From positions 419,995-483,994 of the forward strand of contig NW_027104280.1 of assembly GCF_902728285.1 (NCBI RefSeq): 64,000 nucleotides of DNA. Direction: 5' to 3'. This DNA comes from Clytia hemisphaerica. Lineage: Eukaryota. Both the position numbers and the translations under genes were made by a program. The notes under the pieces are model-generated. The model ran no database searches. It saw only the letters and a program-made list of their open reading frames with translations, and was not told where the DNA came from. This document shows positions 1 to 64,000 of this stretch, piece by piece (position 1 is the first letter of the stretch; each line of letters starts with the position of its first letter).

Positions 1-150
1 TCAACCGCGAAATTAAATTCCGTGAAACTTTTGAAATCGACTCATTCGCGAAATTAAATTCCGCGAAATTTGCCATTTTTAAAACTCTGATTCGCGAAAT
101 TAAATTCCGCGAAAATTTCTTCTCGCGAAAATTTCTTCCCTTAAGGTAAA
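1..150. repeat. Partial terminal repeat of a MITE-like element (cgcgaaattaaattccgcgaaa motifs); same family as the complete MITE at 17339-17700
   Basis: Tandem 'ttcgcgaaattaaattccgcgaaa' units ending in '...cgcgaaaatttcttcccttaaggtaaatg', which resembles the 17660-17700 TIR '...ccgcgaaaatttatcccattaaagtag'. Confidence 0.5.
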
Positions 151-239
151 TGAAACATAGTAGAACCAAACAGCATAAGAAATGCTATGAGCCAGAAACA
201 TAACGAGCAGGAACCAAAAATTGACAGGTAACAACGTAC

Positions 240-600
240 TTAGGAGTTTTTCCAACGGTTTAACAAATGATATCGTGATACAAAATTGTTTACATTAAAT
301 GGATTTACCAGTGATCTAGAAGCTGTAACAGCGTCGTGTAAAGGATGGAAGATGATAGGACGTAACGTGGTAATAGTATCAGTAACGAGGCAATATTGAT
401 GAGCAGGAAGCAGGTATTAACAGGAAATAGCGTACATTCAGGACTTTTTCCAACGACATGATAAGGGATCTCATGGACAAAATTGTTTACAATAAAAAGA
501 TATGCCAGTTATCTTGCAGTTGTAACAGCAATATCGTGTAGAAGGATGGAAAATCATGACGTAACGTGGTAATAGTAGCAGTAACGAGGTAATATTGCGT
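240..600. repeat. Tandem duplication, about 190-bp unit x2 (ttccaacg...gtttacat...gtaacagc...ggatggaa...acgtaacgtggtaatagta.cagtaacgagg)
   Basis: Two adjacent copies with shared blocks 'tttttccaacg', 'caaaattgtttaca', 'gtaacagc', 'acgtaacgtggtaatagta', 'cagtaacgagg'. Confidence 0.6.
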
Positions 601-1149
601 TGTCAATGTAAACAAATCCTCATTCATAAAAAGCTTAAAGGGAAAAATAAGAAACATGAAATTAGATGTAATATGGTGAGTGTACTGAAATTTCCTCAAA
701 AATAGTTCACAAAAGTTTCTTTCAATCTTTGATAATAATTTCCCAAATAGTGCCTGGTAAGTATCAACAAGAACACAGGTTAATAAACATAAAGATTAAT
801 AAAACCAAGTCTTATAAAAGTAGACAAGAAAAAAAAATATTTGTACTTACTGTCGAAGTACCATTTACCATTTATAGTTACAGTTTGGTTGCCAATTCAA
901 CCACCAACAATAATCACTTTTATCCATATTCAATCATTGTTCTACTATTATCATTGTAATCATTGTTCATTATTGGGGATAAACTGTTTTGTTTAATCCC
1001 AAAGTCAAAAGTAAATCATAAATGCGTTTTGACTGCATGAGGAGAGAGCTTGAATTTAAGAAAACTTCCAGAAACTTCTCCATTCCATTTCCTGCATGTT
1101 GACCAATCGGGCAAAATTCTACAAGCGGAATAGAATCTACTCTCGAAAG

Positions 1150-1300
1150 CTGAGTAAAATGCCCGCGGCGCCTGCTATAAAAAAGAAGTTTTTAGGCTAG
1201 CAACTGCCGTCCCGGAAAAAAAACCGAACATTTACGGAAGAGACTAACTACGGGGATGCTTGCGCGACAAAACAAAAAAACAACAAAATTTCGAGATTCC
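1150..1300 (+). promoter_or_regulatory. CpG-containing block with a TATA-like box (ctataaaaaag at about 1176); candidate promoter, possibly the displaced 5' end of RACGAP1
   Basis: Locally GC/CpG-rich (cccgcggcgcctgc, gccgtcccgg, cgctgcgctcctgcggggg) in an AT-rich context; 'tataaaaaa' motif; no conserved coding sequence found downstream, so function is inferred. Confidence 0.2.
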
Positions 1301-1362
1301 AGTCCAATATCTATGCGTGAAACTATGAGTGCCTCCTCGTCGCTGCGCTCCTGCGGGGGCAA

Positions 1363-1532
1363 TTATAAAGAAAAATGGGGCAAAATCAGAATCTTTTTTA
1401 TAAATTATAAGGAGAAAAGATTCTGATTTTACCCCATTTTTTGACCAGACGGTACTAATCAATAAATTTGATTATCATCGATCATTATCGATTACTTTGA
1501 TCACAATCGAATGTTCGATTGGTCCCGTCTGG
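1363..1532. repeat. Two adjacent perfect or near-perfect hairpins (27-bp stem 'aaaaatggggcaaaatcagaatctttt', then 'accagacggtac...gtcccgtctggt')
   Basis: Inverted repeats seen directly: 1365-1391 vs 1407-1433, and 1442-1453 vs 1519-1532. Confidence 0.6.
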
Positions 1533-1856
1533 TTTTGAGGTATGAGGGAAAATGAAATTTGAAATTTTTGAAGGACCCTCTCTGGGCGCTCCGGAAACAT
1601 CCGGAGCAAAAAGTGCTGTTTTTTTCATGCTCCGGAACACTGCAAAGTTCCGTAGCACTTCCGGTGTTCCGGAGGTAGATTTTCAGTGATTGGTCTGCAC
1701 CGGCACCCGTGTTCCAAAAGACAAAACAATGGTTATGCGTCAATCCGTTCAGCTGACCAAAATGACACAAAAATGAAAAAATGACCTGTCAAGACATTCT
1801 AATATCTTTTTGTTTGGTAAAGCAACCAATTTCAAATAAAAAGTATCTTGACAAGG

Positions 1857-2758
1857 AATAAAATAAGCTTTTCATAGAGTCCCCTGCCCAGTTGGCGACC
1901 GGTCCAGTTGGCGACCGGTCCAGTTGGCGACCGAACGTCTTTGAACCCAGAAAAGTCATACAAAAACAAACCTCTGGAGAATTTCTTTTGGTAGTAATCT
2001 GCCTTGACCTATTTCCCGTACTGTGTAAAAAAAGTTCTAGAAAAGAACGAGTAGAATCCGAAAGATCCAACTTTGCGCGGAAGCACATGAAAAACCCGGA
2101 TTTTTTGAAAAAAATAAAAAATGGCTACCTGTGGACAAAAAAGCTTCGTAAGAAAAAACGCTTCAACTCCCACTCCAAAAAATACTTGTCCAAAACGATG
2201 CATATGTTAGAAAGCATTTCTGTAAAAATCAGCTCGATACAGTTTTCTTCGTTTGAAATATTGATAAAAAAGTTGATGCAATCAGCTTCGAAATTTGACG
2301 TCCAGTCTGCGACCGACCAAACTCAAAAAATGAAGACTCTCCATAGACCGCCACTTTCAAAACAAAACAAAAACAAACTTTAGAAAAAAATGGCAACTTG
2401 AAGAAAAATTCTGAAAAAACATGCCGAAGGGAAATGTAATACCGGAAAGCTTATGAGTATTTTTATCATCCTGATCAATTAATATGACCTTACCTGCAAG
2501 TAGAGCACTGATTTTTTCTTTCTCGCGATCGGTCGCAGACTGGTACGTCGGTCGGGAACTGGGCACTAGTACCGCTCGCTTCGAAAGTTTTTAATTCTAA
2601 GAAGATCGCCTCAAATAAAAAATCAAAACAAACACGAAGAGCATGTTAAAAGTTGTCGAACTGTTGGTCGAAAAGGATTTTCAAAAAAGTAAAAAGTAAG
2701 TGAAAAATTTGAATCAAAAAATTTCGGTCGCCAACTGGGCAGGGTACTCTATAGCCAA
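1857..2758. mobile_element. MITE with 26-bp TIR 'tagagtcccctgcccagttggcgacc' and internal 3x 'ccagttggcgaccggt'
   Basis: 1857-1885 equals the reverse complement of 2725-2758 (ctatagagtaccctgcccagttggcgaccga). A related terminal copy lies at 28300-28335; no long ORF with homology. Confidence 0.65.
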
Positions 2759-3187
2759 ACAGAATTACCATAGCTTTTACCAAAAAAGATATAAAGATTC
2801 AATTTCAGCCATTTTCAGCCAAATCCAACTTTTGTTCTTCCTGGGGCTTCGTGGAAACTTATCCTGTCCATGTGTAAACATTCCTGTATGTTTGTTATGT
2901 ACTTGGTTGACTACCCGTTGTCAAACCAGGATAAGACGGGGGTACTGCAATAAAAAGTTATGAAAGAAAAACTATAATTTCGACCTCAAAAGGTGACTTT
3001 CTTTGCCAATAATTTTTGATAGAATTGTTCCCCTAATTTCCCCTTTTCAGTACACAGTTGGTCTTCTTCTATCTTATATGCTTCAGAAAAACAAAAACAT
3101 TGCCCTAAAAGCTTAGCCTCAAGAAGCCCCAGCTAATGATATAGCCCCCTGGTTATATCTTTGTATTCTTATCCTATAAATATAACC

Positions 3188-4305
3188 AGGCTTCGGCATA
3201 TTAGGCGTGCGATCGCACACGCACGCCTCCGCACACGCCTAAAAGCCTTTTAGGCGTGCAATTTATCACACGCCATAAATCATGAAAACCTAGCGAGGCG
3301 TGCGATCAATCGCACGTGCAAAAATTTATTCTAGAAATATTTTTTCAGAAGATCAAATATCATTTTCTACTTTAATCATAAGAACCAAATAGATGAAAGA
3401 TAAACTTTCCTTTACTCTTTCAAACTGCTATATGTATACAAAATTTCTTATTAAAAAGTTACTCTAATGGATACACATCATCTCTCTTAGTCTACACAAT
3501 AGACAGATCCAGGCTTTTAGGCCTTACTCTTGGTCTATAGGCACTGCTATAGGCGGCCACTAGTGACCCCCACCGGGAATTGCTTATTAATAGGTTTAAA
3601 CATAATAGACAACATTCACAAAAGATGTTTATCAATAGAGATTTTAAATAAAAGAGTGTTTAAAACACAGCTGATTGGCTTAGGTTTCGAAACTCTCTAT
3701 TATTTCATTAAAACCTCAGTGCGCATGCGATTTATCTGGAGAATTTCAATATTCAAAACAAGAGCAGTGCTCATAGCCCGAAGAGTAGGAGTTTTACGCT
3801 CGAAACGAAGGAAGATATGACGTAGCCTACTTCTCTCTCCTCTTTCTCTCATACTATGCTTTGGTCTTCAATAAACAAGCCTTTCTCAAAAATAACTTTT
3901 GCTGCACGATTTTTCGTCTCTCTAAAACCTTTTTAAAAAAATCACTTTTGATGTATGATTTTTCCTCTCTCAAATCTTTTTCCTTCCCTCTCGCATGCTA
4001 TGTTTATGAGGTCGTTGGTTTATGACAATAAACTAGCTCTTCTTAAAAGTTACTTTTGCTGCATGATTCTTCTTCTCATTTGTTTTCCTAAAGTAAAGTA
4101 TTCTCCTTCGTGATTATTCAGTGCTCTTTTGGTTTCTGTTTTTGTTTTTCAAATATGAAGATTGAATATACACTTTCTTCTTTCCTGTTGTCTAGTTTTT
4201 ATGTAGATGAAAGAAAGATCATTCTTAGGAATTGCCTAAATTACTAAAAATTACTATGTAGGCGTGCGATGATCACACGCCTTTTTTTTTCTTATGCCGA
4301 AGCCT
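3188..4305. mobile_element. Non-autonomous TIR element (TIR 'caggcttcggcata..aggcgtgcgatc.cacacgc')
   Basis: 3190-3225 pairs with the reverse complement of 4262-4310 'ccgttatacaggcttcggcataag...aggcgtgtgatcatcgcacgcc'. Confidence 0.55.
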
Positions 4306-4544
4306 GTATAACGGAACAGCCATTCTATGGAAATTGCTGTCACATGACTTTTTCTACCGCGTGATACAAATCGCGTATTTTCATCGGATGTTGAAAATTT
4401 ATTTGTTACGTCACAAGAAGTTCCGACTTCACATTTTCAAAAAATAAAATGGCAAAAGGACGTTTTTTATGTTTATGATTATTGAAAGAATTCAGTTGAT
4501 TTTAAGGTTTTGATTATTTCTTTTTCTTTTGCCATGTTTACCAG

Positions 4545-6315
4545 GGCTGCAAATAAAATATTTTTAGTCAACCGGACATCATGTCCGACAGAAATGAAAT
4601 CCTGTCGGTCAAACTCAAAAACCTGTCGGTCATTCAGTGTATATAATTTTTTTTAAATACGGAGAAAGCGAGTAGGAAAAATAAAAGTTACCTTTGAACA
4701 GTTTGTTAGGCAAAAACTTTTTTATTTATTGGTTTACGGGCCCGCCGATGTTATTTTTGCTTAAATCGAATAAAAATAAAATAGAGATTTCAAAAACCTT
4801 TATTTATTTTTTCTCCTCCGACATGCAAAAAAGAGGAAAGAAATAAAAAAACTTTACTTTAAACAGAAAAGAAGAGAATGAGAGAGAGGGTTTAGATATC
4901 GTAATGATATAACACAGCTGTGAAGATACTTTTGATCCTTCCCCCAATGCCAGGGAACTTCCCCATTATTTTAATGGAATTTCCCCAATGGATTTACTTC
5001 CCATTTCTTTTTCTTTTTTCATTTCTTTCTTTTTTTATAATCTCTTTTATTTAAAATCCTTTCTCTGATTTTACTGTTGAAATTTGAGAGTAGGTATAAA
5101 AAGATGAAAGATGAAAGGCTAATTAAATTGTTTAACTGAAAACCATTGTTAAAATGAAAGTAGAGAACAAATAATAAACCATTTCTGCTATTCTTTTTTA
5201 AAAGTCTCTTTCTTTTTCCTATAAAATTGCTATTATAACGATTGTTCTTTGTACTGTTTTGAACAGATCAGATTTTTTTTTCAAGAGAAATTTTTTTCTG
5301 CACGTGTGAGAGTTGTTGCAGAGAAACTTGTTTATTTTGAGCTCTGACTGCTCACTTGGCAGCTTGAGGAAATTTCATAAAATTTTATTTTTTAATTTCC
5401 TCCGATTTTAGATTCTAAAAAAGAAAATAAAAAAAAATCAAAAGGTCAATTTTTTTCCATCCTTCTCTCCTAAATTTTACCTCAAAAAGCCCGTAAACCA
5501 GAAAATAAAAAAGTAGTTGCCTTACTGTATATAACAGAAATTGATTCGATAAAAGTGATCTTAGAAACACCTTTTGACATTACGATGAAAGCAAGTTGAT
5601 AAAAGTTAACTTAGAAACACTCTTGAAAGTTATGAAGTAAGCAAGTTTATGAAAATGGTCTTAAAAAAACTCTTGAAAGTTACAAAGAAAGCAAATAATT
5701 AAGTGATCTTAGAAACAAAGAAGGTTACGAAGAAAGCAAGTTGACAAAAGTAATTTAGAAACACCCTTAAAAGAGTTATAAAGAAAGCGGGTTGATAAAA
5801 GTGATCTTAGAAACAAAGAAAGTAACGAAGAAAGCGAGTTGATAAAAGTTAACTTAGAAACACTCTTGAAAGTTATGAAGTAAGCAAGTTTATGAAAATG
5901 GTCTTAAAAAAACTCTTGAAAGTTACAAAGAAAGCAAATTGATAATTAAGTGATCTTAGAAACAAAGAAGGTTACGAAGAAAGCAAGTTGACAAAAGTAA
6001 TTTAGAAACACCCTTAAAAGAGTTATAAAGAAAGCGGGTTGATAAAAGTGATCTTAGAAACAAAGAAAGTAACGAAGAAAGCAAGTTGATAAAAGTTAAC
6101 TTAGAAACACCCTGAAAGCTACAAAGGAAGCGAGTATTAAAAGAATAGGCTGAGTAAGAGACAGGGGTGTAAGAGATTTATTTTCAACTCTCAAGTTAAT
6201 GGTTTATTCCTTTTTTCATTCGGACATCACGACCAACACAAAAGATTTTCAGTCGGTCAAATAGCTTTTTCAGTCGGACATTGACCGATGACCGACGCTT
6301 ATTTGCAGCCCTGGT
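4545..6315. mobile_element. Non-autonomous TIR element (TIR 'ccagggctgcaaataa...gtcggtca...gtccgaca') carrying an internal tandem array
   Basis: 4547-4562 'ccagggctgcaaataa' equals the reverse complement of 6296-6312. Subterminal 'tgtccgac/gtcggtcaaa' motifs at both ends. Confidence 0.6.
5520..6120. repeat. Tandem repeat with about 45-bp units (gataaaagtgatcttagaaaca...gaaagcaagtt) organised in an about 243-bp higher-order repeat
   Basis: 5591-5700 is nearly identical to 5834-5943; the ORF track has no meaningful ORF here. Confidence 0.7.
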
Positions 6316-7397
6316 GTACTAAAAGATTCTGCAATGTTTGGGGAACTTAAATATCCAAAAGTTTTTCTATTTTTCATGGAAAAATGAGCTACTGTATAAA
6401 GGCAATTTCTTTGCTTAAGGTTTGTTTTTTCTTTGTGAATTTCTTTAAAGATTTAATATTTTATCAATTATCTTGGGATTTTCAGGGTTTATTCTAGAAC
6501 TATTTGGGAGTAAAGAGCTTTTTACAAATCTTAAAAAGGTTTACTAATCATTAGATATAGTCAAAAGTTTAGACATTGGTAAAACTTATTTCTCCGATCG
6601 AACATTGTATTGACACAGCATTTCCTTATTAGACATGCGTGCCGGAACTCCGTAACGTTCCGGAGAAGATATCCGTGGTAATGATTACGATAGCACTCGC
6701 TCTGCTAATCATGTGAAAACTAACTGCACACACGTGTATTTAAAAAATCAGCCGACTCATGGAAGTGAAACCTTGTGTTTTTTAATTTTTTCAATATTTC
6801 TACCAGTGATGCTTCCGAATATAATGTCACAAATTCAATTTCATTAATGGCTGAACCATCATATCAATATTTTGAATATTTTTTGTAACCATGTTTAAAC
6901 GGTTTTTTAGAATGTGTTAAAATCACTTGCTCCGGAAGAGCTCCAGAACTTTCCAGAGAGAAAAATAGTGTTTTTTAGCTGCTTCGGAAAACTCCGGAAG
7001 TTTCCGGAGCGCTGGGAGGGTCCTAAATTTGATGGGGAGAAATAATAGTAAAAGTAAAAATCCGTGTTCCTTTAATTGAAACAAAGAAAAGAAAGAAATA
7101 GAAAACAAATCAAACAGGATTCTAATCTCCTTTTTTTGAAGTTTTTTTACACTTTTTAAGAAGTGATTTTTAACTTTAAAATAATGATCATAACTTTTGA
7201 ACCAATTATTCAAATGTAAAAGTATTACATCAAAACTTAAGTTGGGTTATCCCCAATTTTGAGTAAATTAAGATCAACCTTACAGGTCGTTTTGATAGCT
7301 TTAAAAAATGTCACCAAACATCCAAAGTTTTTTTGGACTGCCCTGCATTTGAAACATCTGTTTAAAAATTGTTTTCGTTATCCTCCCATTCTCAGAG

Positions 7398-7496
7398 TTT
7401 GTGAAGTTTGTGAAACATCAAGAAGACAGTAGGAAGAAATGGCAACATGTGGAGGAGGAAAATCACGAAATGAAAAAATATATGGCAAAATATAAG
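7398..7496 (+). CDS. RACGAP1: RACGAP1 exon (FVKFVKHQEDSRKKWQHVEEENHEMKKYMAKYK)
   Basis: Acceptor ctcagag| and donor aag|gtatga; matches human [19 protein letters not shown]. Confidence 0.7.
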
Positions 7497-10400
7497 GTAT
7501 GATTTTAGCAAATTTATCGTTTAAAAAAATTTAAAAGTTTTTATTTTTGCACACCTCAAAGTTGCACAACATATATCTTTGTTATTTCAGAGATTGCCCA
7601 GTAGAAAATTTATACCACAACAAGGGTATACGTTTTTTAAAGTGTGAAAATACAACTATGAACTTGTTTGAGGAAGAAATGATTTTTGACTTTAAATTTT
7701 AATTATTTCAAATTTATTTTTCAGGCATCAAAGGACACTCTTGATATCCAACTAAATATGGCAAGGTAATATCACACGTTGACTTGAACTTGTGTTTCAT
7801 TTGAATTAATGGGTCCTTGTAGCCTGCTTATAAACTTAAAATAAGATAATTGGCTGCCTGAAATCACAAAACATTCTAAAATTCATTTTTAATCAAACAC
7901 ATCCCAACTTTTATTCAAATTTTTGTTATTTAGACATCAACTCGATGCAGAGATTAAGAAGAGACTGAAAGCTGAACAATCTGTAGACCACATGGTAAAT
8001 AGCATAAATTTCTATCGAAGCCTTGTTTATTCAGGAATTTTTGTCTGGTTACTACTTTGAAAGTTTGATATTAACTAGCTTTTTGGACCTATACCCCGGT
8101 AGGGTGGAGGTCCTATAAATTAACCTGTGTTCGTCCTTTCGTTCGTTTGTTACCAACTTTTCTCAGGATTGGCTCATTAGTTTTTTCTGATTTTTGGCAC
8201 AAAGATGCAAAATGGCAATGCCCAAAATGTGATGGAGCCCAATTTTCGAAAAAAAACCCAAAACATGGCCGAGTTTATGCCGGAAATCGCCATTCTTTTC
8301 CTTATAATTGGTTGTTTTTTCATTCAAAAACATTATTAATAGCAATGCCCACCATCAAGTATGTTTCAATTTTCAATAAAATTGTTTTTTGATGCTGGAA
8401 CTATTTAAAAATTGCCAGAACAGCTGAGATTTCTTGATTTTCTCGAGTTGTTCTTCGTATTATTCTGCATTTTCATACTATTGTTGTATTATTAATCTTC
8501 AGGTAGGTCCATTCAGCATGCATGTAGCTTTTTACTCTGAAATTTGTTATAGAAGGTGTAATTTTTTTAGTAAGCCTCAACTCTGAACTCAAAGTTTATA
8601 CAATCATGTTTTTTTTGTTAGGCTCGCCAACTTCAATTAATCAAAGAATTACTCTTGGACAAAGACGGAAGTGGAGATACAAAATTGGTCTTCGATAAAT
8701 TGCAACAGCAAATCAACGATACGGTTGGACAGCGAGTTGACAACGAACAACAAGCAGACCTGATTAACCAAAGGTGATAATATTTTTTTAGCTACTCTCT
8801 GGAAAGGTGCTTTTTGGTGATTTGCTTTAAAAAGGGAGCTTTTTCAGATTGTTAAGAATGTTAGATAGTTGGTCCTTTAAATGAGGATTCTTTTTTAAAA
8901 TGACATAAACTGAGCATGAAAGTATAAACAAAATTTTCCTTTCATTTCAGTTACACACTTGACGAATCATCATTTGATTTACCGGCATCTGAATACGACA
9001 ATACAGAAGATGATATTTTGGTATGCCAACAACAACGTTGTTATCATCGTTAAAAGTTGACCAGACAGTGTAGAGAGTTTTATTGTATAGAAAATGAGTT
9101 TATTTTTAATGAAATAATTTTATTTATGGAAGTCAAGATTTTATTTTTTGTATATAATCTAGTTCGTTTGTAAAGGTTTCAAACAATTAAACATGCAGCT
9201 ATAGCAGTTTCTATTTTAACAGAAAATTTTGAGGATTTAGGGGATAGGGGATTTAACTCTCTGAGATGAACTTACAAGCTTCTGCTCCCCAGCTTAGTTT
9301 GATTGTTTGTAGCCAGATAGTGGTATTCAGAATGTAAATTTGTATTGTCAGGTTTGAATAAAGTCATATTATAAACTGACTAGCTGCATGTTTTTTGTTT
9401 GAATTGATTCAGATTTAGATAAGAGTCAATCTCTAGGATCCAGTTTAACTTGTATTTTGTTTCTTAAAAGTGTAAAGTAAGATTTTTAGAAATGATTTCT
9501 ACTGCTGAGGATCCTAAATTCTTCATGATATTGTATATTCAATCGATTTTCAGGACCTGACAGGTGGCTCTGTACTTGGAAATGGTCGTCGTAGATCCAA
9601 TAAAAGGGTATGCAAAAGTATTTTCAATTTTTCTGCCTATGATTATGATACCTATGATATTCAATTTCAACTAAAATAAGACCGAATTTTTTTGCTTGTT
9701 ACAACTAACCAATCAAATAATCTTTCCATTATTCTAGGGTCTTCCAACAGCACCACCTTTGAATGAAGTTGATTCGACAGAAAGTGAAGTAAGACTTCAG
9801 GTTTTATTGTTTGGTTAATCACCCAATGAATTTGTGAAGGCTTCAATTAATTTTGCCCTTTTTCAGTTTATCCACAACAATTAGTTTTGAGGCTATTTCA
9901 ACTTACCAATCAACAATTTTGAGCTTCATATTTAATTCACTTGCTAATATTTTCTTTTTATAGTTGAGCACATATCAAGTAAAGAAAACTCGTGTTTCTG
10001 AAGAGGTAAACTTAATTTCTCCCTGATTTTTATCCCTTTGTGTATTTATGTTTTTGAAGGTTATTTATTAAAAGCTTCATAAGATGGTGTTTATCTTTGA
10101 TTACTGATAATATAGTAAAAGCTTGTTTTTCATAGTGTTTTTAAATGTATTTCATTTTTAGAAACCTGCACGCAAGTTTAAAAAGAAAAGAACCAGATAT
10201 TATGTACCTGAAGAGAAAGTATATAGACAGGTTACTTATAAAATTGTTCGGTTGTTTCTTTGTAACAGATATTTATAAACAATAGTCAGTCTGAAGTTGT
10301 TTCTATCGTATGAAAGATTTAAACAGACTTGAATTTAATTAAGTTAGATTTTGTTCAAAGAGAATCTAGAACTTTTCTTTTTACAGAATTTTGTGTGAGA

Positions 10401-13400
10401 CAAGCAGTTTTTGAAATGTTCAAAATCTTATTTTTTGTGTCCTTTTTTTATAGGTCCATAAAACCATTGAAACACACGTCACTGTTACTGGTGGGAGAAG
10501 CCCAGCAAAGAGTCCAAAAAAAGCTGAAAGATTAGATAAAGATTTTTCCCGTCCACCTTCACAAAGTGGCAAACGTCCTCCCTCTAGAGGTCATGTTCGA
10601 GCTCAAAGTACCAGTAAGTATAATAATGCACCACTCCACTAGTATGTTTATCCTTTTTAAGATTCATTCACTAGTGTAAAATCGAAATGTAATGATTATT
10701 ACTAATGGTAATACTAATTCACAATAAACTTTAATTTCATTTTAGCGGACATGTCTGACGAATATGATAAAGAAAATTGTTCAACACCAAGGTATGTTCT
10801 TCTGCCTTCCTTTTTCCTGTATTTGAAATTTTGAACTCAATTGTGCTCGTTTGTGGTGTGCTCAGTTTTTTGTTTACCCATTGGTTAAAAGCAAGCCATT
10901 TTCCATGCAGTTTTGTGTTTTGTGGAATTTCAATTCCATTCATCACCTTGCCTTGTCCTTGTGCCACCGGCAGGTTTTTTGTAAAGTTATCTAAAATGAC
11001 ATTGACACAACCCCTCATTAGTGAATCATGGTTTATTTCAAACTCCATTTTGCAGACCTTTTACTTTGACAAGACATCAACAGCAACAGCCACCACTCCA
11101 ACCAAAACCAGAAAACCATCATTCAAATAACCGTCACCACCATCATCAATCATTTCAACATCCCTCTCCTTCCAAACCACCCATCAACAAGTACGATCGA
11201 ATCACATTGACTGAACGACAAACTGACTGACTGATTTTCACATCTCCCACACATACACACCAACCTCAACGTATACGTAAGACAGTTTATACCTCTTCAG
11301 CTAGTAATGAAATTGTCTTTTTCTTTCAGGGGATTGACAAAACAAATGACCGTTCCAAACCTTTACCCAAACTTGGACAGTATGTTGTAAGTAAAAATGG
11401 TTTTATCTTTGTTTTGTACTAATGTGTAATGTTACACTCTAAATGCTCTACAAGTAAATTTGGAAAAAATTTCTTTGTGAAAATAACCAACCCGTTGATT
11501 TCCCCCTTCTCGTAACCTCTTGTAGTTAATTGTAATTATTTTCACTCTAGGACTCCTGATCCAAAGAAGAAGTTCAACACATTGAACACGCCAAGGTCTG
11601 GCAAAAAGTTGCAAGCTCATCAATTTGTTCCCAAAGTTGCTGTTCGTATGGAATCTTGTGGGACCTGTAAGTAATTCTCATTCATCATCTTGTAATGCAT
11701 TCAATTCAAGAAAGATTGCAAATTTATATCTTATATCAAATTTATAATTTAAGAAATCTTCTAAAAGAATCGAATCTCAAGTCGAACTTCAGATTTTTCA
11801 ATCATTATTGTACATATGATTAGTGCGTAACCACGGAACTCAGAGTGATTTTTCTTTTCAGTTTTTTAATGGAAGATAACTTTTAAAATATTGATAAAAA
11901 AATCGAATTAAAAAGTAGTTTTGTAGTGATTTCGAAATATTTCTACTTATTCTTTTAGTGCAACAAGAAAGTTCGCTTTGGAAGTCACATCAGTAAATGC
12001 AAAGGTATATCTATCTATCTATATTGATCTTTGACCTATTTACTTACTCTTGGCCTATATAAAAGTCGAGATTAAGAGTCTTACTCTTGGAAAATTAGAA
12101 TATTAATCCACCTAGCATCTTTTTTTTCTAGAATGCAAAGCAATGTGTCACAATGAATGTAGAGACAAAGTCCCATTACCATGCATACCCAGTAAGGACA
12201 CGCCAGGGCGTAAACGAGAAGGCGCTATCGAAAGCTACATATCTGGATCAGGTTTACAAGTTCCCAAGATTGTCGTAAGTAACCAAGCCATTTTTACTTT
12301 TTCTTCTTGACCCTTGCAATTGACTGTGAAAAAGAAGTGCGAGTTTTGTATTTGTATCGTTTCGCTTTGTAATTTTACCTCGTCGCTAATCCTTTGAGAT
12401 GCCTTGGAGTTTTTACAAGATACTTCACTAATTGGTCATTTAAAGTGATAGCGTTAAATTTAAAGAAAAAGTAATAAGATTCTTTTATTACATCTTAAAG
12501 ACCAACCAAATCAAATAAGAGCTTGTAAAAACTCTAGCTTGTCCCAATTCTTTGGAGACATTACAATAAGAATTTCGTTGGTTTCTTCTTTTCAGACAAC
12601 ATGTATCGAGGAAGTAGAGAAACGAGGTCTGAGAGAGCTTGGTATTTACCGCGTACCAGGGTAAGTCATCTTATTTTTCTAAACATCAACATTAATGCTA
12701 GTAGGTAATAGTGATAAAAGTTTCTTTCCTTGTAGAGACAAAATGTGAAAAGACGGGATACAGAACAAACAGAATTTAGTATAAATTTTGAAAGACTATC
12801 ATAAATTTGCTACTAAATATTCAAATTTTATGACGATACATTTTTAATTCATAAAAAAGTATAAGAACACTTCGTATTAACTTGTAACGTCTAGAACTTT
12901 CAAATCTGGAAAGATAGGTTTTAAGCCATGTCATGGATCGGTACTTGGGAATAATAAATCAATCAAAAGATCCTTCTCTAGATACCAGGGGGGTGTTTTT
13001 AGACATTTCAAAGGCATTCGATCGGGTGTGGCACGATGGCTTACTCTTTAAACTCAAATCTTATGGGGTGACTGGACCGTTGCTTTCCTTAATTCGCAGC
13101 TTTCTTGACGATAGGCATCAGAGAGTTGTGTTGAATGGGAAAACATCTGAGTGGAAGCGAATCAATGCAGGGGTACCTCAAGGCTCGATTCTTAGTCCAT
13201 TGTTCTTCTTAATTTATATTAATGATCTCCCAGAAAACCTTGAGTCAAAACCCAAGATCTTTGCTGACGATACCTCTTTATTCTCTCTTGTGATTGATCA
13301 ACTCTTGAGCCTTGATGTACTTAACAGAGATCTCTCCAGGATAACTGATTGGGCTCATCAATGGAAGATGTCTTTTAACCCTGACCCATCTAAGCAAGCT

Positions 13401-16268
13401 GTTGAAGTCTATTTTACCTGTAGACTCACTCCTCCTAATGCTCCAGTAATATCCTTTAATAACTCTAATATCGCGACCAGTGAGTACCAGAAACATCTTG
13501 GTTTATTGCCTTTAGTGTCATACTTTGATACGAATGTAGATTATAATTTAAATAACATTTTAATGGTCATTCTGTATATATTTTTCCTGTAAACAATGTC
13601 TAATCTTGGTTTAATCTTAGATTCAAAACTTTCTTTTGATGGCCATCTAGATGAGAAGATACAAAAGGCCAATAAAGGAATTGGTCTTATTAACCGACTT
13701 CGCAAGCATGTGCCTAGGAGATCTCTACTAACCATTTATAATTTTTTTATTAGGCCTCATCTTGATTATGGTGATATCGTATATGACCGCCCAGGAAATG
13801 CTACCTTTGTGCAGAAGTTTGAATCTATTCAATATAATGCCTGCCTTGCTATAACAGGCTGTTTTCGTGGAACGTCTCAAGAAAAACTGTATTCAGAACT
13901 TGGTCTTGAAAGTCTTGCTGACAGGCGCTTTGCTAGAAGAATGACATTCTTCTATGGAATTATTAACAATTTAGCCCCTTCGTATTTACGCAACTACCTG
14001 TCAGTAAGACTTACAGCACCAGGTGGCCTTAGAACAAGAAATCCTATTTATCCTCTTAATATACGAACTGAGCGTTTCCGTAACACTTTTTTTCCGTACT
14101 GCATATCTCAGTGGAATGTTCTGGGAGGTAATATACGAGATCTACCTTCAATTAAAACTTTCAAAAAAGCAATCTATGAATTTTTGAGACCCAAGCAATC
14201 CCATGTTTTTGATGTTCCTGACATTCAAGGAGTAATCTTTCTTAATCGACTTCGGGTCGGTTTCAGCCATCTCAACGAGCATAAATTTAGACATGGCTTC
14301 CGCGACACTTTAGACCCTTTCTGTGGTTGCCGAACTAACTCTGTTGAAAACACTCAACACTTTCTTCTGCACTGCTCTATATATTCCCATGCAAGACAAT
14401 CTTTGTTCGACAAACTTCAGACCCTAGGCATTATTTTTCATCCGCCACTTAACCCTCCTTTTTTCTGTCGGCTTTTATTATATGGGGATGAAAGTTTGAC
14501 TTCAAATATAAATAAATCTAATCTTTGTTCTGTTGTATAATTTCTTATCGAAACTGGAAGGTTTAGCGGTGCTTTATTTTAGGCTTTTACCTAACAACTG
14601 TAGCTTCCTTCTCCAAGATTTTTTTTTCTTTTTTTTTTTCTATTATTTATTTAGTTATTTATTTATTTTTTTACATAGTCTAGTACCTCTGGCGATATAA
14701 CGTTAGTTCCTAGCGGGGGGAGGGACTATATTTTATGTTTAAGTAATGTTTTGTAATATATGTTCCTAGTGTACACGTGGCTTTGTTTCAATAAAGAAAA
14801 AAAAAATCAATTCAGTTTTAATAGCGAGTAGAATGACTTTCTTTTTTTCGCTCAGAATGGACAGAGACGTGAAAGAATTGAAAGAAAAGTTCCTTCGTGG
14901 ACGAAACCCTGATCTTGTAAGTTTTTGTTATTTCCACAATCTTCTATCAATGAGAAAAAGTGTGATGTTGTACCATATTGTTCTTGTTGAGGATTGATTT
15001 TGAACCATTTTGCTCTTTTTTTAGAACAAGATTAACGACATTCATGTGGTTTGTGGCTGCTTGAAAGATTTCTTACGAGGATTGAGTGAACCTCTGGTCA
15101 CATTCACCCTTCATGAATCGTTCATGGTTTCTGCAGGTGAGTCTGACCCTTCAATCTTCATATTGTGTCCTATGATCGTCTCAAATGGAATAGATGCCTC
15201 GGTTCGAATCTTCAGTCCAATTTAGTCTTTACACTTCAAATCTACTGTTGTTTTTTTATTGACTCTTTAAGTAGATCGTCGATGTCCTTACTACTGCAGT
15301 TAGCCTTACTTTCACACGTCGATAACTTTCTTTTAAAGCGCTGACTGATGAAGATGACAGTTTGAGTGGAATGTATCAATGTGTTAGTGAGCTCCCACAA
15401 GCCAACAGAGAAACGTTAGCAGCCATCGTCATCCATCTACAAAAAGTGGCCACTTCTACTGAAACACAAATGTCCGTCTCCAATCTCTCTAAAGTGTTTG
15501 GACCAACCCTTATTGGACATCGTTCGTCCAACCCAACCCACATGGAAATGTTAGATGACACAAAAGCGCAACCTGTTGTATGTTTTTTCGTGTATTTCCA
15601 TTCTTCGTTATTGTTTCTATAGGTGTGTCCTTTGTTAGAGAAGCACTCACGAGAAGAAGTTTTTACATGGTGAAACTTATTTTCAAAATATTGTATTACT
15701 TCGAACAAACGCCCCGGGAATAATTCAATTTTTTTAGTTTTTAGGAGGGGCGTTTATTCGAGGGGGAGCTTAAAGAAGGGTGCGTTTTTTTAGATATTTG
15801 ATTATAATTTGGTTTATTTTTCAGGTTGTCACCCGTCTGTTAGAGATGCCATCGGACTACTGGTCACAGTTGTTGAGCGGAGGACCACACGTTCGAACGC
15901 CTCCTTACAACCCTCACTATGCTTCAGCCACGCCCACTACTCCTGAATGCAAACCTGTTCCCACCTCCCGCTTGGGCGCTATCGATGACATGACTCCAAG
16001 TCGATCCGACCGAAAGTTCAACGCCATGAACCCAAGGTAACCCACTCGCAAACGATTCTTTTGTGATAAAGCCATGGCGTTTATTTAGAAATTTAGAACG
16101 CCACATGTATATAGCCAAACTGTTAGATATAAGAAAGGCGTTTGAAATCCAACTTCACTGTTTTGGATTCACCTTGATATTAAAACTCTATGACTTTATT
16201 CCTTTTTTTCTAGACACGCTTCGTCGAAAGATCCAAAGAGCCATCGATTTTTCAATTCGCCATCCTAA
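7398..16268 (+). CDS. RACGAP1: Rac GTPase-activating protein 1 ortholog (MgcRacGAP/CYK-4/Tumbleweed): N-terminal coiled coil, C1 (DAG/phorbol-type) zinc finger, RhoGAP domain. Multi-exon gene whose first coding exon(s) were not located
   Basis: Spliced translation gives '...QEDSRKKWQHVEEENHEMKKYMAKYK / ASKDTLDIQLNMARHQLDAEIKKRLKAEQSVDHM / ARQLQLIKELL... / HQFVPKVAVRMESCGTCNKKVRFGSHISKCKECKAMCHNECRDKVPLPCIP / ...[76 protein letters not shown]...DEDDSLSGMYQCVSELPQANRETLAAIVIHLQKVATSTETQMSVSNLSKVFGPTLIGH...VVTRLLEMPSDYWSQLL'. This is colinear with human RACGAP1 ([89 protein letters not shown]). Introns are flanked by GT...AG. Confidence 0.85.
7725..7765 (+). CDS. RACGAP1: RACGAP1 exon (ASKDTLDIQLNMA-)
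   Basis: tttcag|gca...gcaag|gtaata. Confidence 0.65.
7934..7994 (+). CDS. RACGAP1: RACGAP1 exon (RHQLDAEIKKRLKAEQSVDHM)
   Basis: atttag|ac...catg|gtaaat; matches human NQVDVEIKRRQRAEAD. Confidence 0.7.
8100..8520. repeat. Copy of a non-coding interspersed repeat family (same family as the tandem array at 60040-61640), located inside a RACGAP1 intron
   Basis: Shared blocks: 'cgttcgt..gtt.ccaactttTCTC.GGAT.GGCTCATTAGTTTTTTCT.ATTTTTGGCACAA.GATGCAAAATGGCAATGCCCAAAATGTGA.GGAGCCC.ATTTTCGAAAAAAA', 'ttcattcaaaaacattattaatagcaatgcccaccatcaag.atgtttcaattttcaataaaattg', 'caggtaggtccattcagcatg'. Confidence 0.7.
8622..8773 (+). CDS. RACGAP1: RACGAP1 exon (ARQLQLIKELLLDKDGSGDTKLVFDKLQQQINDTVGQRVDNEQQADLINQ-)
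   Basis: ttgttag|gct...caaag|gtgata; matches human ERQIQLIREML. Confidence 0.75.
8951..9020 (+). CDS. RACGAP1: RACGAP1 exon (SYTLDESSFDLPASEYDNTEDDIL)
   Basis: atttcag|tta...ttttg|gtatgc. Confidence 0.65.
9554..9607 (+). CDS. RACGAP1: RACGAP1 exon (DLTGGSVLGNGRRRSNKR)
   Basis: ttttcag|gac...aaagg|gtatgc. Confidence 0.6.
9738..9788 (+). CDS. RACGAP1: RACGAP1 exon (GLPTAPPLNEVDSTESE)
   Basis: attctag|ggt...gtgaa|gtaaga. Confidence 0.6.
9964..10005 (+). CDS. RACGAP1: RACGAP1 exon (LSTYQVKKTRVSEE)
   Basis: tttatag|ttg...gaagag|gtaaac. Confidence 0.55.
10162..10230 (+). CDS. RACGAP1: RACGAP1 exon (KPARKFKKKRTRYYVPEEKVYRQ)
   Basis: tttttag|aaa...gacag|gttact. Confidence 0.6.
10454..10613 (+). 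CDS. RACGAP1: RACGAP1 exon (VHKTIETHVTVTGGRSPAKSPKKAERLDKDFSRPPSQSGKRPPSRGHVRAQST)
   Basis: ttttatag|gtc...tacca|gtaagt; matches human [21 protein letters not shown]. Confidence 0.7.
10746..10791 (+). CDS. RACGAP1: RACGAP1 exon (TDMSDEYDKENCSTP-)
   Basis: ttttag|cgg...ccaag|gtatgt; the phase works only with the 10613 donor. Confidence 0.6.
11056..11190 (+). CDS. RACGAP1: RACGAP1 exon (low-complexity Q/P/H-rich linker RPFTLTRHQQQQPPLQPKPENHHSNNRHHHHQSFQHPSPSKPPIN-)
   Basis: ttttgcag|acc...caacaa|gtacga. Confidence 0.55.
11330..11386 (+). CDS. RACGAP1: RACGAP1 exon (KGLTKQMTVPNLYPNLDSM-)
   Basis: tttcag|ggg...atgtt|gtaagt. Confidence 0.55.
11551..11665 (+). CDS. RACGAP1: RACGAP1 exon, first half of the C1 zinc finger (LTPDPKKKFNTLNTPRSGKKLQAHQFVPKVAVRMESCGT)
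   Basis: ctctag|gac...; matches human HDFVSKTVIKPESCVPC. The 3' boundary is non-canonical (see finding). Confidence 0.65.
11959..12004 (+). CDS. RACGAP1: RACGAP1 exon, C1 finger continued (CNKKVRFGSHISKCK-)
   Basis: cttttag|tgcaac...tgcaaag|gtatat; matches human CGKRIKFGKLSLKCRDC. Confidence 0.7.
12132..12274 (+). CDS. RACGAP1: RACGAP1 exon, C1 finger end and linker (ECKAMCHNECRDKVPLPCIPSKDTPGRKREGAIESYISGSGLQVPKIV)
   Basis: ttctag|aat...attgtc|gtaagt; matches human HPECRDRCPLPCIP. Confidence 0.8.
12596..12660 (+). CDS. RACGAP1: RACGAP1 exon, RhoGAP start ([22 protein letters not shown])
   Basis: ttttcag|aca...accagg|gtaagt; matches human [20 protein letters not shown]. Confidence 0.8.
12700..14810 (+). 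mobile_element. 5'-truncated non-LTR retrotransposon (LINE) copy in a RACGAP1 intron: RT domain plus C-terminal region, AATAAA and A-tail at 14793-14808
   Basis: ORFs at 12933-13592 and 13596-14540 carry RT motifs (DISKAFDRVWHDGLLFKL, QGSILSPLFFLIYINDL, FADDTSLFS) and are separated by an in-frame stop; 'caataaagaaaaaaaaaatc' lies at the 3' end. Confidence 0.8.
12933..14540 (+). pseudogene. Reverse transcriptase ORF2 remnant, interrupted by a stop at 13593-13595
   Basis: The two collinear RT-like ORFs in the six-frame track are in the same reading direction and separated by a single stop. Confidence 0.75.
14856..14916 (+). CDS. RACGAP1: RACGAP1 exon, RhoGAP ([20 protein letters not shown])
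   Basis: cgctcag|aat...gatctt|gtaagt; matches human [21 protein letters not shown]. Confidence 0.8.
15025..15136 (+). CDS. RACGAP1: RACGAP1 exon, RhoGAP ([37 protein letters not shown])
   Basis: tttttag|aac...tgcag|gtgagt; matches human [34 protein letters not shown]. Confidence 0.85.
15339..15577 (+). CDS. RACGAP1: RACGAP1 exon, RhoGAP (ALTDEDDSLSGMYQCVSELPQANRETLAAIVIHLQKVATSTETQMSVSNLSKVFGPTLIGHRSSNPTHMEMLDDTKAQPV)
   Basis: tttaaag|cgc...cctgtt|gtatgt; matches human [60 protein letters not shown]. Confidence 0.85.
15825..16036 (+). CDS. RACGAP1: RACGAP1 exon (VVTRLLEMPSDYWSQLLSGGPHVRTPPYNPHYASATPTTPECKPVPTSRLGAIDDMTPSRSDRKFNAMNP-)
   Basis: ttttcag|gtt...cccaag|gtaacc; matches human [17 protein letters not shown]. 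Confidence 0.8.
16214..16268 (+). CDS. RACGAP1: RACGAP1 terminal exon (RHASSKDPKSHRFFNSPS*)
   Basis: tttctag|aca... with stop taa at 16266-16268; the human C-terminus is ...GNFFASPMLK. Confidence 0.65.
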
Positions 16269-16841
16269 AACCTCATTCATCGGATGAAATGAGATGTAGT
16301 GTTGTTTTGTAATTAGAGATAATTAATTAATTTACAAGCTTTATTTTTTATTCGTCATTATTAACCTTATAACTATTTCCATAATTAGAAAATTTTAGTA
16401 CTTATTTTTAAAAGCTTTTGTTAATATATGCAAATTTTTCGAATCGCATTCGAAAAGTCAGTTACCTACGTGGTAACCAACCCTTATATCGCTACAACCG
16501 ACCTTTGTTAAAAACCAATCTTTTTGATTTTATTTGATTAAAATTTCTTATATTTCCTGAGATTATTTAACAAAAATATACTTTAAAAACCAAAAAGTAC
16601 ATTTTATGTCATTTTCTTCATGCCAAAAAGGTTCTCCTCGAAAAATATTTATTTTTCTGAAATGTTGTGTCAACATGGACTATCCCATTCGTTCATTTGG
16701 ATGTTACCGAGATCTCGTCAAGTAAACATTCGAACATGCAGCTGGAGTGTTCTTCAACAATCTCACCAAAATAACTTTTTTTTGGCAAATAAACGAAAAT
16801 GAATTTTAAACTTCAACTCTCTTTAAATTTCACTTCATAAA

Positions 16842-16899
16842 ATGAAGTCGTGTGAAATGAGAATCGTTTTGCTCTTGGTTTTTGTCATCTTCACAGAGG
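16842..16899 (+). CDS. Kazal gene exon 1 (signal peptide)
   Basis: atg at 16842; donor gag g|gtatgt. Confidence 0.65.
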
Positions 16900-18953
16900 G
16901 TATGTTTTTCGATCAAGTTTGGAAGGAAACTTTTAACTAACGAATTGAAACTTCAAGAGTAGAGGATTTGGCTCTGTGGAACACAAAGTTTGTTCAAAAA
17001 TTTTGACAAGCCGTAAATTCAAAGATTGCTTTTGACGGAATAAAATATCATTAACCCTTTCCGGACGAACGTGCCAAGAGGTGGGCCATACTAGTGACCA
17101 AGCTTCAAAGCAATAAATATCGAGATCTAACCTTCCCAAGAGCCCGTTCAGCTACCGTTGGAAAGAGTAGAAAATTAAAAGGAAATTCTTTTTCAAAAAA
17201 TGCATTTCTCTTGTCCGGAAAGGGTTAAAAGGGATGCTTCAAGTTTTCTACAAATTAGAAAATGAAGAAATAAATAAAAGTTTTTTTCTCTATTGGGTCA
17301 GAAATTTCATTTTATACGTTTCCAGATCTGTTTGCATTACTTTAATGGGATAAATTTTCGCGGGGATTAAATTTCGCGGTTGAGCTCATCCGCGAAATTT
17401 TAAGATTTCGCGGGGATTAATTTTCGCGGATGGCACTATTGGGTGTCAATATTTTCACGATTTTGTGACTTTCACTGTCAAATCATACATGTTGGTTGTT
17501 AAAATACACATTATTTGCGCCTCTTTGATGCAAGTAACCATTCGAAAAGTATTTATTTAATATATTTTGAGTTTTTTTAGAAATATTTCGCGGATGGGCC
17601 TTTTTCAAATTTACAATGGGACTTATTTTCGCGGATGACACCCAAATCCGCGAAATCCGCGAAAATTAATCCCCGCGAAAATTTATCCCATTAAAGTAGA
17701 TCTTGCATAAGAATTGGCAGTCCATACATTTGCAAACTTTGTAGAATTTTCTTAAAGTTTGAAAATGAAGATAAAAAGAGAAGATTTTTTCTACTTGACC
17801 AAAAATTTTTGTTATATATACCTTGCCGATTTCATGTATTCAAATATTTTTCATATCTTTATTAGGTTGAAAAGTTACAACCTGTTGCAATAGAGGTCCA
17901 TTTTGACAATTTTTAGCAATTTATTGCCCAGTAGCAGCTTTTTCGGAGGGATGTAACTTTTAATTCAGAAAAGATAATTGAAATCAGCGGGGCTCAAAGT
18001 TTTAGAAAATTATTTGCTAAAAGTTTTAAAATATTTTCATTTTCCTTCTTCTTCATTTTCAAATTTTTAGAAATTTCTTCAAAGCTCTGCATCAATCTAC
18101 TCAAAATTATTTTTTCAGCAAGGTTAGTTAAATATTTTTTCGATCTCACATTACTTGGAGATGTTTAAAAATGTAGGGACTGCCAATCTTTTGGAACAGA
18201 ATTAGAATTCATGTACTGTAGAAAATTCTTTAAGTAATGCTTGAAATTTCATTACAATTTATAAAACATTTTTTCAGCCTCATTACCATGCGGTCCATGT
18301 TCCCATGGCAATGATAAGAGAGCAGTGTGTGGAAGTGACGGGAGGCGTTATTCGGATTTCTGTGCTCTTCAAAAGGTTTCCTGTTTGAAAGGCATTCCGA
18401 TCATGGCGGTCAAAGTTGCAGCAGATGACGAGCTCTGTACAGGTATCTGTTAAGTTTTTCCTACATATTATGCAGTTTGATTCGGAATTGCAGTGATCAA
18501 ATTTTTCTTTTGGAGGCTTTTAAATTAATTTTGGGGAAAGGGGTCGACGTTGCAACGAATTGAATTTCCCACAAACTTTGGGCTCTCAAGTGTTCAAAAT
18601 TCATTGCATCTCAAAAAAGCTAGAAAAATTCTACTCAGGATAAACTCGTACCCAGGGCCTGATTCTTATTTTTTTATAATTTTGATGGTCTTAAGAATCG
18701 ATATGAAAAGCAAATCGTCATAAGGACGAGGTTGTACTAAAAAATGAGTCATGGAGTATATGCCTTTTTCCTTTCGTTTTCTTCAGATTGTAACATCTAC
18801 TGTGGCCCATCTCACCAACCAGTTTGTGGGATCGATAATCGAACTTATATGAACGAATGCGTGTTGAGATTCATGGCTTGTCGAAGCAGAAAAGCCATCT
18901 TTATTCGACATTATGGAAGATGTATTTATACTAGTCCAAGAAGAAACTCATAA
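16842..18953 (+). CDS. Secreted double-Kazal-type serine protease inhibitor-like protein (3 exons: 16842-16899, 18278-18442, 18787-18953)
   Basis: Exon 1 encodes the signal peptide MKSCEMRIVLLLVFVIFTE-. Exon 2 encodes ASLPCGPCSHGNDKRAVCGSDGRRYSDFCALQKVSCLKGIPIMAVKVAADDELCT (Kazal: C..C..CGSDG.Y...C....C). Exon 3 encodes DCNIYCGPSHQPVCGIDNRTYMNECVLRFMACRSRKAIFIRHYGRC (second Kazal). Boundaries are GT-AG and in phase. Confidence 0.75.
17339..17700. mobile_element. MITE (about 360 bp) with perfect 31-bp TIRs 'ctttaatgggataaattttcgcggggattaa', in intron 1 of the Kazal gene
   Basis: 17340-17370 equals the reverse complement of 17662-17697; internal cgcgaaat/ccgcgaaa motifs; no ORF. Confidence 0.8.
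18278..18442 (+). CDS. Kazal gene exon 2 (Kazal domain 1)
   Basis: ttttcag|cct...tacag|gtatct. Confidence 0.75.
18787..18953 (+). CDS. Kazal gene exon 3 (Kazal domain 2, stop)
   Basis: ttcttcag|att...; stop taa at 18951-18953. Confidence 0.75.
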
Positions 18954-19280
18954 ACGACAAAAAAAACTGTTTCTCTTTTAACCTTTGGTATTGAAACGGT
19001 TCTAAATATTGTATGAGCAAGAAACTGTATGAGGTTAGTCCATAATTTGAGGTAGATGATCCATCCTTCCAATAAAAGAACTAATTCTGACGAGTAGCGA
19101 AATTTAAAACCCACTCTTTCACTTTATTAACCCACTTAAAGCATGCCAAACTTAATCTAATAAAATTTGATTGATTGCATAATTTATTCCAAAAAAGAAA
19201 TAAATAATATCGAGATAAAATTCTATTTACAAAAAGGCCAACACCATTCATTTAAAAAAGATCTCTAAAAATTCTCTCCA

Positions 19281-19460
19281 TTAAGCAGACGTTTGAATAA
19301 CAGATTTCGAATTTTCTTTCTCCTGTAACGTGATGAGGGTATTGGAAGATTCGGCGAGTTCAGCGATAGAAATTCGACCACGCTGTTTGATGAATTTCGC
19401 GACGGCTTTCAGCTCTTCTTCAGAAATGAAAATAAACTTTCCCACGATCGTCCATCACCC
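19281..19460 (-). CDS. DDRGK1: DDRGK1 terminal exon (DDRGK motif, stop). It contains an apparent 1-nt frameshift
   Basis: ttcttgcag|gggtgatggacgatcgtgggaaaG tttattttcatttctgaagaagag...; stop taa is the reverse complement of 19281-19283. Confidence 0.7.
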
Positions 19461-21816
19461 CTGCAAGAAAATAAATTTACAAGAAGATGAGTCGATCATC
19501 CCAAAAACCACCTAATTCTTTCTTCTTGAAAAAAACTCACAGTAAGCAAGAAAAGCTTTGATATAATGTACATTTTCTCATTTCAAAATCCCTACCCCTG
19601 CCCTCCATATAAATATGGGACAAACTCTTATTTGATTTGGTTGGTCGTTAACCAGTGATAAAACAATTTTGCTACTTTTTCTAAAGAACGCGTCATCTCT
19701 ACCACTTCAAATGACCAATTAGTGAAGTATCTTGTAAAAACTCGAGCTCATCTCATAAATATGCCCCTGTGGTTGCTTACTTCTTTAAAAGGTTTCATTT
19801 AAATTCTCCGTTTTTGTAAATTTTGTGAGGGCTTTATTCCCTAAAAAAGAAAAGGGTCCACGCTCGTTGGTACATACCTGTTATCCGTCCTGCTTCTTGA
19901 AGGTTTTCCAATCTTTCAATAACTTCTTGTGTTTTTAAGTTGAATTTCAAAGCTAAATCCTCTAGTTGTACAACCTTGGCCCCCTACAAGAAGAGAAAAA
20001 TATGGAAGTTGTATATATTTGCTGTAAGCAAACATTAAATCCTGAAAGTTGAGGGCAAAAAAAATATTTCGAGGGCTACTTCTAGGAATTCTCCAAAAAC
20101 TGTTATATTTTTTATTCTGATTGGAAAGAGCTTGAACACAAGCACCTAAGATCAAATTAAAGCTGACGCTAAAAAAAACTGTCCATGGTTGACACCCGTA
20201 CCTTTATGAAATCGATGAATTCTTGTAGCAAGGCTTGACTCTAAAAGATAAATTAAAAGGTATAATTGAGTAAATTTCAAACATTGATTCCTATTATGCT
20301 TCACTAAACAATTGTACTTTGTACTCTGGTATTTTCTTAAGATGTTGTTAAGTTTGATAAGACAGAAGTTCACAAGAGAGGACTTTACCTCTTCCTCGGA
20401 TAGGACTCCAATTTCGCCAGATTCTTCGATGATGAAAGATTCTTTCAGTTTCAAATATTCTTCATATTCCTCTTTTTCTTTCTTTTCTTTCAAAAGGCGA
20501 AGCTCTTCTTCCTACAAGAACAAAGAATGGATGGATGAATGAATGAATGGATGCAAGTTTTTTCGACGGTGTCTGAGAAGATAATAAAATTTAAGTTTAT
20601 CATGACTTAGATCAATATTATTTTCATGAATGTCAGTTCAAAGTTTCTTGTTCAAACCTTGGCTAGTTCCTCAGCTTCTCTTTGTTTTGCATCTTTTTCT
20701 CTTTCTTTCTCTAAAAGTGCTTCTTGTTTTTTTCGTTCTGCTCTTTCTTCTTCCAACGCCTGCAATGAAAAAAAGCGTTGTTTAAAGAAAGTCGCGTGAG
20801 TTCAAAGGGAGAAACATATTCAAGTTTTTTCTCTGACCTAAAATTAATTTTGTAGTAATTGCGTAGAGAGTCAAGACTTCAGAGAAAGAGCCATCAATGA
20901 AGGAGAGAATGCGTCAGAAGCAACAAAAAACTCATTCGAAGGCTCCAAACCTCTCGTTCGGCTTTCTTCTCAGCTTTGGCAATCATCTTTGCGCGTTTCT
21001 TGGCACCAATCTTCCCTCCACCTTCTCCTGATGCATCTATTACTTCGTTATCGCTTTCTCCTCCAAAGTCTCCTGTAAAGAAGGAAACATTGAAAGATAA
21101 CAAGGGAGAGAGAGAAAGAAATACAAACAGTTATTTCTAAACAAAATTCTATCCCCAATGATAGTATAATGATTATAGTAATTCAATCAAATTCAATTTC
21201 TTTTACCAAAATTATCATCAGGTTCAGGTTCATCTCTCCTTTGAACTCTCATTCTTGGACCTCTCCGGCGCCCACTTGGCCCAACAACTGCCGGTCCTTG
21301 AGATGCCTCATTTGGTCTTGCAGGAACTGGTGTCTTTTCTAGTAAAATCAATCAAAAAAGTGGTTGATTAATGATACATTTTACGAAAGCCATACTATAC
21401 TAATAACCTCTATGATAGTTGTTTTGGAGAATGCTACAGCCTATTGAATAACAAATTACTCCACATACATTACTTTCCCTCGGCCAATAAAAACGTGATA
21501 AATGATCTTGTCTCTAGGTAACTGTAACAGTTGTGGAATAATTAGTTATTCAATAGGCCGTTGCGTCCTCCAAAACAAATATTCAATTCAAACTAAAGTC
21601 ATAAGCTCTAATGAACAACCCCAACGCAACGTAAAGGGCATATTAGAAAGTGCGCTATAGGGTAGAGGTTGACTTACTTTCTTTTTTCTTTTTCCCTTGA
21701 CTTGAAAAGAAGTAGGATAGATAAAGAACAATTCCAATGACCAAAGCAACAATCAACCAAACAACTGCTGCAGTTTGCTGTTGGTCTGCTCCATTGCTTC
21801 CATGTGACTGTGCCAT
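19281..21816 (-). CDS. DDRGK1: DDRGK domain-containing protein 1 (UFM1-system ER membrane protein) ortholog; 8 exons: 21816-21678, 21338-21207, 21072-20951, 20759-20658, 20511-20389, 20239-20201, 19983-19878, 19460-19281
   Basis: Spliced translation: [297 protein letters not shown]... This matches human DDRGK1 (GKIGAKKLRKLEEK..., [93 protein letters not shown]) and has an N-terminal TM helix. Confidence 0.85.
19878..19983 (-). CDS. DDRGK1: DDRGK1 exon 7 (PCI/winged-helix part)
   Basis: cttgtag|ggggcc...aacag|gtatgt. Confidence 0.8.
20201..20239 (-). CDS. DDRGK1: DDRGK1 exon 6 ([13 protein letters not shown])
   Basis: tcttttag|agtcaag...ataaag|gtacgg. Confidence 0.7.
20389..20511 (-). CDS. 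DDRGK1: DDRGK1 exon 5 ([17 protein letters not shown])
   Basis: ttcttgtag|gaagaag...gaagag|gtaaag. Confidence 0.8.
20658..20759 (-). CDS. DDRGK1: DDRGK1 exon 4 (charged coiled coil)
   Basis: attgcag|gcgttgg...gccaag|gtttga. Confidence 0.7.
20951..21072 (-). CDS. DDRGK1: DDRGK1 exon 3 ([22 protein letters not shown])
   Basis: ctttacag|gagacttt...cgagag|gtttgg. Confidence 0.7.
21207..21338 (-). CDS. DDRGK1: DDRGK1 exon 2
   Basis: ttttactag|aaaagacacc...aattttg|gtaaaag. Confidence 0.7.
21678..21816 (-). CDS. DDRGK1: DDRGK1 exon 1 (start codon, TM helix)
   Basis: ATG is the reverse complement of 21814-21816; donor gaaa|gtaagtc. Confidence 0.75.
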
Positions 21817-22243
21817 CGTCTTTATATATTTTATTGTTTATTTATTATCTGTAAAATATCATATTAGGGAAATGATTTCGAATTAAAAAGCATCATTAAC
21901 TCAACCAGCTAAGAATAAAAATACTATACCACCAGGATTAGAAACGAGGTTAGTAAGTAAGTAAGTAATGAATTTATTTGTCTTAGTAAGCGAGACGAGG
22001 GACCACACTCATAGACATAAAGCTAAACTAAGGAGGTGGCCGCACGCTACTGTTACAAGAAAAAATAGTTTCTAAGATCTTACTAGGATACATTGAAAAT
22101 AATTTTTTTATAAAATAGCAAAGAAAATGAAAAATTCAGAACGAAACTCGAAAATCGTAAAAATTAAGTATATGAAGAGAGGAAATACAATCTTGTTAAA
22201 TCTTTGAGACGATCCAATGTTAGTGTAGAGATGTCGTCATAGG

Positions 22244-25175
22244 CTAGGTATTTTTGTATTTCGTTCCAAATCGAAATAGATTGAAGTATAAAATTGAGTA
22301 ATTACTATAAGTCACTGTGGTTACTTCAGGAGTTTTTAAAAGACCAGACTTACAACGAATTACATTATGACGGTCAGTATCATTTAGACGCCTATATTCA
22401 AGACTTTGCAGAAGAGGAAGAGGTAGCTTGTGATTTAAAAGTTTAAACAGTAAAATGATATTTAAGTATTTGACAAAGTCAAAAAAGGAAAGAAGTTTAA
22501 AGTCCAAAAGTAAGGGAAACGAATGTGCACGAAAATCAGAGAAGGACATAATTCTAAGAGCTTGCTTCTGGAGAATAAGAGCTCGTTTAGCATGAGTAGT
22601 TTGACGTTGGCCCCAAATTTGGGCTGCATAAGAAAGATGACAATGGAAGAGAGAAAAGTACAATGATGTTAAGGTTTTTTTGTTGACATAATGTCGAAGT
22701 TTACTCAGAGCCCCATTGGCTCTTTTTAATTTGTTACATACAAAATCAACGTGATGTTTCCAGTTGAGATGCTCGTCAATATACACGCCAAGATATTTTA
22801 CAACTTTGCTTGGCCTAAGCCGATGACCATTGATTTTAATTTTTAAATCGTAGTTGATTTTCTTTCTGACTGGACGGAAGATCATAAGCTCAGTCTTGCT
22901 GGTGTTCAGAGATATTTTGTTTGCCTTCAGCCAATTCATCAAGAGTTTTAGATCAATATTGGCTTGCTTTGAAATTGGTTTTAGGGATTCGTTTGAAAAA
23001 AATAACATAGTGTCGTCAGCAAAAAGATTGACCAATGCATATCGAAGTGCAATGTGGAGATCATTCACATAAAGAAGAAAAAGTAAAGGGCCAAGGACAG
23101 AGCCTTGCGGGACACCATGTTCCATGGGTTTTGATCTTGAGTTTTTACCAGATACTGACACGAATTGTGATCTACCAGAAAGAAAAGAACGAAACCAGTC
23201 AAGAGCTTTGCCACGAATGCCATAAAAATCGAGTTTTGACAGTAGAATTGAGTGATCGACGGTATCAAAGGCTTTTTGCAAATCGATAAAGATAGAACAT
23301 CCATACTCACCATCATCAAGAGCTTTAGAAATTTTGTTTATGCAGTAAAGAAGAGCTGTCTCAGTTGAATGATTGGAACGAAAACCAAATTGTAAAGGAT
23401 ATATAGAGTTAGAATGATCAAGAAAGTTTATTAGCCGCTTGTGCATAAGTTTTTGGAAAATTTTGTCGATGTTTGAAAGAAGAGAGATGGGCCTGTAGTT
23501 TTCAGCATCAAATGGAGAGCCCTTATTTTTGAAGACGGGGATGACTTTCGCTTCTTTGAGTTGACTAGGAAAGATACCAGTAAAGAAAGAAAGATTTATG
23601 ACATCTGCAAAGATTGAAGAAAGACTTTTCAGATTTGAGGAGATGATTCGAAAAGGAATGCTGTTGGGACCTGAAGCTTTATGTTCACTGAGAGATGAAA
23701 TAACTTTGGAGATTTCATTTTTGGAAGTTGGAGAAACAAGAAAGTGATTGACGTTTCGATTGTCATTCTTCAGCCATTCTGAGAAATGATGACGCGTGTA
23801 AGGAATTTTAGAGCGTATCTTACCTGCAATAGTAGAGAAAAAGTCGTTAAAAGCTTCAGAAACTTCTTCAGGATCAGAAGATAAAGAATCATTGATATTC
23901 AAGGAAATGCCAGTGGAAGAAGAAGAAGAGGATATAATCTCTCTGACGCCTTGCCATAGTTTGCGAAGATTACCAGAATTTTGAAAAAAGTAACGAGAAT
24001 AATAAAGTTTTTTACTTGCACGAATAAGAGACACAATTCGATTTCGATAAAATTTATACCTACCACGGAGAAATTTTTTAAGATCAGGTGAAGAATCGGG
24101 TACTCTCAGATAGTCGTTGTTAAGGTTATCTCTGATTTCCATGGAGTAACGAATGCCTTTGGTGATCCAAGGTTTTAGTAAGAGATCAGCCTGACGTCTG
24201 GTCAATTGTTTAAGGGGAACATGTTTGTCATGCAAAGAATTAAATCGAGTTATAAAAGAGTTAAAAGACGAATCAACATTTCCCCTTTCAATACCAAGAA
24301 GACGTTTCCAATCCACGTTCTCGAATTCTTCTTTGAAACCTACTTCATCAAAGTTTGACCAATCTCGACGAGAAGGAAGTTCAGGTTTATAGTGAGAGCT
24401 ACAATCGGTGTTTAGAATCAAAAATTGTGGAAGATGATCGGATATCGAGACAGTGAGGTTTCCAGAAATTGAAGAGCAGTTTAGAGGAGAGATAAAAATA
24501 TTATCAATGAGAGTACTTGAAGTATCAGTGAGCCGCGTTGGAAGAGTAATAGATGGAAGAATTTGATAGGCACCAAGGACGTCAAGAAATTTGGAGTGAG
24601 AGATTTCAGAATCACAAGTCAAAAGATCACCCAAGTCACCCAACAGGACGAGATTTTTGTTTTCTTGACAAGACTTTCGCAACAAAGGAGTTAAGATTTT
24701 TTCGTTAAAAAGATCAATGTCGAAAAGAGGGTGTTTATAAATACATCCAACAATGAAATTTTTACGGTTTTTCAGGACAATTTCAGCAAAGGTGGATTCA
24801 AGGTTGCCAGAATTAGAATATACAAGCTTTGAAAGATCTTCACGAGGCTTGCTATTGAAAGATTTAGAAATAAAAAGGGCAGTTCCCCCAACTGTTGTGA
24901 CTGCCGGGGTATCGAATGACTTAAAACCAGGGATGGAGAGCTCAGTATTTTCGATCGTAGAATGAAGCCTTGTCTCAGTGATACCAAAAATGCTAAAAAT
25001 GATGGTTGAGACGAGAAAGTAACGTAGTAAGATTATCGTGGTGTTTTTCTAAAGAGCAAATGTTCAGATGGAAGCAAGAAAAATTTTGTTTTTTGAGAGA
25101 AAGAGAAGAAAATTCTTGAGTACTAAAATATTTGCAATCAAAATGATTAACATTGTTCATCGATTTGAGAATCAA
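22244..25175 (-). CDS. LINE ORF2 (endonuclease / reverse transcriptase), with one +/-1 frameshift at about 24988-24993
   Basis: An 813-aa ORF in the track, plus an in-frame upstream APE region read from the sequence. Confidence 0.8.
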
Positions 25176-25440
25176 AATTAGAAAAAGTATCTGAAATAGA
25201 ATTTAAGTGTTTAAAATAGGTTTTCAAGTGACTTATGTCTTTACCAATGGGTAAATTTTCATCAGAATCAAGGTTAGGTAAAGCATCATACCTGCATAGT
25301 TTACAAAGCCAGATGTTCCTTAAAAATTTTGATTCGACACCAAGACACTTAGCATGAGATCGCCTTTCGCAGTTAGGACAAAAATGAAAAGTTTTAGCCG
25401 TTATTTTTTTCGAGCAAACAGAGCATTCATCGTTTGCCAT
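25147..25440 (-). CDS. LINE ORF1 (PHD/C4HC3-type zinc-finger protein)
   Basis: MANDECSVCSKKITAKTFHFCPNCERRSHAKCLGVESKFLRNIWLCKLCRY. Confidence 0.7.
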   Translation of the reverse strand: MANDECSVCSKKITAKTFHFCPNCERRSHAKCLGVESKFLRNIWLCKLCRYDALPNLDSDENLPIGKDISHLKTYFKHLNSISDTFSNFDSQIDEQC

Positions 25441-26149
25441 TGTAAGTTAGACTTACTTCTCTTTTTCCCTTAACAACAATTCAATGCTGCAACAAAAACG
25501 AAGTAGTCTCTTCGACTGCTTGCTCACTTATTTTGTATGTTATTCTTGACGGTAGTAAATAAAGTGATTTATTCCACTAAATTTTACTAAATTTTATGAC
25601 AACGGGAACAGTCTAGTGTGGATCAGAATTTGTTGGAATTTTCCTAAAATTTTGCTTGGGATTTCAGGGGATTTACGCATCCTTATAAGCATTTTCAGTC
25701 TTGTCAAGCCCTCAAACCAAGCATCTTTGAGCCCGTTTTCAAATTTTTGTAAACATGTAATGGGAAAAACTTATCTATCCAGAATCAAGATTCCTTTGTA
25801 TTTGAAACTGACTTCTTTATCCAAAAAAAATAAAGCAAAATCTTGCAGGGTATTCTGAAGATTCTGGCCAGCTGAATGATTCATACATTTCCTAATGTGG
25901 ACTTGATTTGTGTAAAAATTTAAAAAATTCAAATAATTTAGTGAGATTGTCAAAGATTGTCAAAACTCCTGTAACTATGGGCAATCACCCCGTTGCTAAG
26001 ATGTTGGCTTGAGATAAAAAATGAAACTACTGAAAATGAAAGTAAAATCGGTTTGCACTCCAAATCCCATAATATCATACATAAATGAGTTTAAGTCTAT
26101 ATACTGCCTTAATATACAGAGTAGTTCATTAAGTCCTTGCTCCTTCCCG

Positions 26150-26330
26150 CTTTTTGCTCCCTGATCCCTTTTTATCCCTAATCTTTTTTTCACTCCTTGA
26201 TCTCTTTTCGCTCCTTGATCTTTTTTTGCACTTCGATCCTTTTTGCCATTTCTTTTGTTCCTGATTCACTCCTTGGTCCCTTTTTGCTCCTCGATCCCTT
26301 TTTTGACTCCCTGATTCATTTATGCAACAA
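26150..26330. repeat. Minisatellite, about 19-20-bp unit 'cctttttgctccytgatc', about 9 copies
   Basis: Direct tandem copies visible in the sequence. Confidence 0.8.
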
Positions 26331-27107
26331 AACTAATTGGAGCCATTCAATAAATGTCAACCTCAAATAACACCCTTCAGAGCAATTTGAGATAATTTCA
26401 GAGCTTTAACATATCCAAAATCTGATTCAAAAGTCAACTTACAGGGAGTCAAAGAACCCTAATAGTGTCAACCTCAGGCCATGTTAACCTAAACTTTGGC
26501 TCCTACTTCAAAATAGCATATCTCGAGTAAACCTCATAAAAAGATACTTATATGTCTAGAAAGCAAAATTATTCAGCCTAACCATACTAAAGTTTCAGTT
26601 GTCAACCTCAAACTTAGCACATTTTATGGGGCTAAATGTAAATCTCAACAAAAATGTCACAAAATACCCCCTCCATTTTTGACCAGCAACAAATGGATTA
26701 TATAAGTAAGTGATAATTTTATTTTGAAGTTTGTTTTTAAAAACAAAACCCCCGTGCTAGTTGATAATTTCATTTTCTTAACGTATGGACCCATTTGGAA
26801 GTATTTGTAATACAGATCATTTGGCAGTGTAGTTGCAGCCTATACAAGAATTGGAATCTAAAGTCTGAAGTCGTAACTCCTTACCAGTGACCCTGCAGAG
26901 AAATTTTTAGTTGGCAGACACTGACTTTAGGTTGGTTTGGAAATCGTTTTATTTTGAAATGTAATCTTCACTTTAGATAAATACTTTTATTTATTTCGAT
27001 TCATGAAAGGTTCAATCAAGGTTTGTTTACTTATTTAATTCAAATTATTTCATTGATTAATTGAGCTGCAATAGCTGATTGAAAAACGAAGATTTTTTAT
27101 AGTTATC

Positions 27108-28205
27108 AGCGTGGGCTTGGCTGCCATTTTGAATTTCGATTTTTTTTCTCCTGTACTTGGCAATTTAGAGGTAGTTCGTAATTCCCGATTTGGCTTACGC
27201 GTAACACTTGTGATACTTGTGATAGGATCGATCATCGGAACGGCTCGATGACGGATCGATATGTGATGGATGGATTACTTAACGATCCGGATAGGAGATC
27301 GATAGAGGATCGATACTCAAGATTTTTTCAAGCTTATGATTAGTTATCGATCTATCATCGATCTTTTATCGATCTTATCGACCCTATCGACTCATACTCG
27401 ATTTACGATCGATAACAAATCGATTAACGATCGATGACGAATCGATATACTTGATTGAAATACTAGCTCGATAATGGATCCAACAAAGGATCGATACTCA
27501 AGACTTTTTAATGGCTGAATCTTCCATCGATCTCCCATCCGGATCGTTAAGTAATCCATCGATCACATATCGATCCGCCATCGACCTAACAGATGGCCCA
27601 TTTTGCCTTTCCTATCTTTCACCTTACCTGTTTATTCTACTTTCTGAGACTTAGTTTCTCATTTCTGACTGAGTTTTCATACCTGTCAATCATTTTTCCA
27701 TCAATTTCGACCAATCTAATTTTCGCACCGAGTGGGATTCAAACCACCACCAAAGAAAGACCTTCAGATTCGGAAACCAGCGCTCTATCCATCGAGCCAT
27801 CGCCGCACAGCAAAATCACGCAATTCATAACACATTATACCGAACTGGCAAAAGACGGGGGTAATGTTATTATAATATGGGTAAAAGTACCCCTTTTTTA
27901 AACCTGACTGAAATTCGAGCCGTTACTAGCAACCCTGCGGGGCCCAAGGCGCCGAGTATGCACCCGGCACAGTGACAAGCCGTTACTAGCAACCCTGACC
28001 CTGACCCAATACCCCCTGAATCACGGAATGATGGATAGGAAAAATTATCGGGGAAAAAATTGCTCTGCGCGGTCTGTGCATATAGCGAAATTTCATCATG
28101 GGCTTGGCCGCCATTTTGAATTTCGATTTTTTTTCTCCTGTACTCGGCAATTTAGAGGTTGTTCGTAATACGCGATTTGGCTTACGCGTAACACTTGTGC
28201 CTGGT
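27108..28205. repeat. About 110-bp direct repeats (27108-27215 and 28095-28205) flanking a palindromic, ATCGAT-rich foldback structure (27237-27590) and duplicated 'gccgttactagcaaccctg' motifs (27913-27990)
   Basis: 'gggcttggc.gccattttgaatttcgattttttttctcctgtact.ggcaatttagagg..gttcgtaat.c.cgatttggcttacgcgtaacacttgtg' is present twice. 27257-27290 'ggatggattacttaacgatccggat' is the reverse complement of 27540-27565. Confidence 0.7.
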
Positions 28206-28903
28206 CTATAGGTCACGGTGTCACGGTACATAACTAAGTCAAAAGAAATTCTTCAGAGGTTTGTTTTTGTACTTTCTGGGTTCAAAGACGATTGGTTGCC
28301 AACTAGAGCGGTCGCCAACTGGGCAAGGGACTCTAATGAATGGGAATCGAACAATAAAACTATAAATAAAGTTAAAGTGCACACTTCTTCTTTGTTGATA
28401 TACCGCGCAAACTAGAGATTTAACAGTCTTGATATAAAGCAGACTTAACCTCTAAATAAATCAAATGTAGATCAACCTACCTAGGAGTATTACAAAAAAC
28501 ACCAAAATGACAGTCAAAAACCACCAAAAGTCCAAAAAGTCCTCTACGACCAAAAATCATTAAAAAATTGCCTTCTTCAATCAGCAGCCATGCCGGTATT
28601 CCGCTACTTGATGATACGCCGCTCGCTTCTAGAAATATAAATGAGATAACAGGCCTTGATATATTTTACAAAAAAATAATAATATGGTGAAATTGAACCC
28701 ACTTTTAACAATTTTTAACTTTTTATAAGTAAAATGTCATTTTCAGGATAAATGGGTAAAAACAAGGTAAATCTAAACTCTATCTTAGGAAAATTTTTAT
28801 TAGTAAAAGTCTGTATTGAACTGACTAGTCTAATTTCCACGCTTTCAAACAACTGTAAACATTTCGGAAAATTTTTGTACAAAAACAAAGTTTTTTTCCC
28901 GAG

Positions 28904-29319
28904 ATGGAAGACCTCCTGACGAAGGGGCGTCAAAGTGCAGAAGAAATTTTCCAAGATGTATGCAGTATTCCACTAAAGAAGCAAAGACTTGACTCCATTT
29001 TGAGAACCATACTGCACCCTCTTAAGGTGTTTGACGATGACACAGCTTCCTTTTGTTCTTGGTTAATTTCCTACGAGCAAAAATTTGAAGAATTCATAAA
29101 ACAGCTGAAAACTTTTGATACATCCACTGTCTGTGGACTTGTTTGGAATGCAAATTTCTTTGCTTACAGATGTAGGGACTGTGGGATTTCCCCTTGTATG
29201 TCACTTTGTGCAGATTGTTTTGCTGCAGGAAATCATGAAGGTCATGATTTCAACATGTTCAAAAGTCAAGCCGGAGGAGCTTGTGATTGCGGTGATAGAA
29301 ATGTTATGAAACCTTCAGG
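28904..29319 (+). CDS. UBR3: UBR3-like exon 1 (start codon, UBR box)
   Basis: atg at 28904; donor tcagg|gtattt. Confidence 0.85.
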
Positions 29320-32300
29320 GTATTTTTATTTGTTCTCTTTATTCATTATGCCTTTTCCTTTTCAAATTCTTTGCTCTAGAAAGAGGGAAGTTTTATGTCC
29401 ATACACATAGAACCATTTTGGGTAACTTTTATTGAGAAAATTCTAGTGCTGTCATGTCATAGCAACTTGTTGTTCTTATTATCTTCACTTCAGACGTCCA
29501 GATTAGCCAAATATTAAATTTACAAAACTGAAAAAGCTTAGGATTCAATATTATGCTTTGAAAACTTCAAAGGGCCGGCGATTTACACAAAAACTTCGGC
29601 GCTGCGCATAGGCTTCGCAATCCCTATTCATAAATTTAAAAATATAGTTATAAATATCCCAATATTGTAATTTTTAACTCTTACAGCATCTTCATTAATT
29701 CTTTATACCAAAAAAATTAAACAATTTATAATTAAAACACACCTGCAACTAAAAGTGAACGAAACACTCGTGAAAATTTTGAATTATACAGCTTTAATTT
29801 AACATCTTTTTTAACCATCTCAATAACTTAACTTTTTAGAAAGCCTGGTGTTATAATTGTCATCCAGTAATTTCAATAAACATAACCTCTTTGCATATGT
29901 CATATTCCTTGTGATGTTTTTGTAACAATTCAGTACATGAAATGTTTGCTCACAGACTTCCGTATTCATCTTACGCACATCCTTAAATTTAGGAAGATCG
30001 GGATGGTATTTACAGTCGTCACTACTGAGCACGCATTTCGACTGCGTGTGTTTCTCAGCATGAAAAACGTCCACAATAAACATTAATTCTTCAATTTCCT
30101 TGGCAAAAACATTCCCTTCCCTTGCTAATCTACAGACGTACGGGTGTAGATCACAGGATCTATCATAAACTATACCTTTCAAGTTTCCATTAAGATTTCC
30201 TTGAAATATATCAATTAACCCTGTAAACACCATTGATAGACTTTCAGCAGTATACATTTCAAAATGGGACAATCGAATGCCGCATGATCTAAAAACATAC
30301 AACATACCAGCAGTCCGTGTCTCGTACTTGTTGCAATTCTCTTCTTTCTTGCAACCTTCTCCACTTGTAATAACATTCTCCAATAGCTTTACTCTTTGTC
30401 TAGTCATAGGATAAAGGTCTAATCTTTCATTTTTGATTTCATTTTTCATCTCTCCTGACTCGTTAGAGTGGATGTGGCATAATTTGGATCCTTTTAAAGA
30501 TTGATTTCCTCTAACCGGATTATTTATACAACGAACAACTTTGTTAACTTCTCCTATCTCATGAGGCAACTTAGTTATCGGTTTAGCGCAACAATATCGA
30601 TACAATTTTTCGTTTCCGTCGATTACAACCATCTTATTCTTGCAACCTATAATTTAGAAAAGTCATTATTTTGATTAATTTTGAAAAACCCCACTGGGAA
30701 ACAATTTAACCGGGATGCTGAGACAGGGGTGTAATAGTCATTTTTTCAATTTAAGCCTACACATATAATGATAAAATGAATCAAGTTCAAAATGTATCCG
30801 AATTACCTGTCTCGTTACATTCGTGTGAAAACCATTTTTGATCGATTACTTTTTTCAAGGTTGGATACACATCTTCACATATCTTTTCAATATCGAAATG
30901 TTTATTGTGGTCCTTTCTGTGCCATAACATTGTGGGGCAAATGCTTATTAGTCGTTTTATGAGCCAATGATTTTCGATGACTTCGGCAATCAGCTTTCTT
31001 TGTAGAGTCATCAATTCCAAATTCAACATTGTACATTTCGGAAATCTTATCAAAACTTGTAGCACCAATACAAATCTGTAGAGAAATCCTCTCTAGATAT
31101 CGTGTCGTAAAAGCTATGGATGACGTGATCATAAAGTAGTCATCTCCATCTGTTAGATACGTTCGATATCCATCTTTATTTTCTGTCCAGTGTCTGTAAA
31201 ACTTCGTCTTACACGTCTTACACAAACCATGGTAATTCAATCCATCAATAATGCCATTTTCAGTGTAAATCCTTACTTGGGATGCTCTAGGGTTAATCCT
31301 GATCTTCTTCGAGCAACAAGTAGTGGTAATTGGGATAAATGCTGGCTGCTCCATGTATTCGCTGTTCCCTGTTTTATACCTAACCATACAGGTGCTGCAG
31401 TGTAGGATATGACTTTCGATTGGACGAAAATAAACTTCACCATTTGGTAGGTCAAGGTCTACTAATACCTGTAGATTACTGTCACTTAATGTGGTTACAT
31501 ACGATTGCAAAGTCTTCGTTATGTATTCGATTCGGTGTGGAGTGCGTAATGAAACATTACTAAGTAAATTCTGTAACACTTTCAATACATCAATCCGAAT
31601 AATCATCTTCGCGCCTCTTAACTTTTCTCCGTATCTGCTTCCAGAAGGTTTGTACTCAAACAAATTTTTCTTTTGTACATAATTTGTTTCATAAAAAACT
31701 GACGTTACAATAAATTTTTCAAGAAGACAATGCAATGGCTTTTTTTAGTTGTGACGTCGGATTTTGATTTTGGGAGAACATTGCATTGCCATCTTTAAAA
31801 ATTAGAAACTTAACGGTCATAAATTCATTTCACCTCAATCAACACTCGAGGAACAATCATGTCGAAACCTTTGAAAGAAATCTCAGACGATGTTTACCGG
31901 CGCGCACTGGAAAAATGTTGGGCGGTAAAGTTGGACACACAGAAAACCTTCCCTACACTAATCGATGAATGGATAACAGTGGAGAAGAAAAAACTTGGAG
32001 TTCCGTATTCTTACCTTGCATACCCACTTCTAACGAGTATATCATACTGTCTCGGTGTGAGCAGAGTAAAACTGGCTGAATCGTACCAAGAACCCGTCAT
32101 CCTTTACTCGTTGGTATCAGGCAGAAGTGGTACAAATAAATCAAGCTGTGTATCACTTTTCCGAAATATCATCAACAAGATTGAAACAAATGAGCGAGAT
32201 GATAAACAGCACATCTTTGACAGTGGCACTATCGAGGGTCTCATGACCACACTTCATGAGAACAACGGCTCCGTTTTATGCGCTGTAGACGAGTTTTCCA

Positions 32301-35300
32301 CATTCTTAGATGCAATGGATAAAAACTCAAATGGAAATGTCGAACGCTCAAGGTAACTTTTTACTTAGTTTTGTAATTTTAAGATCCCATATACCTCACC
32401 GTCAAATATAGGTAATACGCACTCCAATGGAGAACCTAAAATCTTAATTGTGTTCGCACGGGTTTTCGCATAATCTCAGTTAGTATTAGACCTGACATCC
32501 GTATGTTCAATTTTAACGTTTATCTTTTGAAAATAGCTCTTCATGTAATGGTATATGAACATAAGATACTTTTATCTTTAGATATCTATCTCTTTGGTCC
32601 GGTTCATCATGGTCAAAAAAGACAAAGCACGGCGGAAAGGTGGAAATTGAAGACCCACGATTCAGTTTTTATGGGTTTAACCAAAACTACTTTCTTATTA
32701 ACATGATCGTTAACAGCAATCATTTTGATGGATTCCTGCCAAGATTTTTGGTCGCTACTTCTGAAGAGGAGTATGTTCCAATAACGGAAAAAATTGCAGC
32801 TTCGAAAACAAAAGTTCCACTCTGTATCCAGAATTTGTTTGACAAAATTTTCAAACACTTTTACTATAAAGGTCATGTTTTTGAGCTAGACACTGAAGCA
32901 TTTACTTTGTTTGCATCATATGATCAAAAAGTTTTGGACTTCAGAAAGGCAGATGTGTTCGAAGACATGAAATCAATGATTATGTCCAAAAGTATCGGTA
33001 ATGTGCTGAGAGTAGCTGCTCTCCAGTGCGCACTACGCGTTGTTACCTCAAACCTCGATGCCGATGACTTATCAAATCTGGATTTCACAATTGGGATGGT
33101 CGACATGGAACGAGCCATCACGTTGGTAACGTATTCGGTTAACTGTTTAATTGCATTGATAGACAGCACGAAAAATACTTCACGAAATGGAAGGAAACGA
33201 CATAGCGAAATGCCTTTACCTGAAGTAATGGATGAGGAGTTTCTATTGGTCCACAAGGCGAAAATCAAAAAGATCTTCACGCAAAATTCAAAGATCGTAC
33301 CGGTTTCATCCATCACAAGAAATCACATGTGTCCTCAAATAGGTGGGAAAAATGGTTCAGAAGAAGCTAAACGTTTTCTAAAGGGGTTAGAGTTGAATGG
33401 TCTTGGTAAGCTGTCAGTGGAGAATGATAAATCAGTATTTATTGTAACCGATAAAGAAAACATTGAAAATCAGATTTAATATTTATGGTTTGAATAATTA
33501 AATTTTTACGTGTTTGGATGATTTTTAAATTTGGCAGTTAATGATGTTTTAAACATTATCTTGTATTCTGCCTTAATTTCAAATTTTGGGTTTTAAGGTT
33601 AGGTTGACCAGATATTTATGGAAAATTTCAGTTTTTTCTCCACACATCCATATTTGTATTTAGTCAAAATCAAATCATATAATTGTATTTATTCTTCAGA
33701 TGTTGAATTCTAATTATTATTTGTATATTTTCCAATAACTTATTAATCACATCCTTACTTTTTTCAATGAATTACTCTATCCACCATTTAAAAAAACTCA
33801 TAAAAACCCGTTTTGGGGTCACATCTATACATCATTTGATTTTAAGTTTTGATTTGACTTTAAAATTACAAGAACAAGTAGGTTTTATTGACTTAACCTT
33901 TACCTAACACATGTATTATTGACACCACCAGGCCATTTCAGACTTTATAGTATAATAGCTCCTATCACACGCGAAAGGCTTAAGTAGTGCAAACACTGAC
34001 CTTTATATACCCTGGACCAAGCTTCTCAATCCCAGCCAAGCAAAGTCTTTGATCGGAGTTTTTTGAAAATTGATACCCTAATGGCGGCACTACTCGATAG
34101 CGGTGTAAATGCATCGAGAGCGCTAGGTCTACTTTTCCTCGAATTTATTTTATGATGTAGCGGCGTTAGATGTTAATTTTTAACATTGCAATGGCTTTTC
34201 CTCGGGTACCAATTCCAAAAAAAACTCCAATCAAAGATGGCAGATATTTTTTTTTTTCGGTCAAAAAATCAAAGATGGCAGATATTGCTTGGTCCAGGGT
34301 TATATAAAGGTCAGTGAGTGCAACATTCTTTACCGCTACGCCGAAGCCGGGAAGGCCATTTCAGACTTATAAAAGCTCCCATCACACGCGAAAGGCTTGC
34401 GCAGCGCAACGTTCTTCGCCGCTACGCCGAAGTCGCGAAGGCCATTTCAGACTTATAAAAGCTCCCATCACACGCGAAAGGCTTGCGCAGCGCAACGGTT
34501 TTCGCCGCTACGCCGAAGTCGCGAAGGCCATTTCAGACTTATAAAAGCTCCCATCACACGCGAAAGGCTTGCGCAGCGCAACGTTCTTCGCCGCTACGCC
34601 GAAGTTGCGAAGGCCATTTCAGACTTATAAAAGCTCCCATCACACGCGAAAGGCTTGCGCAGCGCAACGTTCTTCGCCGCTACGCCGAAGTCGCGAAGGC
34701 CATTTCAGACTTATAATAGCTCCTATTACACGCGAAAGGCTTGCGCAGCGCAACGTTCTTCGCCGCTACGCCGAAGTCGCGAAGGCCATTTCAGACTTAT
34801 AAAGCTCCTATCACACGCGAAAGGCTTGCGCAGCGCAACGTTCTTCGCCGCTACGCCGAAGTCGCGAAGGCCATTTCAGACTTATAAAAGCTCCCATCAC
34901 ACGCGAAAGGCTTGCGCAGCGCAACGGTTTTCGCCGCTACGCCGAAGTCGCGAAGGACATTCCAGACTTATAAAAGCTCCTATCACACGCGAAAGGCTTG
35001 CGCAGCGCAACGTTCTTCGCCGCTACGCCGAAGTCGCGAAGGCCATTTCAGACTTATAAAAGCTCCTATCACACGCGAAAGGCTTGCGCACGTCAAATAC
35101 GCAGCGCCGAAGTAAGTGTGCAAATCGTCGCCCCACTCGAAAACTTACTGAGACCTGGTATATACCTGGAAATTCTCTATATTCTCTGAGAAATTATTAT
35201 AATTATTTTCCTGAGTTGGGCCAGGACAGACAAGCACTTTTCCAAGATCTCAATGCTTAAAAATGTGGTCACATGCCGTAAATATAAACCCTCACTCAGT

Positions 35301-38300
35301 ATAGTCCTAACTGTTATGGGGGATGTTATTTTGCAAAAATGGCATAAATTCTTAGCCCATTTGTCAAAAGTTGCCTTTGGGTATAAAAAGAAGAAAAAAT
35401 CATGTTAAAATCCTGTGGCACCCTTTTCAAAAGGTTGCCACAGGCAGGGTGCCACCCTCGCTCCACCAGCAAAATCGAAATAAATAAAATAATAATAATA
35501 AATAATAATAATAGTAATAATTTGAAAGGTATTTTCATGCTGATTAAGAAAGTCAATATAATGAGGTTGAATAACACTGTCACAAAAAGTAATTTCTCAC
35601 AGTTGGCAAAATTTTGAGGATTTTGCTAAAAACGCAATTTTTGACGTTTTTCTTAAGTTTAATACTTCTAGTTAGAGTGTTTTTCACCCTTACAATATTG
35701 AGCGGCGGTGGCACCCTACCCGTGGCAACCTTGAAAAAAGTGCCACAGGGTTTTTACATGAATTTTTCTTCTTTTTATACCCAAAGGCAACTTTTGACAA
35801 ATGGGCTTAAAAAATTAGTCCTAACATCCCCCCTATAACTGTTCAAATAAAATTAACGGGAAACGCATATTTGATGCTTGTTGAAAAGATACTCATGAGT
35901 GAAATATTATCATAAAACTTTGGAAAATGAAGAATGAAAATGAAGAAAGAATCAACTCTGCGAAAACTGTGCTATATATAATTATCATTTTCACACAAGT
36001 AATTCTGTGACCTTAGAACATATTTAATATGAAAACATCTTTAAAAAAAAGTTTATTTAATCAAAAGATGTACAGTAGCCCAAAGTTTATCCCTGATTTA
36101 CTTTAAAAACCATAAAAAAACAAGAAAAAGTTCTTTTTCAAGTCAACCTGGGAAAAGTTTTAAGCTGACTGAATAAATATTTTTTAAATATTAGTTTGAT
36201 TTTATGAAGTCTAGGATTAAAGAGTTTCTGAAGTATATTTTTAGTGACCACAGAACCCCTTATCTAAATTGAATTCTATCTATCAAAAGTTTTTTGTCTC
36301 CACTGCAGATTATATTGAGAAGACTTTAACTCCAAACTCATTAAACATTAGCTCTTAAAGTTCTTAAAGCAAAAGTGTAAAAAAACATGTGAAAAAGGGT
36401 ATTAAATTAGGCATTATCATTGAAAGTGTTATTATCACTTGATGACATGGCTGTCCTCTTTTGAAAATGCTGTCAATTTGACCAAAGACCGCAGCCCTAA
36501 CCATGCTATTCATTTTGACCATGAGTATAAGAAAATCATAGCATGAATCTCCAGGCTAATAGGAACATGCTATCGCCATCAGTCAAATAAGAAACCAATT
36601 TCTTTCGGTCACTAGCTTCTTTCATTTGACAAATCAACCTTGAGGAACAAATTTTAGTCAAACTGAACCATCAAATCAGTCTATACATGATTTTACTAAG
36701 TTTTAATTGTGGTCAGTAGAATACCAACCAGACAGGTGGGAGATGGTTGAATAAAGATTTTACAAATTTTCTCCGTCTAATGATTCATATCATTCTATCA
36801 CTGGTCAAAACCCCAAGGTTCCATTCCAAAGTTAACACTTATCCTCTATCTCCTCCAAGTTGTTTCCCCTGTATAGAATAGGGAGATACTTGAATGGTTA
36901 AACTATGTTTTTCCCATCACCCATCGGTGGTCCAGGAAATTGATTCTTCTAGTTCTATCAAGAAAAGGTGACTTAATAAGTGCAATATTTTTTTTTACAA
37001 AGTTTTCAAATCGTTAGAAAAAAAACTGGAAAATATTTTTAAAAAATATGTAAAGTGTATATACATTTTCTGATTTGCAACACTCTCTCCAACATAATAT
37101 GCTTTTAAGGAATTTTCCTTCTTTTTGAATGGTCTCTACCTGCTAAGCTTATCTATTTTTGTCTCACATTATTCATTAAATCTAATTTGGACCAATTACT
37201 TGAACTTGGATTGGTTGTAATGTAATCGGTTTCTTGGAAGCTTCCAGAAAATGGGGTTCAAGAGGGGCTTGAAAATTTGGGTTTTCTGAGGTTGGCTGTG
37301 GCAAAAGGGAGGGTACTTTTTTCTTGGGGTTTTAAGAGCCCTGAAGACTCTGATTGATGCAATCAAAAAAATAACTCTGTGTCTTTTGTGTAATCTAATT
37401 TCAAAGTAAAGTCTTTATTTTCTTTTAACACAGGTTCTGCCATCATCATGGGAAAGTTGAAGGCTCAAAGCAGAAAGCAATTCCCGAAAAGTTGATATGG
37501 GTGGCACAGATTCTCATCCCACGACTAATTATTTGTTTGTACGAAAAAACTAAAAACAAGGATGAAGCAATGGAGGAAGGTATTGTGTTTTGTTTTTATC
37601 ATTTTCTAAATACAAAATAGAATCAATCCATAGAAAATATATAATAAAAACAACGTTATTAAACAAAGTTATGAATAAAATCACTTTGTTAATTGCCAAA
37701 TTTTGTTAAAGGGAACAAGATATTTAAAGGCACGACCATGGTTTCCCAAGATAAATTTACTTGAATGTTTTCAATTTATCAGCTTTTTCCCTGTTCTTAT
37801 TGTACCTCTACCATCTCTTCTTTGTAAATCATGCTGAAAGGTGAAAGGAACTTTGTATTATTCTTTTAGACTCATCTTTGGATGTGGAGCCTATCATTGA
37901 CTTCCTCAATAAAATCAGTGAAGTAGAAGCTCTGCGAGAAATCTTTTGTGAGAAGATCCTTTCATCGGTGGATGCAACTTTTGATAATTATCTTATCAGC
38001 AGTAATTCTTCGGAGGTGACAAGTCTGGTCTCATGTGAAGCATCAAATGGAAGAAAAATCATTCGCTCAATTTCAACAGAAACCAATACTATTGAAATGA
38101 CAGTTTCGAATACATGTGATGGTCTTGGTGAACCGTACAAACCCAATGAGGTGGAATCTCCCACATTGTCTAGAAGCAATATCAAAGAAAATAATAAACA
38201 AACTTTTCTGCAATATCTGATGGAAGTTCTTGTGAAAACTGAATTTCCAACTCAACTTGCCACACTTTTACTTCAAATGCTACCAAATCAAAAATACAAG

Positions 38301-41300
38301 GTTTGTTATTATTGTTTGTTCCAGGTCGGTTTGCGTAAAAGTGGACATGAAAAAGGGTCAAAATTTTTTTTTCCTGTTGTTTGAATTTTTTATTGTAATG
38401 ACGTTTTTTCTTTACCTTATGGATTTAAGTTTCATATTCCGAAGCAGTCCTACGTGATTCTGATCTGAAAGAAAATGGCGGCTACTTCAATGTTGAAAGC
38501 ACCTAAAAAATTGTCCCGTACGTAACAATCATTAAAATTTACTAAAATTTTTTTCTAAAAAGCCTGGAATACCCTTTATTGATATTTTCCACTCCTACTA
38601 CATGGTTGCCATCAATTTTCAATAAAATGTTACACATAGAAAGAATCATAAGCAAAAAATTTTCAACATATTTATGAATTTTTTAACGGAAAATCCTATT
38701 CTACCCCATATTAACTATGATAAACTCTAAAATAGAAGTACATGAAACACCTAAACTGATTAAATTATAGTTACAGCTATATACGAGGAGAAAAAAACAA
38801 TAAAACACTGTAAAGTCAAGTAATCCTCAGTATAAAATAGCGTCTTTAAAGCCACTGGGGGTGACAAAAAGTGTCCCGTACGTAACAAAATTTTTAAAAA
38901 TTGCTTGGAAGTCTGAAACTTTTCCAAGAAAACAAGCAGTTTCACAGAACAAGAATTTTTGTTGGTGTGGTAAAGTGTAAGCTTTGTCCCAGATGTTTTT
39001 TCTTTTGCCCACTCCAAGTACTTAAACTCTTTTTTACATGCTTTAATTTTAGCGTGCAATTCTTCCAATTTGTTTTGACTATCTGGACTGTCACCTCTGA
39101 AAGATCTTCGATTGTTAAATTAATATTGGGTAAAGTTTTTTTTATACATGATAGTTTAAACTCAGGGTTCATGCAGTTCATGCAATAAGCATGCACCCCA
39201 GTTCTCTGGCTTCGGCTTAATAATATTTTCTGAAACATAGCGCCAGAATTGAGCATATGAAATTTCCTTGTCATAATTTTCCGCTTCAAACTTATGCCAT
39301 AAAGTTTTTATTGATGACAATCTGTACCGCAGATATTTCTTTTCATCGGGAACAACAACAGAATTAATGTCCTGATTCATGAAATTATGACCTTCTTGTG
39401 AAGAAAAGATCGGGCGTCTTCTTTGGCTTTGAGCCTACTTTCCACCTTATCGAGACGTAAAGCGGACTGACTTCTAAATGGAGGATTGCTCAAGGCTAAT
39501 ATTTGCAGGGCGCGTCTTTTTCCATGAGGTGATACACTGTTCATGACTAATGTATCAAGGTTTACAGATTCTGGGGTTGCAGACTGACTGGTTTCATTCT
39601 CATTGCTTGCCTACTGTCTTTTAAGCCTTCTGTTCTTGTTGTATGTAAGCTTAACTTTAATTTTTAAAGTGTCCCATTCTTTTCTCATGTTTTCAGAATT
39701 TCGCTTTCTCTTTTTCTTGCCAATTAGTTTATTTCTTTGTAAAATTGATAACTCACATGCTTGTCCCTCACTTTATCTTTTTCTGGCCTGTTGTAATCTC
39801 TTACTCGCTCTTTCCTTCTTGCAATACTCCTCTTTTGCCTCATCATTTTTAAGTCGTTGTTTTTTCTGCTTTTCCCTGATCTTCTCTATCCTTCCTCTTT
39901 TCATCTCTTTAAATACTTCACCTCCCAATGAATCTTTCATACGCTGTCGATGCTCTCTTACTCGTTGATTGACTGGTTTCATTATTATCTTGTTTTATTC
40001 TATACTTTAAAAAACAAACATAAGATTTATCATAATTTGTTTATGTTAGCAATCTAGCCTCAAATGAATATGTTACTATGCTGATAATCATAAGTTCTTT
40101 GTTGTTACGTACGGGACAAACTTTCAAAATACTACATACACTCCCTCACATCTCTAGGCTCTATATATCATGAAAAAGGGTCAAGCTAAAATTTCAAACC
40201 AATAACTTATAAAGTCAGAGAAACAGCTAGAGAAAAAACTAAAAGGGTTTCAGTGAAATCTCAGGTTACGTTTAGTGGGTCACACTGTAGATATAGATTT
40301 GACTCTGTATTGCAAACTTTTGAATTGTATTACTCCCTCACAGCTATCAATGACCCTCTCAATCACTCAACTGACTGAAAAAGTTGTCTTGAAGGTAGGT
40401 GATTGATAACAGCCATCATATGTTCAATAAAATTGGAAGTAAACACTAAAATATAGTTTTAGAAACAGCTGTGTATTTAATAGAAATTTGTTGTTACGTA
40501 CAGGACAAAGTTACGTACGGGACAAATTTTATTTCTAAGCAGTTTTTTGGAAAAACGATGTAGACCCAGAGAATTTAGCAATCATTTTTAGAGAGGGATC
40601 TGGAAAACTTACAAAAAACTGAAAAAAAACAAACTTGAAACCAAACTTTCAGCGAGATATGCCCAATTTTATAGGTGTTACGTACGGGACATTCACGTAG
40701 AACCATCTCCAATTAGGCTCAAATCAGTTAAAATATCTTTTTTTCTATGGTTTTTACAGCAAATTTTAAATTTTAGTTATGATCCACAGATATCAATTAA
40801 GAAATCTATGTAAATTATTTGTCATAATGGTTTCACAAAAGATTATACCAGTTCATTCAACCAAACTGTTACGTACGGGACATAAAAGCTCAACCGTGAA
40901 GTAAAATCTCTGCCCATTTCTCCCACTAGCACTTATAAATAAAAACAAGGCAAAAAATTTTACTTCAACCTATCCTTCATTGGATGATCCAACAAAAGAT
41001 GCCATACAACACAAGGATTATGTTACAATTAAAGCTTTAAAATTAGAATTTTCTCAAAACCGTCCCGTACGTAACGTAAAATGTCCCGTACGTAACGCGA
41101 TATTTCCAGATTGGTACAAATTCTGGTGAAAAAATTTTACAGTGAGATTTTGTATATTAACAGCAACATATAAAAACAAAAAACCAACAAATTGAAGCAC
41201 TCTTATAATCCCTGTGGGTCAAACCGTCTCCATGTCCACTTTTACGCAAACCGACCTCCATTGATTGCATAGTTTTAAAAGATGGATTAAGTTGAGGATT

Positions 41301-44300
41301 TCTTTTCATACTTACCTCTAAAAAGTCATAAAGGTAGAATCAATGGATATTTATCAGCCAAAAAAGTAAGAAACCCCAAATTTGTTGACTGATCCTTGAT
41401 CTTTTCTCAAACCTTTATATTACTCCATTATTTTATACTCCTGTTAGCTATTAACTGGATAACATCAATATGGTCTTGTTAGAAAATTACCAAAAGTGTC
41501 TAATCTCTCAAACTTTTTTTAATCAGATAATCTTAATCTAGAAAAGCCTTTTCATCAGTAAGTTAATTTTCAATTCCATTGAAACTTCTTAGGAACAATT
41601 TACCAGACTGTTTTGTCGACAATATTCAGCCGTAGGGAAATCTCTGACCACATCAACAAACCCTGATCTACTTTCCAACCATATGGTGCATGTCAGTGTT
41701 CAGCTCTTCAGCAATGAACAACTCGCTTTCAAAATGGTCAAAGAAGAGAACTTGTTGTTCAAAATCATTTTCGTGCTCAGCAAAATGGTTGGAGAGTGTT
41801 TGGACAACTATTCATTGGAAGTTAATGGTATATTATTTTTGTACACTCATGTTCTGTTTGGCTTTTTACTTTTTATACTACCTTTTAAGTGGATTAATTT
41901 TCGCATAGATAAAATTTCTCCTCTTTTTCGCCAAATTTCTTTCATTTTCCCAAGGATTTTGGCCAAATTTGGATTTTGAATTTCTCGCGTGGTTTTGAAA
42001 TAAAATAAAATTGTTCTCTACTAATGTCTTCAAGTGAACAAAGATTAATCTTCTACCACAGGTAATGAGACAAGCATAATGGCAGTGAATTGTGACAACA
42101 AAATTCTTAGCGGGCATTGTTATTGGCCCATTGCAAGTGATTTGACAAATCTTCTGTCCCATCAAAGTGTTGCAAAAGTCTTCTTAGAAACTGGGGATTG
42201 TTTGAACTGGTGGATGCGCTTCGTCAGCCTTTTAACAGGTTTGTTTGAGAAATTTTTTGATGTGACTAGACTAACCAGAAATCCAAAAATCCTCTTTATT
42301 ATTTGTTTCAAAATGATGACAACTTACAAGTAAACCTGTACTGTCATTTAAAAACCGATGAAACCTTTTTATTAGCGATAGTTACGTTGCGTTATATTTT
42401 ATTTTTTGCGTCGTATACACACATACAACATATTTTTACACTTAACTTGGTGTTTTATACTGTGACACATTATGACACTAACTTTTTGTCACAGGGATGA
42501 ATATCAACCACATGCAGTTGCTTACTCATGTAGAACTGGAATCCAAAACTTATTATGCTGCGTTTTCAATTGAATTCGAGTCAGTGGCTGCTGTCATGTG
42601 GGAAGTGTATCGCTCTGTTCAGAAGATGGTAAAACTTTTCTTATATAGAAGAAGCCTTAAATGACCGAATGAGAGGTGTAGAAGGGAACAATAGTGAATT
42701 TTATATAAAGCTTCTCATTTCTATCAAGTATCTTTCTTCTTGGAACTTTTTGAGAGCTTCATTCACCTTTTAAAGGCTTTTGAAAGGTACGAAAAATAAT
42801 AATATTTTTAAAGAAGGTACACCTTATGAAAAAGACGAATTTTAAGCAGAGCAAATGCATTTTACAAATGGACAAACTATGAATGGATACTCTAACTCTA
42901 CGTTCTACGTTCTTGTTTTTTTCTTCTAGAATGAAAGAGTTCATGTTTCAAAAATGTTAGAGGTCTCTGCTGCCACGTTGATCAGTTGGTATTCCTTTGT
43001 TCCTCAAAGTGTAAGTTCTCTTTGTTGTTATAACTTGTACTGCAATCACTACCATCACTGTCACTGTATAATATAAGAGGGTTTTGATTTCGCCATGGTA
43101 GAGTGATACCACGACGCCATTATACTATGTTGTTGTTGTAAGCTAGAGCCCAATCTTTTTAAAGTGGTAAGAATTTTATTTTATCTCTAGTGATAAATCG
43201 GTACGGTACTCAACCTAGCCCTAGTAATGTTGTTTCTGTTTAAGATATCCGATGTTTACAAAGAGCTTTAGATAAGAACTTTTAAACCTAAGAAGGTTTG
43301 CTTTTTAATACTGATGATTACCTGATAAATTTATGACTTTCATATTTCAGTTGAAGAAGCCATCGTTCACCTTCCATTTATCTTTGCATCGATATTTTGC
43401 TTTGTTTGCCAGCTTGGTAAGTGCAAAATGGAATAAATAAATTCTTATCTTATCTTATCTCTTTTAGTTCTATCCCATTTTTAAAAAGGAAACATTACAA
43501 ATTTGATTAATGATTTTTCAAAATTATTGATTTCTTCTTATTTGCAGGCTATCAACCAATTCGATGAGGAAGTGACCAAAATTTTACCACAAAGCATTGC
43601 CAAGTCTGGATTGAACTATTTAGTTTCCACTCTGGTAAGTCCCAAGCATGATAAACCACATCTAAATCATGATACCAAGTAATAGGTTTATTCCTTTTGT
43701 GGACGTTAGAAAGAAACCTCTCTTATCAGCTCTTATTCAGATTCTAAGGAGGCAATTTTGATCTCTTTCAGGCAGCTCTTCAGGAGATTCGTTCGGGCTT
43801 TTGGCTTTACAATGGACACCAGATCAAATGTCAAGCGCAATCCTACATGCAGTCCTATTTTTGTAACTCGATGTTGGACCTAGATGTTTTCTTTGTTCAA
43901 GTAAATCCTGTTACAGTTTGATCTAAATGTTATTTCTACCTTACTTTTTCTAATCATGAAAGTGTCGTTGCACAAAGTCATGTCAATTAGTACCCAACTT
44001 TCTTGAGGTATTTTAAGTTTGTCATTGTATTCAAGTACTTTACATTGAGCAGATTTCCCGTTGCCTTTCATTGGATATTAGCGAGTTTATGTATTTGCAC
44101 TTTGGAGGACGATATAGTGACTGAAGCGATTTGGAATACCCTGCAGTTCAGCACTTTCACCGTCCTCCTCAGCTGGTCAGGATTTAGTCAAAGTAAAACC
44201 TTACCGTCTCCGTCCAAGAAAAATACACATACATAAACTCGGTATTGTCGTTTCTCCAATGGAATTCTATGTAGTTCACTCCGTTATTTTCACCATAGTC

Positions 44301-47300
44301 ATTATAAAAACACTGGTATGGCAATGTATTGTTTTAGCTTTTTGTTTAATTTCCTTTTGTTAAAAACAAAGACAAGTTGCGATTTGCATACTTTTTGATC
44401 ACGTTACCAAAATCTTCTCTTGGGATTGGTCTATTTTCTAATCACATGATCGAAAAGTTTGCAAAATAAATCGATTTCGGTACGAAAGCTCCATCGTTTA
44501 ACAATACCAGACCAGTGTTTTTGCCCCGCAGGGGCTTTTGTTGCTTCACGTAGCGGACCTGCTCGCCAGAAAAATATTCATATTCATGTTTCGTCCGATT
44601 CTGAGCGGGCCGCGCGCGGTTAAAAAATGTTCGCGCGCGATATCTCTTTTGCTGCTACTTGTATTGATTTCCTAGCTATGCACGGACAGAGAAGGTAGCT
44701 TCCCGTCTGCACTGCCAGTCCACACAGCTAAAAGCTTGGTTTCACAAACAACAAACAGCACACAAGATTTTATTTTTGCTTGGTTAATATCTTTTTAACG
44801 TAGTTGCTCAACTGGATTTACTTGAGGGACATTGTTTGCTACTGAATGAATAACTATCAAACTACTGATATTAGATCAAACCTTATACAATTGTCAGAAT
44901 GGACGATGGACATCTTCAATGACAGTTTGTTACACACACACACAGACAGAGTGTTATGCGCTGCTCTAACGAAACCCTGCTGATATTATAAAGGCATAGA
45001 CAAAAGGGAAATTGACCGTTAATTCATATTGTTTACCTATATAGTGATTTCATTTTGAAGGAAATTAAATTGAAATTTTTGGTGGAAAGACAAAAAAACC
45101 CAGAGTACCCTATAATTATATGGATATTGCATGCGCCGAAAGTAATTTTTCAAAGAGTAAGCCTTGCGCCAAAACGTGCCAAAAAACTGGTACCAACATC
45201 GAGTTTCTTACAAAAGGTTTAGTGAGTGAGACATGCCAATGAAAATATACTATGACTAACATGAACTGATTCATTCTCGTGGACATTTGAAGCACAGTGT
45301 TACAGCAAAAAAAATGGTTGTGCATGGGAAGCAGCGAGCAGAAAAATGTAAACAGAAGCGGAAAAAAAGCCGAAAACGATGGATTATGAAGTATTTGATG
45401 CTATTTTGTGAATAATTCTTTACGCCAATATTGAAGCTTAAAAAGCAAACTTTGAAAATGCTGTTTATGTCACTGTGTCAGAACGGTACTTCGATATGTA
45501 ATGTACGCCGAAGATTTTCAGCCTCATATTATGAACAGACTCGAACACTCTCTCTACTAATACCCCCACGGCACATTGTACCGCATTGATGTTGAACGCA
45601 GGAGTATACTTTGCTCAAATCAAATCTGAACAAACTTTTTGACTTTTTAAAACCAGACGTCCAATAAAATACAAACACAATGTTGTACCTACCTGTGAAG
45701 TGAAAAGTTTTTAACCATGTTGACGGTGGTTACAACAGGACACGGTATCTGAAAATTCCCCTGGCAATTTTGAGAGCAACTATCAAATTCATATCTTTAG
45801 TAACCATGAAGAAATTTTATTCTTACTGAAAACTTTTTGCAGAAACACGTATAAAGATTGTTAAAGTTTTTCAGATAATTTTCAGTAACTTTTGATACAA
45901 ATAAATTATATCTACAGTATGCCACCAGTCCAAAGTTACTTACTTTTTAAATTTCAAATCAAATGACTGAAATTATATTCAATTTCATTTTCAAATTCAC
46001 CTTTTAATCTGCATTATGTATATTCTTTATGAAAGGGAAGCACTTTCAGTTTCACAGTACACATTCTTATGTTTGGGTTTTCAAAAGGGATTTTTATTAG
46101 ATTTTTATCTTGTGATTGAAGAAAATCAACTTTGATATCATTCTAGTTCTTAATATGTTGCGAAACCTGTAATGGTTTTAATTTAAGTCACTTTGCATCA
46201 GAAAGGGTAGATTAAACATGTTTTTTTTTGGATTGACACTTTCGTTATGTATGGATCTTACTGAGAAAATTTTAACCGCATCGGCTCGTGCTTCTTAACT
46301 TTAAACAGCTCTAGTAACATTGAGCACTTTTTATGAAGACTCATTTCACCAATTTATAGTCTGATTATGATTCCCTTGCTCTCTTCATGACTAAGTTCCT
46401 CTGGGCTATAATATCTGCTATCGGCGGGGCATTCATAGCGACAGCTACTTGCTAGTTATATTGATTTTGAGATTTTCACCATCTCACTTTCTTAGATGGG
46501 GATGGTGGTTTTACCACCAAGTTATATCATGGATCTGCTGATTGATCGGTGAGCTGAATATTTTGATCTTTATCCAAAATTTCACACTACTACATGTAAT
46601 AGTGAAGATTACTGACATAATGTATGTTAATTGAATTAGAAGACAACAGCATAATGGAATGTTTATATTAGATTCGAACTAATCTAATTTGTTCGAATTA
46701 TAGAAAGATTCGAATAATACAAGTTCGAATTAGAGAGAGTCTACTGTATCTCTAGATCATTAAGTATGTATGTTTTGAATTAGAAGAGTAAGATGGAATG
46801 TTTATTTCAACTGAAAAGTTGAAGTGTTTTGTTTTCTTCTCTTATATTTGAAGTCTAGAAATATACAGTTGATTCTCTCTAGTTCGAACCCGAAGGGGTA
46901 ATGTGATTTGTTCGAGTTATATAGACAGATTCGAATAGTAGAATTTCGGAGTAGCGAAAGTAGATTGTACTTCTAAATATATTCAATAAGTCAAACACTT
47001 TTTTGTAGGTTTTGTATCAGAGATTGGTTCCAGTTTGGTGAATGTGAAGAAGATGATGAGAAATCATTGTTGTTGGTGGACGCTTTCTTGAACACCATCT
47101 TATTATTGCTGACTCATCACATTTATACAGGTACCTTGATTCTTCTTCTTGAAAGAAAAGGCTGATTACACGCACCTTCTCACAGACCCACTGGGAACCC
47201 TTCACACTGGAAAAATTGTCCAAAATATTGTCCCCCGGTGGATAATTATTCTCCAATTTTTGTCCTCACTGAAAATAATCAAGTAAACCAATCTTTACTG

Positions 47301-47943
47301 CAAAGTATGATGCTTTTCTTTCCATCCCCACTGAGTTTTCTGACTTGAAAACAAAAGAATTGAAATCCCCAGCCAAAAAAATATGGGAATATCAATCCCC
47401 ATCGAGTTTCAGTCAGTTATTTTTATCCCCACTTGCTGAAAAAATCCTACTGGGTCTGTGAGAAGGGGGTGTTGATTGTTCTTCTTGAAAGAAAAGACTT
47501 TCGTTTGTAGATGTAGATCCGTCACTGGTACTTCTTAGTAAATACATGTTTGTTATGTCTCGTCTCGTCTCATTTGTATTGTAATTCACAAGGCTCTAAA
47601 TTTGGTCCAACCGAGTCTACTGAACAACCCTAAAGCCTCATGAATAATAAGTTTCTTTGATATTTGTAACAAAATCTACAATACACCTGCATTACCTGAA
47701 TATTGCACCAGCATGAAGCACCGTGTAGCAATTATAAGTTAGTTCTTTATTTCTTGATATGTTGCTCGTATGAAATCCATCAGCTTGACAATTTCCAAGC
47801 AAATTTGAATTATCAATTTGACAAAATGATTATCATAATTGTTTTTAACTTTATTAGGAATTTCTGAAGAGGAGGTAATGCGAAAAGACATCATCGCTAA
47901 TTTATCTGTTTCTGACAAAACGCACAGCCAGTTGCTGGATTAT
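28904..47943 (+). CDS. UBR3: UBR3-like E3 ubiquitin ligase (N-recognin family) gene, 5' and central part. Exons identified: 28904-29319, 37434-37579, 37870-38300, 41704-41826, 42062-42238, 42495-42628, 42930-43010, 43351-43416, 43548-43634, 43772-43900, 47009-47130, 47858-47943. More exons certainly exist
   Basis: Exon 1 encodes the complete UBR box: [63 protein letters not shown], which matches human UBR3 CGLVW.AN..[38 protein letters not shown]. Exon 2 continues as FCHHHG... Later exons fit UBR-family conserved blocks (EIRSGFWLYNGHQIKCQAQSY; MRKDIIANLSVSDKTHSQLLDY matching UBR1 KREIIHQLSIKPMAHSELVKSL). Confidence 0.8.
29820..31735 (-). CDS. Unclassified Cys/His-rich protein of about 560 aa (2 exons: 31735-30807 and 30646-29820; one frameshift near 30905-31068). 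Candidate transposase-like or virus-derived gene, divergently paired with the 31859-33479 gene. Homology could not be assigned from the sequence alone
   Basis: ORFs 30902-31735 and 29820-30632 are joined by a GT-AG intron (cgagacag|gtaattcgg ... ttatag|gttgcaag) that yields ...SHECNETG/CKNKMVVIDGNEKLYRYCCAKP... Cys/His clusters include HILHCSTCMVRYK, TTCCSKK, HGLCKTCKTKFYRHW, YRYCCAKP, VRCINNPVRG, CHIHSNESG, YDRSCDLHPYVC, VDVFHAEKH and CKYHPDLPKF. It sits inside UBR3 intron 1 on the opposite strand. Confidence 0.5.
31859..33479 (+). CDS. Unclassified NTPase-like protein of about 440 aa (exons 31859-32352 and about 32582-33479) with a deviant Walker-A-like 'GRSGTNKSS' and an acidic hhhhDE Walker-B-like 'LCAVDEFSTF'. 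Possible SF3 (D5/P4-type) helicase-like ATPase, not confirmed
   Basis: ORF 31859-32356 ends at ag|gtaact; the downstream ORF frame 32582-33479 is open from the acceptor ctttag|a and joins in phase. It is head-to-head with the 29820-31735 gene, sharing a 123-bp intergenic region (31736-31858). It lacks the AT-rich codon bias of the neighbouring host exons. Confidence 0.45.
33940..35100. repeat. Satellite array with an 86-bp unit (ccatttcagacttataaaagctcccatcacacgcgaaaggcttgcgcagcgcaacgttcttcgccgctacgccgaagtcgcgaagg), about 13 copies. The first copy is interrupted by a 33996-34325 inverted-repeat-flanked insert
   Basis: ORF-track entries every 86 bp (34397, 34483, 34569, 34655...) with near-identical translations; it is relatively GC-rich compared with its surroundings. 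Confidence 0.9.
35290..35840. mobile_element. MITE with about 100-bp TIRs (aactgttatgggggatgtta...cccatttgtcaaaagttgcctttgggtataaaaagaagaaaaa.tcatg)
   Basis: 35311-35405 equals the reverse complement of 35752-35835; an internal (aataat)n microsatellite lies at 35490-35520. Confidence 0.75.
37434..37579 (+). CDS. UBR3: UBR3-like exon 2 (GFCHHHGKVEGSKQKAIPEKLIWVAQILIPRLIICLYEKTKNKDEAMEE-)
   Basis: acacag|gtt...gaag|gtattg; continues the UBR box through the split codon. Confidence 0.75.
37870..38300 (+). CDS. UBR3: UBR3-like exon 3 (DSSLDVEPIIDFLNKISEVEALREIFCEKILSS...LPNQKYK)
   Basis: tcttttag|act...tacaag|gtttgt; in phase with exon 2. Confidence 0.65.
38509..41100. repeat. Cluster of 9 copies of a 15-bp motif 'tgtcccgtacgtaac' (palindromic core cgtacg / acgt) in both orientations, embedded in otherwise non-repetitive sequence. 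Possible nested MITE termini or a binding-site cluster
   Basis: + orientation copies at 38513, 38873, 41062 and 41082; - orientation copies (gttacgtacgggaca) at 40103, 40497, 40512, 40678 and 40870. Confidence 0.55.
38760..39982 (-). pseudogene. Degenerate coding remnant on the - strand (charged or coiled-coil N-terminus KRGRIEKIREKQKKQRLKNDEAKEEYCKKERASKRLQQARKR; ...LDKVESRLKAKEDARSF...; ...KTLWHKFEAENYDKEISYAQFWRYVSENII...), probably an old TE-encoded protein
   Basis: Several collinear - strand ORFs (39773-39982, 39162-39380, 38942-39289, 38760-39068) separated by frameshifts and stops; they lie between + and - copies of the 15-bp motif. Confidence 0.3.
41704..41826 (+). CDS. UBR3: UBR3-like candidate exon (LFSNEQLAFKMVKEENLLFKIIFVLSKMVGECLDNYSLEVN-)
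   Basis: Consistent in phase with its neighbours, but similarity was not verified. Confidence 0.45.
42062..42238 (+). CDS. UBR3: UBR3-like exon (GNETSIMAVNCDNKILSGHCYWPIASDLTNLLSHQSVAKVFLETGDCLNWWMRFVSLLT-)
   Basis: ccacag|gta...aacag|gtttgt. Confidence 0.55.
42495..42628 (+). CDS. UBR3: UBR3-like exon (GMNINHMQLLTHVELESKTYYAAFSIEFESVAAVMWEVYRSVQKM)
   Basis: tcacag|gga...agatg|gtaaaa. Confidence 0.55.
42930..43010 (+). CDS. UBR3: UBR3-like exon (NERVHVSKMLEVSAATLISWYSFVPQS)
   Basis: ttctag|aat...caaagt|gtaagt. Confidence 0.55.
43351..43416 (+). CDS. UBR3: UBR3-like exon (LKKPSFTFHLSLHRYFALFASL)
   Basis: tttcag|ttg...gcttg|gtaagt. Confidence 0.6.
43548..43634 (+). CDS. UBR3: UBR3-like exon (AINQFDEEVTKILPQSIAKSGLNYLVSTL)
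   Basis: tttgcag|gct...ctctg|gtaagt. Confidence 0.6.
43772..43900 (+). CDS. UBR3: UBR3-like exon (AALQEIRSGFWLYNGHQIKCQAQSYMQSYFCNSMLDLDVFFVQ)
   Basis: tttcag|gca...gttcaa|gtaaat; matches the UBR-family R.G.W.RNG...Q..YY block. Confidence 0.65.
44085..44175. repeat. Short hairpin-forming interspersed repeat (ttgaggacg...gtgactgaagcgatttgga...accgtcctc). Related copies lie at 49195-49275 and 57795-57885
   Basis: The 'gaggacg..a.agtgactg.agcgatttgga' block is present three times in the window. Confidence 0.6.
44555..44660. promoter_or_regulatory. Isolated CpG-rich island (cgggccgcgcgcggttaaaaaatgttcgcgcgcgat) inside a UBR3 intron; function unknown
   Basis: Local CpG clustering in a window of about 33% GC; no ORF; no tRNA or snRNA-like fold recognised. 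Confidence 0.2.
46600..46980. repeat. 'ttcgaa'-rich interspersed repeat with an internal duplication of about 160 bp. A related copy lies at 54750-55120
   Basis: Shared 'attcgaa..agag', 'gttcgaattat', 'ttagaagag', 'ggaatgtttat' blocks. Confidence 0.5.
47009..47130 (+). CDS. UBR3: UBR3-like exon (-FCIRDWFQFGECEEDDEKSLLLVDAFLNTILLLLTHHIYT-)
   Basis: tttgtag|gtt...tacag|gtacct. Confidence 0.55.
47160..47470. mobile_element. MITE (about 310 bp) with TIR 'cttctcacagacccactggg', flanked by an about 25-bp direct duplication (ttgattsttcttcttgaaagaaaag.ct) and inserted 30 bp downstream of a UBR3 exon
   Basis: 47165-47186 equals the reverse complement of 47443-47464; direct repeats at 47137-47160 and 47472-47497. 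Confidence 0.7.
47858..47943 (+). CDS. UBR3: UBR3-like exon (GISEEEVMRKDIIANLSVSDKTHSQLLDY)
   Basis: attag|gaa...gattat|gtatcc; matches UBR1 DEIKREIIHQLSIKPMAHSELVKSL. Confidence 0.6.
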
Positions 47944-48049
47944 GTATCCTTTTCATTGGTATTACCAAACTTAAGGTTGGATGTAGTATTCTCAACTTCA
48001 GTTGAGCTACAATCTGACAATGTCTGTGTGTGTGTCTGTCTGTCTGTCA

Positions 48050-48900
48050 CAAAAACTTTAGGGCAGCCTGGAGACTTCAAAAATGCTTGGATTTGGCTGA
48101 AATTTGGCACACTTGTTCCTTGGGTGAGTATCTGGGGGTGTTTTTTTTATTTTTTGAAAATTTTGATTTTTGGGGCCTGGAGACGAGTTTTTCGCCAAAA
48201 CGAGGCTAAAACTTTAGGGCAGCCTGGAGACTTCAAAAATGCTTGGATTTGGCTGAAATTTGGCACACTTGTTCCTTGGGTGAATATCTGGGGGTGTTTT
48301 TTTCATTTTTTGAAAATTTTGATTTTTGGGGCCTGGAGACGTGTTTTTCGCCAAAACGAGGCTAAAACTTTAGGGCAGCCTGTAGACTTCAAAAATGCTT
48401 GGATTTGGCTGAAATTTGGCACACTTGTTCCTTGGGTGAATACCTGGGGGTATTTTTTTCATTTTTTGAAAATTTTGATTTTTGGGGCCTGGAGACGAGT
48501 TTTCGCCAAAACGAGGCTAAAACTTTGTGACAGTCTGGAGACTTCAAAAATTGTTCTATTTGGCTGAAATTTGGCACACTTGTTCCTTGGGTGAATATCT
48601 GGGGTTTTTTTTTTCATTTTTCAAAAAATTAGATTTTTGGGGCCTGGGGACGAGTTTTTCGCCAAAACGAGGCTAAAATTTTGGGGCAGCCTGGAGACTT
48701 CAAAAATTGTTCGATCTGGCTTAAATTTTGCACACTTGTTCCTTGGGTGAATATATGGGGGTGCTTTTTGCATTTTTCAAAAATTTAGATTTTTGGGGCC
48801 TGGGGACGAGTTTTTTTGCCAAAACGAGGCTAAAGCTTTGAAGCAGCCTACAGCCCTCCAAAATGGTCGGATTTGGTTGAAATTTGGCACACTTGTTCAT
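48050..48900. repeat. Tandem repeat with an about 156-bp unit (aaaactttagggcagcctggagacttcaaaaatgcttggatttggctgaaatttggcacacttgttccttgggtgaatatctggggg...gcctggagacgagtttttcgccaaaacgaggct), about 5.5 copies; a degenerate copy extends to about 49020
   Basis: The repeated ORF translations KTLGQPGDFKNAWIWLKFGTLVPWV in the track are spurious. Confidence 0.9.
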
Positions 48901-50425
48901 TGGGTAAATACCTGGGGGTCTACAATTGGGCCTATGAATAATTTGAAGCCACTGAAGTTGAGCCCAGTGCGTTGCGCACGTTCGACTATTAGTAATAAAC
49001 CTTTTCGACCGTAATCGCCAATTGCCGCGCGGGCATTTTTCGCACCCATAGACTGAGACAATAGAAAGAGGTGTCAAAAAAGGATTGGATCGAGTTTAGG
49101 GGGATAATTGAATAATTTCTTTCAAAATGTCACCACTTCGAGTAGGCGTCTAAAACAGATAATACAAAAGCGAATTTATATGTTTGAACTTTTGAGGACA
49201 GTGGAGTGACTGGAGCGATTTGGAAAACCTACAATTCTGACCCGCAAAATTGAGGACGGTAAAAGTTATGTATTTGTTACCGCCGTGCTTAGCTGATCAG
49301 GACCTAGATCAATCAGACACTCACGGTCTTCGTTGCAGAAAAACACAAATATAAAAACTCGCTAATTATACCCAGGAAAGGGGTTACTTTCTCGCCTCCG
49401 CAAATCCCAAGTAGGCTCGCAAAAGCACAAAATTCAAAATAACTCTCGATAGTAGAAAGCTTTTAGAAAATCTAGAGACTTTACTCTCAGGACCTGAATG
49501 AGAGCGGTTTTTACAACACTGTAATTATTGTCTTTGTTTTATCAAAAGATGATGAATATGTCATAAACGTAGACGCTCCCTCATAAATTTTGCAGGGTAT
49601 CTCGCTACGCCTATGCAGGTGCATAATAAACGTGCCCACACGCTTATTAATTTTCGAAAGTTTTTCAACCCCCACGGACCTTATTAGGAATTCCCACGTT
49701 TATTAAAATTCAGAAATTTCTTATCAAGTATTTTTCAAAATGGAGAGTAAGTATTTTCTGCAGGCTTTCAATGACGTTGAGCTAGACAGCTGACAAATTA
49801 AACAAGTTAAGCAATTTTAACAAATATAATTATACTTATAGGTGTGATAAAGTATGACTTATTGTTGTGGTACCCTCAAAATATGTGCATCTTCTTGCTT
49901 CCAATAATTAGGGGTATTTTCGACAAATTATCAAATTTCCAACCCCCACGCTTATTAAGACCCCCACGTTTATTAAAATTCTGAAAAAATTCCAACCCCC
50001 ACGTTTATTTGTACTCCCACGTTTATTATACCTGAGAGTACTCGCCGTCAAAAAAAAAAGAAATTTCACATAGGTTCTATTTACCGAACCTTAGTGGTAC
50101 ACCCCAGCACTCCCAAGAAGTAAACTGTGCCCATTTTTAATTGATTTTCTTTTTTCTATAATATTTCAATTTCATATCATTTTGTTTTCATTTTCCGAAA
50201 AAGGTGGATTCTATTTTATACAATGATATAACCCATTTCTGATATTATCATTTTTATTGCTTTTGGGCGAAATTTTGAAAGCCTAAATACGATTCTCTGC
50301 ACGTACTAGCTTTTGATTTTTGAATGTTCAAGTGTTCAATGACAATTGTTTAAAATCACGAGTTTGTGTTATTTACTGTAGAATATTCGATTAAATCTTT
50401 GGGCATACGTCATTATCATTCTGCA

Positions 50426-52747
50426 ATGTGGGTGCTAATCACAATCGTTATCAATCTTATGTCAATTCATGGCAAGGTTTATGACATCATCGGTGTTGGG
50501 TCCTCTTGTTACCATGACAACTTCACCGAAACAAAAACCTTTAGTTTGAAGTCAAGGTTTCACGACCACATGAGTGAGTTATTGATCCGAAAAATGGGCT
50601 TTCTGACAAATGGTGTTTTTAAGTATCAATATTTTGATGTTTGTTATGATATAAATAAACTGCTGTATCTGGCAAACGACTTGCTGCTAAATCCAGCCTT
50701 CATTCGGACAGATGAAAGACCCGAAAACATCACAGATCGCCGGACAACAAAATCCACAGTTCTATTCGTTTTTGCGTATCTCAATGCGACGTTTTTTTAT
50801 CTGATATCAGACATATTGTCACAGACAGAAATCTTCATAATGAAACTTGGTAAGACAGTTGACGTACCTTACAACCCGAACGCCATACATCATATTTCAA
50901 TGATTACTGAAGCAAAGTTTGAAAAATATTTAGAAGTTCTTGTCAAGAAGTTTAATTGGAAATATGTAACTTTAGTGTCGTTGAAACACACTAAACTTCT
51001 ACGAGAATCTCTACAACAATTTTACTTCGAACGGTACCAGGAAATACTTCAAAAGCTCTCCGTGTGCTTGAATGTAGAAACAGTCATGAACCGGCAAGAC
51101 CTCCAGCAAGTGATCAAGAGAATCCAAGAAAGTCCTGAAGTGAAAACAATTATGATGTTTGCTGATCCTTCAGAGATGGTCCAGGAAATTTTTAAACCTT
51201 TCAAATTGACTAATAAGACTTTGATCATCGATGAAGGTTATATCGTCAAAGAGCCAGATTGGCCGAACATGATATCTTACAGGAGAAGTTTATCCAAGAA
51301 GCATGCCGTATTTCCCGCTCTGGTTCGATTGACAATTAAAATAAGGGATACCATGTTCGCCAGTCACACTATAAACCAACTCCCCAAATATTTACAGCAT
51401 ATTTACACGAGCAATTATTTTTCCCAGCTTAGCGGAGATGCAATCTTAATGTTTATATGGTTCAACCATTGTGAACAAAATTCTAAATATTTTATGGGTT
51501 GTATGTTGGAGCTCTTTAAACAAACAGAATATTACGTCAATATTCAAGATGGAGATCAATCTTATGATATTGACACCACAGAATGGAAATCCACATTTGG
51601 CCAATCATTATACAAACTCTCAAAGATTCCAAATGATCTTATAGAAAATCTGGCCTCTGGGAAATGTACTCCAGTCCATTGCCAACCTGGTATGGAATAC
51701 ATCTACACCAAGTTGGACAACCACACTACTCAATGGAACGAATCGTATGGTTGGACTTGTCAACCCTGTGCAATCAATTTCTATAAAAATGAAAGAGGTA
51801 ATTTCTCTTGTCAACAATGTCCTGGTTTTTATGTAGCCAACGCAAACAAGGACTCGTGCTATGATCCTTACGTTAACAGGACGGTTTCTACGGAGATGTC
51901 GATCGCCGTCTTCTGTATTTCCTTAACTGTTGTTGGTATGTTTTCTTGTGTCATTGTCCTAATCGCGTTTGTGAAGTACCGGGTTACACCAACGATGAAA
52001 GCAGCGGGGTTCAACTTAACGATTGTACATCTATGTATCATTGCTGGTAATTTTATATTGTTGATCTCTGTTTATTACGGTGCGCCAACCCAATTTAAAT
52101 GTTATTGCCGTTTAATGGTGCTCTCTGTATCTTACAATCTCATCGTTTCAGTGGTTTTACTCAGAGCACAGCGAGTGTTAACTGTTTTCCAGTCCAACAT
52201 CAAAATGACGAGATCGGAAATACGAAAGTCAAAAGCAGTCGAGTTTTTCTCCATATTGGTGGTTGTGATTATTAACAATTTTATCCTTGCCATAATGGTG
52301 TTGAAAAATCCTATCAGGATTCAAACGGTTAGGAACGAAAAGACTTTGACGAGATCTTCCCATTGCGATAGTACTGCAAAGATGCATGTTTTAATCGGAT
52401 TCGCTCTTTTAATGCATATCACATGTTTCATCCAAGCTTTTCGAGGACGCCGTCTACCAGGTGCGTTTAAAGAAACCATGCCCATTGTATATGGAAACTT
52501 CATGGCCATTGCTAGTTTTCTTGTTCTCTACCCTACGGTAACTTTCCAGAAAGACCCTTTAAAACGAGAACTTTTCTATTTTTTTGCCATTGCTTTGAAC
52601 ATGAATATTATGCTGGCTTTTTGTTATTTTCATAGAGTTTATGTGGCTTTGTTTAGACCGGAAATCAACACCGTAGAGTTCGCAAGGGCTGTAGTGATGC
52701 AAAAAATGACTAAAGACTCACGAAACAAACTCCCACAAGCTTCTTAG
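50426..52747 (+). CDS. Intronless class C (metabotropic glutamate/GABA-B/taste-like) GPCR, 773 aa: divergent N-terminal ligand-binding region, cysteine-rich domain and 7TM
   Basis: A single 2.3-kb ORF whose first in-frame ATG is at 50426 (MWVLITIVINLMSIHG, a signal-like segment). CRD: CQPGMEYIYTKLDNHTTQWNESYGWTCQPCAINFYKNERGNFSCQQCPGFYVANANKDSCYDP. Seven hydrophobic helices follow, with TM6 'FKETMPIVYGNFMAIASF' (compare class C FNEAKxIxFxM) and TM7 'PLKRELFYFFAIALNMN' (compare PKxYII). Confidence 0.75.
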   Translation: MWVLITIVINLMSIHGKVYDIIGVGSSCYHDNFTETKTFSLKSRFHDHMSELLIRKMGFLTNGVFKYQYFDVCYDINKLLYLANDLLLNPAFIRTDERPENITDRRTTKSTVLFVFAYLNATFFYLISDILSQTEIFIMKLGKTVDVPYNPNAIHHISMITEAKFEKYLEVLVKKFNWKYVTLVSLKHTKLLRESLQQFYFERYQEILQKLSVCLNVETVMNRQDLQQVIKRIQESPEVKTIMMFADPSEMVQEIFKPFKLTNKTLIIDEGYIVKEPDWPNMISYRRSLSKKHAVFPALVRLTIKIRDTMFASHTINQLPKYLQHIYTSNYFSQLSGDAILMFIWFNHCEQNSKYFMGCMLELFKQTEYYVNIQDGDQSYDIDTTEWKSTFGQSLYKLSKIPNDLIENLASGKCTPVHCQPGMEYIYTKLDNHTTQWNESYGWTCQPCAINFYKNERGNFSCQQCPGFYVANANKDSCYDPYVNRTVSTEMSIAVFCISLTVVGMFSCVIVLIAFVKYRVTPTMKAAGFNLTIVHLCIIAGNFILLISVYYGAPTQFKCYCRLMVLSVSYNLIVSVVLLRAQRVLTVFQSNIKMTRSEIRKSKAVEFFSILVVVIINNFILAIMVLKNPIRIQTVRNEKTLTRSSHCDSTAKMHVLIGFALLMHITCFIQAFRGRRLPGAFKETMPIVYGNFMAIASFLVLYPTVTFQKDPLKRELFYFFAIALNMNIMLAFCYFHRVYVALFRPEINTVEFARAVVMQKMTKDSRNKLPQAS

Positions 52748-53528
52748 ATACTGTAATAAAACTTCTGTTGAATGTAGAGTTTTCAAAAAGATCGTAAGTT
52801 TATTTCACTGCTAGACTAGCAACGCTTTTAGTCTAAAATAAACTCACTGCCTTTGTAATAAGCTTTACAATCTGTTAGTAAACATTGTGGCAAGAATTCC
52901 CTTCCACCCTAGTATCAATGTTGATGGGTGAGAAGACTGCCACCAGACCCAGAAAAATAAGCTGACATCAACACTGATATTATAGGGGGGAAAGAGATTT
53001 TTCTAGAAATTACCACATATTTTGTCACTGATTGTAAACCGTAGGGAAAATCGTGAACGGGGTTTCCTGTTAAGCGAGCTTACAGCCGATAAAGTCGGCG
53101 ATTTTAGACTATACGTATCCTCGAAACTCTACCGTGGACATTTTTCATCCGATCAATGTTATTATCGGCTGTGAACTTTGCGCATATTTTTTTCTAAGTT
53201 TTTTTATCCCTGTAAGGGACAATAACATCGTCTACACATAATCTCAATAAAGTCATACATAAAGCAGTTGGAAAGATAAATAAGAGTGAGTTTTATTTTG
53301 AAAAAGATAAAGGAATGAAAAAAATGTAATTGAAGATTGATGGTCTTCTAATGATCGGTATTTTTCTTCTTTTTACTGTGTGGTCTTTTCTTACGTCAAT
53401 TTCTTGACGAAGGGTTATTTTTAAAAGGGTAACATTATAATCCAGAAACTAGCAACGAATGATCTATATTATCGACCACGTAGATAAGATTTTACCGGAA
53501 TATGCCTCCTTAACTTCGATGGAAAAAC

Positions 53529-53667
53529 TAACAGGTTCCGACTCGCCCAGGAGATACACAATCAATCAACAAACATTTCGATAATGTTTTGAAATCTGTT
53601 TCGAATTACAAATCGCCGGCTGTCGAATCCTTTGCAATGCAACAAGGAATGTACACTCTGAAAGGTA
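53529..53667 (+). CDS. Candidate exon (VPTRPGDTQSINKHFDNVLKSVSNYKSPAVESFAMQQGMYTLK-); gene assignment uncertain
   Basis: aacag|gtt...gaaag|gtaagt; open frame; phase not reconciled with neighbouring exons. Confidence 0.25.
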
Positions 53668-53997
53668 AGTTCACTCGAAGTTGTTTTGTAATTACATTTT
53701 TATATATCCAGAAGTCTGAACAGCAGTCTCACCTTCTGCCATTGACAAAGTGTTTTTTATTTCACTCTTTTTGTACACACCTCTTGAAAAGACGTTCTTA
53801 TAGAATTTATCAGAACACGAGGCTCCATTTTGTTGTCCTATTTCTAAGGACAAATTAGGAACAATCAGAACTTATTCTCTCAGGGATAGCTAAGAAAAGT
53901 TTTAAGTTCTGAAATGAAGAAGGTGTACCTATTAAAACATTCTTAGAAAATCTTAAATAAATCTTATTAATTGTCTTAATCCTCGTTTACTGACTAT

Positions 53998-54680
53998 AAA
54001 ACAACTTCTAATTTCATGAAATTTTTTATTTCCGTCAAGATTGCATTTGGGAGGAAAACAACTTCTAATTTCATGAAAATTTCATTTCCGTCAAGATTGC
54101 ATATGGGAGGAAAACAACTTCTAATTTCATGAAAATTTTTTATTTCCGTCAAGATTGCATTCTGGAGGAAAACAACTTCTAATTTCATGAAAATATTTAT
54201 TTCCGTCAAGATTGCATATGGGAGGAAAACAACTTCTAATTTCATGAAATTTTTTATTTCCGTCAAGATTGCATTTGGGAGGAAAACAACTTCTAATTTC
54301 ATGAAAATTTCATTTCCGTCAAGATTGCATTTGGAAGGAAAACAACTTCTAATTTCATGAAAATTTCATTTCCGTCAAGATTGCATTTGGGAGGAAAAAA
54401 ACTTCTAATTTCATGAAATTTTTATTTCCGTCAAGATTGCATTTGGGAGGAAATAACTTCTAATTTCATGAAAATTTCATTTCCGTCAAGATTGCATATG
54501 GAAGGAAAACAACTTCTAATTTCATGAAAATTTCATTTCCGTCAAGATTGCATTTGGGAGGAAAAAAACTTCTAATTTCATGAAATTTTTATTTCCGTCA
54601 AGATTGCATTTGGGAGGAAAACAACTTCTAATTTCATGAAAATTTTTTATCTATCAAGATTGCATATGGGAGGAGGAATT
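53998..54680. repeat. Tandem repeat with an about 60-bp unit (acaacttctaatttcatgaaattttttatttccgtcaagattgcatttgggaggaaa), about 11 copies
   Basis: Direct copies; the - strand ORF 53994-54302 is a repeat artefact. Confidence 0.9.
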
Positions 54681-55137
54681 TGACTTGAATCACCTCAAAC
54701 AACGGATTTATAAAAAGTCGGATCAACAGAAAGCCTTGGATAATTACAATAACCAGTAAGAATGTCACGGTCGCTTGGTGGACTCGAACTAATTCAAACT
54801 TCTGTTACTCCAATCTTTCCATAAATAAACTAATATCTTGGCTCTCCTCAAAGGCCAACTCCCGTAAAATATTCTCTATAATTCGAATCTTAGAATTAGA
54901 CTCCCCGTTAGAGTTCGAATAATTGAGTGCTAACTGTAGAACGTACGGCTGGTAACAATTGTTAATTATTATTGATACGTTGAATTCTCTTTTAAATCTT
55001 TCTGTAATTCGAAGTAAAACTAGTCCCCCCTCAGATGGAAAGTTTTCCTATCTTTTATTTCAATCTCTCTCTAACTCGAATAAAATTCACTAACGTGATC
55101 GAATTATAGAGATTTACATACATTTTTTTCAGTATCC

Positions 55138-55214
55138 AGCAAAAAGGCTTATCCACAACTGGCAATGCTTGGCCACCGTTACGCAAACCAAGTGATGTTC
55201 ATCCTTCAATGAAG
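55138..55214 (+). CDS. Candidate exon (IQQKGLSTTGNAWPPLRKPSDVHPSMKKMF-); uncertain
   Basis: ttttttcag|tat...gttcag|gtcaga; phase conflicts with neighbours. Confidence 0.2.
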
Positions 55215-55689
55215 AAAATGTTCAGGTCAGATATTCCTTCCTACCTCCAAAACCAAAATTTGTGAAATTGAAAAATATGCATTACGTATCTGGAATAAAA
55301 ACTGACGCAATCTGTATTGATTAATCAACGCTAGTTACACCTTCTAAAATCTGGGAGAATATGCGAAGCTCCGCAGGATATTCGTAGAGTCCATTAGCGA
55401 GGGTGGCGAAAAATTAGACAGATATTTCAAGCTTGAGTGACACGATAATTCGATTAAATTGTCCGAGTGAGTATATATTGTGTGTGAAATCATATTCTTC
55501 CCCGTCATTTTACATTTTGTAGAGTTCTCGAAGATAAACAACTGCATCAAATATTGATTTTCATCATCTATAAGGTAAAAAATAAATGATGGCCCACTCT
55601 TTGACAGCGGGGTTGTTTACCTCAAATCATTATTTGAAAGCTATTAAACTCTCTTATATCGAATTTTTTTTCCTTCAGCTTAACTTTCG

Positions 55690-56275
55690 GACCAGGGGGG
55701 GGGGGCACGCAGTTACTACAAGACAGTATGACACTTACTACCGTGGTGGTACTGTATTCAGAAGTTATGAAAACAGTTACTACCACAGTGTAGTAACTGC
55801 TGTTTGGGGGTGGTGCCAAACACTAAAACTAGCACTTTTGGTGTAGTAAGTGCTTATATTTTAATTCTTTTTAAAGAACTTTCAAAATTTTTCACAAAAA
55901 ATGAATTTTTTTGTGAAAAAATTCTTTGGTAAAAAAAATATTTTTGTTATAAATGGACGAAAAAAAATTTGAAATTTTTCTCAGACCCAACTTTGAAATT
56001 ATGCTTTCCCTAATTATCATTAAAATGTTCTCAACAGGTGTTAACCAAGTAAATTAAAAGAAAATCTAGCACAAAAATGGCTTTAGGTTGAAAAATAATC
56101 GCAATTTAGGGTAATTTCGAGCATTTTTTTGATGATATCACTCAAAAACAGGGGTGGTACCTGGAAATCTTTTCTGAAAAGTGTAGTAACTGCAAAGGGT
56201 GGTGGTCCTGAAAAAAAGTGTTGAAAAAGCACTTACTACACATCATGTCTTGTGGTAACTGCGTGCCCCCCCCTG
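55690..56275. mobile_element. MITE (about 590 bp) with G-run TIR 'ggggggggcacgcagttactacaagac'
   Basis: 55703-55730 equals the reverse complement of 56245-56272 (gtcttgtggtaactgcgtgccccccc); flanking 'ttcgga' on both sides may be a TSD. Confidence 0.7.
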
Positions 56276-56478
56276 TTCGGACATGTGTCTGTACAGGTGG
56301 ATCTCTGACTTTGTTTGTTTGTTTGTTTCAATCCGAAAAGAAGGATAAGTTTACATACAAGAGTAACGATGAAACACTATAGACATATAATTTCATTTTG
56401 TCGAGGTCAGAGGTCGTAACTGTTCCTATCGTGTCTGTCTTTCGAAACTCTAAATAACTTCTCGGAAACTTTTTTCAG

Positions 56479-58400
56479 GCAGTAACAGAGGAACAAATGA
56501 TTCCAGAAAGCACGATGATTTCAACACTCCACCTTCTACAACTCGTGCTCAGCCATCAAAAATCGAATGAGGTAACTTCGACGCTAAATAACACAATTTC
56601 AGCAAACAAGTACACGCTTTTTTATTAGAATATACTTTATAAGAATAATAATGATGAAATTGGCCAAAAAATGAAGAATATGCTAAGAATAACACCATCA
56701 TGGAATTTGGCAACTGAACCTAAGAATGCCATTGTTAGAACATTTTCATTTATAAATTTCCAAGTAAGGCACGCTGCTTTCACAAAAATGCCATTTTATG
56801 CTTTAAACGTATTATTAAATGTTAAATCTAGTCTAGTCTAACCTTAGAATGCTGTAAGAATATTTTAGGATGATTTTCCCCAAAAAGTTAAGAATATCCA
56901 TCATGAAAAAACACCATTCTTATAAAAAAGCGTGTATTTAAAAGAAACTTTCCTGAATCTGGAATCTGAGATGGGTACGACAAACTCAATGTAGTTTTAT
57001 GAAGCGTTGGCATACTTGTAATGAGATTATGTTTTCAACATTTTGTTTTTCAGGCTCCGATGAACGCGGATGCGAAAGATACAAAGAACAAAGTAATGGA
57101 GATAACTATTTCTTATCTCCATCATACCAATCAAAAGGAGACACAAGAAAACATTCTCGCTCAAATACACCAAGAGATAAGTAAAGGTAAAGAGTCTTTA
57201 TCCCCCTGATTCCCCAACCCTCAGCTTGACTCATTTAACAACGCCTGAAAATGTTTTTAGCCATACATTTGTCGTATATTTATTTATTCCACCTTCAACC
57301 TGACGAAGTGCCATTCCAAGAGTCTATGTCCAATTGAACTCATAAACATTGGGTGTTATCCAGTGGTGCATGGGTCGCGGTGCTTCTAGGTCCCTACTGG
57401 TTGTATCAAAAAAGAAAGTGTGATGTACCCCTTTCTCTGGTATCACTGTAATGTAATATCCGGTCGTGACTTAGTATTGTCTTAAATGTCAATCGTCTAC
57501 ATTCATACTTTCCTTCTCAGATAACGAAATGGATCGAAAGTTCCAGCAACATCAGGAGACAATACAACAACACCAAACAGGCGAAGAGGTTTTATTCGAG
57601 GAGGACGGCATCACATTCTTCATGGCGGATTATTTCTTCAACATACTATTCAAACCATTGTGCTTACACATGGACACGTTGCTCGAACATGGAGTTTATT
57701 GTAAGTTGAATATGAGATCCCGACATCTCGTCTGGCACACCATTCAACCTCCCCGTCCTTGTTGTTGTTCATCAAATGACAACAATGAGTTTATGTATTT
57801 GCATTTTTGAGGACGGAGAAGTGACTGAAGCGATTTGAAAAAGTTTTAGACCCTCAAAATGAGGGACAGTAAAAATGCGATTTAGTGAAGAATTCTCTTC
57901 CACTGTAGTTCTTATCTTATGTACTTTCCAAACTATTTTTCGCCGCGATATGATGTCATGGCATGACGTCAAAAAAGGGTAAAAACAGATAACTATGGTC
58001 TAACTTACTAAAGAATTAATTGTATGTAATCACTAAATAAAAACTTTAAGTGAGGTGAACCATAGTGTTGAAAAACGAAGAATATCAAAATTATTTTATT
58101 TGATACGTCTTTTCTCTAGCGGTGGGTGGAACCTGTAAGCACTTCAAGAACTTACTTCAACAATTACCAGACGAACACAAAACCTTCCTCAAATACCTTT
58201 TGATGTATTGGAATCACCTTCTCAAACAAAGAGATGTCAAACCACAACATCTACCATTCGTTAAAAGAAGAACTGAATCAAAATCATTCGCAACTGTTCT
58301 CGAACTGTTGTTGGAAAACTTCGAAAGAGTCTTTCAGGTAGTTATCACACCAAAGATCAACTTTTCTTTTATTTTGATTTTTTCAGGTGACTAAAGTGAA
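56479..58400 (+). CDS. 3' terminal exons of a + strand gene (56479-56571, 57054-57186, 57521-57700, 58120-58337, 58377-58400 with stop). Possibly the C-terminus of the UBR3-like gene; product not assigned
   Basis: Phase-consistent GT-AG chain: AVTEEQMIPESTMISTLHLLQLVLSHQKSNE / APMNADAKDTKNKVMEITISYLHHTNQKETQENILAQIHQEISK / DNEMDRKFQQHQETIQQHQTGEEVLFEEDGITFFMADYFFNILFKPLCLHMDTLLEHGVY / SVGGTCKHFKNLLQQLPDEHKTFLKYLLMYWNHLLKQRDVKPQHLPFVKRRTESKSFATVLELLLENFERVFQ / VTKVNRM*. Confidence 0.5.
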
Positions 58401-58902
58401 CAGAATGTAAAGTAGATTGACTGATTTTTCTGAAAAGAAATTTCTTACACAATGTAAAATTACGGGGACGACAAAGTGATTTCTTATGAGATGTAGTAAT
58501 CACATATTGAATATTGCAAATTTCAAATTATATTACATAGGCTACATAGTAAAAGTATATATTTTTGAAAATCGCCAAGCTTTAAGCTTTCCAAAGATGT
58601 GTAAATAACGTTTATACGACCTATCTATAAAAAGTTGAATTTTTTCTTCTTCATTTTTCTTCATGTTCTTTTCAAATTTCACGGAAAAAACTAACAGTAA
58701 ATTTATACGCTCCTTCCTACCTTGTCAACGATACTAAACTTTTTAAGATTGAAGCATTGGTTGAGAATAACAAGCAAAGCAAAATTTAGTGCACACTTAT
58801 CGTGAATAGACTTAAGTTCAGTACAAAAATTGAGCTCGTATTTCTTAGACCTATGCCATACTCTGCTTGATTTTATTAGAGAAATTTTACGAGGATAGGT
58901 AT

Positions 58903-61900
58903 GTGTTAGCCTTGTGAGCTAACAAAGTGTTGTTCTGGGGGTGTGATAAATGTAAGAATTTGTAACTACGGTTTTCTAATGTCTTTACTCTATGAACTCC
59001 GATATACTCTATAAATCCCATATTAAATTATCTCTAGGACCTGATAGCTATATCAACAACCTTGCGCATAATGATGCCCAAGGTGTGTTGATATTCGCTA
59101 GCATAGCTAACAGCCCCGTTGAAATAAAAAATGTTCCACATTTTCTTCTAATAAAATACTACAAATTTTGTAAAATAATCTTTTAAATAAAACAATTTCT
59201 TTTTACTGGTACCCTAACGGTTCACAGCCTTAAATAATAAAATATTTATTTCTAGTGATATAATAAAATGTTAATTGAACGATAGTGTCAGAAAGACTTC
59301 GTCGTCGGATAGAATGAGTGTCAATTTTCAATGCGATGGAGGGTAGCGAATTCTCATATCGTTCACTGTTCATGACGATAATATCTAACATCTCATGTCT
59401 GGCAACTCAAGTTTTCTTTCAAATACATCATCTCTTCTGACATCTAACAGTTGCAATATGTTATGTAATAAACTGCGCAATTATTTTCAAGTAAACTCAC
59501 TCACATATTAGTGAAACTCATTTTCTCACGAAAGTGTTCAATCTTGGCTTGAAGTCTTTCGTTTTGCGCTTTAAGCTTTCTGCTATAACCTATGCCTCTC
59601 TTCATTGTTCATATGCTCATAATTGTACTTCTTATCTTTGTTCTCATCAGAATTTTGATGCTTTAGTTTCTTGCAATGAAGATAGTTCAGATTTCTCTTG
59701 TCGAGTCTCTTGTCGAGTTTCGCATGATTCACCTTACTTTTAAGAATCTGATAACGCATAATTATCTTGGAAAGCTATTACTGCGTTTCTCTGCGTTTTA
59801 CAACCATGGATCAACTTAGCATTCTTCTGTCGATGCAATCGTTTTTACTGCGACGTAACCATGGGCAGCTTCTTCATAATGTTTTGTTATGTTATTCTGT
59901 TTTCTCAGTGAAACCATGCGTTCCTTCACTTCGGACATCTTTGACCACCAAACTATGTCTCTCAGGACATTTTAACCATTCTTCTATTGATAACGGTGTG
60001 TTTGACTGTTTCTTTTTGGACCTACCTAAGGTAGTCCTTTAAATTAACCCTTGTCCGTTCGTTCGTCCGTTCGTTCGTTCGTTCGTCTGTTGCCAGCTTT
60101 TCTCGGGATCGGCTCATTAGTTTTTTCTAATTTTTTGCACAATGATGCAAAATGGCAATGCCCAAAATGTGACGGAGCCCGATTTTCGAAAAAAAAATTT
60201 TTCCGGCCGAAAATGGCGGAAATATGCCGGAAAAACTGGTTTTTCGGCATTTTCTCGAGATTTCATCATTAGTTTTTTCTGATTTTTTGCTCAAAGATGC
60301 GTATTAATAATGCCCAAAACATGGCCTAGTCCGATTCTTGAGAAAAAATTTTTTCCGGCCGAAAATGCCGGAAATATGCCGGAAATCGCCGTTTTTCTGG
60401 ATTTTCATTGGACTTTTTCCATATAATTGGTTGTTTTTTTTCATTCAAAAACATTATTAATAGCAATGCCCACCATCAAGCATGTTTCAATTTTCAATAA
60501 AATTGATTTTTGAAGCCGGAACTTTCTAAAAATCGCCGGAACAGCCGATTTTCGCCGGAAAAACGGTATTTCTTGAATTTCTTGAGCTGTACTTTATATT
60601 TTTTCATGAAATTTTGCACACTGATGCAAAATGTCAATACCTAAATTGTGACGGAGCCCGATTTTCGAAAAAAATTCAATTCCGGCCGAAAATGGCGGAA
60701 ATATGCCGGAAAAACTGTTTTTTTGGCATTTTCTCGAGATTTTATCATTAGTTTTTTCTGATTTTTTGCTCAAAGATGCGTATTAACAATGCCCAAAACA
60801 TGGTCGAGTCAGATTTTTGAGAAAAAATTTTTTCCGGCGGAAAATGCCTGAAATATGCCGGAAATCGCCGTTTTTCTAGATTTTCATTGGACTTTTTCTT
60901 TACAATTGGTTGTTTTTTCATTCAAAAACATTATTAATAGCAATGCCCACCATCAAGCATGTTTCAATTTTCAATAAAATTGATTTTTGAAGCCGGAACT
61001 ATTTTAAAAGTCGCCGGAACAACCTATTTTCGCCGGAAAGACAGTATTTCTTGAATTTCTCGAGCTGTACTTTACATTTTTTTATGAAATTTTGTACACT
61101 GATGCAATATGACAATACCTAAAATGTGACGGAGCCCGATTTTCGAAAAACATTTTTTTCCATCCGAAAATGCCGGAAATATGCCGGAAAAACCGGTTTT
61201 TTGACATTTTCTCGAGATTTTATCATAAGTTTTTTCTGATTTTTTGCAGAAAGATGCGTATTTGCAATGCTCAAAACATGGCCGAGTTCGATTTTGGAGA
61301 AAAAAATTTTTCCGGTTGAAAATGCCGGAAATCGCCGTTTTTGCAGATTTTCATTGGATTTTTTCCTTATATTTCTATGTTTTTCACACAAAAACATTAT
61401 TGATAACAATGCTCACCATCAAGCATGATTCAATTGTCAATAAAACAGATTTTTGCAACCACAACTTCCTATTTATCATTTCCCTACAACCCTCCCCTCT
61501 CCCCCCATCAACAATCAATGATGAATTTATTGCGTTGTGTATTTTCGCTAAACGATATATTTTCTGACTGATTTTTTTCATTTTTCTTTTCGCATTGCTA
61601 TCTAAATTTCATCATCAGGTAGGTCCATTCAGCATGTTGCTTGTTAGCTTCTTCGTTTTCTTCGATTGAAGATAAGCTTGTTTTTGACTCGCTTTCTTCT
61701 GTTGTTGAGGTTAATCTCTTTCCACTGCGAAACCACCTCTTGTGCATACTTTTGATTCTTTATGTCGAACTATCTTTTTAATTGCAAACAAATTTCTTTC
61801 AAATGTTATGTTTATTTCTTTATGCAGCCATGTGCATACTTTCATTTTGGGCATCCTTTCCAAACACTTGTGCAATACCAATTTTTGTTCATTTCGATTG

Positions 61901-63548
61901 TTTGTACATCATTAAAACAGTTCTGTTTGACATTATGCAGTTGTGTTAATACCCTCTTCTTCGGTACATTTCTCGAAACATCTAGACAATATTTCGTTTG
62001 TTTGCTTTGTTTTCAAAACTTTTCAGCTTGATAAACAACTTTTTTCATCTTCTGTGATGAGATTTTGAATTCAGTCAAGTTATTCGCTTAACTGCTTTCT
62101 CACATTCAGCATGTGCTCATGCTTGATTCATTGATTTTAATTTAAATCTTCTAATTTTATTTTAATTCTTCTCTCATTTTGTGCATAATATTTCTCATCC
62201 CTTTTTTTTACATTGAATTCTATCTTAGCCTTTTGCTGATTTCGAAAGTTTTTCCTTTACATTTTTCTGGGATTCCTCTTTCCCATACGGTACATAATCT
62301 TTGGTGCCTCTATTTGTTTAATACTTCATTTTCATTAGATGTCTTCCCAAAATGTGTAATCTTGCTGGACTACCATTTCAATGTGTGCTTACGTTAAGCA
62401 AATACACCGTTATCTTTCTCATCAGGAACATATTCATCTGTGTATTGCTACTCGCCTTCCTTCGGCTATATTACTCATGATACGTACTCTATGACATTTT
62501 ATTTCTATTCAGGCTTGCAAACTCAAGTCAACGTCCTCGATAATGGGCCCTTCGAGGATGAATTCTCGAAGATTGCGTGCTCTGACATTATGTATACATA
62601 TTCTTATTCGCTGCGAATGATTCGCACATGCGATCGACTTTCAACCATGGTTTCTGCTGTCACTGCACAAGGCATCAGTACATATTCCCAAACCATGGAC
62701 TTTCGTTAACGCGTTATCGTTCCTGGAATATACTCAAATTTCAGTTCTTCAATTTTACGTTTTCATTTATATTTTCTATTCTTTACTTGTATTGCGCCTT
62801 AAATCTTTAATTTTCAAATTGCTTTTACTGCACCACAATTCTTTATTTCATATTTCACCATAAATATTTGTAAGTCACAACATTCGTATTTTCTCACAAA
62901 TACCCGCAAATCACAAAAATTCGTACACACGTACCTCTTGTAATTGCCATTATACGCTAATTAACTTCGTCGTAACCCTGACAAAGGGGAGCTTTGGGGT
63001 ACTGTTCTTGCTCAAGGGAGCCCCAGAACATTTTATAGTTCTGCTCAGGACAACAAATGATTTCACCAAATCATATCCATACCATAACAATATCAATCAA
63101 TAAGTCAATTTCAAGAAACTTTTTAATTCAAGAAACTTCGAATGGCCAACTCAATGTATCATTTGACCATTCCAACCATGAAACATCTCAAATGTTCATG
63201 CTAAAATATTTTATGCAAATGTTCAACACTGTTTTGTTCATCTTTATAGCTCTCAAGCTAACTCACTCTCGTATCGCATCCCCAGAACAACACAACAACT
63301 TCCGAATCATTACGATCTCGGTAGAACCTCCATTTGTTAGCCTTGTGAGCTAACAAAGTGTTGTTCTGGGGGTGTGATAAATGTAAGAATTTGTAACTAC
63401 GGTTTTCTAATGTCTTTACTCTATGAACTCCGATATACTCTATAAATCCCATATTAAATTATCTCTAGGACCTGATAGCTATATCAACAACCTTGCGCAT
63501 AATGATGCCCAAGGTGTGTTGATATTCGCTAGCATAGCTAACAGTATG
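58903..63548. mobile_element. LTR-like direct repeat pair (about 212 bp; 58903-59114 and 63337-63548; termini TGTTAGC...GCTAACA) bounding an about 4.2-kb non-coding interior. Possible non-autonomous LTR element (TRIM/LARD-like) or segmental duplication
   Basis: The two copies are near-identical; 5'-tgttagc / gctaaca-3' terminal inverted dinucleotides TG..CA; no gag/pol ORFs inside; no clear PBS or PPT recognised. Confidence 0.45.
60040..61640. repeat. Tandem array (about 480-bp unit, about 3 copies) of the same interspersed repeat family seen at 8100-8520
   Basis: 'ttgcaca.tgatgcaa.atg.caat.cc.aaa.tgtgacggagcccgattttcgaaaaa' recurs at about 60130, 60608 and 61090. The ORFs at 60051-60272 and 61244-61567 are artefacts. 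Confidence 0.8.
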
Positions 63549-63617
63549 CCAGAAATGTCAAAAAATTAAAACGAAAAACTTAGATCACACTGCTTTACAT
63601 TGCAATTTTATTTTGTA

Positions 63618-63798
63618 GGTTTACGAGCCGATGGTTGCATTTGCTTACACAGCTTTTGATATCGAACTTCCATCTGCTTCTCTGGTGAATAATGCATTTC
63701 AATGCATCAAACAAAACCACTCCCTTGTGAAGAAAGATATCAATTACTTCGTCAACTTGCACAATCAGAAGATTGTTCACTCGGAACAAAGTGAAGGT
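63618..63798 (+). CDS. Candidate exon of a downstream + strand gene (VYEPMVAFAYTAFDIELPSASLVNNAFQCIKQNHSLVKKDINYFVNLHNQKIVHSEQSE)
   Basis: ttttgtag|gtt...gtgaag|gtaatt; an open 60-codon frame. Confidence 0.3.
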
Positions 63799-64000
63799 AA
63801 TTTCCCACTCGCATTAGTCCATTTAGATGGGTCAAAATTTTCAGTTTTTTTAACATAACTTTTGATTGAATAATATATTTCCTTGACAAGTTAAAAATTG
63901 TACATAACTCCGAGTTTCATGCTCTCCTAGCAATCGTCAGATGTGAATAAAATCAAAACATACTTCTCTTTTTCTACAAAGGTTAAAACATTGAAAAAAT

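Follow-up and report, generated by a model that had tools for sequence, protein, structure and literature searches.

KDZ (Kyakuja-Dileera-Zisupton) DNA transposons, among them Zisupton of fish, the fungal Dileera and Kyakuja, and KDZ1-3 and KDZx1 of Cryptococcus, are multi-kilobase elements that encode a transposase with an N-terminal CxC-type cluster and a KDZ domain together with an additional open reading frame. Zisupton, Dileera and the experimentally mobile Cryptococcus KDZ1 have terminal inverted repeats and make 8-bp target-site duplications, whereas Kyakuja makes a 7-bp duplication and has no inverted repeats (PMC12730594, PMC11343200). We describe an element from Clytia hemisphaerica that shares the features common to Zisupton, Dileera and KDZ1 and is a helicase-bearing variant of the known KDZ transposon class. 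It differs from the described members in its cnidarian host, its CxC5-type cluster, its long subterminal tandem arrays and its accessory gene, which encodes a DUF3987 protein where theirs specify a TET/JBP dioxygenase, a SWIM domain or a product without recognisable domains. A Pfam profile search of the transposon's proteins found no SWIM domain, and a search of published papers turned up none in which KDZ and DUF3987 are connected.

[quoted passage not shown] The Clytia protein resembles such helicases of phages and bacterial elements (AgaPH; phage primase-helicase modules) in its PF13148 match, MCM-like AAA+ core, winged helix and Walker A/B motifs. Unlike them, it lacks a primase, whether fused or encoded next to it, its gene contains an intron and resides in a eukaryotic transposon with a DDE transposase as partner, and its Walker A motif reads GRSGTNKS. 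A second precedent is AcademH, a lineage of eukaryotic cut-and-paste-type elements in animals (corals included) and fungi that is likewise defined by a second, helicase gene (PMC7165386). The Academ transposase is unrelated to KDZ, however, its helicase is RecQ-like SF2 rather than MCM-like SF6 AAA+, and its duplications measure 9-10 bp, against 8 bp here.

A 5.6-kb element within a UBR3 intron

The window, as we call the whole stretch analysed, comprises 64,000 nt of Clytia hemisphaerica DNA. A first-pass annotation had placed a divergent gene pair inside the first intron of UBR3; both genes lie where it located them, all the peptide motifs that it quoted are present in the translations, and the flanking exons at 28904-29319 and 37434-37579 confirm the host gene. 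A splice donor GT is read directly after the UBR-box exon (29320-29321), and joining the downstream exon to it brings back the conserved junction of '...SG' with 'FCHHH'. The transposon occupies 29568-35138 (5,571 bp) of this 8.1-kb first coding intron, and the features of the locus are as follows.

28904-29319, plus strand: first coding exon of UBR3, with the UBR box (Pfam zf-UBR, E = 1e-18; homologues named UBR3)
29560-29567, no strand: left copy of the 8-bp target-site duplication, GAAAACTT (same 8-mer at 35139-35146)
29568-29609, plus strand: left terminal inverted repeat, about 42 nt, with one GCGCAGCGC on the minus strand (inverted-repeat search)
29820-30646, minus strand: KDZ transposase exon 2 including the stop, RNase-H-like catalytic core (Pfam KDZ; junction reproduces XP_066918854.1)
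30647-30806, minus strand: KDZ transposase intron, 160 nt, GT..AG (splicing it out gives the sequence of the RefSeq paralogue)
30807-31606, minus strand: KDZ transposase exon 1, N-terminal region and CxC5 zinc cluster (Pfam CxC5, E = 5e-13)
31607-31858, no strand: divergent intergenic region, 252 bp from ATG to ATG, presumed bidirectional promoter
31859-32352, plus strand: DUF3987 exon 1, N-terminal helical domain, Walker A GRSGTNKS and Walker B VDEF (Pfam DUF3987)
32353-32581, plus strand: DUF3987 intron, 229 nt, GT..AG (spliced product matches RefSeq)
32582-33479, plus strand: DUF3987 exon 2, RYLSLWSG, sensor-1-like Q, 'PRF' arginine-finger-like motif, lid and C-terminal winged helix
33930-33992, plus strand: degenerate extra 86-bp subterminal unit, truncated by a nested insertion (blastn self-comparison, 80-87% identity to array units)
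34320-35090, plus strand: subterminal tandem array, 9 x 86 bp, 95% identity (Tandem Repeats Finder)
35097-35138, minus strand: right terminal inverted repeat (inverted-repeat search and alignment)
35139-35146, no strand: right copy of the target-site duplication, GAAAACTT, matching the left copy
37434-37579, plus strand: next coding exon of UBR3, 'FCHHHGK...ILPRL' (tblastn hit and motif shared with UBR3 fragments P0190 and P0173; splice sites read)

The terminal inverted repeats form a 38-nt arm at 82% complementarity in the repeat search and match at 33 of 42 positions in the in-register alignment, with the outermost 4-5 bases of the ends pairing poorly; these termini and the 8-bp duplication are defined from a single Clytia copy. 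The two copies of GAAAACTT are in register with the inverted-repeat alignment, where about 8.5e-4 chance matches would be expected over 13 symmetric offsets. An 8-bp duplication combined with inverted repeats makes it unlikely that the element is a Kyakuja (PMC12730594).

The subterminal sequences are built on a recurrent motif. An exact GCGCAGCGC is present in eight of the nine units of the 86-bp array; the window contains nine occurrences where 0.01 would be expected, and all fall within the element's ends. In the window, L001, L006 and L011, the four families whose contigs extend to the ends, the genes are bordered by inverted subterminal tandem arrays, and the same motif is common to three of these four, recurring in the arrays of L001 and of L006-L008.

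A KDZ transposase and its DUF3987 partner

The two genes diverge from a spacer that measures 252 bp between start codons, not the 123 bp (31736-31858) reported at first pass. It contains a 25-nt inverted repeat (31713-31737 and 31779-31803), spacers in other head-to-head relatives span about 207-255 bp, and we presume that it acts as a bidirectional promoter.

The minus-strand gene had been likened to KDZ/Zisupton transposases, and its two Pfam domains score above the curated cut-offs: CxC5 (PF18718) clearly, at 47-50 bits against 26.9, and KDZ (PF18758) barely, at 29.8-32.4 bits against 26.6. The same precomputed KDZ annotation is borne by 64 homologues. Translation begins at the ATG at 31606 ('MIIRID') and not at the TTG that bounds the open reading frame, so the product has 541 residues rather than the roughly 560 first estimated. 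Its N-terminal cysteine cluster is conserved (C97, C98, H126, C129 and C132), the exon 2 motifs DGNEK, RTAGM, YDRSCDL, VDVFHAEKH, CKYHP and NTEVCEQ are invariant across 33 homologues, and the protein has an RNase-H-like DDE fold with conserved acidic residues, its closest solved structural neighbour being an IS256/Mutator-family enzyme.

The internal frameshift suspected in this gene is present in the assembly as one surplus base within 30994-30998 (AAGAAAG) of exon 1. Deleting any single base of that interval yields a 541-residue reading frame matching the intact paralogue XP_066918854.1 (P0112) at 540 of 541 positions. The shift falls in a short A-rich run where an assembly error is possible; taken as it reads, the 1-nt insertion is predicted to leave the window copy unable to make full-length transposase. 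The element had accordingly been called a decaying inserted copy. Inserted and damaged it is, but its age was overstated, given a single residue difference in 541 once the extra base is set aside, and the window copy appears young but damaged.

The two genes occur together on at least four Clytia contigs. The paralogues share protein clusters at 90% identity, some being intact and others truncated, and the intact 541-residue transposase XP_066918854.1 adjoins XP_066918856.1, a DUF3987 protein of 470 residues. With an intact transposase/DUF3987 pair elsewhere in the genome, the window copy could be mobilised at most in trans. We conclude that the locus is very probably one copy of a young, multi-copy KDZ DNA transposon.

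The spliced plus-strand product (463 residues) is 100% identical to RefSeq XP_066929300.1 and stops 7-10 residues before the ends of its paralogues. It had been compared to SF3 helicases of the D5/P4 type; no SF3, D5_N or DUF5906 profile or fold was recovered, and the protein instead matches DUF3987 (PF13148) at 111.5 bits, where the cut-off is 27, as well as the PHROG families 'DNA helicase' and 'DNA primase'. The Walker A/B-like pair noticed at first pass is present, with 50 residues rather than about 55 between K94 and D144/E145. K94 and D144/E145, together with the arginine-finger-like R219, are invariant in 21 homologous sequences. The Walker A motif carries N where canonical P-loops have G before the lysine, and MCM proteins likewise depart from the P-loop consensus at the residue preceding this lysine. 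The predicted structure of the protein is that of an AAA+ ATPase of the MCM-like (SF6) type, followed at the C-terminus by a winged helix. The family's usual association with an AEP or DnaG primase is not seen here: Pfam detects no primase domain in the protein and the elements contain no third gene, whereas distant relatives do have Prim-Pol and PriCT_1 domains.

Linkage of the two genes across distant relatives

Of 12 informative loci (marine metagenome contigs, with the window counted), 11 have a KDZ gene next to a DUF3987 gene. Locus L014 holds a 3' fragment of a KDZ gene and no DUF3987 gene within 10 kb. Protein identity among the paired loci is only 42-68% and three different gene orders occur, with the pairwise identities of the two proteins co-varying (Pearson 0.84, Spearman 0.65). 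No third large open reading frame is present in L001, L003, L015 or L016. On these sequence comparisons, the helicase gene is a core, co-evolving part of this KDZ lineage and not cargo.

The first-pass proposal of a self-contained mobile module thus holds, with terminal inverted repeats, an 8-bp duplication, at least four Clytia contigs and recurrence of the pair in distant relatives. The more specific origins that it offered, a Polinton-like or virus-like insertion or a domesticated pair, are not supported, given the presence of only two genes, the lack of IMG/VR relatives, and multiple copies with terminal repeats. Were the pair a domesticated locus of the host, or part of a virus or Polinton-like element that had integrated, this would accord with the spliceosomal introns and RefSeq annotation of both genes, with transcription of at least one family member (the transcript-derived fragment TCONS_00006120), and with a DUF3987 family whose other known members come from phages and from mobile elements of bacteria. 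Yet the paralogues are multi-copy and near-identical, truncated and frameshifted ones included; the ends carry inverted repeats and a target-site duplication; the location is an intron of an unrelated host gene; and the 5.6-kb element contains two genes only, with none for a capsid, a protein-primed polymerase, a packaging ATPase or a retroviral-type integrase. IMG/VR holds relatives of neither protein, and bacterial and archaeal genomes returned a single distant match, the DUF3987 protein being only about 22-25% identical to its nearest prokaryotic members. We regard such an origin as highly improbable.

Possible roles of the helicase in transposition

We propose that the transposase would bind the repeated GC-rich sites in the ends, excise the element and insert it through 8-bp staggered cuts. 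The helicase may use its winged helix to load on the subterminal, iteron-like arrays and may then unwind element DNA. Such unwinding could part the strands at the ends for the transposase or, alternatively, drive the copying of an excised element or a transposition intermediate by host polymerases. A KDZ transposon with a DUF3987 partner is very likely the best explanation overall. The particular assignment of an unwinding or replication function, drawn by analogy with related proteins, is more tentative, and we put it at somewhat under an even chance.

The DUF3987 protein might instead be an AAA+ regulator or target selector comparable to MuB, TnsC, IstB or TniB and not a helicase, leaving the identity of the element the same. 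Such a protein would oligomerise on DNA, capture targets, activate the transposase and confer target immunity. To our knowledge, wherever a bacterial DDE transposase that depends on an ATPase partner has been studied well, that partner is an AAA+ protein with this function. The predicted AAA+ fold, the presence of TnsB/TnsABCD and IstA among the structural neighbours of the transposase, the obligate linkage and co-evolution of the two genes, and the lack of a primase or polymerase encoded by the element are all consistent with this model. MuA/MuB of Mu, TnsB/TnsC of Tn7 and IstA/IstB of IS21 are bacterial systems whose MuB, TnsC and IstB proteins sit on other AAA+ branches; any likeness would be functional only. 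We consider a purely regulatory function unlikely.

Returning to a helicase role, the element could transpose replicatively, by copy-out/paste-in or circle excision, with the MCM-like helicase loading at the repeat array as an origin and host polymerases doing the copying. The top structural match of the transposase is ISCth4, whose family uses copy-out/paste-in. SCCmec Cch and SaPI Rep are among the structural neighbours of the DUF3987 model, and a replicative role has been proposed for the former and shown for the latter; these proteins have bacterial hosts and accompany serine or tyrosine recombinases, and the likeness would again be one of function only. The nine iteron-like 86-bp repeats, the winged helix at the C-terminus of the helicase and the near-identity of the Clytia copies also fit replicative transposition, as does the replicative-helicase role of DUF3987 relatives in phages and in mobile elements of bacteria (PMC4889955, PMC11724360). 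Lacking primase and polymerase genes, the element would depend on host enzymes for any replicative role. We consider this model, too, unlikely.

In its strongest form, which we offer as an improbable reading, this KDZ lineage would be the first eukaryotic DDE transposon to bring its own replicative-type (MCM-like, phage-derived) helicase and to transpose through a replicated intermediate. If so, it would represent a eukaryotic counterpart of the helicase-assisted mobility of SCCmec and SaPI elements, one resting on the transfer of a replication gene from a bacterium or phage to an animal.

A KDZ transposon copy within UBR3

The window is DNA of the hydrozoan Clytia hemisphaerica. The UBR-box exon of UBR3 and the coding exon that restores its conserved sequence place the element within an 8.1-kb UBR3 intron, as the first-pass annotation had proposed for its two-gene cassette. 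The element lies 248 bp beyond the splice donor of UBR3 and carries its helicase gene on the UBR3 strand. For UBR3, it is an ordinary young intronic insertion.

Features of the element and its host intron (window coordinates)
28904-29319, + strand: UBR3 UBR-box exon (Pfam zf-UBR; homologues named UBR3), followed by a GT donor
29568-35138: the element, left end CAAAGGG..., right end ...CCCCACTC (termini from one copy)
30646-29820, - strand: transposase exon 2 (gene model)
30806-30647, - strand: transposase intron, 160 nt, GT..AG
31606-30807, - strand: transposase exon 1, ATG at 31606, 'MIIRID' start as in homologues
31859-32352 + 32582-33479, + strand: DUF3987 (helicase) gene, 463 aa, with a 229-nt GT..AG intron
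37434-37579, + strand: next UBR3 coding exon, restoring the conserved '...SG/FCHHH...ILPRL'

Both genes are enclosed by a 38-nt inverted repeat (29572-29609 / 35097-35134; 82% complementary), and in-register extension by 4 bases on each side reaches an identical 8-mer, GAAAACTT, at 29560-29567 and 35139-35146, a match with a chance expectation of ~8.5e-4 (13 symmetric offsets). Inverted repeat and flanking 8-mer therefore delimit an element of 5,571 bp. Duplications of the same 8-bp size are made by Zisupton, Dileera, and the experimentally mobile Cryptococcus KDZ1, whereas Kyakuja makes 7-bp duplications and lacks the inverted repeats present here (PMC12730594, PMC11343200). Comparison of the 64-kb window with itself revealed no second copy of the element.

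Inside the right end lies a tandem array of 9 x 86 bp (34320-35090; 95% identity), with an additional degenerate unit at 33930-33992. The GC-only 9-mer GCGCAGCGC has 9 matches in the 64-kb window where 0.01 are expected, each confined to the element ends (29599-29607 and 34399-35008) and oppositely oriented at the two ends. GCGCAGCGC / CGCTACGC motifs also occur in the subterminal arrays of four metagenomic loci (L001, L006-L008) whose proteins are <50% identical to those of Clytia, and GCGCAGCGC is a candidate conserved protein-binding site. ORFs of 77 aa at 34314-35189 were rejected as genes, being reading-frame artefacts of the 86-bp array. One 86-bp unit is split by a 335-bp insertion (33988-34322) with 36-nt inverted ends of ~92% complementarity, which looks like a MITE (miniature inverted-repeat transposon) and appears to be nested in the KDZ element.

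The same UBR3 region holds two palindromic MITE-like structures, one just outside the right duplication (35349-35812; 82-nt arms, 91% complementarity, 300 nt between) and one at 27245-27584 (66-nt arms, 92% complementarity). Upstream of UBR3, reverse-transcriptase ORFs at 22244-24685 (- strand; 813 aa, RVT_1 E = 9e-39) and 12933-13592 (+ strand; 219-aa fragment) mark retrotransposon copies, and downstream of the second UBR3 exon an unbroken 793-aa ORF (50366-52747, + strand) encodes a class-C GPCR (7tm_3, ANF_receptor). Neither Rfam families nor tRNAs were found at 27-38 kb of the window. A promoter/terminator scan was empty, its models being bacterial and not relevant to a eukaryote host.

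Transposase and helicase genes

The ORFs and peptide motifs quoted in the first-pass annotation are all present in the window. Its description of the minus-strand product as transposase-like is supported by Pfam CxC5 (PF18718) and KDZ transposase (PF18758), both scoring above curated thresholds, and the internal frameshift it reported is, in this assembly, one extra base within 30994-30998 (AAGAAAG). Deleting this base restores a 541-aa product that matches an intact Clytia paralogue encoded on a different contig (XP_066918854.1) at 540/541 residues; the RefSeq model at the window locus comprises only the 316-aa portion downstream of the frameshift. Residues D276 (in DGNEK), D428 (in YDRSCDL), D459, and E499, together with a His/Cys cluster (H462, H466, C471, C478, H481), are conserved across 33 homologues and all intact in the window copy. 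The spacer separating the two genes, first put at 123 bp, measures 252 bp from ATG to ATG (31607-31858), and the aligned intergenic spacers of three head-to-head elements contain no conserved promoter block.

After splicing, the plus-strand product matches RefSeq XP_066929300.1 at 100% identity and scores above the curated threshold for Pfam DUF3987 (PF13148). In 21 homologues there is no variation at GRSGTNK[ST], the Walker B DE, Q199, or 'PRF'. The window's product is 7-10 residues shorter at the C-terminus than its 470-aa and 473-aa paralogues, ending '...ENQI' and a stop where these go on '...NQIVSDLMTKLDL'. Frame 0 gives 'SDL' in the window where the paralogues read 'VSDLMTKLDL'; because 'SDL' at that spot comes from another frame, a small indel near 33470-33480 is suggested to lie behind the short C-terminus.

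The DUF3987 family belongs to the SF6 helicases, is distantly related to MCM, carries a C-terminal wHTH, and provides phages with a replicative helicase (PMC4889955). The MCM relationship is visible only by structure comparison: the DUF3987 profile matched no PDB sequence even at E <= 10, and an NCBIfam search gave no match. Among 1.84 billion representative proteins, a profile search recovered 6,429 relatives at E <= 0.001, of which only 79, the transposon clade and fragments, reached E <= 1e-30. More distant matches include Prim-Pol-PriCT-DUF3987 fusions, and 5'-3' helicase activity that depends on the Walker motifs is described for a bacterial PriCT-DUF3987 protein (PMC11724360). The nearest phage families carry the PHROGs names 'DNA helicase' and 'DNA primase'. 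Family evidence, literature, PHROGs, and profile search thus uphold the initial reading of a helicase or ATPase and leave its assignment to SF3/D5 unsupported.

Copies in Clytia and relatives elsewhere

The DUF3987 cluster at 90% identity comprises four RefSeq Clytia proteins on four contigs and one transcript-derived fragment, and the transposase cluster comprises proteins on contigs of the same four sizes (1.34 Mb, 82.7 kb, 157 kb, and 657 kb), including the intact 541-aa copy and truncated ones. On the 82.7-kb contig, the accession numbers of the intact transposase (541 aa; XP_066918854.1) and of a helicase of 470 aa (XP_066918856.1) are two apart. The Clytia family is young, an autonomous member probably survives in it, and the copy in the window was disabled recently.

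Nearly all homologues of both proteins at 36-64% identity were found in assemblies of metagenomes, marine and other, or of read-archive data. Among the 12 loci with enough flanking sequence, window included, transposase and helicase genes are adjacent in 11.

Gene order at the window and metagenomic loci
Head-to-head: window, L001, L002 (degenerate), L003, L010, L011, L012, L016
Helicase then transposase: L006, L007
Transposase then helicase: L015

The sole exception, L014, is a solitary 3' transposase fragment on a 425-kb contig and offers no second pair of termini. Gene order is not the same in the two closest elements, L001 and L006 (68% identity); the gene linkage has therefore outlived rearrangement. 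Pairwise identities of the two proteins co-vary across six elements (Pearson 0.84, Spearman 0.65; pairs not independent), and no third sizeable gene is present in L001, L003, L015, or L016. Inverted subterminal tandem arrays occur in every element whose contig extends to its ends. The helicase gene has introns in L010, L011, and L012, with a common break at ~residue 91, and is an intronless single ORF in L001, L003, L015, and L016; the Clytia genes have one intron each, at positions unlike those in the metagenomic relatives. The obligate linkage of the two genes is established, and one whole lineage of KDZ elements keeps the MCM-like AAA+ helicase. By inference, this helicase-bearing lineage, found in Clytia, also inhabits other marine eukaryotes sampled by ocean metagenomes.

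Scanned against JGI metagenomes, the DUF3987 alignment recovered two short contigs only. A scan of bacterial and archaeal genomes gave one match, at 23% identity. Viral-contig scans with both proteins found no relatives, and a 2016 survey described the DUF3987 family as 'curiously, not in eukaryotic viruses' (PMC4889955). It is very unlikely that the pair represents domesticated genes or a virus fragment.

A proposed role for the helicase

Building on the established anatomy, folds, conserved catalytic motifs, and multi-copy state of the element, we propose that the transposase would recognise repeated sites in the element ends and perform DDE chemistry with 8-bp staggered target cuts, the helicase acting as an element-specific factor. 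Its characterised relatives act in replication as helicases, the protein has kept its winged helix, and the element ends contain iteron-like arrays; for these reasons we tentatively favour a helicase that loads on the subterminal arrays and unwinds element DNA. Such unwinding could open the ends or allow replication of an intermediate; the second possibility, taken by itself, is rather unlikely. The main rival, in which the helicase selects targets as MuB, TnsC, or IstB do, seems improbable to a similar degree, and the DUF3987 fold belongs to a different AAA+ branch.

To our knowledge, very few eukaryotic cut-and-paste transposon superfamilies need a second enzyme. Among the known cases are the Myb protein of Harbinger and the RecQ-like helicase of AcademH. 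Of DDE transposons that carry a helicase of their own, AcademH comes closest as a precedent (PMC7165386), although its transposase is unrelated to KDZ and its helicase is SF2 RecQ-like, in contrast to the MCM-like DUF3987 protein described here. Full-text searching found no publication on KDZ and DUF3987 together, although such families may already be deposited in Repbase, and all 13 publications it returned on DUF3987 concerned bacteria or phages. The known, little-studied KDZ class gains a branch that bears a helicase, of a family whose earlier discussion was confined to phages and bacterial mobile elements, and the many 'uncharacterized' DUF3987 proteins of animal gene sets gain a concrete annotation. 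Two proteins, defined ends, and a candidate for a conserved binding motif make up a compact system suited to reconstruction and testing in a laboratory model animal. Should the helicase prove necessary, this system would provide a direct test of AAA+-assisted or replicative transposition by a eukaryotic DDE transposon.

Follow-up and report, generated by a model that had tools for sequence, protein, structure and literature searches.

The window analysed here, a 64,000-nucleotide stretch of the Clytia hemisphaerica genome, contains a UBR3-like gene on the forward strand. One of the introns of this gene encloses, in the same orientation, a complete single-exon coding sequence (50426..52747, +), whose product is a divergent class C G protein-coupled receptor (GPCR). 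The features discussed below, with the evidence for each, are as follows.

28904..29323, + strand: UBR3 exon 1 with the UBR box, start of the host gene (UBR3-named matches; PDB UBR-box match, 2e-14; tblastn, 2e-44)
37450-38321, 41593-41802, 42079-42243, 42485-42628, 43333-43416 and 43766-43903, + strand: further colinear UBR3 exons (comparison with UBR3 homologues)
47858..47943, + strand: UBR3 exon directly upstream of the receptor, GISEEEVMRKDIIANLSVSDKTHSQLLDY (homologue matches, translation)
47944..53534, + strand: UBR3 host intron of 5,591 nt enclosing the receptor gene (donor TAT/GTATCC at 47944; acceptor ctaacag/G ending at 53534)
48052-48919: 156-bp tandem array in the host intron (tandem repeat found in the sequence)
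50369..50381, + strand: sequence resembling a splice acceptor, ttatttactgtag/A, 45 nt before the receptor ATG (may receive a spliced leader or end an intron in the 5' UTR)
50426..50473, + strand: predicted signal peptide, aa 1-16, MWVLITIVINLMSIHG (N-terminal hydrophobic segment; putative cleavage site)
50474..51661, + strand: compact Venus-flytrap-like domain, aa 17-412, about 395 aa (ANF_receptor, family profile, AlphaFold model)
51662..51871, + strand: cysteine-rich domain, aa 413-482, a seven-cysteine variant without the canonical CC pair (Ephrin_rec_like, family cysteine counts, pLDDT)
51872..52660, + strand: seven-transmembrane (7TM) domain, aa 483-745 (Pfam 7tm_3, CaSR and mGlu7 alignments, hydrophobic segments, pLDDT, family conservation)
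52755..52760, + strand: canonical polyadenylation signal AATAAA, about 7-8 nt after the receptor stop (sequence and pattern scan; predicted use)
53535..53664, + strand: UBR3 exon directly downstream of the receptor, VPTRPGDTQSINKHFDNVLKSVSNYKSPAVESFAMQQGMYTLK (tblastn to the homologue P0302 aa 711-774, 3e-7; blastp, 2e-9)
54655-54756, 55134-55226 and 56476-56550, + strand: weaker colinear UBR3 exons (comparison with UBR3 homologues)

The ORF listing bears out the uninterrupted frame of 773 codons described in the initial annotation, which runs from an ATG at 50426 to a TAG at 52745-52747, while the stop-to-stop frame reaches 20 codons farther upstream, to a GTG at 50366. Given the base composition of the window, the probability of 773 open codons is 9e-25; counting every possible start position in the window raises the figure to about 1e-19, and a chance origin is statistically impossible. 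Among the open frames of the window this one ranks second in length, the longest being a LINE reverse-transcriptase ORF. The DNA here has a GC content of 36%, at which stops arise easily, and the frame is intact. Exact-protein look-ups found no record anywhere for the receptor and none for the Clytia protein P0124, and an Rfam scan of the window gave no match.

The exons of the host gene were mapped with long UBR3 homologues that had been retrieved using a 730-aa concatenate of candidate exons. The exon at 47858-47943 matches two of these homologues (P0302 aa 682-712, 5e-7; P0313 aa 715-745, 2e-6) and marks where the UBR1-like winged-helix domain begins, with a weak Pfam UBR1-like_wing match. 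It is colinear with the exon at 53535-53664, and with colinear forward-strand exons on both sides and GT/AG boundaries, the proposal that the receptor is nested in a UBR3-like gene on the same strand is upheld. The flanking exons had earlier been placed at 47943 and, as terminal exons, from 56479 onward; the upstream end stands, but the nearest downstream exon is that at 53535-53664. The exon at 56476-56550 corresponds approximately to aa 820-840 in UBR3 homologues whose sequences continue far past that point, and on this alignment it is a mid-gene rather than a terminal exon. Pfam and PDB searches with the translations of candidate downstream UBR3 exons returned nothing usable, and the segments at 57475-57807 and 58104-58391 were rejected as UBR3 exons, having no UBR3 match. 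Intronless GPCR genes nested in the introns of host genes are a general phenomenon in animal genomes and, as here, consist of a single-exon receptor lying wholly within one intron of a housekeeping gene to which it is unrelated.

The assignment of the encoded protein to class C is supported by its 7TM domain. The Pfam family 7tm_3 (PF00003) scores 98.6 bits over aa 490-734 (cut-off 33.5; 6e-28), covering profile positions 4-248 of 251, and the region aa 486-736 contains seven hydrophobic segments, in addition to one signal-like segment at the N-terminus. The best PDB matches are CaSR and mGlu7 (about 2e-24), and the AlphaFold model reaches a pLDDT of 90-98 in this domain. The cysteines joining TM3 and ECL2, C559 and C647, are present and are kept in 64/67 and 66/67 family members, respectively. 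As aligned, the microswitch positions are retained or conservatively replaced: the TM3 and TM7 Lys positions are R580 and R737, the intracellular-loop-3 motif is QAFRGRRLPGAFKE with E683 kept, and the TM6 position that is Trp in the CaSR group is F698. The TM7 motif is HRVYVALFRPEINT; the initial annotation had recognised class C signatures in TM6 and TM7. Across the protein, 51 of 57 family-conserved positions are kept, the family mean being 48.5.

The cysteine-rich domain had been described as having nine cysteines, a count that does not hold. Seven are present (C414, C419, C445, C448, C462, C465 and C478), and NCD3G (PF07562) remains far below its threshold of 38.9 bits, scoring only 14.3. 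The Ephrin_rec_like profile matches at 26.6 bits (cut-off 23.1), the domain is modelled with a pLDDT above 95, and the seven-cysteine pattern is a family property, since 57 of 67 members have seven cysteines across this span and none of the 67 contains the motif CC[FWY]xCxxC. The receptor does not have the nine-cysteine domain as such, but it does have a homologous stalk rich in cysteines.

The extracellular region, which had appeared too divergent to be called by eye, is identified as a compact Venus-flytrap homologue by the family profile and the structure model taken together. With the single sequence, ANF_receptor (PF01094) scores 25.4 bits, exactly at the cut-off. Family profile positions 1-282 align to residues 1-300 of the CaSR flytrap (about 1e-14), and the profile of 67 members scores 5e-88 against CaSR and aligns over its full length, flytrap included, to mGlu5, mGlu7 and TAS1R2. 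An AlphaFold model built with the 67-sequence alignment has a pLDDT of 83, whereas a four-sequence alignment gave only 46 and was unusable; the top Foldseek matches to the model are full-length CaSR, TAS1R2 and mGlu (about 1e-25). The modelled flytrap shows an alternating strand and helix pattern, with a pLDDT of 70-95 at aa 17-265 and below 60 at aa 270-400. Its first half is recognisable, while the second (aa 271-412) varies extremely from one family member to another, the mean pairwise identities being 18% and 11%. The family consensus, too, has a hydrophobic stretch after its initial Met, and the extracellular part of the receptor carries eight N-glycosylation sequons.

Among receptors of solved structure, the best relatives are CaSR, GPRC6A, T1R and V2R/OlfC, to which the flytrap, cysteine-rich and 7TM domains can all be aligned. 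The receptor has in common with this group the disulfide between TM3 and ECL2 and the motifs of intracellular loop 3 and TM7, and its C214 aligns with CaSR C236. The differences are also clear: the extracellular domain lacks about 100-130 aa relative to the CaSR/GPRC6A/T1R/V2R group, the CaSR CC pair (C561/C562) is absent, and no cysteine in the family profile alignment matches the C129/C131 intermolecular disulfide loop of CaSR. Nor does the family conserve the Ser/Thr/Tyr residues by which an alpha-amino-acid ligand is held in the CaSR group. The equivalents of CaSR S147, A168, S170, Y218 and E297 are A121, G142, T144, K190 and E270, in an alignment of only 18% identity in which register errors are therefore possible at these positions; across the family, the acidic position alone is common (D or E in 48/67) and the others vary. 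The receptors mGlu1-8 also resemble the family, with profile positions 116-746 aligned continuously from the flytrap to TM7 (mGlu7, about 1e-67), but they score below CaSR, and the receptor has the seven-cysteine domain and lacks the glutamate-binding signature. Vertebrate CaSR, T1R and V2R genes contain several coding exons, unlike the intronless gene described here.

The receptor belongs to a large and divergent family. A word-indexed search with the single sequence retrieved only 3 relatives, and it was an exhaustive HMMER search that revealed the family, with 143 clusters of relatives at E<1e-30. The nearest relatives are 33-41% identical, the best match being 40-41%, and no close orthologue was found in the homologue searches. 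Named members come only from Clytia and Hydractinia, and the provisional label 'hydrozoan' is taken from these named relatives only. They comprise XP_066923462.1 and XP_066925376.1 (both 'GPRC6A-like') and A0A7M5XEY2 from C. hemisphaerica, and XP_057296262.1 ('vomeronasal type-2 receptor 116-like') from Hydractinia symbiolongicarpus. These predicted proteins are like the receptor in architecture, in length (about 735-835 aa), in their compact flytrap and seven-cysteine domain, and in the conserved motifs DPY, QAFRxRxLPxxF and LFxPxxNT, and differ from it in sequence, with only 27-41% identity. Within the family, identity falls to 11-18% in the extracellular domain, against 27-33% in the cysteine-rich and 7TM domains. 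Every relative checked on genomic DNA has a single coding exon: the gene at locus L001, two genes lying side by side on one contig at L004, and that at L005, on a Hydractinia chromosome. The Hydractinia gene, like that of the receptor, is one uninterrupted coding exon. At L004 and L005, where positions could be checked, the relatives do not lie within UBR3, unlike the receptor gene. The suggestion of a lineage-restricted intronless family is supported, in that it comprises 143 clusters, its named members are hydrozoan only, and the checked members are single-exon. A search of JGI metagenome contigs with a five-sequence alignment found no related loci. Searches of the literature on hydrozoan or cnidarian class C receptors and on intronless GPCR families yielded no description of the receptor family, and in a paper on the Clytia planula the mention of class C is limited to a GABA-B-like receptor.

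An intronless gene within an intron of an unrelated gene, in a window whose LINE reverse-transcriptase ORFs could supply the machinery for retroposition, might be a silent or decaying retrocopy of a family member that has kept its open frame and is unexpressed or non-functional. We consider this unlikely. Introns are lacking in all the family members examined, which makes their absence a family trait rather than a sign of recent retrocopying; the frame is intact even though the nearest relative is about 60% divergent and the DNA is 36% GC; and the family-conserved residues are kept above the family mean. The retroposed origin proposed in the initial annotation is likewise without direct support, there being no poly(A) remnant or A-tract past the 3' end, no target-site duplication or other flanking direct repeats, and no intron-bearing parent gene among the relatives examined. 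Retroposition may have occurred long ago, when the family arose.

Repeats and transposons also abound in the host intron and elsewhere in the window, among them the 156-bp array, a KDZ transposon and LINEs, which raises the idea that the receptor ORF is carried by a transposable element or belongs to a repeat family. Within the 64-kb window, however, tblastn finds no further copy or fragment of it, and neither inverted nor direct terminal repeats bracket the ORF. Its relatives, moreover, are paralogues of 33-41% identity rather than near-identical copies, and we regard this idea as extremely improbable.

The position of the gene bears on how it might be expressed. A second copy of AATAAA, at 52837, follows the one just after the stop, and at the paralogue locus L001 the signal lies about 65 nt after the stop. 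The mRNA would most likely arise either from its own promoter or by spliced-leader trans-splicing at the acceptor upstream of the ATG, and would most likely end at the AATAAA just past the stop. Spliced-leader trans-splicing is documented in hydrozoans (PMC11067881). The sense orientation of the receptor in a lineage with this process distinguishes it from other nested GPCR genes. The shared orientation, the good acceptor-like site and the AATAAA after the ORF would suit a different arrangement, in which the exon at 47858-47943 is spliced to the acceptor at 50381 and the ORF serves as an alternative 3'-terminal exon of UBR3. That exon, however, ends in phase 0, and translation continuing from 50382 yields NIRLNLWAYVIIILQCGC and terminates after 18 codons without entering the receptor frame, so that such cis-splicing from UBR3 would make no UBR3-receptor fusion protein. 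At most, a truncated UBR3 isoform would carry the receptor ORF as untranslated sequence. The receptor, like its paralogues outside UBR3, has its own ATG and signal peptide, and we judge the alternative-exon arrangement very unlikely.

The best explanation, to which we assign a probability of roughly 0.8, is that the ORF is a genuine single-exon gene, translated independently, which encodes an orphan class C GPCR of the CaSR/GPRC6A/V2R/T1R-like branch, belongs to an intronless family and is nested in sense orientation in a UBR3 intron. The gene is real and probably functional. It is otherwise an ordinary new member of its family and, taken alone, an ordinary annotation result. By homology to solved class C receptors, the signal peptide would direct the protein to the membrane, a ligand of presumed class would bind the extracellular flytrap, and the rigid cysteine-rich stalk would relay the resulting change to the 7TM domain of a receptor that would act, probably within a dimer, to activate a G protein. 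Ligand binding by the flytrap is an assumption, because the amino-acid-binding residues are unconserved in the family and the model has low confidence at aa 270-400.

Amino-acid-sensing class C receptors include mGlu, CaSR, GPRC6A, T1R1/3 and OlfC. A role in chemoreception is plausible for the present receptor, and its family may be a V2R/OlfC-like expansion, a pattern in which paralogues are numerous and clustered in tandem, the ligand domain evolves faster than the signalling core and expression is in sensory cells; seen here are 143 divergent paralogue clusters, one adjacent pair (L004) and a faster-evolving extracellular domain. More tentatively, and with considerable doubt, we envisage an undescribed, hydrozoan-specific family of intronless class C chemoreceptors with a miniaturised, hypervariable flytrap, in which a putative C214-C414 disulfide between flytrap and stalk would take the place of the two bonds that disappeared along with the CC pair. 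Such receptors would sense environmental or prey cues beyond the canonical amino acids, and sense-nested copies would be freed from the host pre-mRNA by spliced-leader trans-splicing.

Little is understood about the receptors behind chemoreception in cnidarians. Because the family is large and fast-evolving, has a much reduced ligand domain and consists of single-exon genes that can readily be cloned, it offers a practical candidate set for deorphanisation. It is also suited to asking how class C receptors can do without two cysteines of the stalk and about a quarter of their flytrap. Spliced-leader trans-splicing, if used, would be an unusual route for expressing a nested gene from the pre-mRNA of its host, and sense-strand nesting in a trans-splicing lineage provides a small, testable case of nested-gene expression.

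The initial annotation had described an uninterrupted frame of 773 codons at 50426-52747, and an ORF listing recovers the same start (ATG at 50426), stop (TAG at 52745-52747) and plus strand. Judged from its sequence, this frame is a genuine, probably functional gene for an orphan class C GPCR, intronless and nested in the UBR3 homologue. Given the 35% G+C content of the window and a stop probability of 0.069 per codon, the chance of a 773-codon open frame is 9e-25, or about 1e-19 across all starts on both strands. The only open frame in the window exceeding it in length is a LINE reverse-transcriptase ORF. LINE-type ORFs lie at 12933-14540 on the plus strand (RVT_1, 3e-21) and at 22244-24685 on the minus strand (RVT_1, 9e-39), the latter, of 813 aa, being longer than any other ORF listed for the window.

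The transmembrane core bears out the proposed class C assignment, with Pfam 7tm_3 scoring 98.6 bits against a cut-off of 33.5 (aa 490-734) and the hydropathy profile showing, after an N-terminus that resembles a signal peptide, seven hydrophobic segments (aa 486-736). The two extracellular domains expected with it fared less well: ANF_receptor only equals its cut-off (25.4 bits, aa 172-263) and NCD3G fails (14.3 versus 38.9), while Ephrin_rec_like passes over the cysteine-rich stretch (26.6 versus 23.1). Searched as a single sequence, the protein finds solved structures of the calcium-sensing receptor (CaSR), mGlu7 and mGlu4 (about 2e-24), in alignments that begin with the cysteine-rich domain and reach the end of TM7. 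It keeps the TM3-ECL2 cysteines (C559, C647), the intracellular-loop-3 motif QAFRGRRLPGAFKE with its conserved Glu, and the TM7 motif RVYVALFRPEINT; the TM3 and TM7 lysines are replaced by arginines and the TM6 tryptophan by phenylalanine. Eight N-glycosylation sequons fall in the predicted extracellular part. Of 57 positions with family conservation of 70% or more, it retains 51, above the family mean of 48.5, which argues against decay.

The extracellular region had seemed too divergent by eye to be called a flytrap, but a profile of 67 family members and an AlphaFold model recover this homology. The profile hits CaSR with an E-value of 5e-88, profile positions 1-282 aligning with CaSR flytrap residues 1-300 (about 1e-14), and runs unbroken from flytrap to TM7 with mGlu5, mGlu7 and TAS1R2. 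The model, built on the same alignment, has a mean pLDDT of 83: above 95 in the cysteine-rich and 7TM domains, 70-95 over aa 17-265, where strands and helices alternate as expected for a flytrap lobe, and below 60 over aa 270-400. Its top Foldseek matches are full-length CaSR, TAS1R2 and mGlu chains (about 1e-25, about 850 aligned columns), with the low global TM-scores (about 0.38) expected of multi-domain chains. The domain ahead of the cysteine-rich region falls about 100-130 aa short of its length in canonical receptors (family median, 420 aa). Mean pairwise identity within the family is 18% over aa 17-270, 11% over aa 271-412, 33% in the cysteine-rich domain and 27% in the 7TM domain. Opposite the amino-acid-binding residues of CaSR (in parentheses) stand A121 (S147), G142 (A168), T144 (S170), K190 (Y218) and E270 (E297), in a register made uncertain by low identity. 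Of these positions, the acidic one alone recurs widely in the family (48 of 67), which suggests, subject to that register, that a canonical alpha-amino-acid pocket is not a family feature.

The cysteine-rich domain had been credited with nine cysteines; we count seven, as in 57 of the 67 members. The canonical CC[FWY]xCxxC motif is absent from all 67. In CaSR, the CC-motif cysteines bond to flytrap C236 and to the first cysteine of the stalk. Counterparts of these two partners persist despite loss of the pair (C214 in 62 members, C414 in 63), making a putative direct C214-C414 disulfide attractive.

Long UBR3 homologues, retrieved with concatenated candidate exons, map colinearly on both sides of the receptor, as the proposed same-strand nesting implied; the UBR box exon is confirmed at 28904-29323.

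UBR3 exons as mapped by homologues
28919-29323, plus, UBR box
37450-38321, plus
41593-41802, plus
42079-42243, plus
42485-42628, plus
43333-43416, plus
43766-43903, plus
47857-47943, plus, last before the receptor
53535-53664, plus, first past the receptor (tblastn 3e-7, blastp 2e-9)
54655-54756, plus, weaker match
55134-55226, plus, weaker match
56476-56550, plus, weaker match

The exon boundaries read TAT|GTATCC (47943/47944) and ctaacag|G (53534/53535), which places the receptor in a 5,591-nt UBR3 intron, in sense orientation. The exon at 56476, previously taken as terminal, is not, since its counterpart lies near aa 820-840 in UBR3 homologues, which continue far beyond this stretch.

An acceptor-like site of the polypyrimidine-AG type has its last base at 50381, 45 nt 5' of the ATG. 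The preceding UBR3 exon leaves phase 0, and translation in that phase from 50382 meets a stop after 18 codons, which excludes a UBR3-receptor fusion protein through this site. Hydrozoans put spliced leaders on some mRNAs (PMC11067881), and in a hydrozoan genome the site could serve trans-splicing or close a 5'-UTR intron. The polyA signal that had been sought is present, AATAAA at 52755-52760, 7 nt past the stop. Four copies of a motif of about 43 nt containing CCCACG(C/T)TTATTA occupy 49625-50030, with an A10 tract after them near 50050, 370 nt upstream of the ATG; this stretch may be a short-retroposon tail or a repeated regulatory motif.

Neither a repeat-family nor a retroposed origin, the latter suggested initially, finds direct support: the ORF is not flanked by terminal repeats, either inverted or direct, no poly(A) remnant was found at it, and the 64-kb window holds no second copy. 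Single-exon paralogues do exist elsewhere, as had been anticipated. A word-indexed search gave one real relative (P0001, 778 aa, 33% identical), whose frame runs unbroken on a 4.8-kb scaffold from a DNA metagenome. An exhaustive HMMER scan gave 1,610 hits, with 143 cluster representatives below 1e-30, mostly of 700-850 aa. Thirty representatives were looked up. One of them, Varanus P0267, is a vertebrate protein of the usual V2R type, 1,893 aa long; named relatives among the other 29 are exclusively hydrozoan, the rest being ORFs on metagenome or Logan contigs.

Named relatives and intronless paralogues
XP_066923462.1 and XP_066925376.1, Clytia hemisphaerica, 'GPRC6A-like', about 40% identical to the window protein
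A0A7M5XEY2, Clytia
XP_057296262.1, Hydractinia symbiolongicarpus, 'vomeronasal type-2 receptor 116-like'
Locus L004, 10001-12358, plus, 785 aa, about 35% identical, intronless, full-length
Locus L004, 13481-15925, minus, 814 aa, about 35% identical, intronless, full-length

The L004 pair is convergent, its members lying tail to tail on a 366-kb contig with 1.1 kb between them; no UBR3 exons were found nearby. The Hydractinia gene (L005) takes up exactly 2,424 nt of chromosome CM055249.1 and translates uninterrupted. Intronlessness, seen in the window and at paralogue loci L001, L004 and L005, is thus a family trait, which the window gene shares. We found no description of the mini-flytrap, seven-cysteine stalk or single-exon structure of this family in the searchable literature; these oddities are already visible in the automatically annotated Clytia and Hydractinia proteomes.

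The UBR3 introns of the window also hold a KDZ-type DNA transposon (29820-33479, intron 1) and tandem arrays.

Repeats in UBR3 introns
29820-30632, minus, KDZ transposase ORF
30902-31735, minus, CxC5 cysteine-cluster ORF
31859-32356 and 32640-33479, plus, two DUF3987 ORFs
34320-35090, array, 86 bp x 9, locally G+C-rich
48052-48919, array, 156 bp x 5.6, in the intron that houses the receptor
53998-54674, array, 56 bp x 12, reaching the next UBR3 exon
60133-61455, array, 479 bp x 2.8

UBR3 exons spanning 15 kb here (28919-43903) take about 2.8-4.9 kb at two relatives' loci (L002, 679-3527; L003, 10055-14997); the window's genome has far larger, transposon-filled introns. L003, an ENA contig three-fold more compact, is syntenic with the window through UBR3 exons and a DDRGK-like gene (73-85% nucleotide identity). 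This gene sits 5' of UBR3 and is encoded on the other strand (19347-20750, minus; L003 4559-6468, exons 74-85% identical). Just past its equivalent of the 43766-43903 exon, L003 carries an antisense, intronless, class-A-like GPCR ORF of 321 aa (16648-17613, minus; 7tm_1 25.6 bits, below cut-off), with no counterpart in window 43904-47857. In this lineage, UBR3 introns may have gained single-exon genes for different receptors on more than one occasion.
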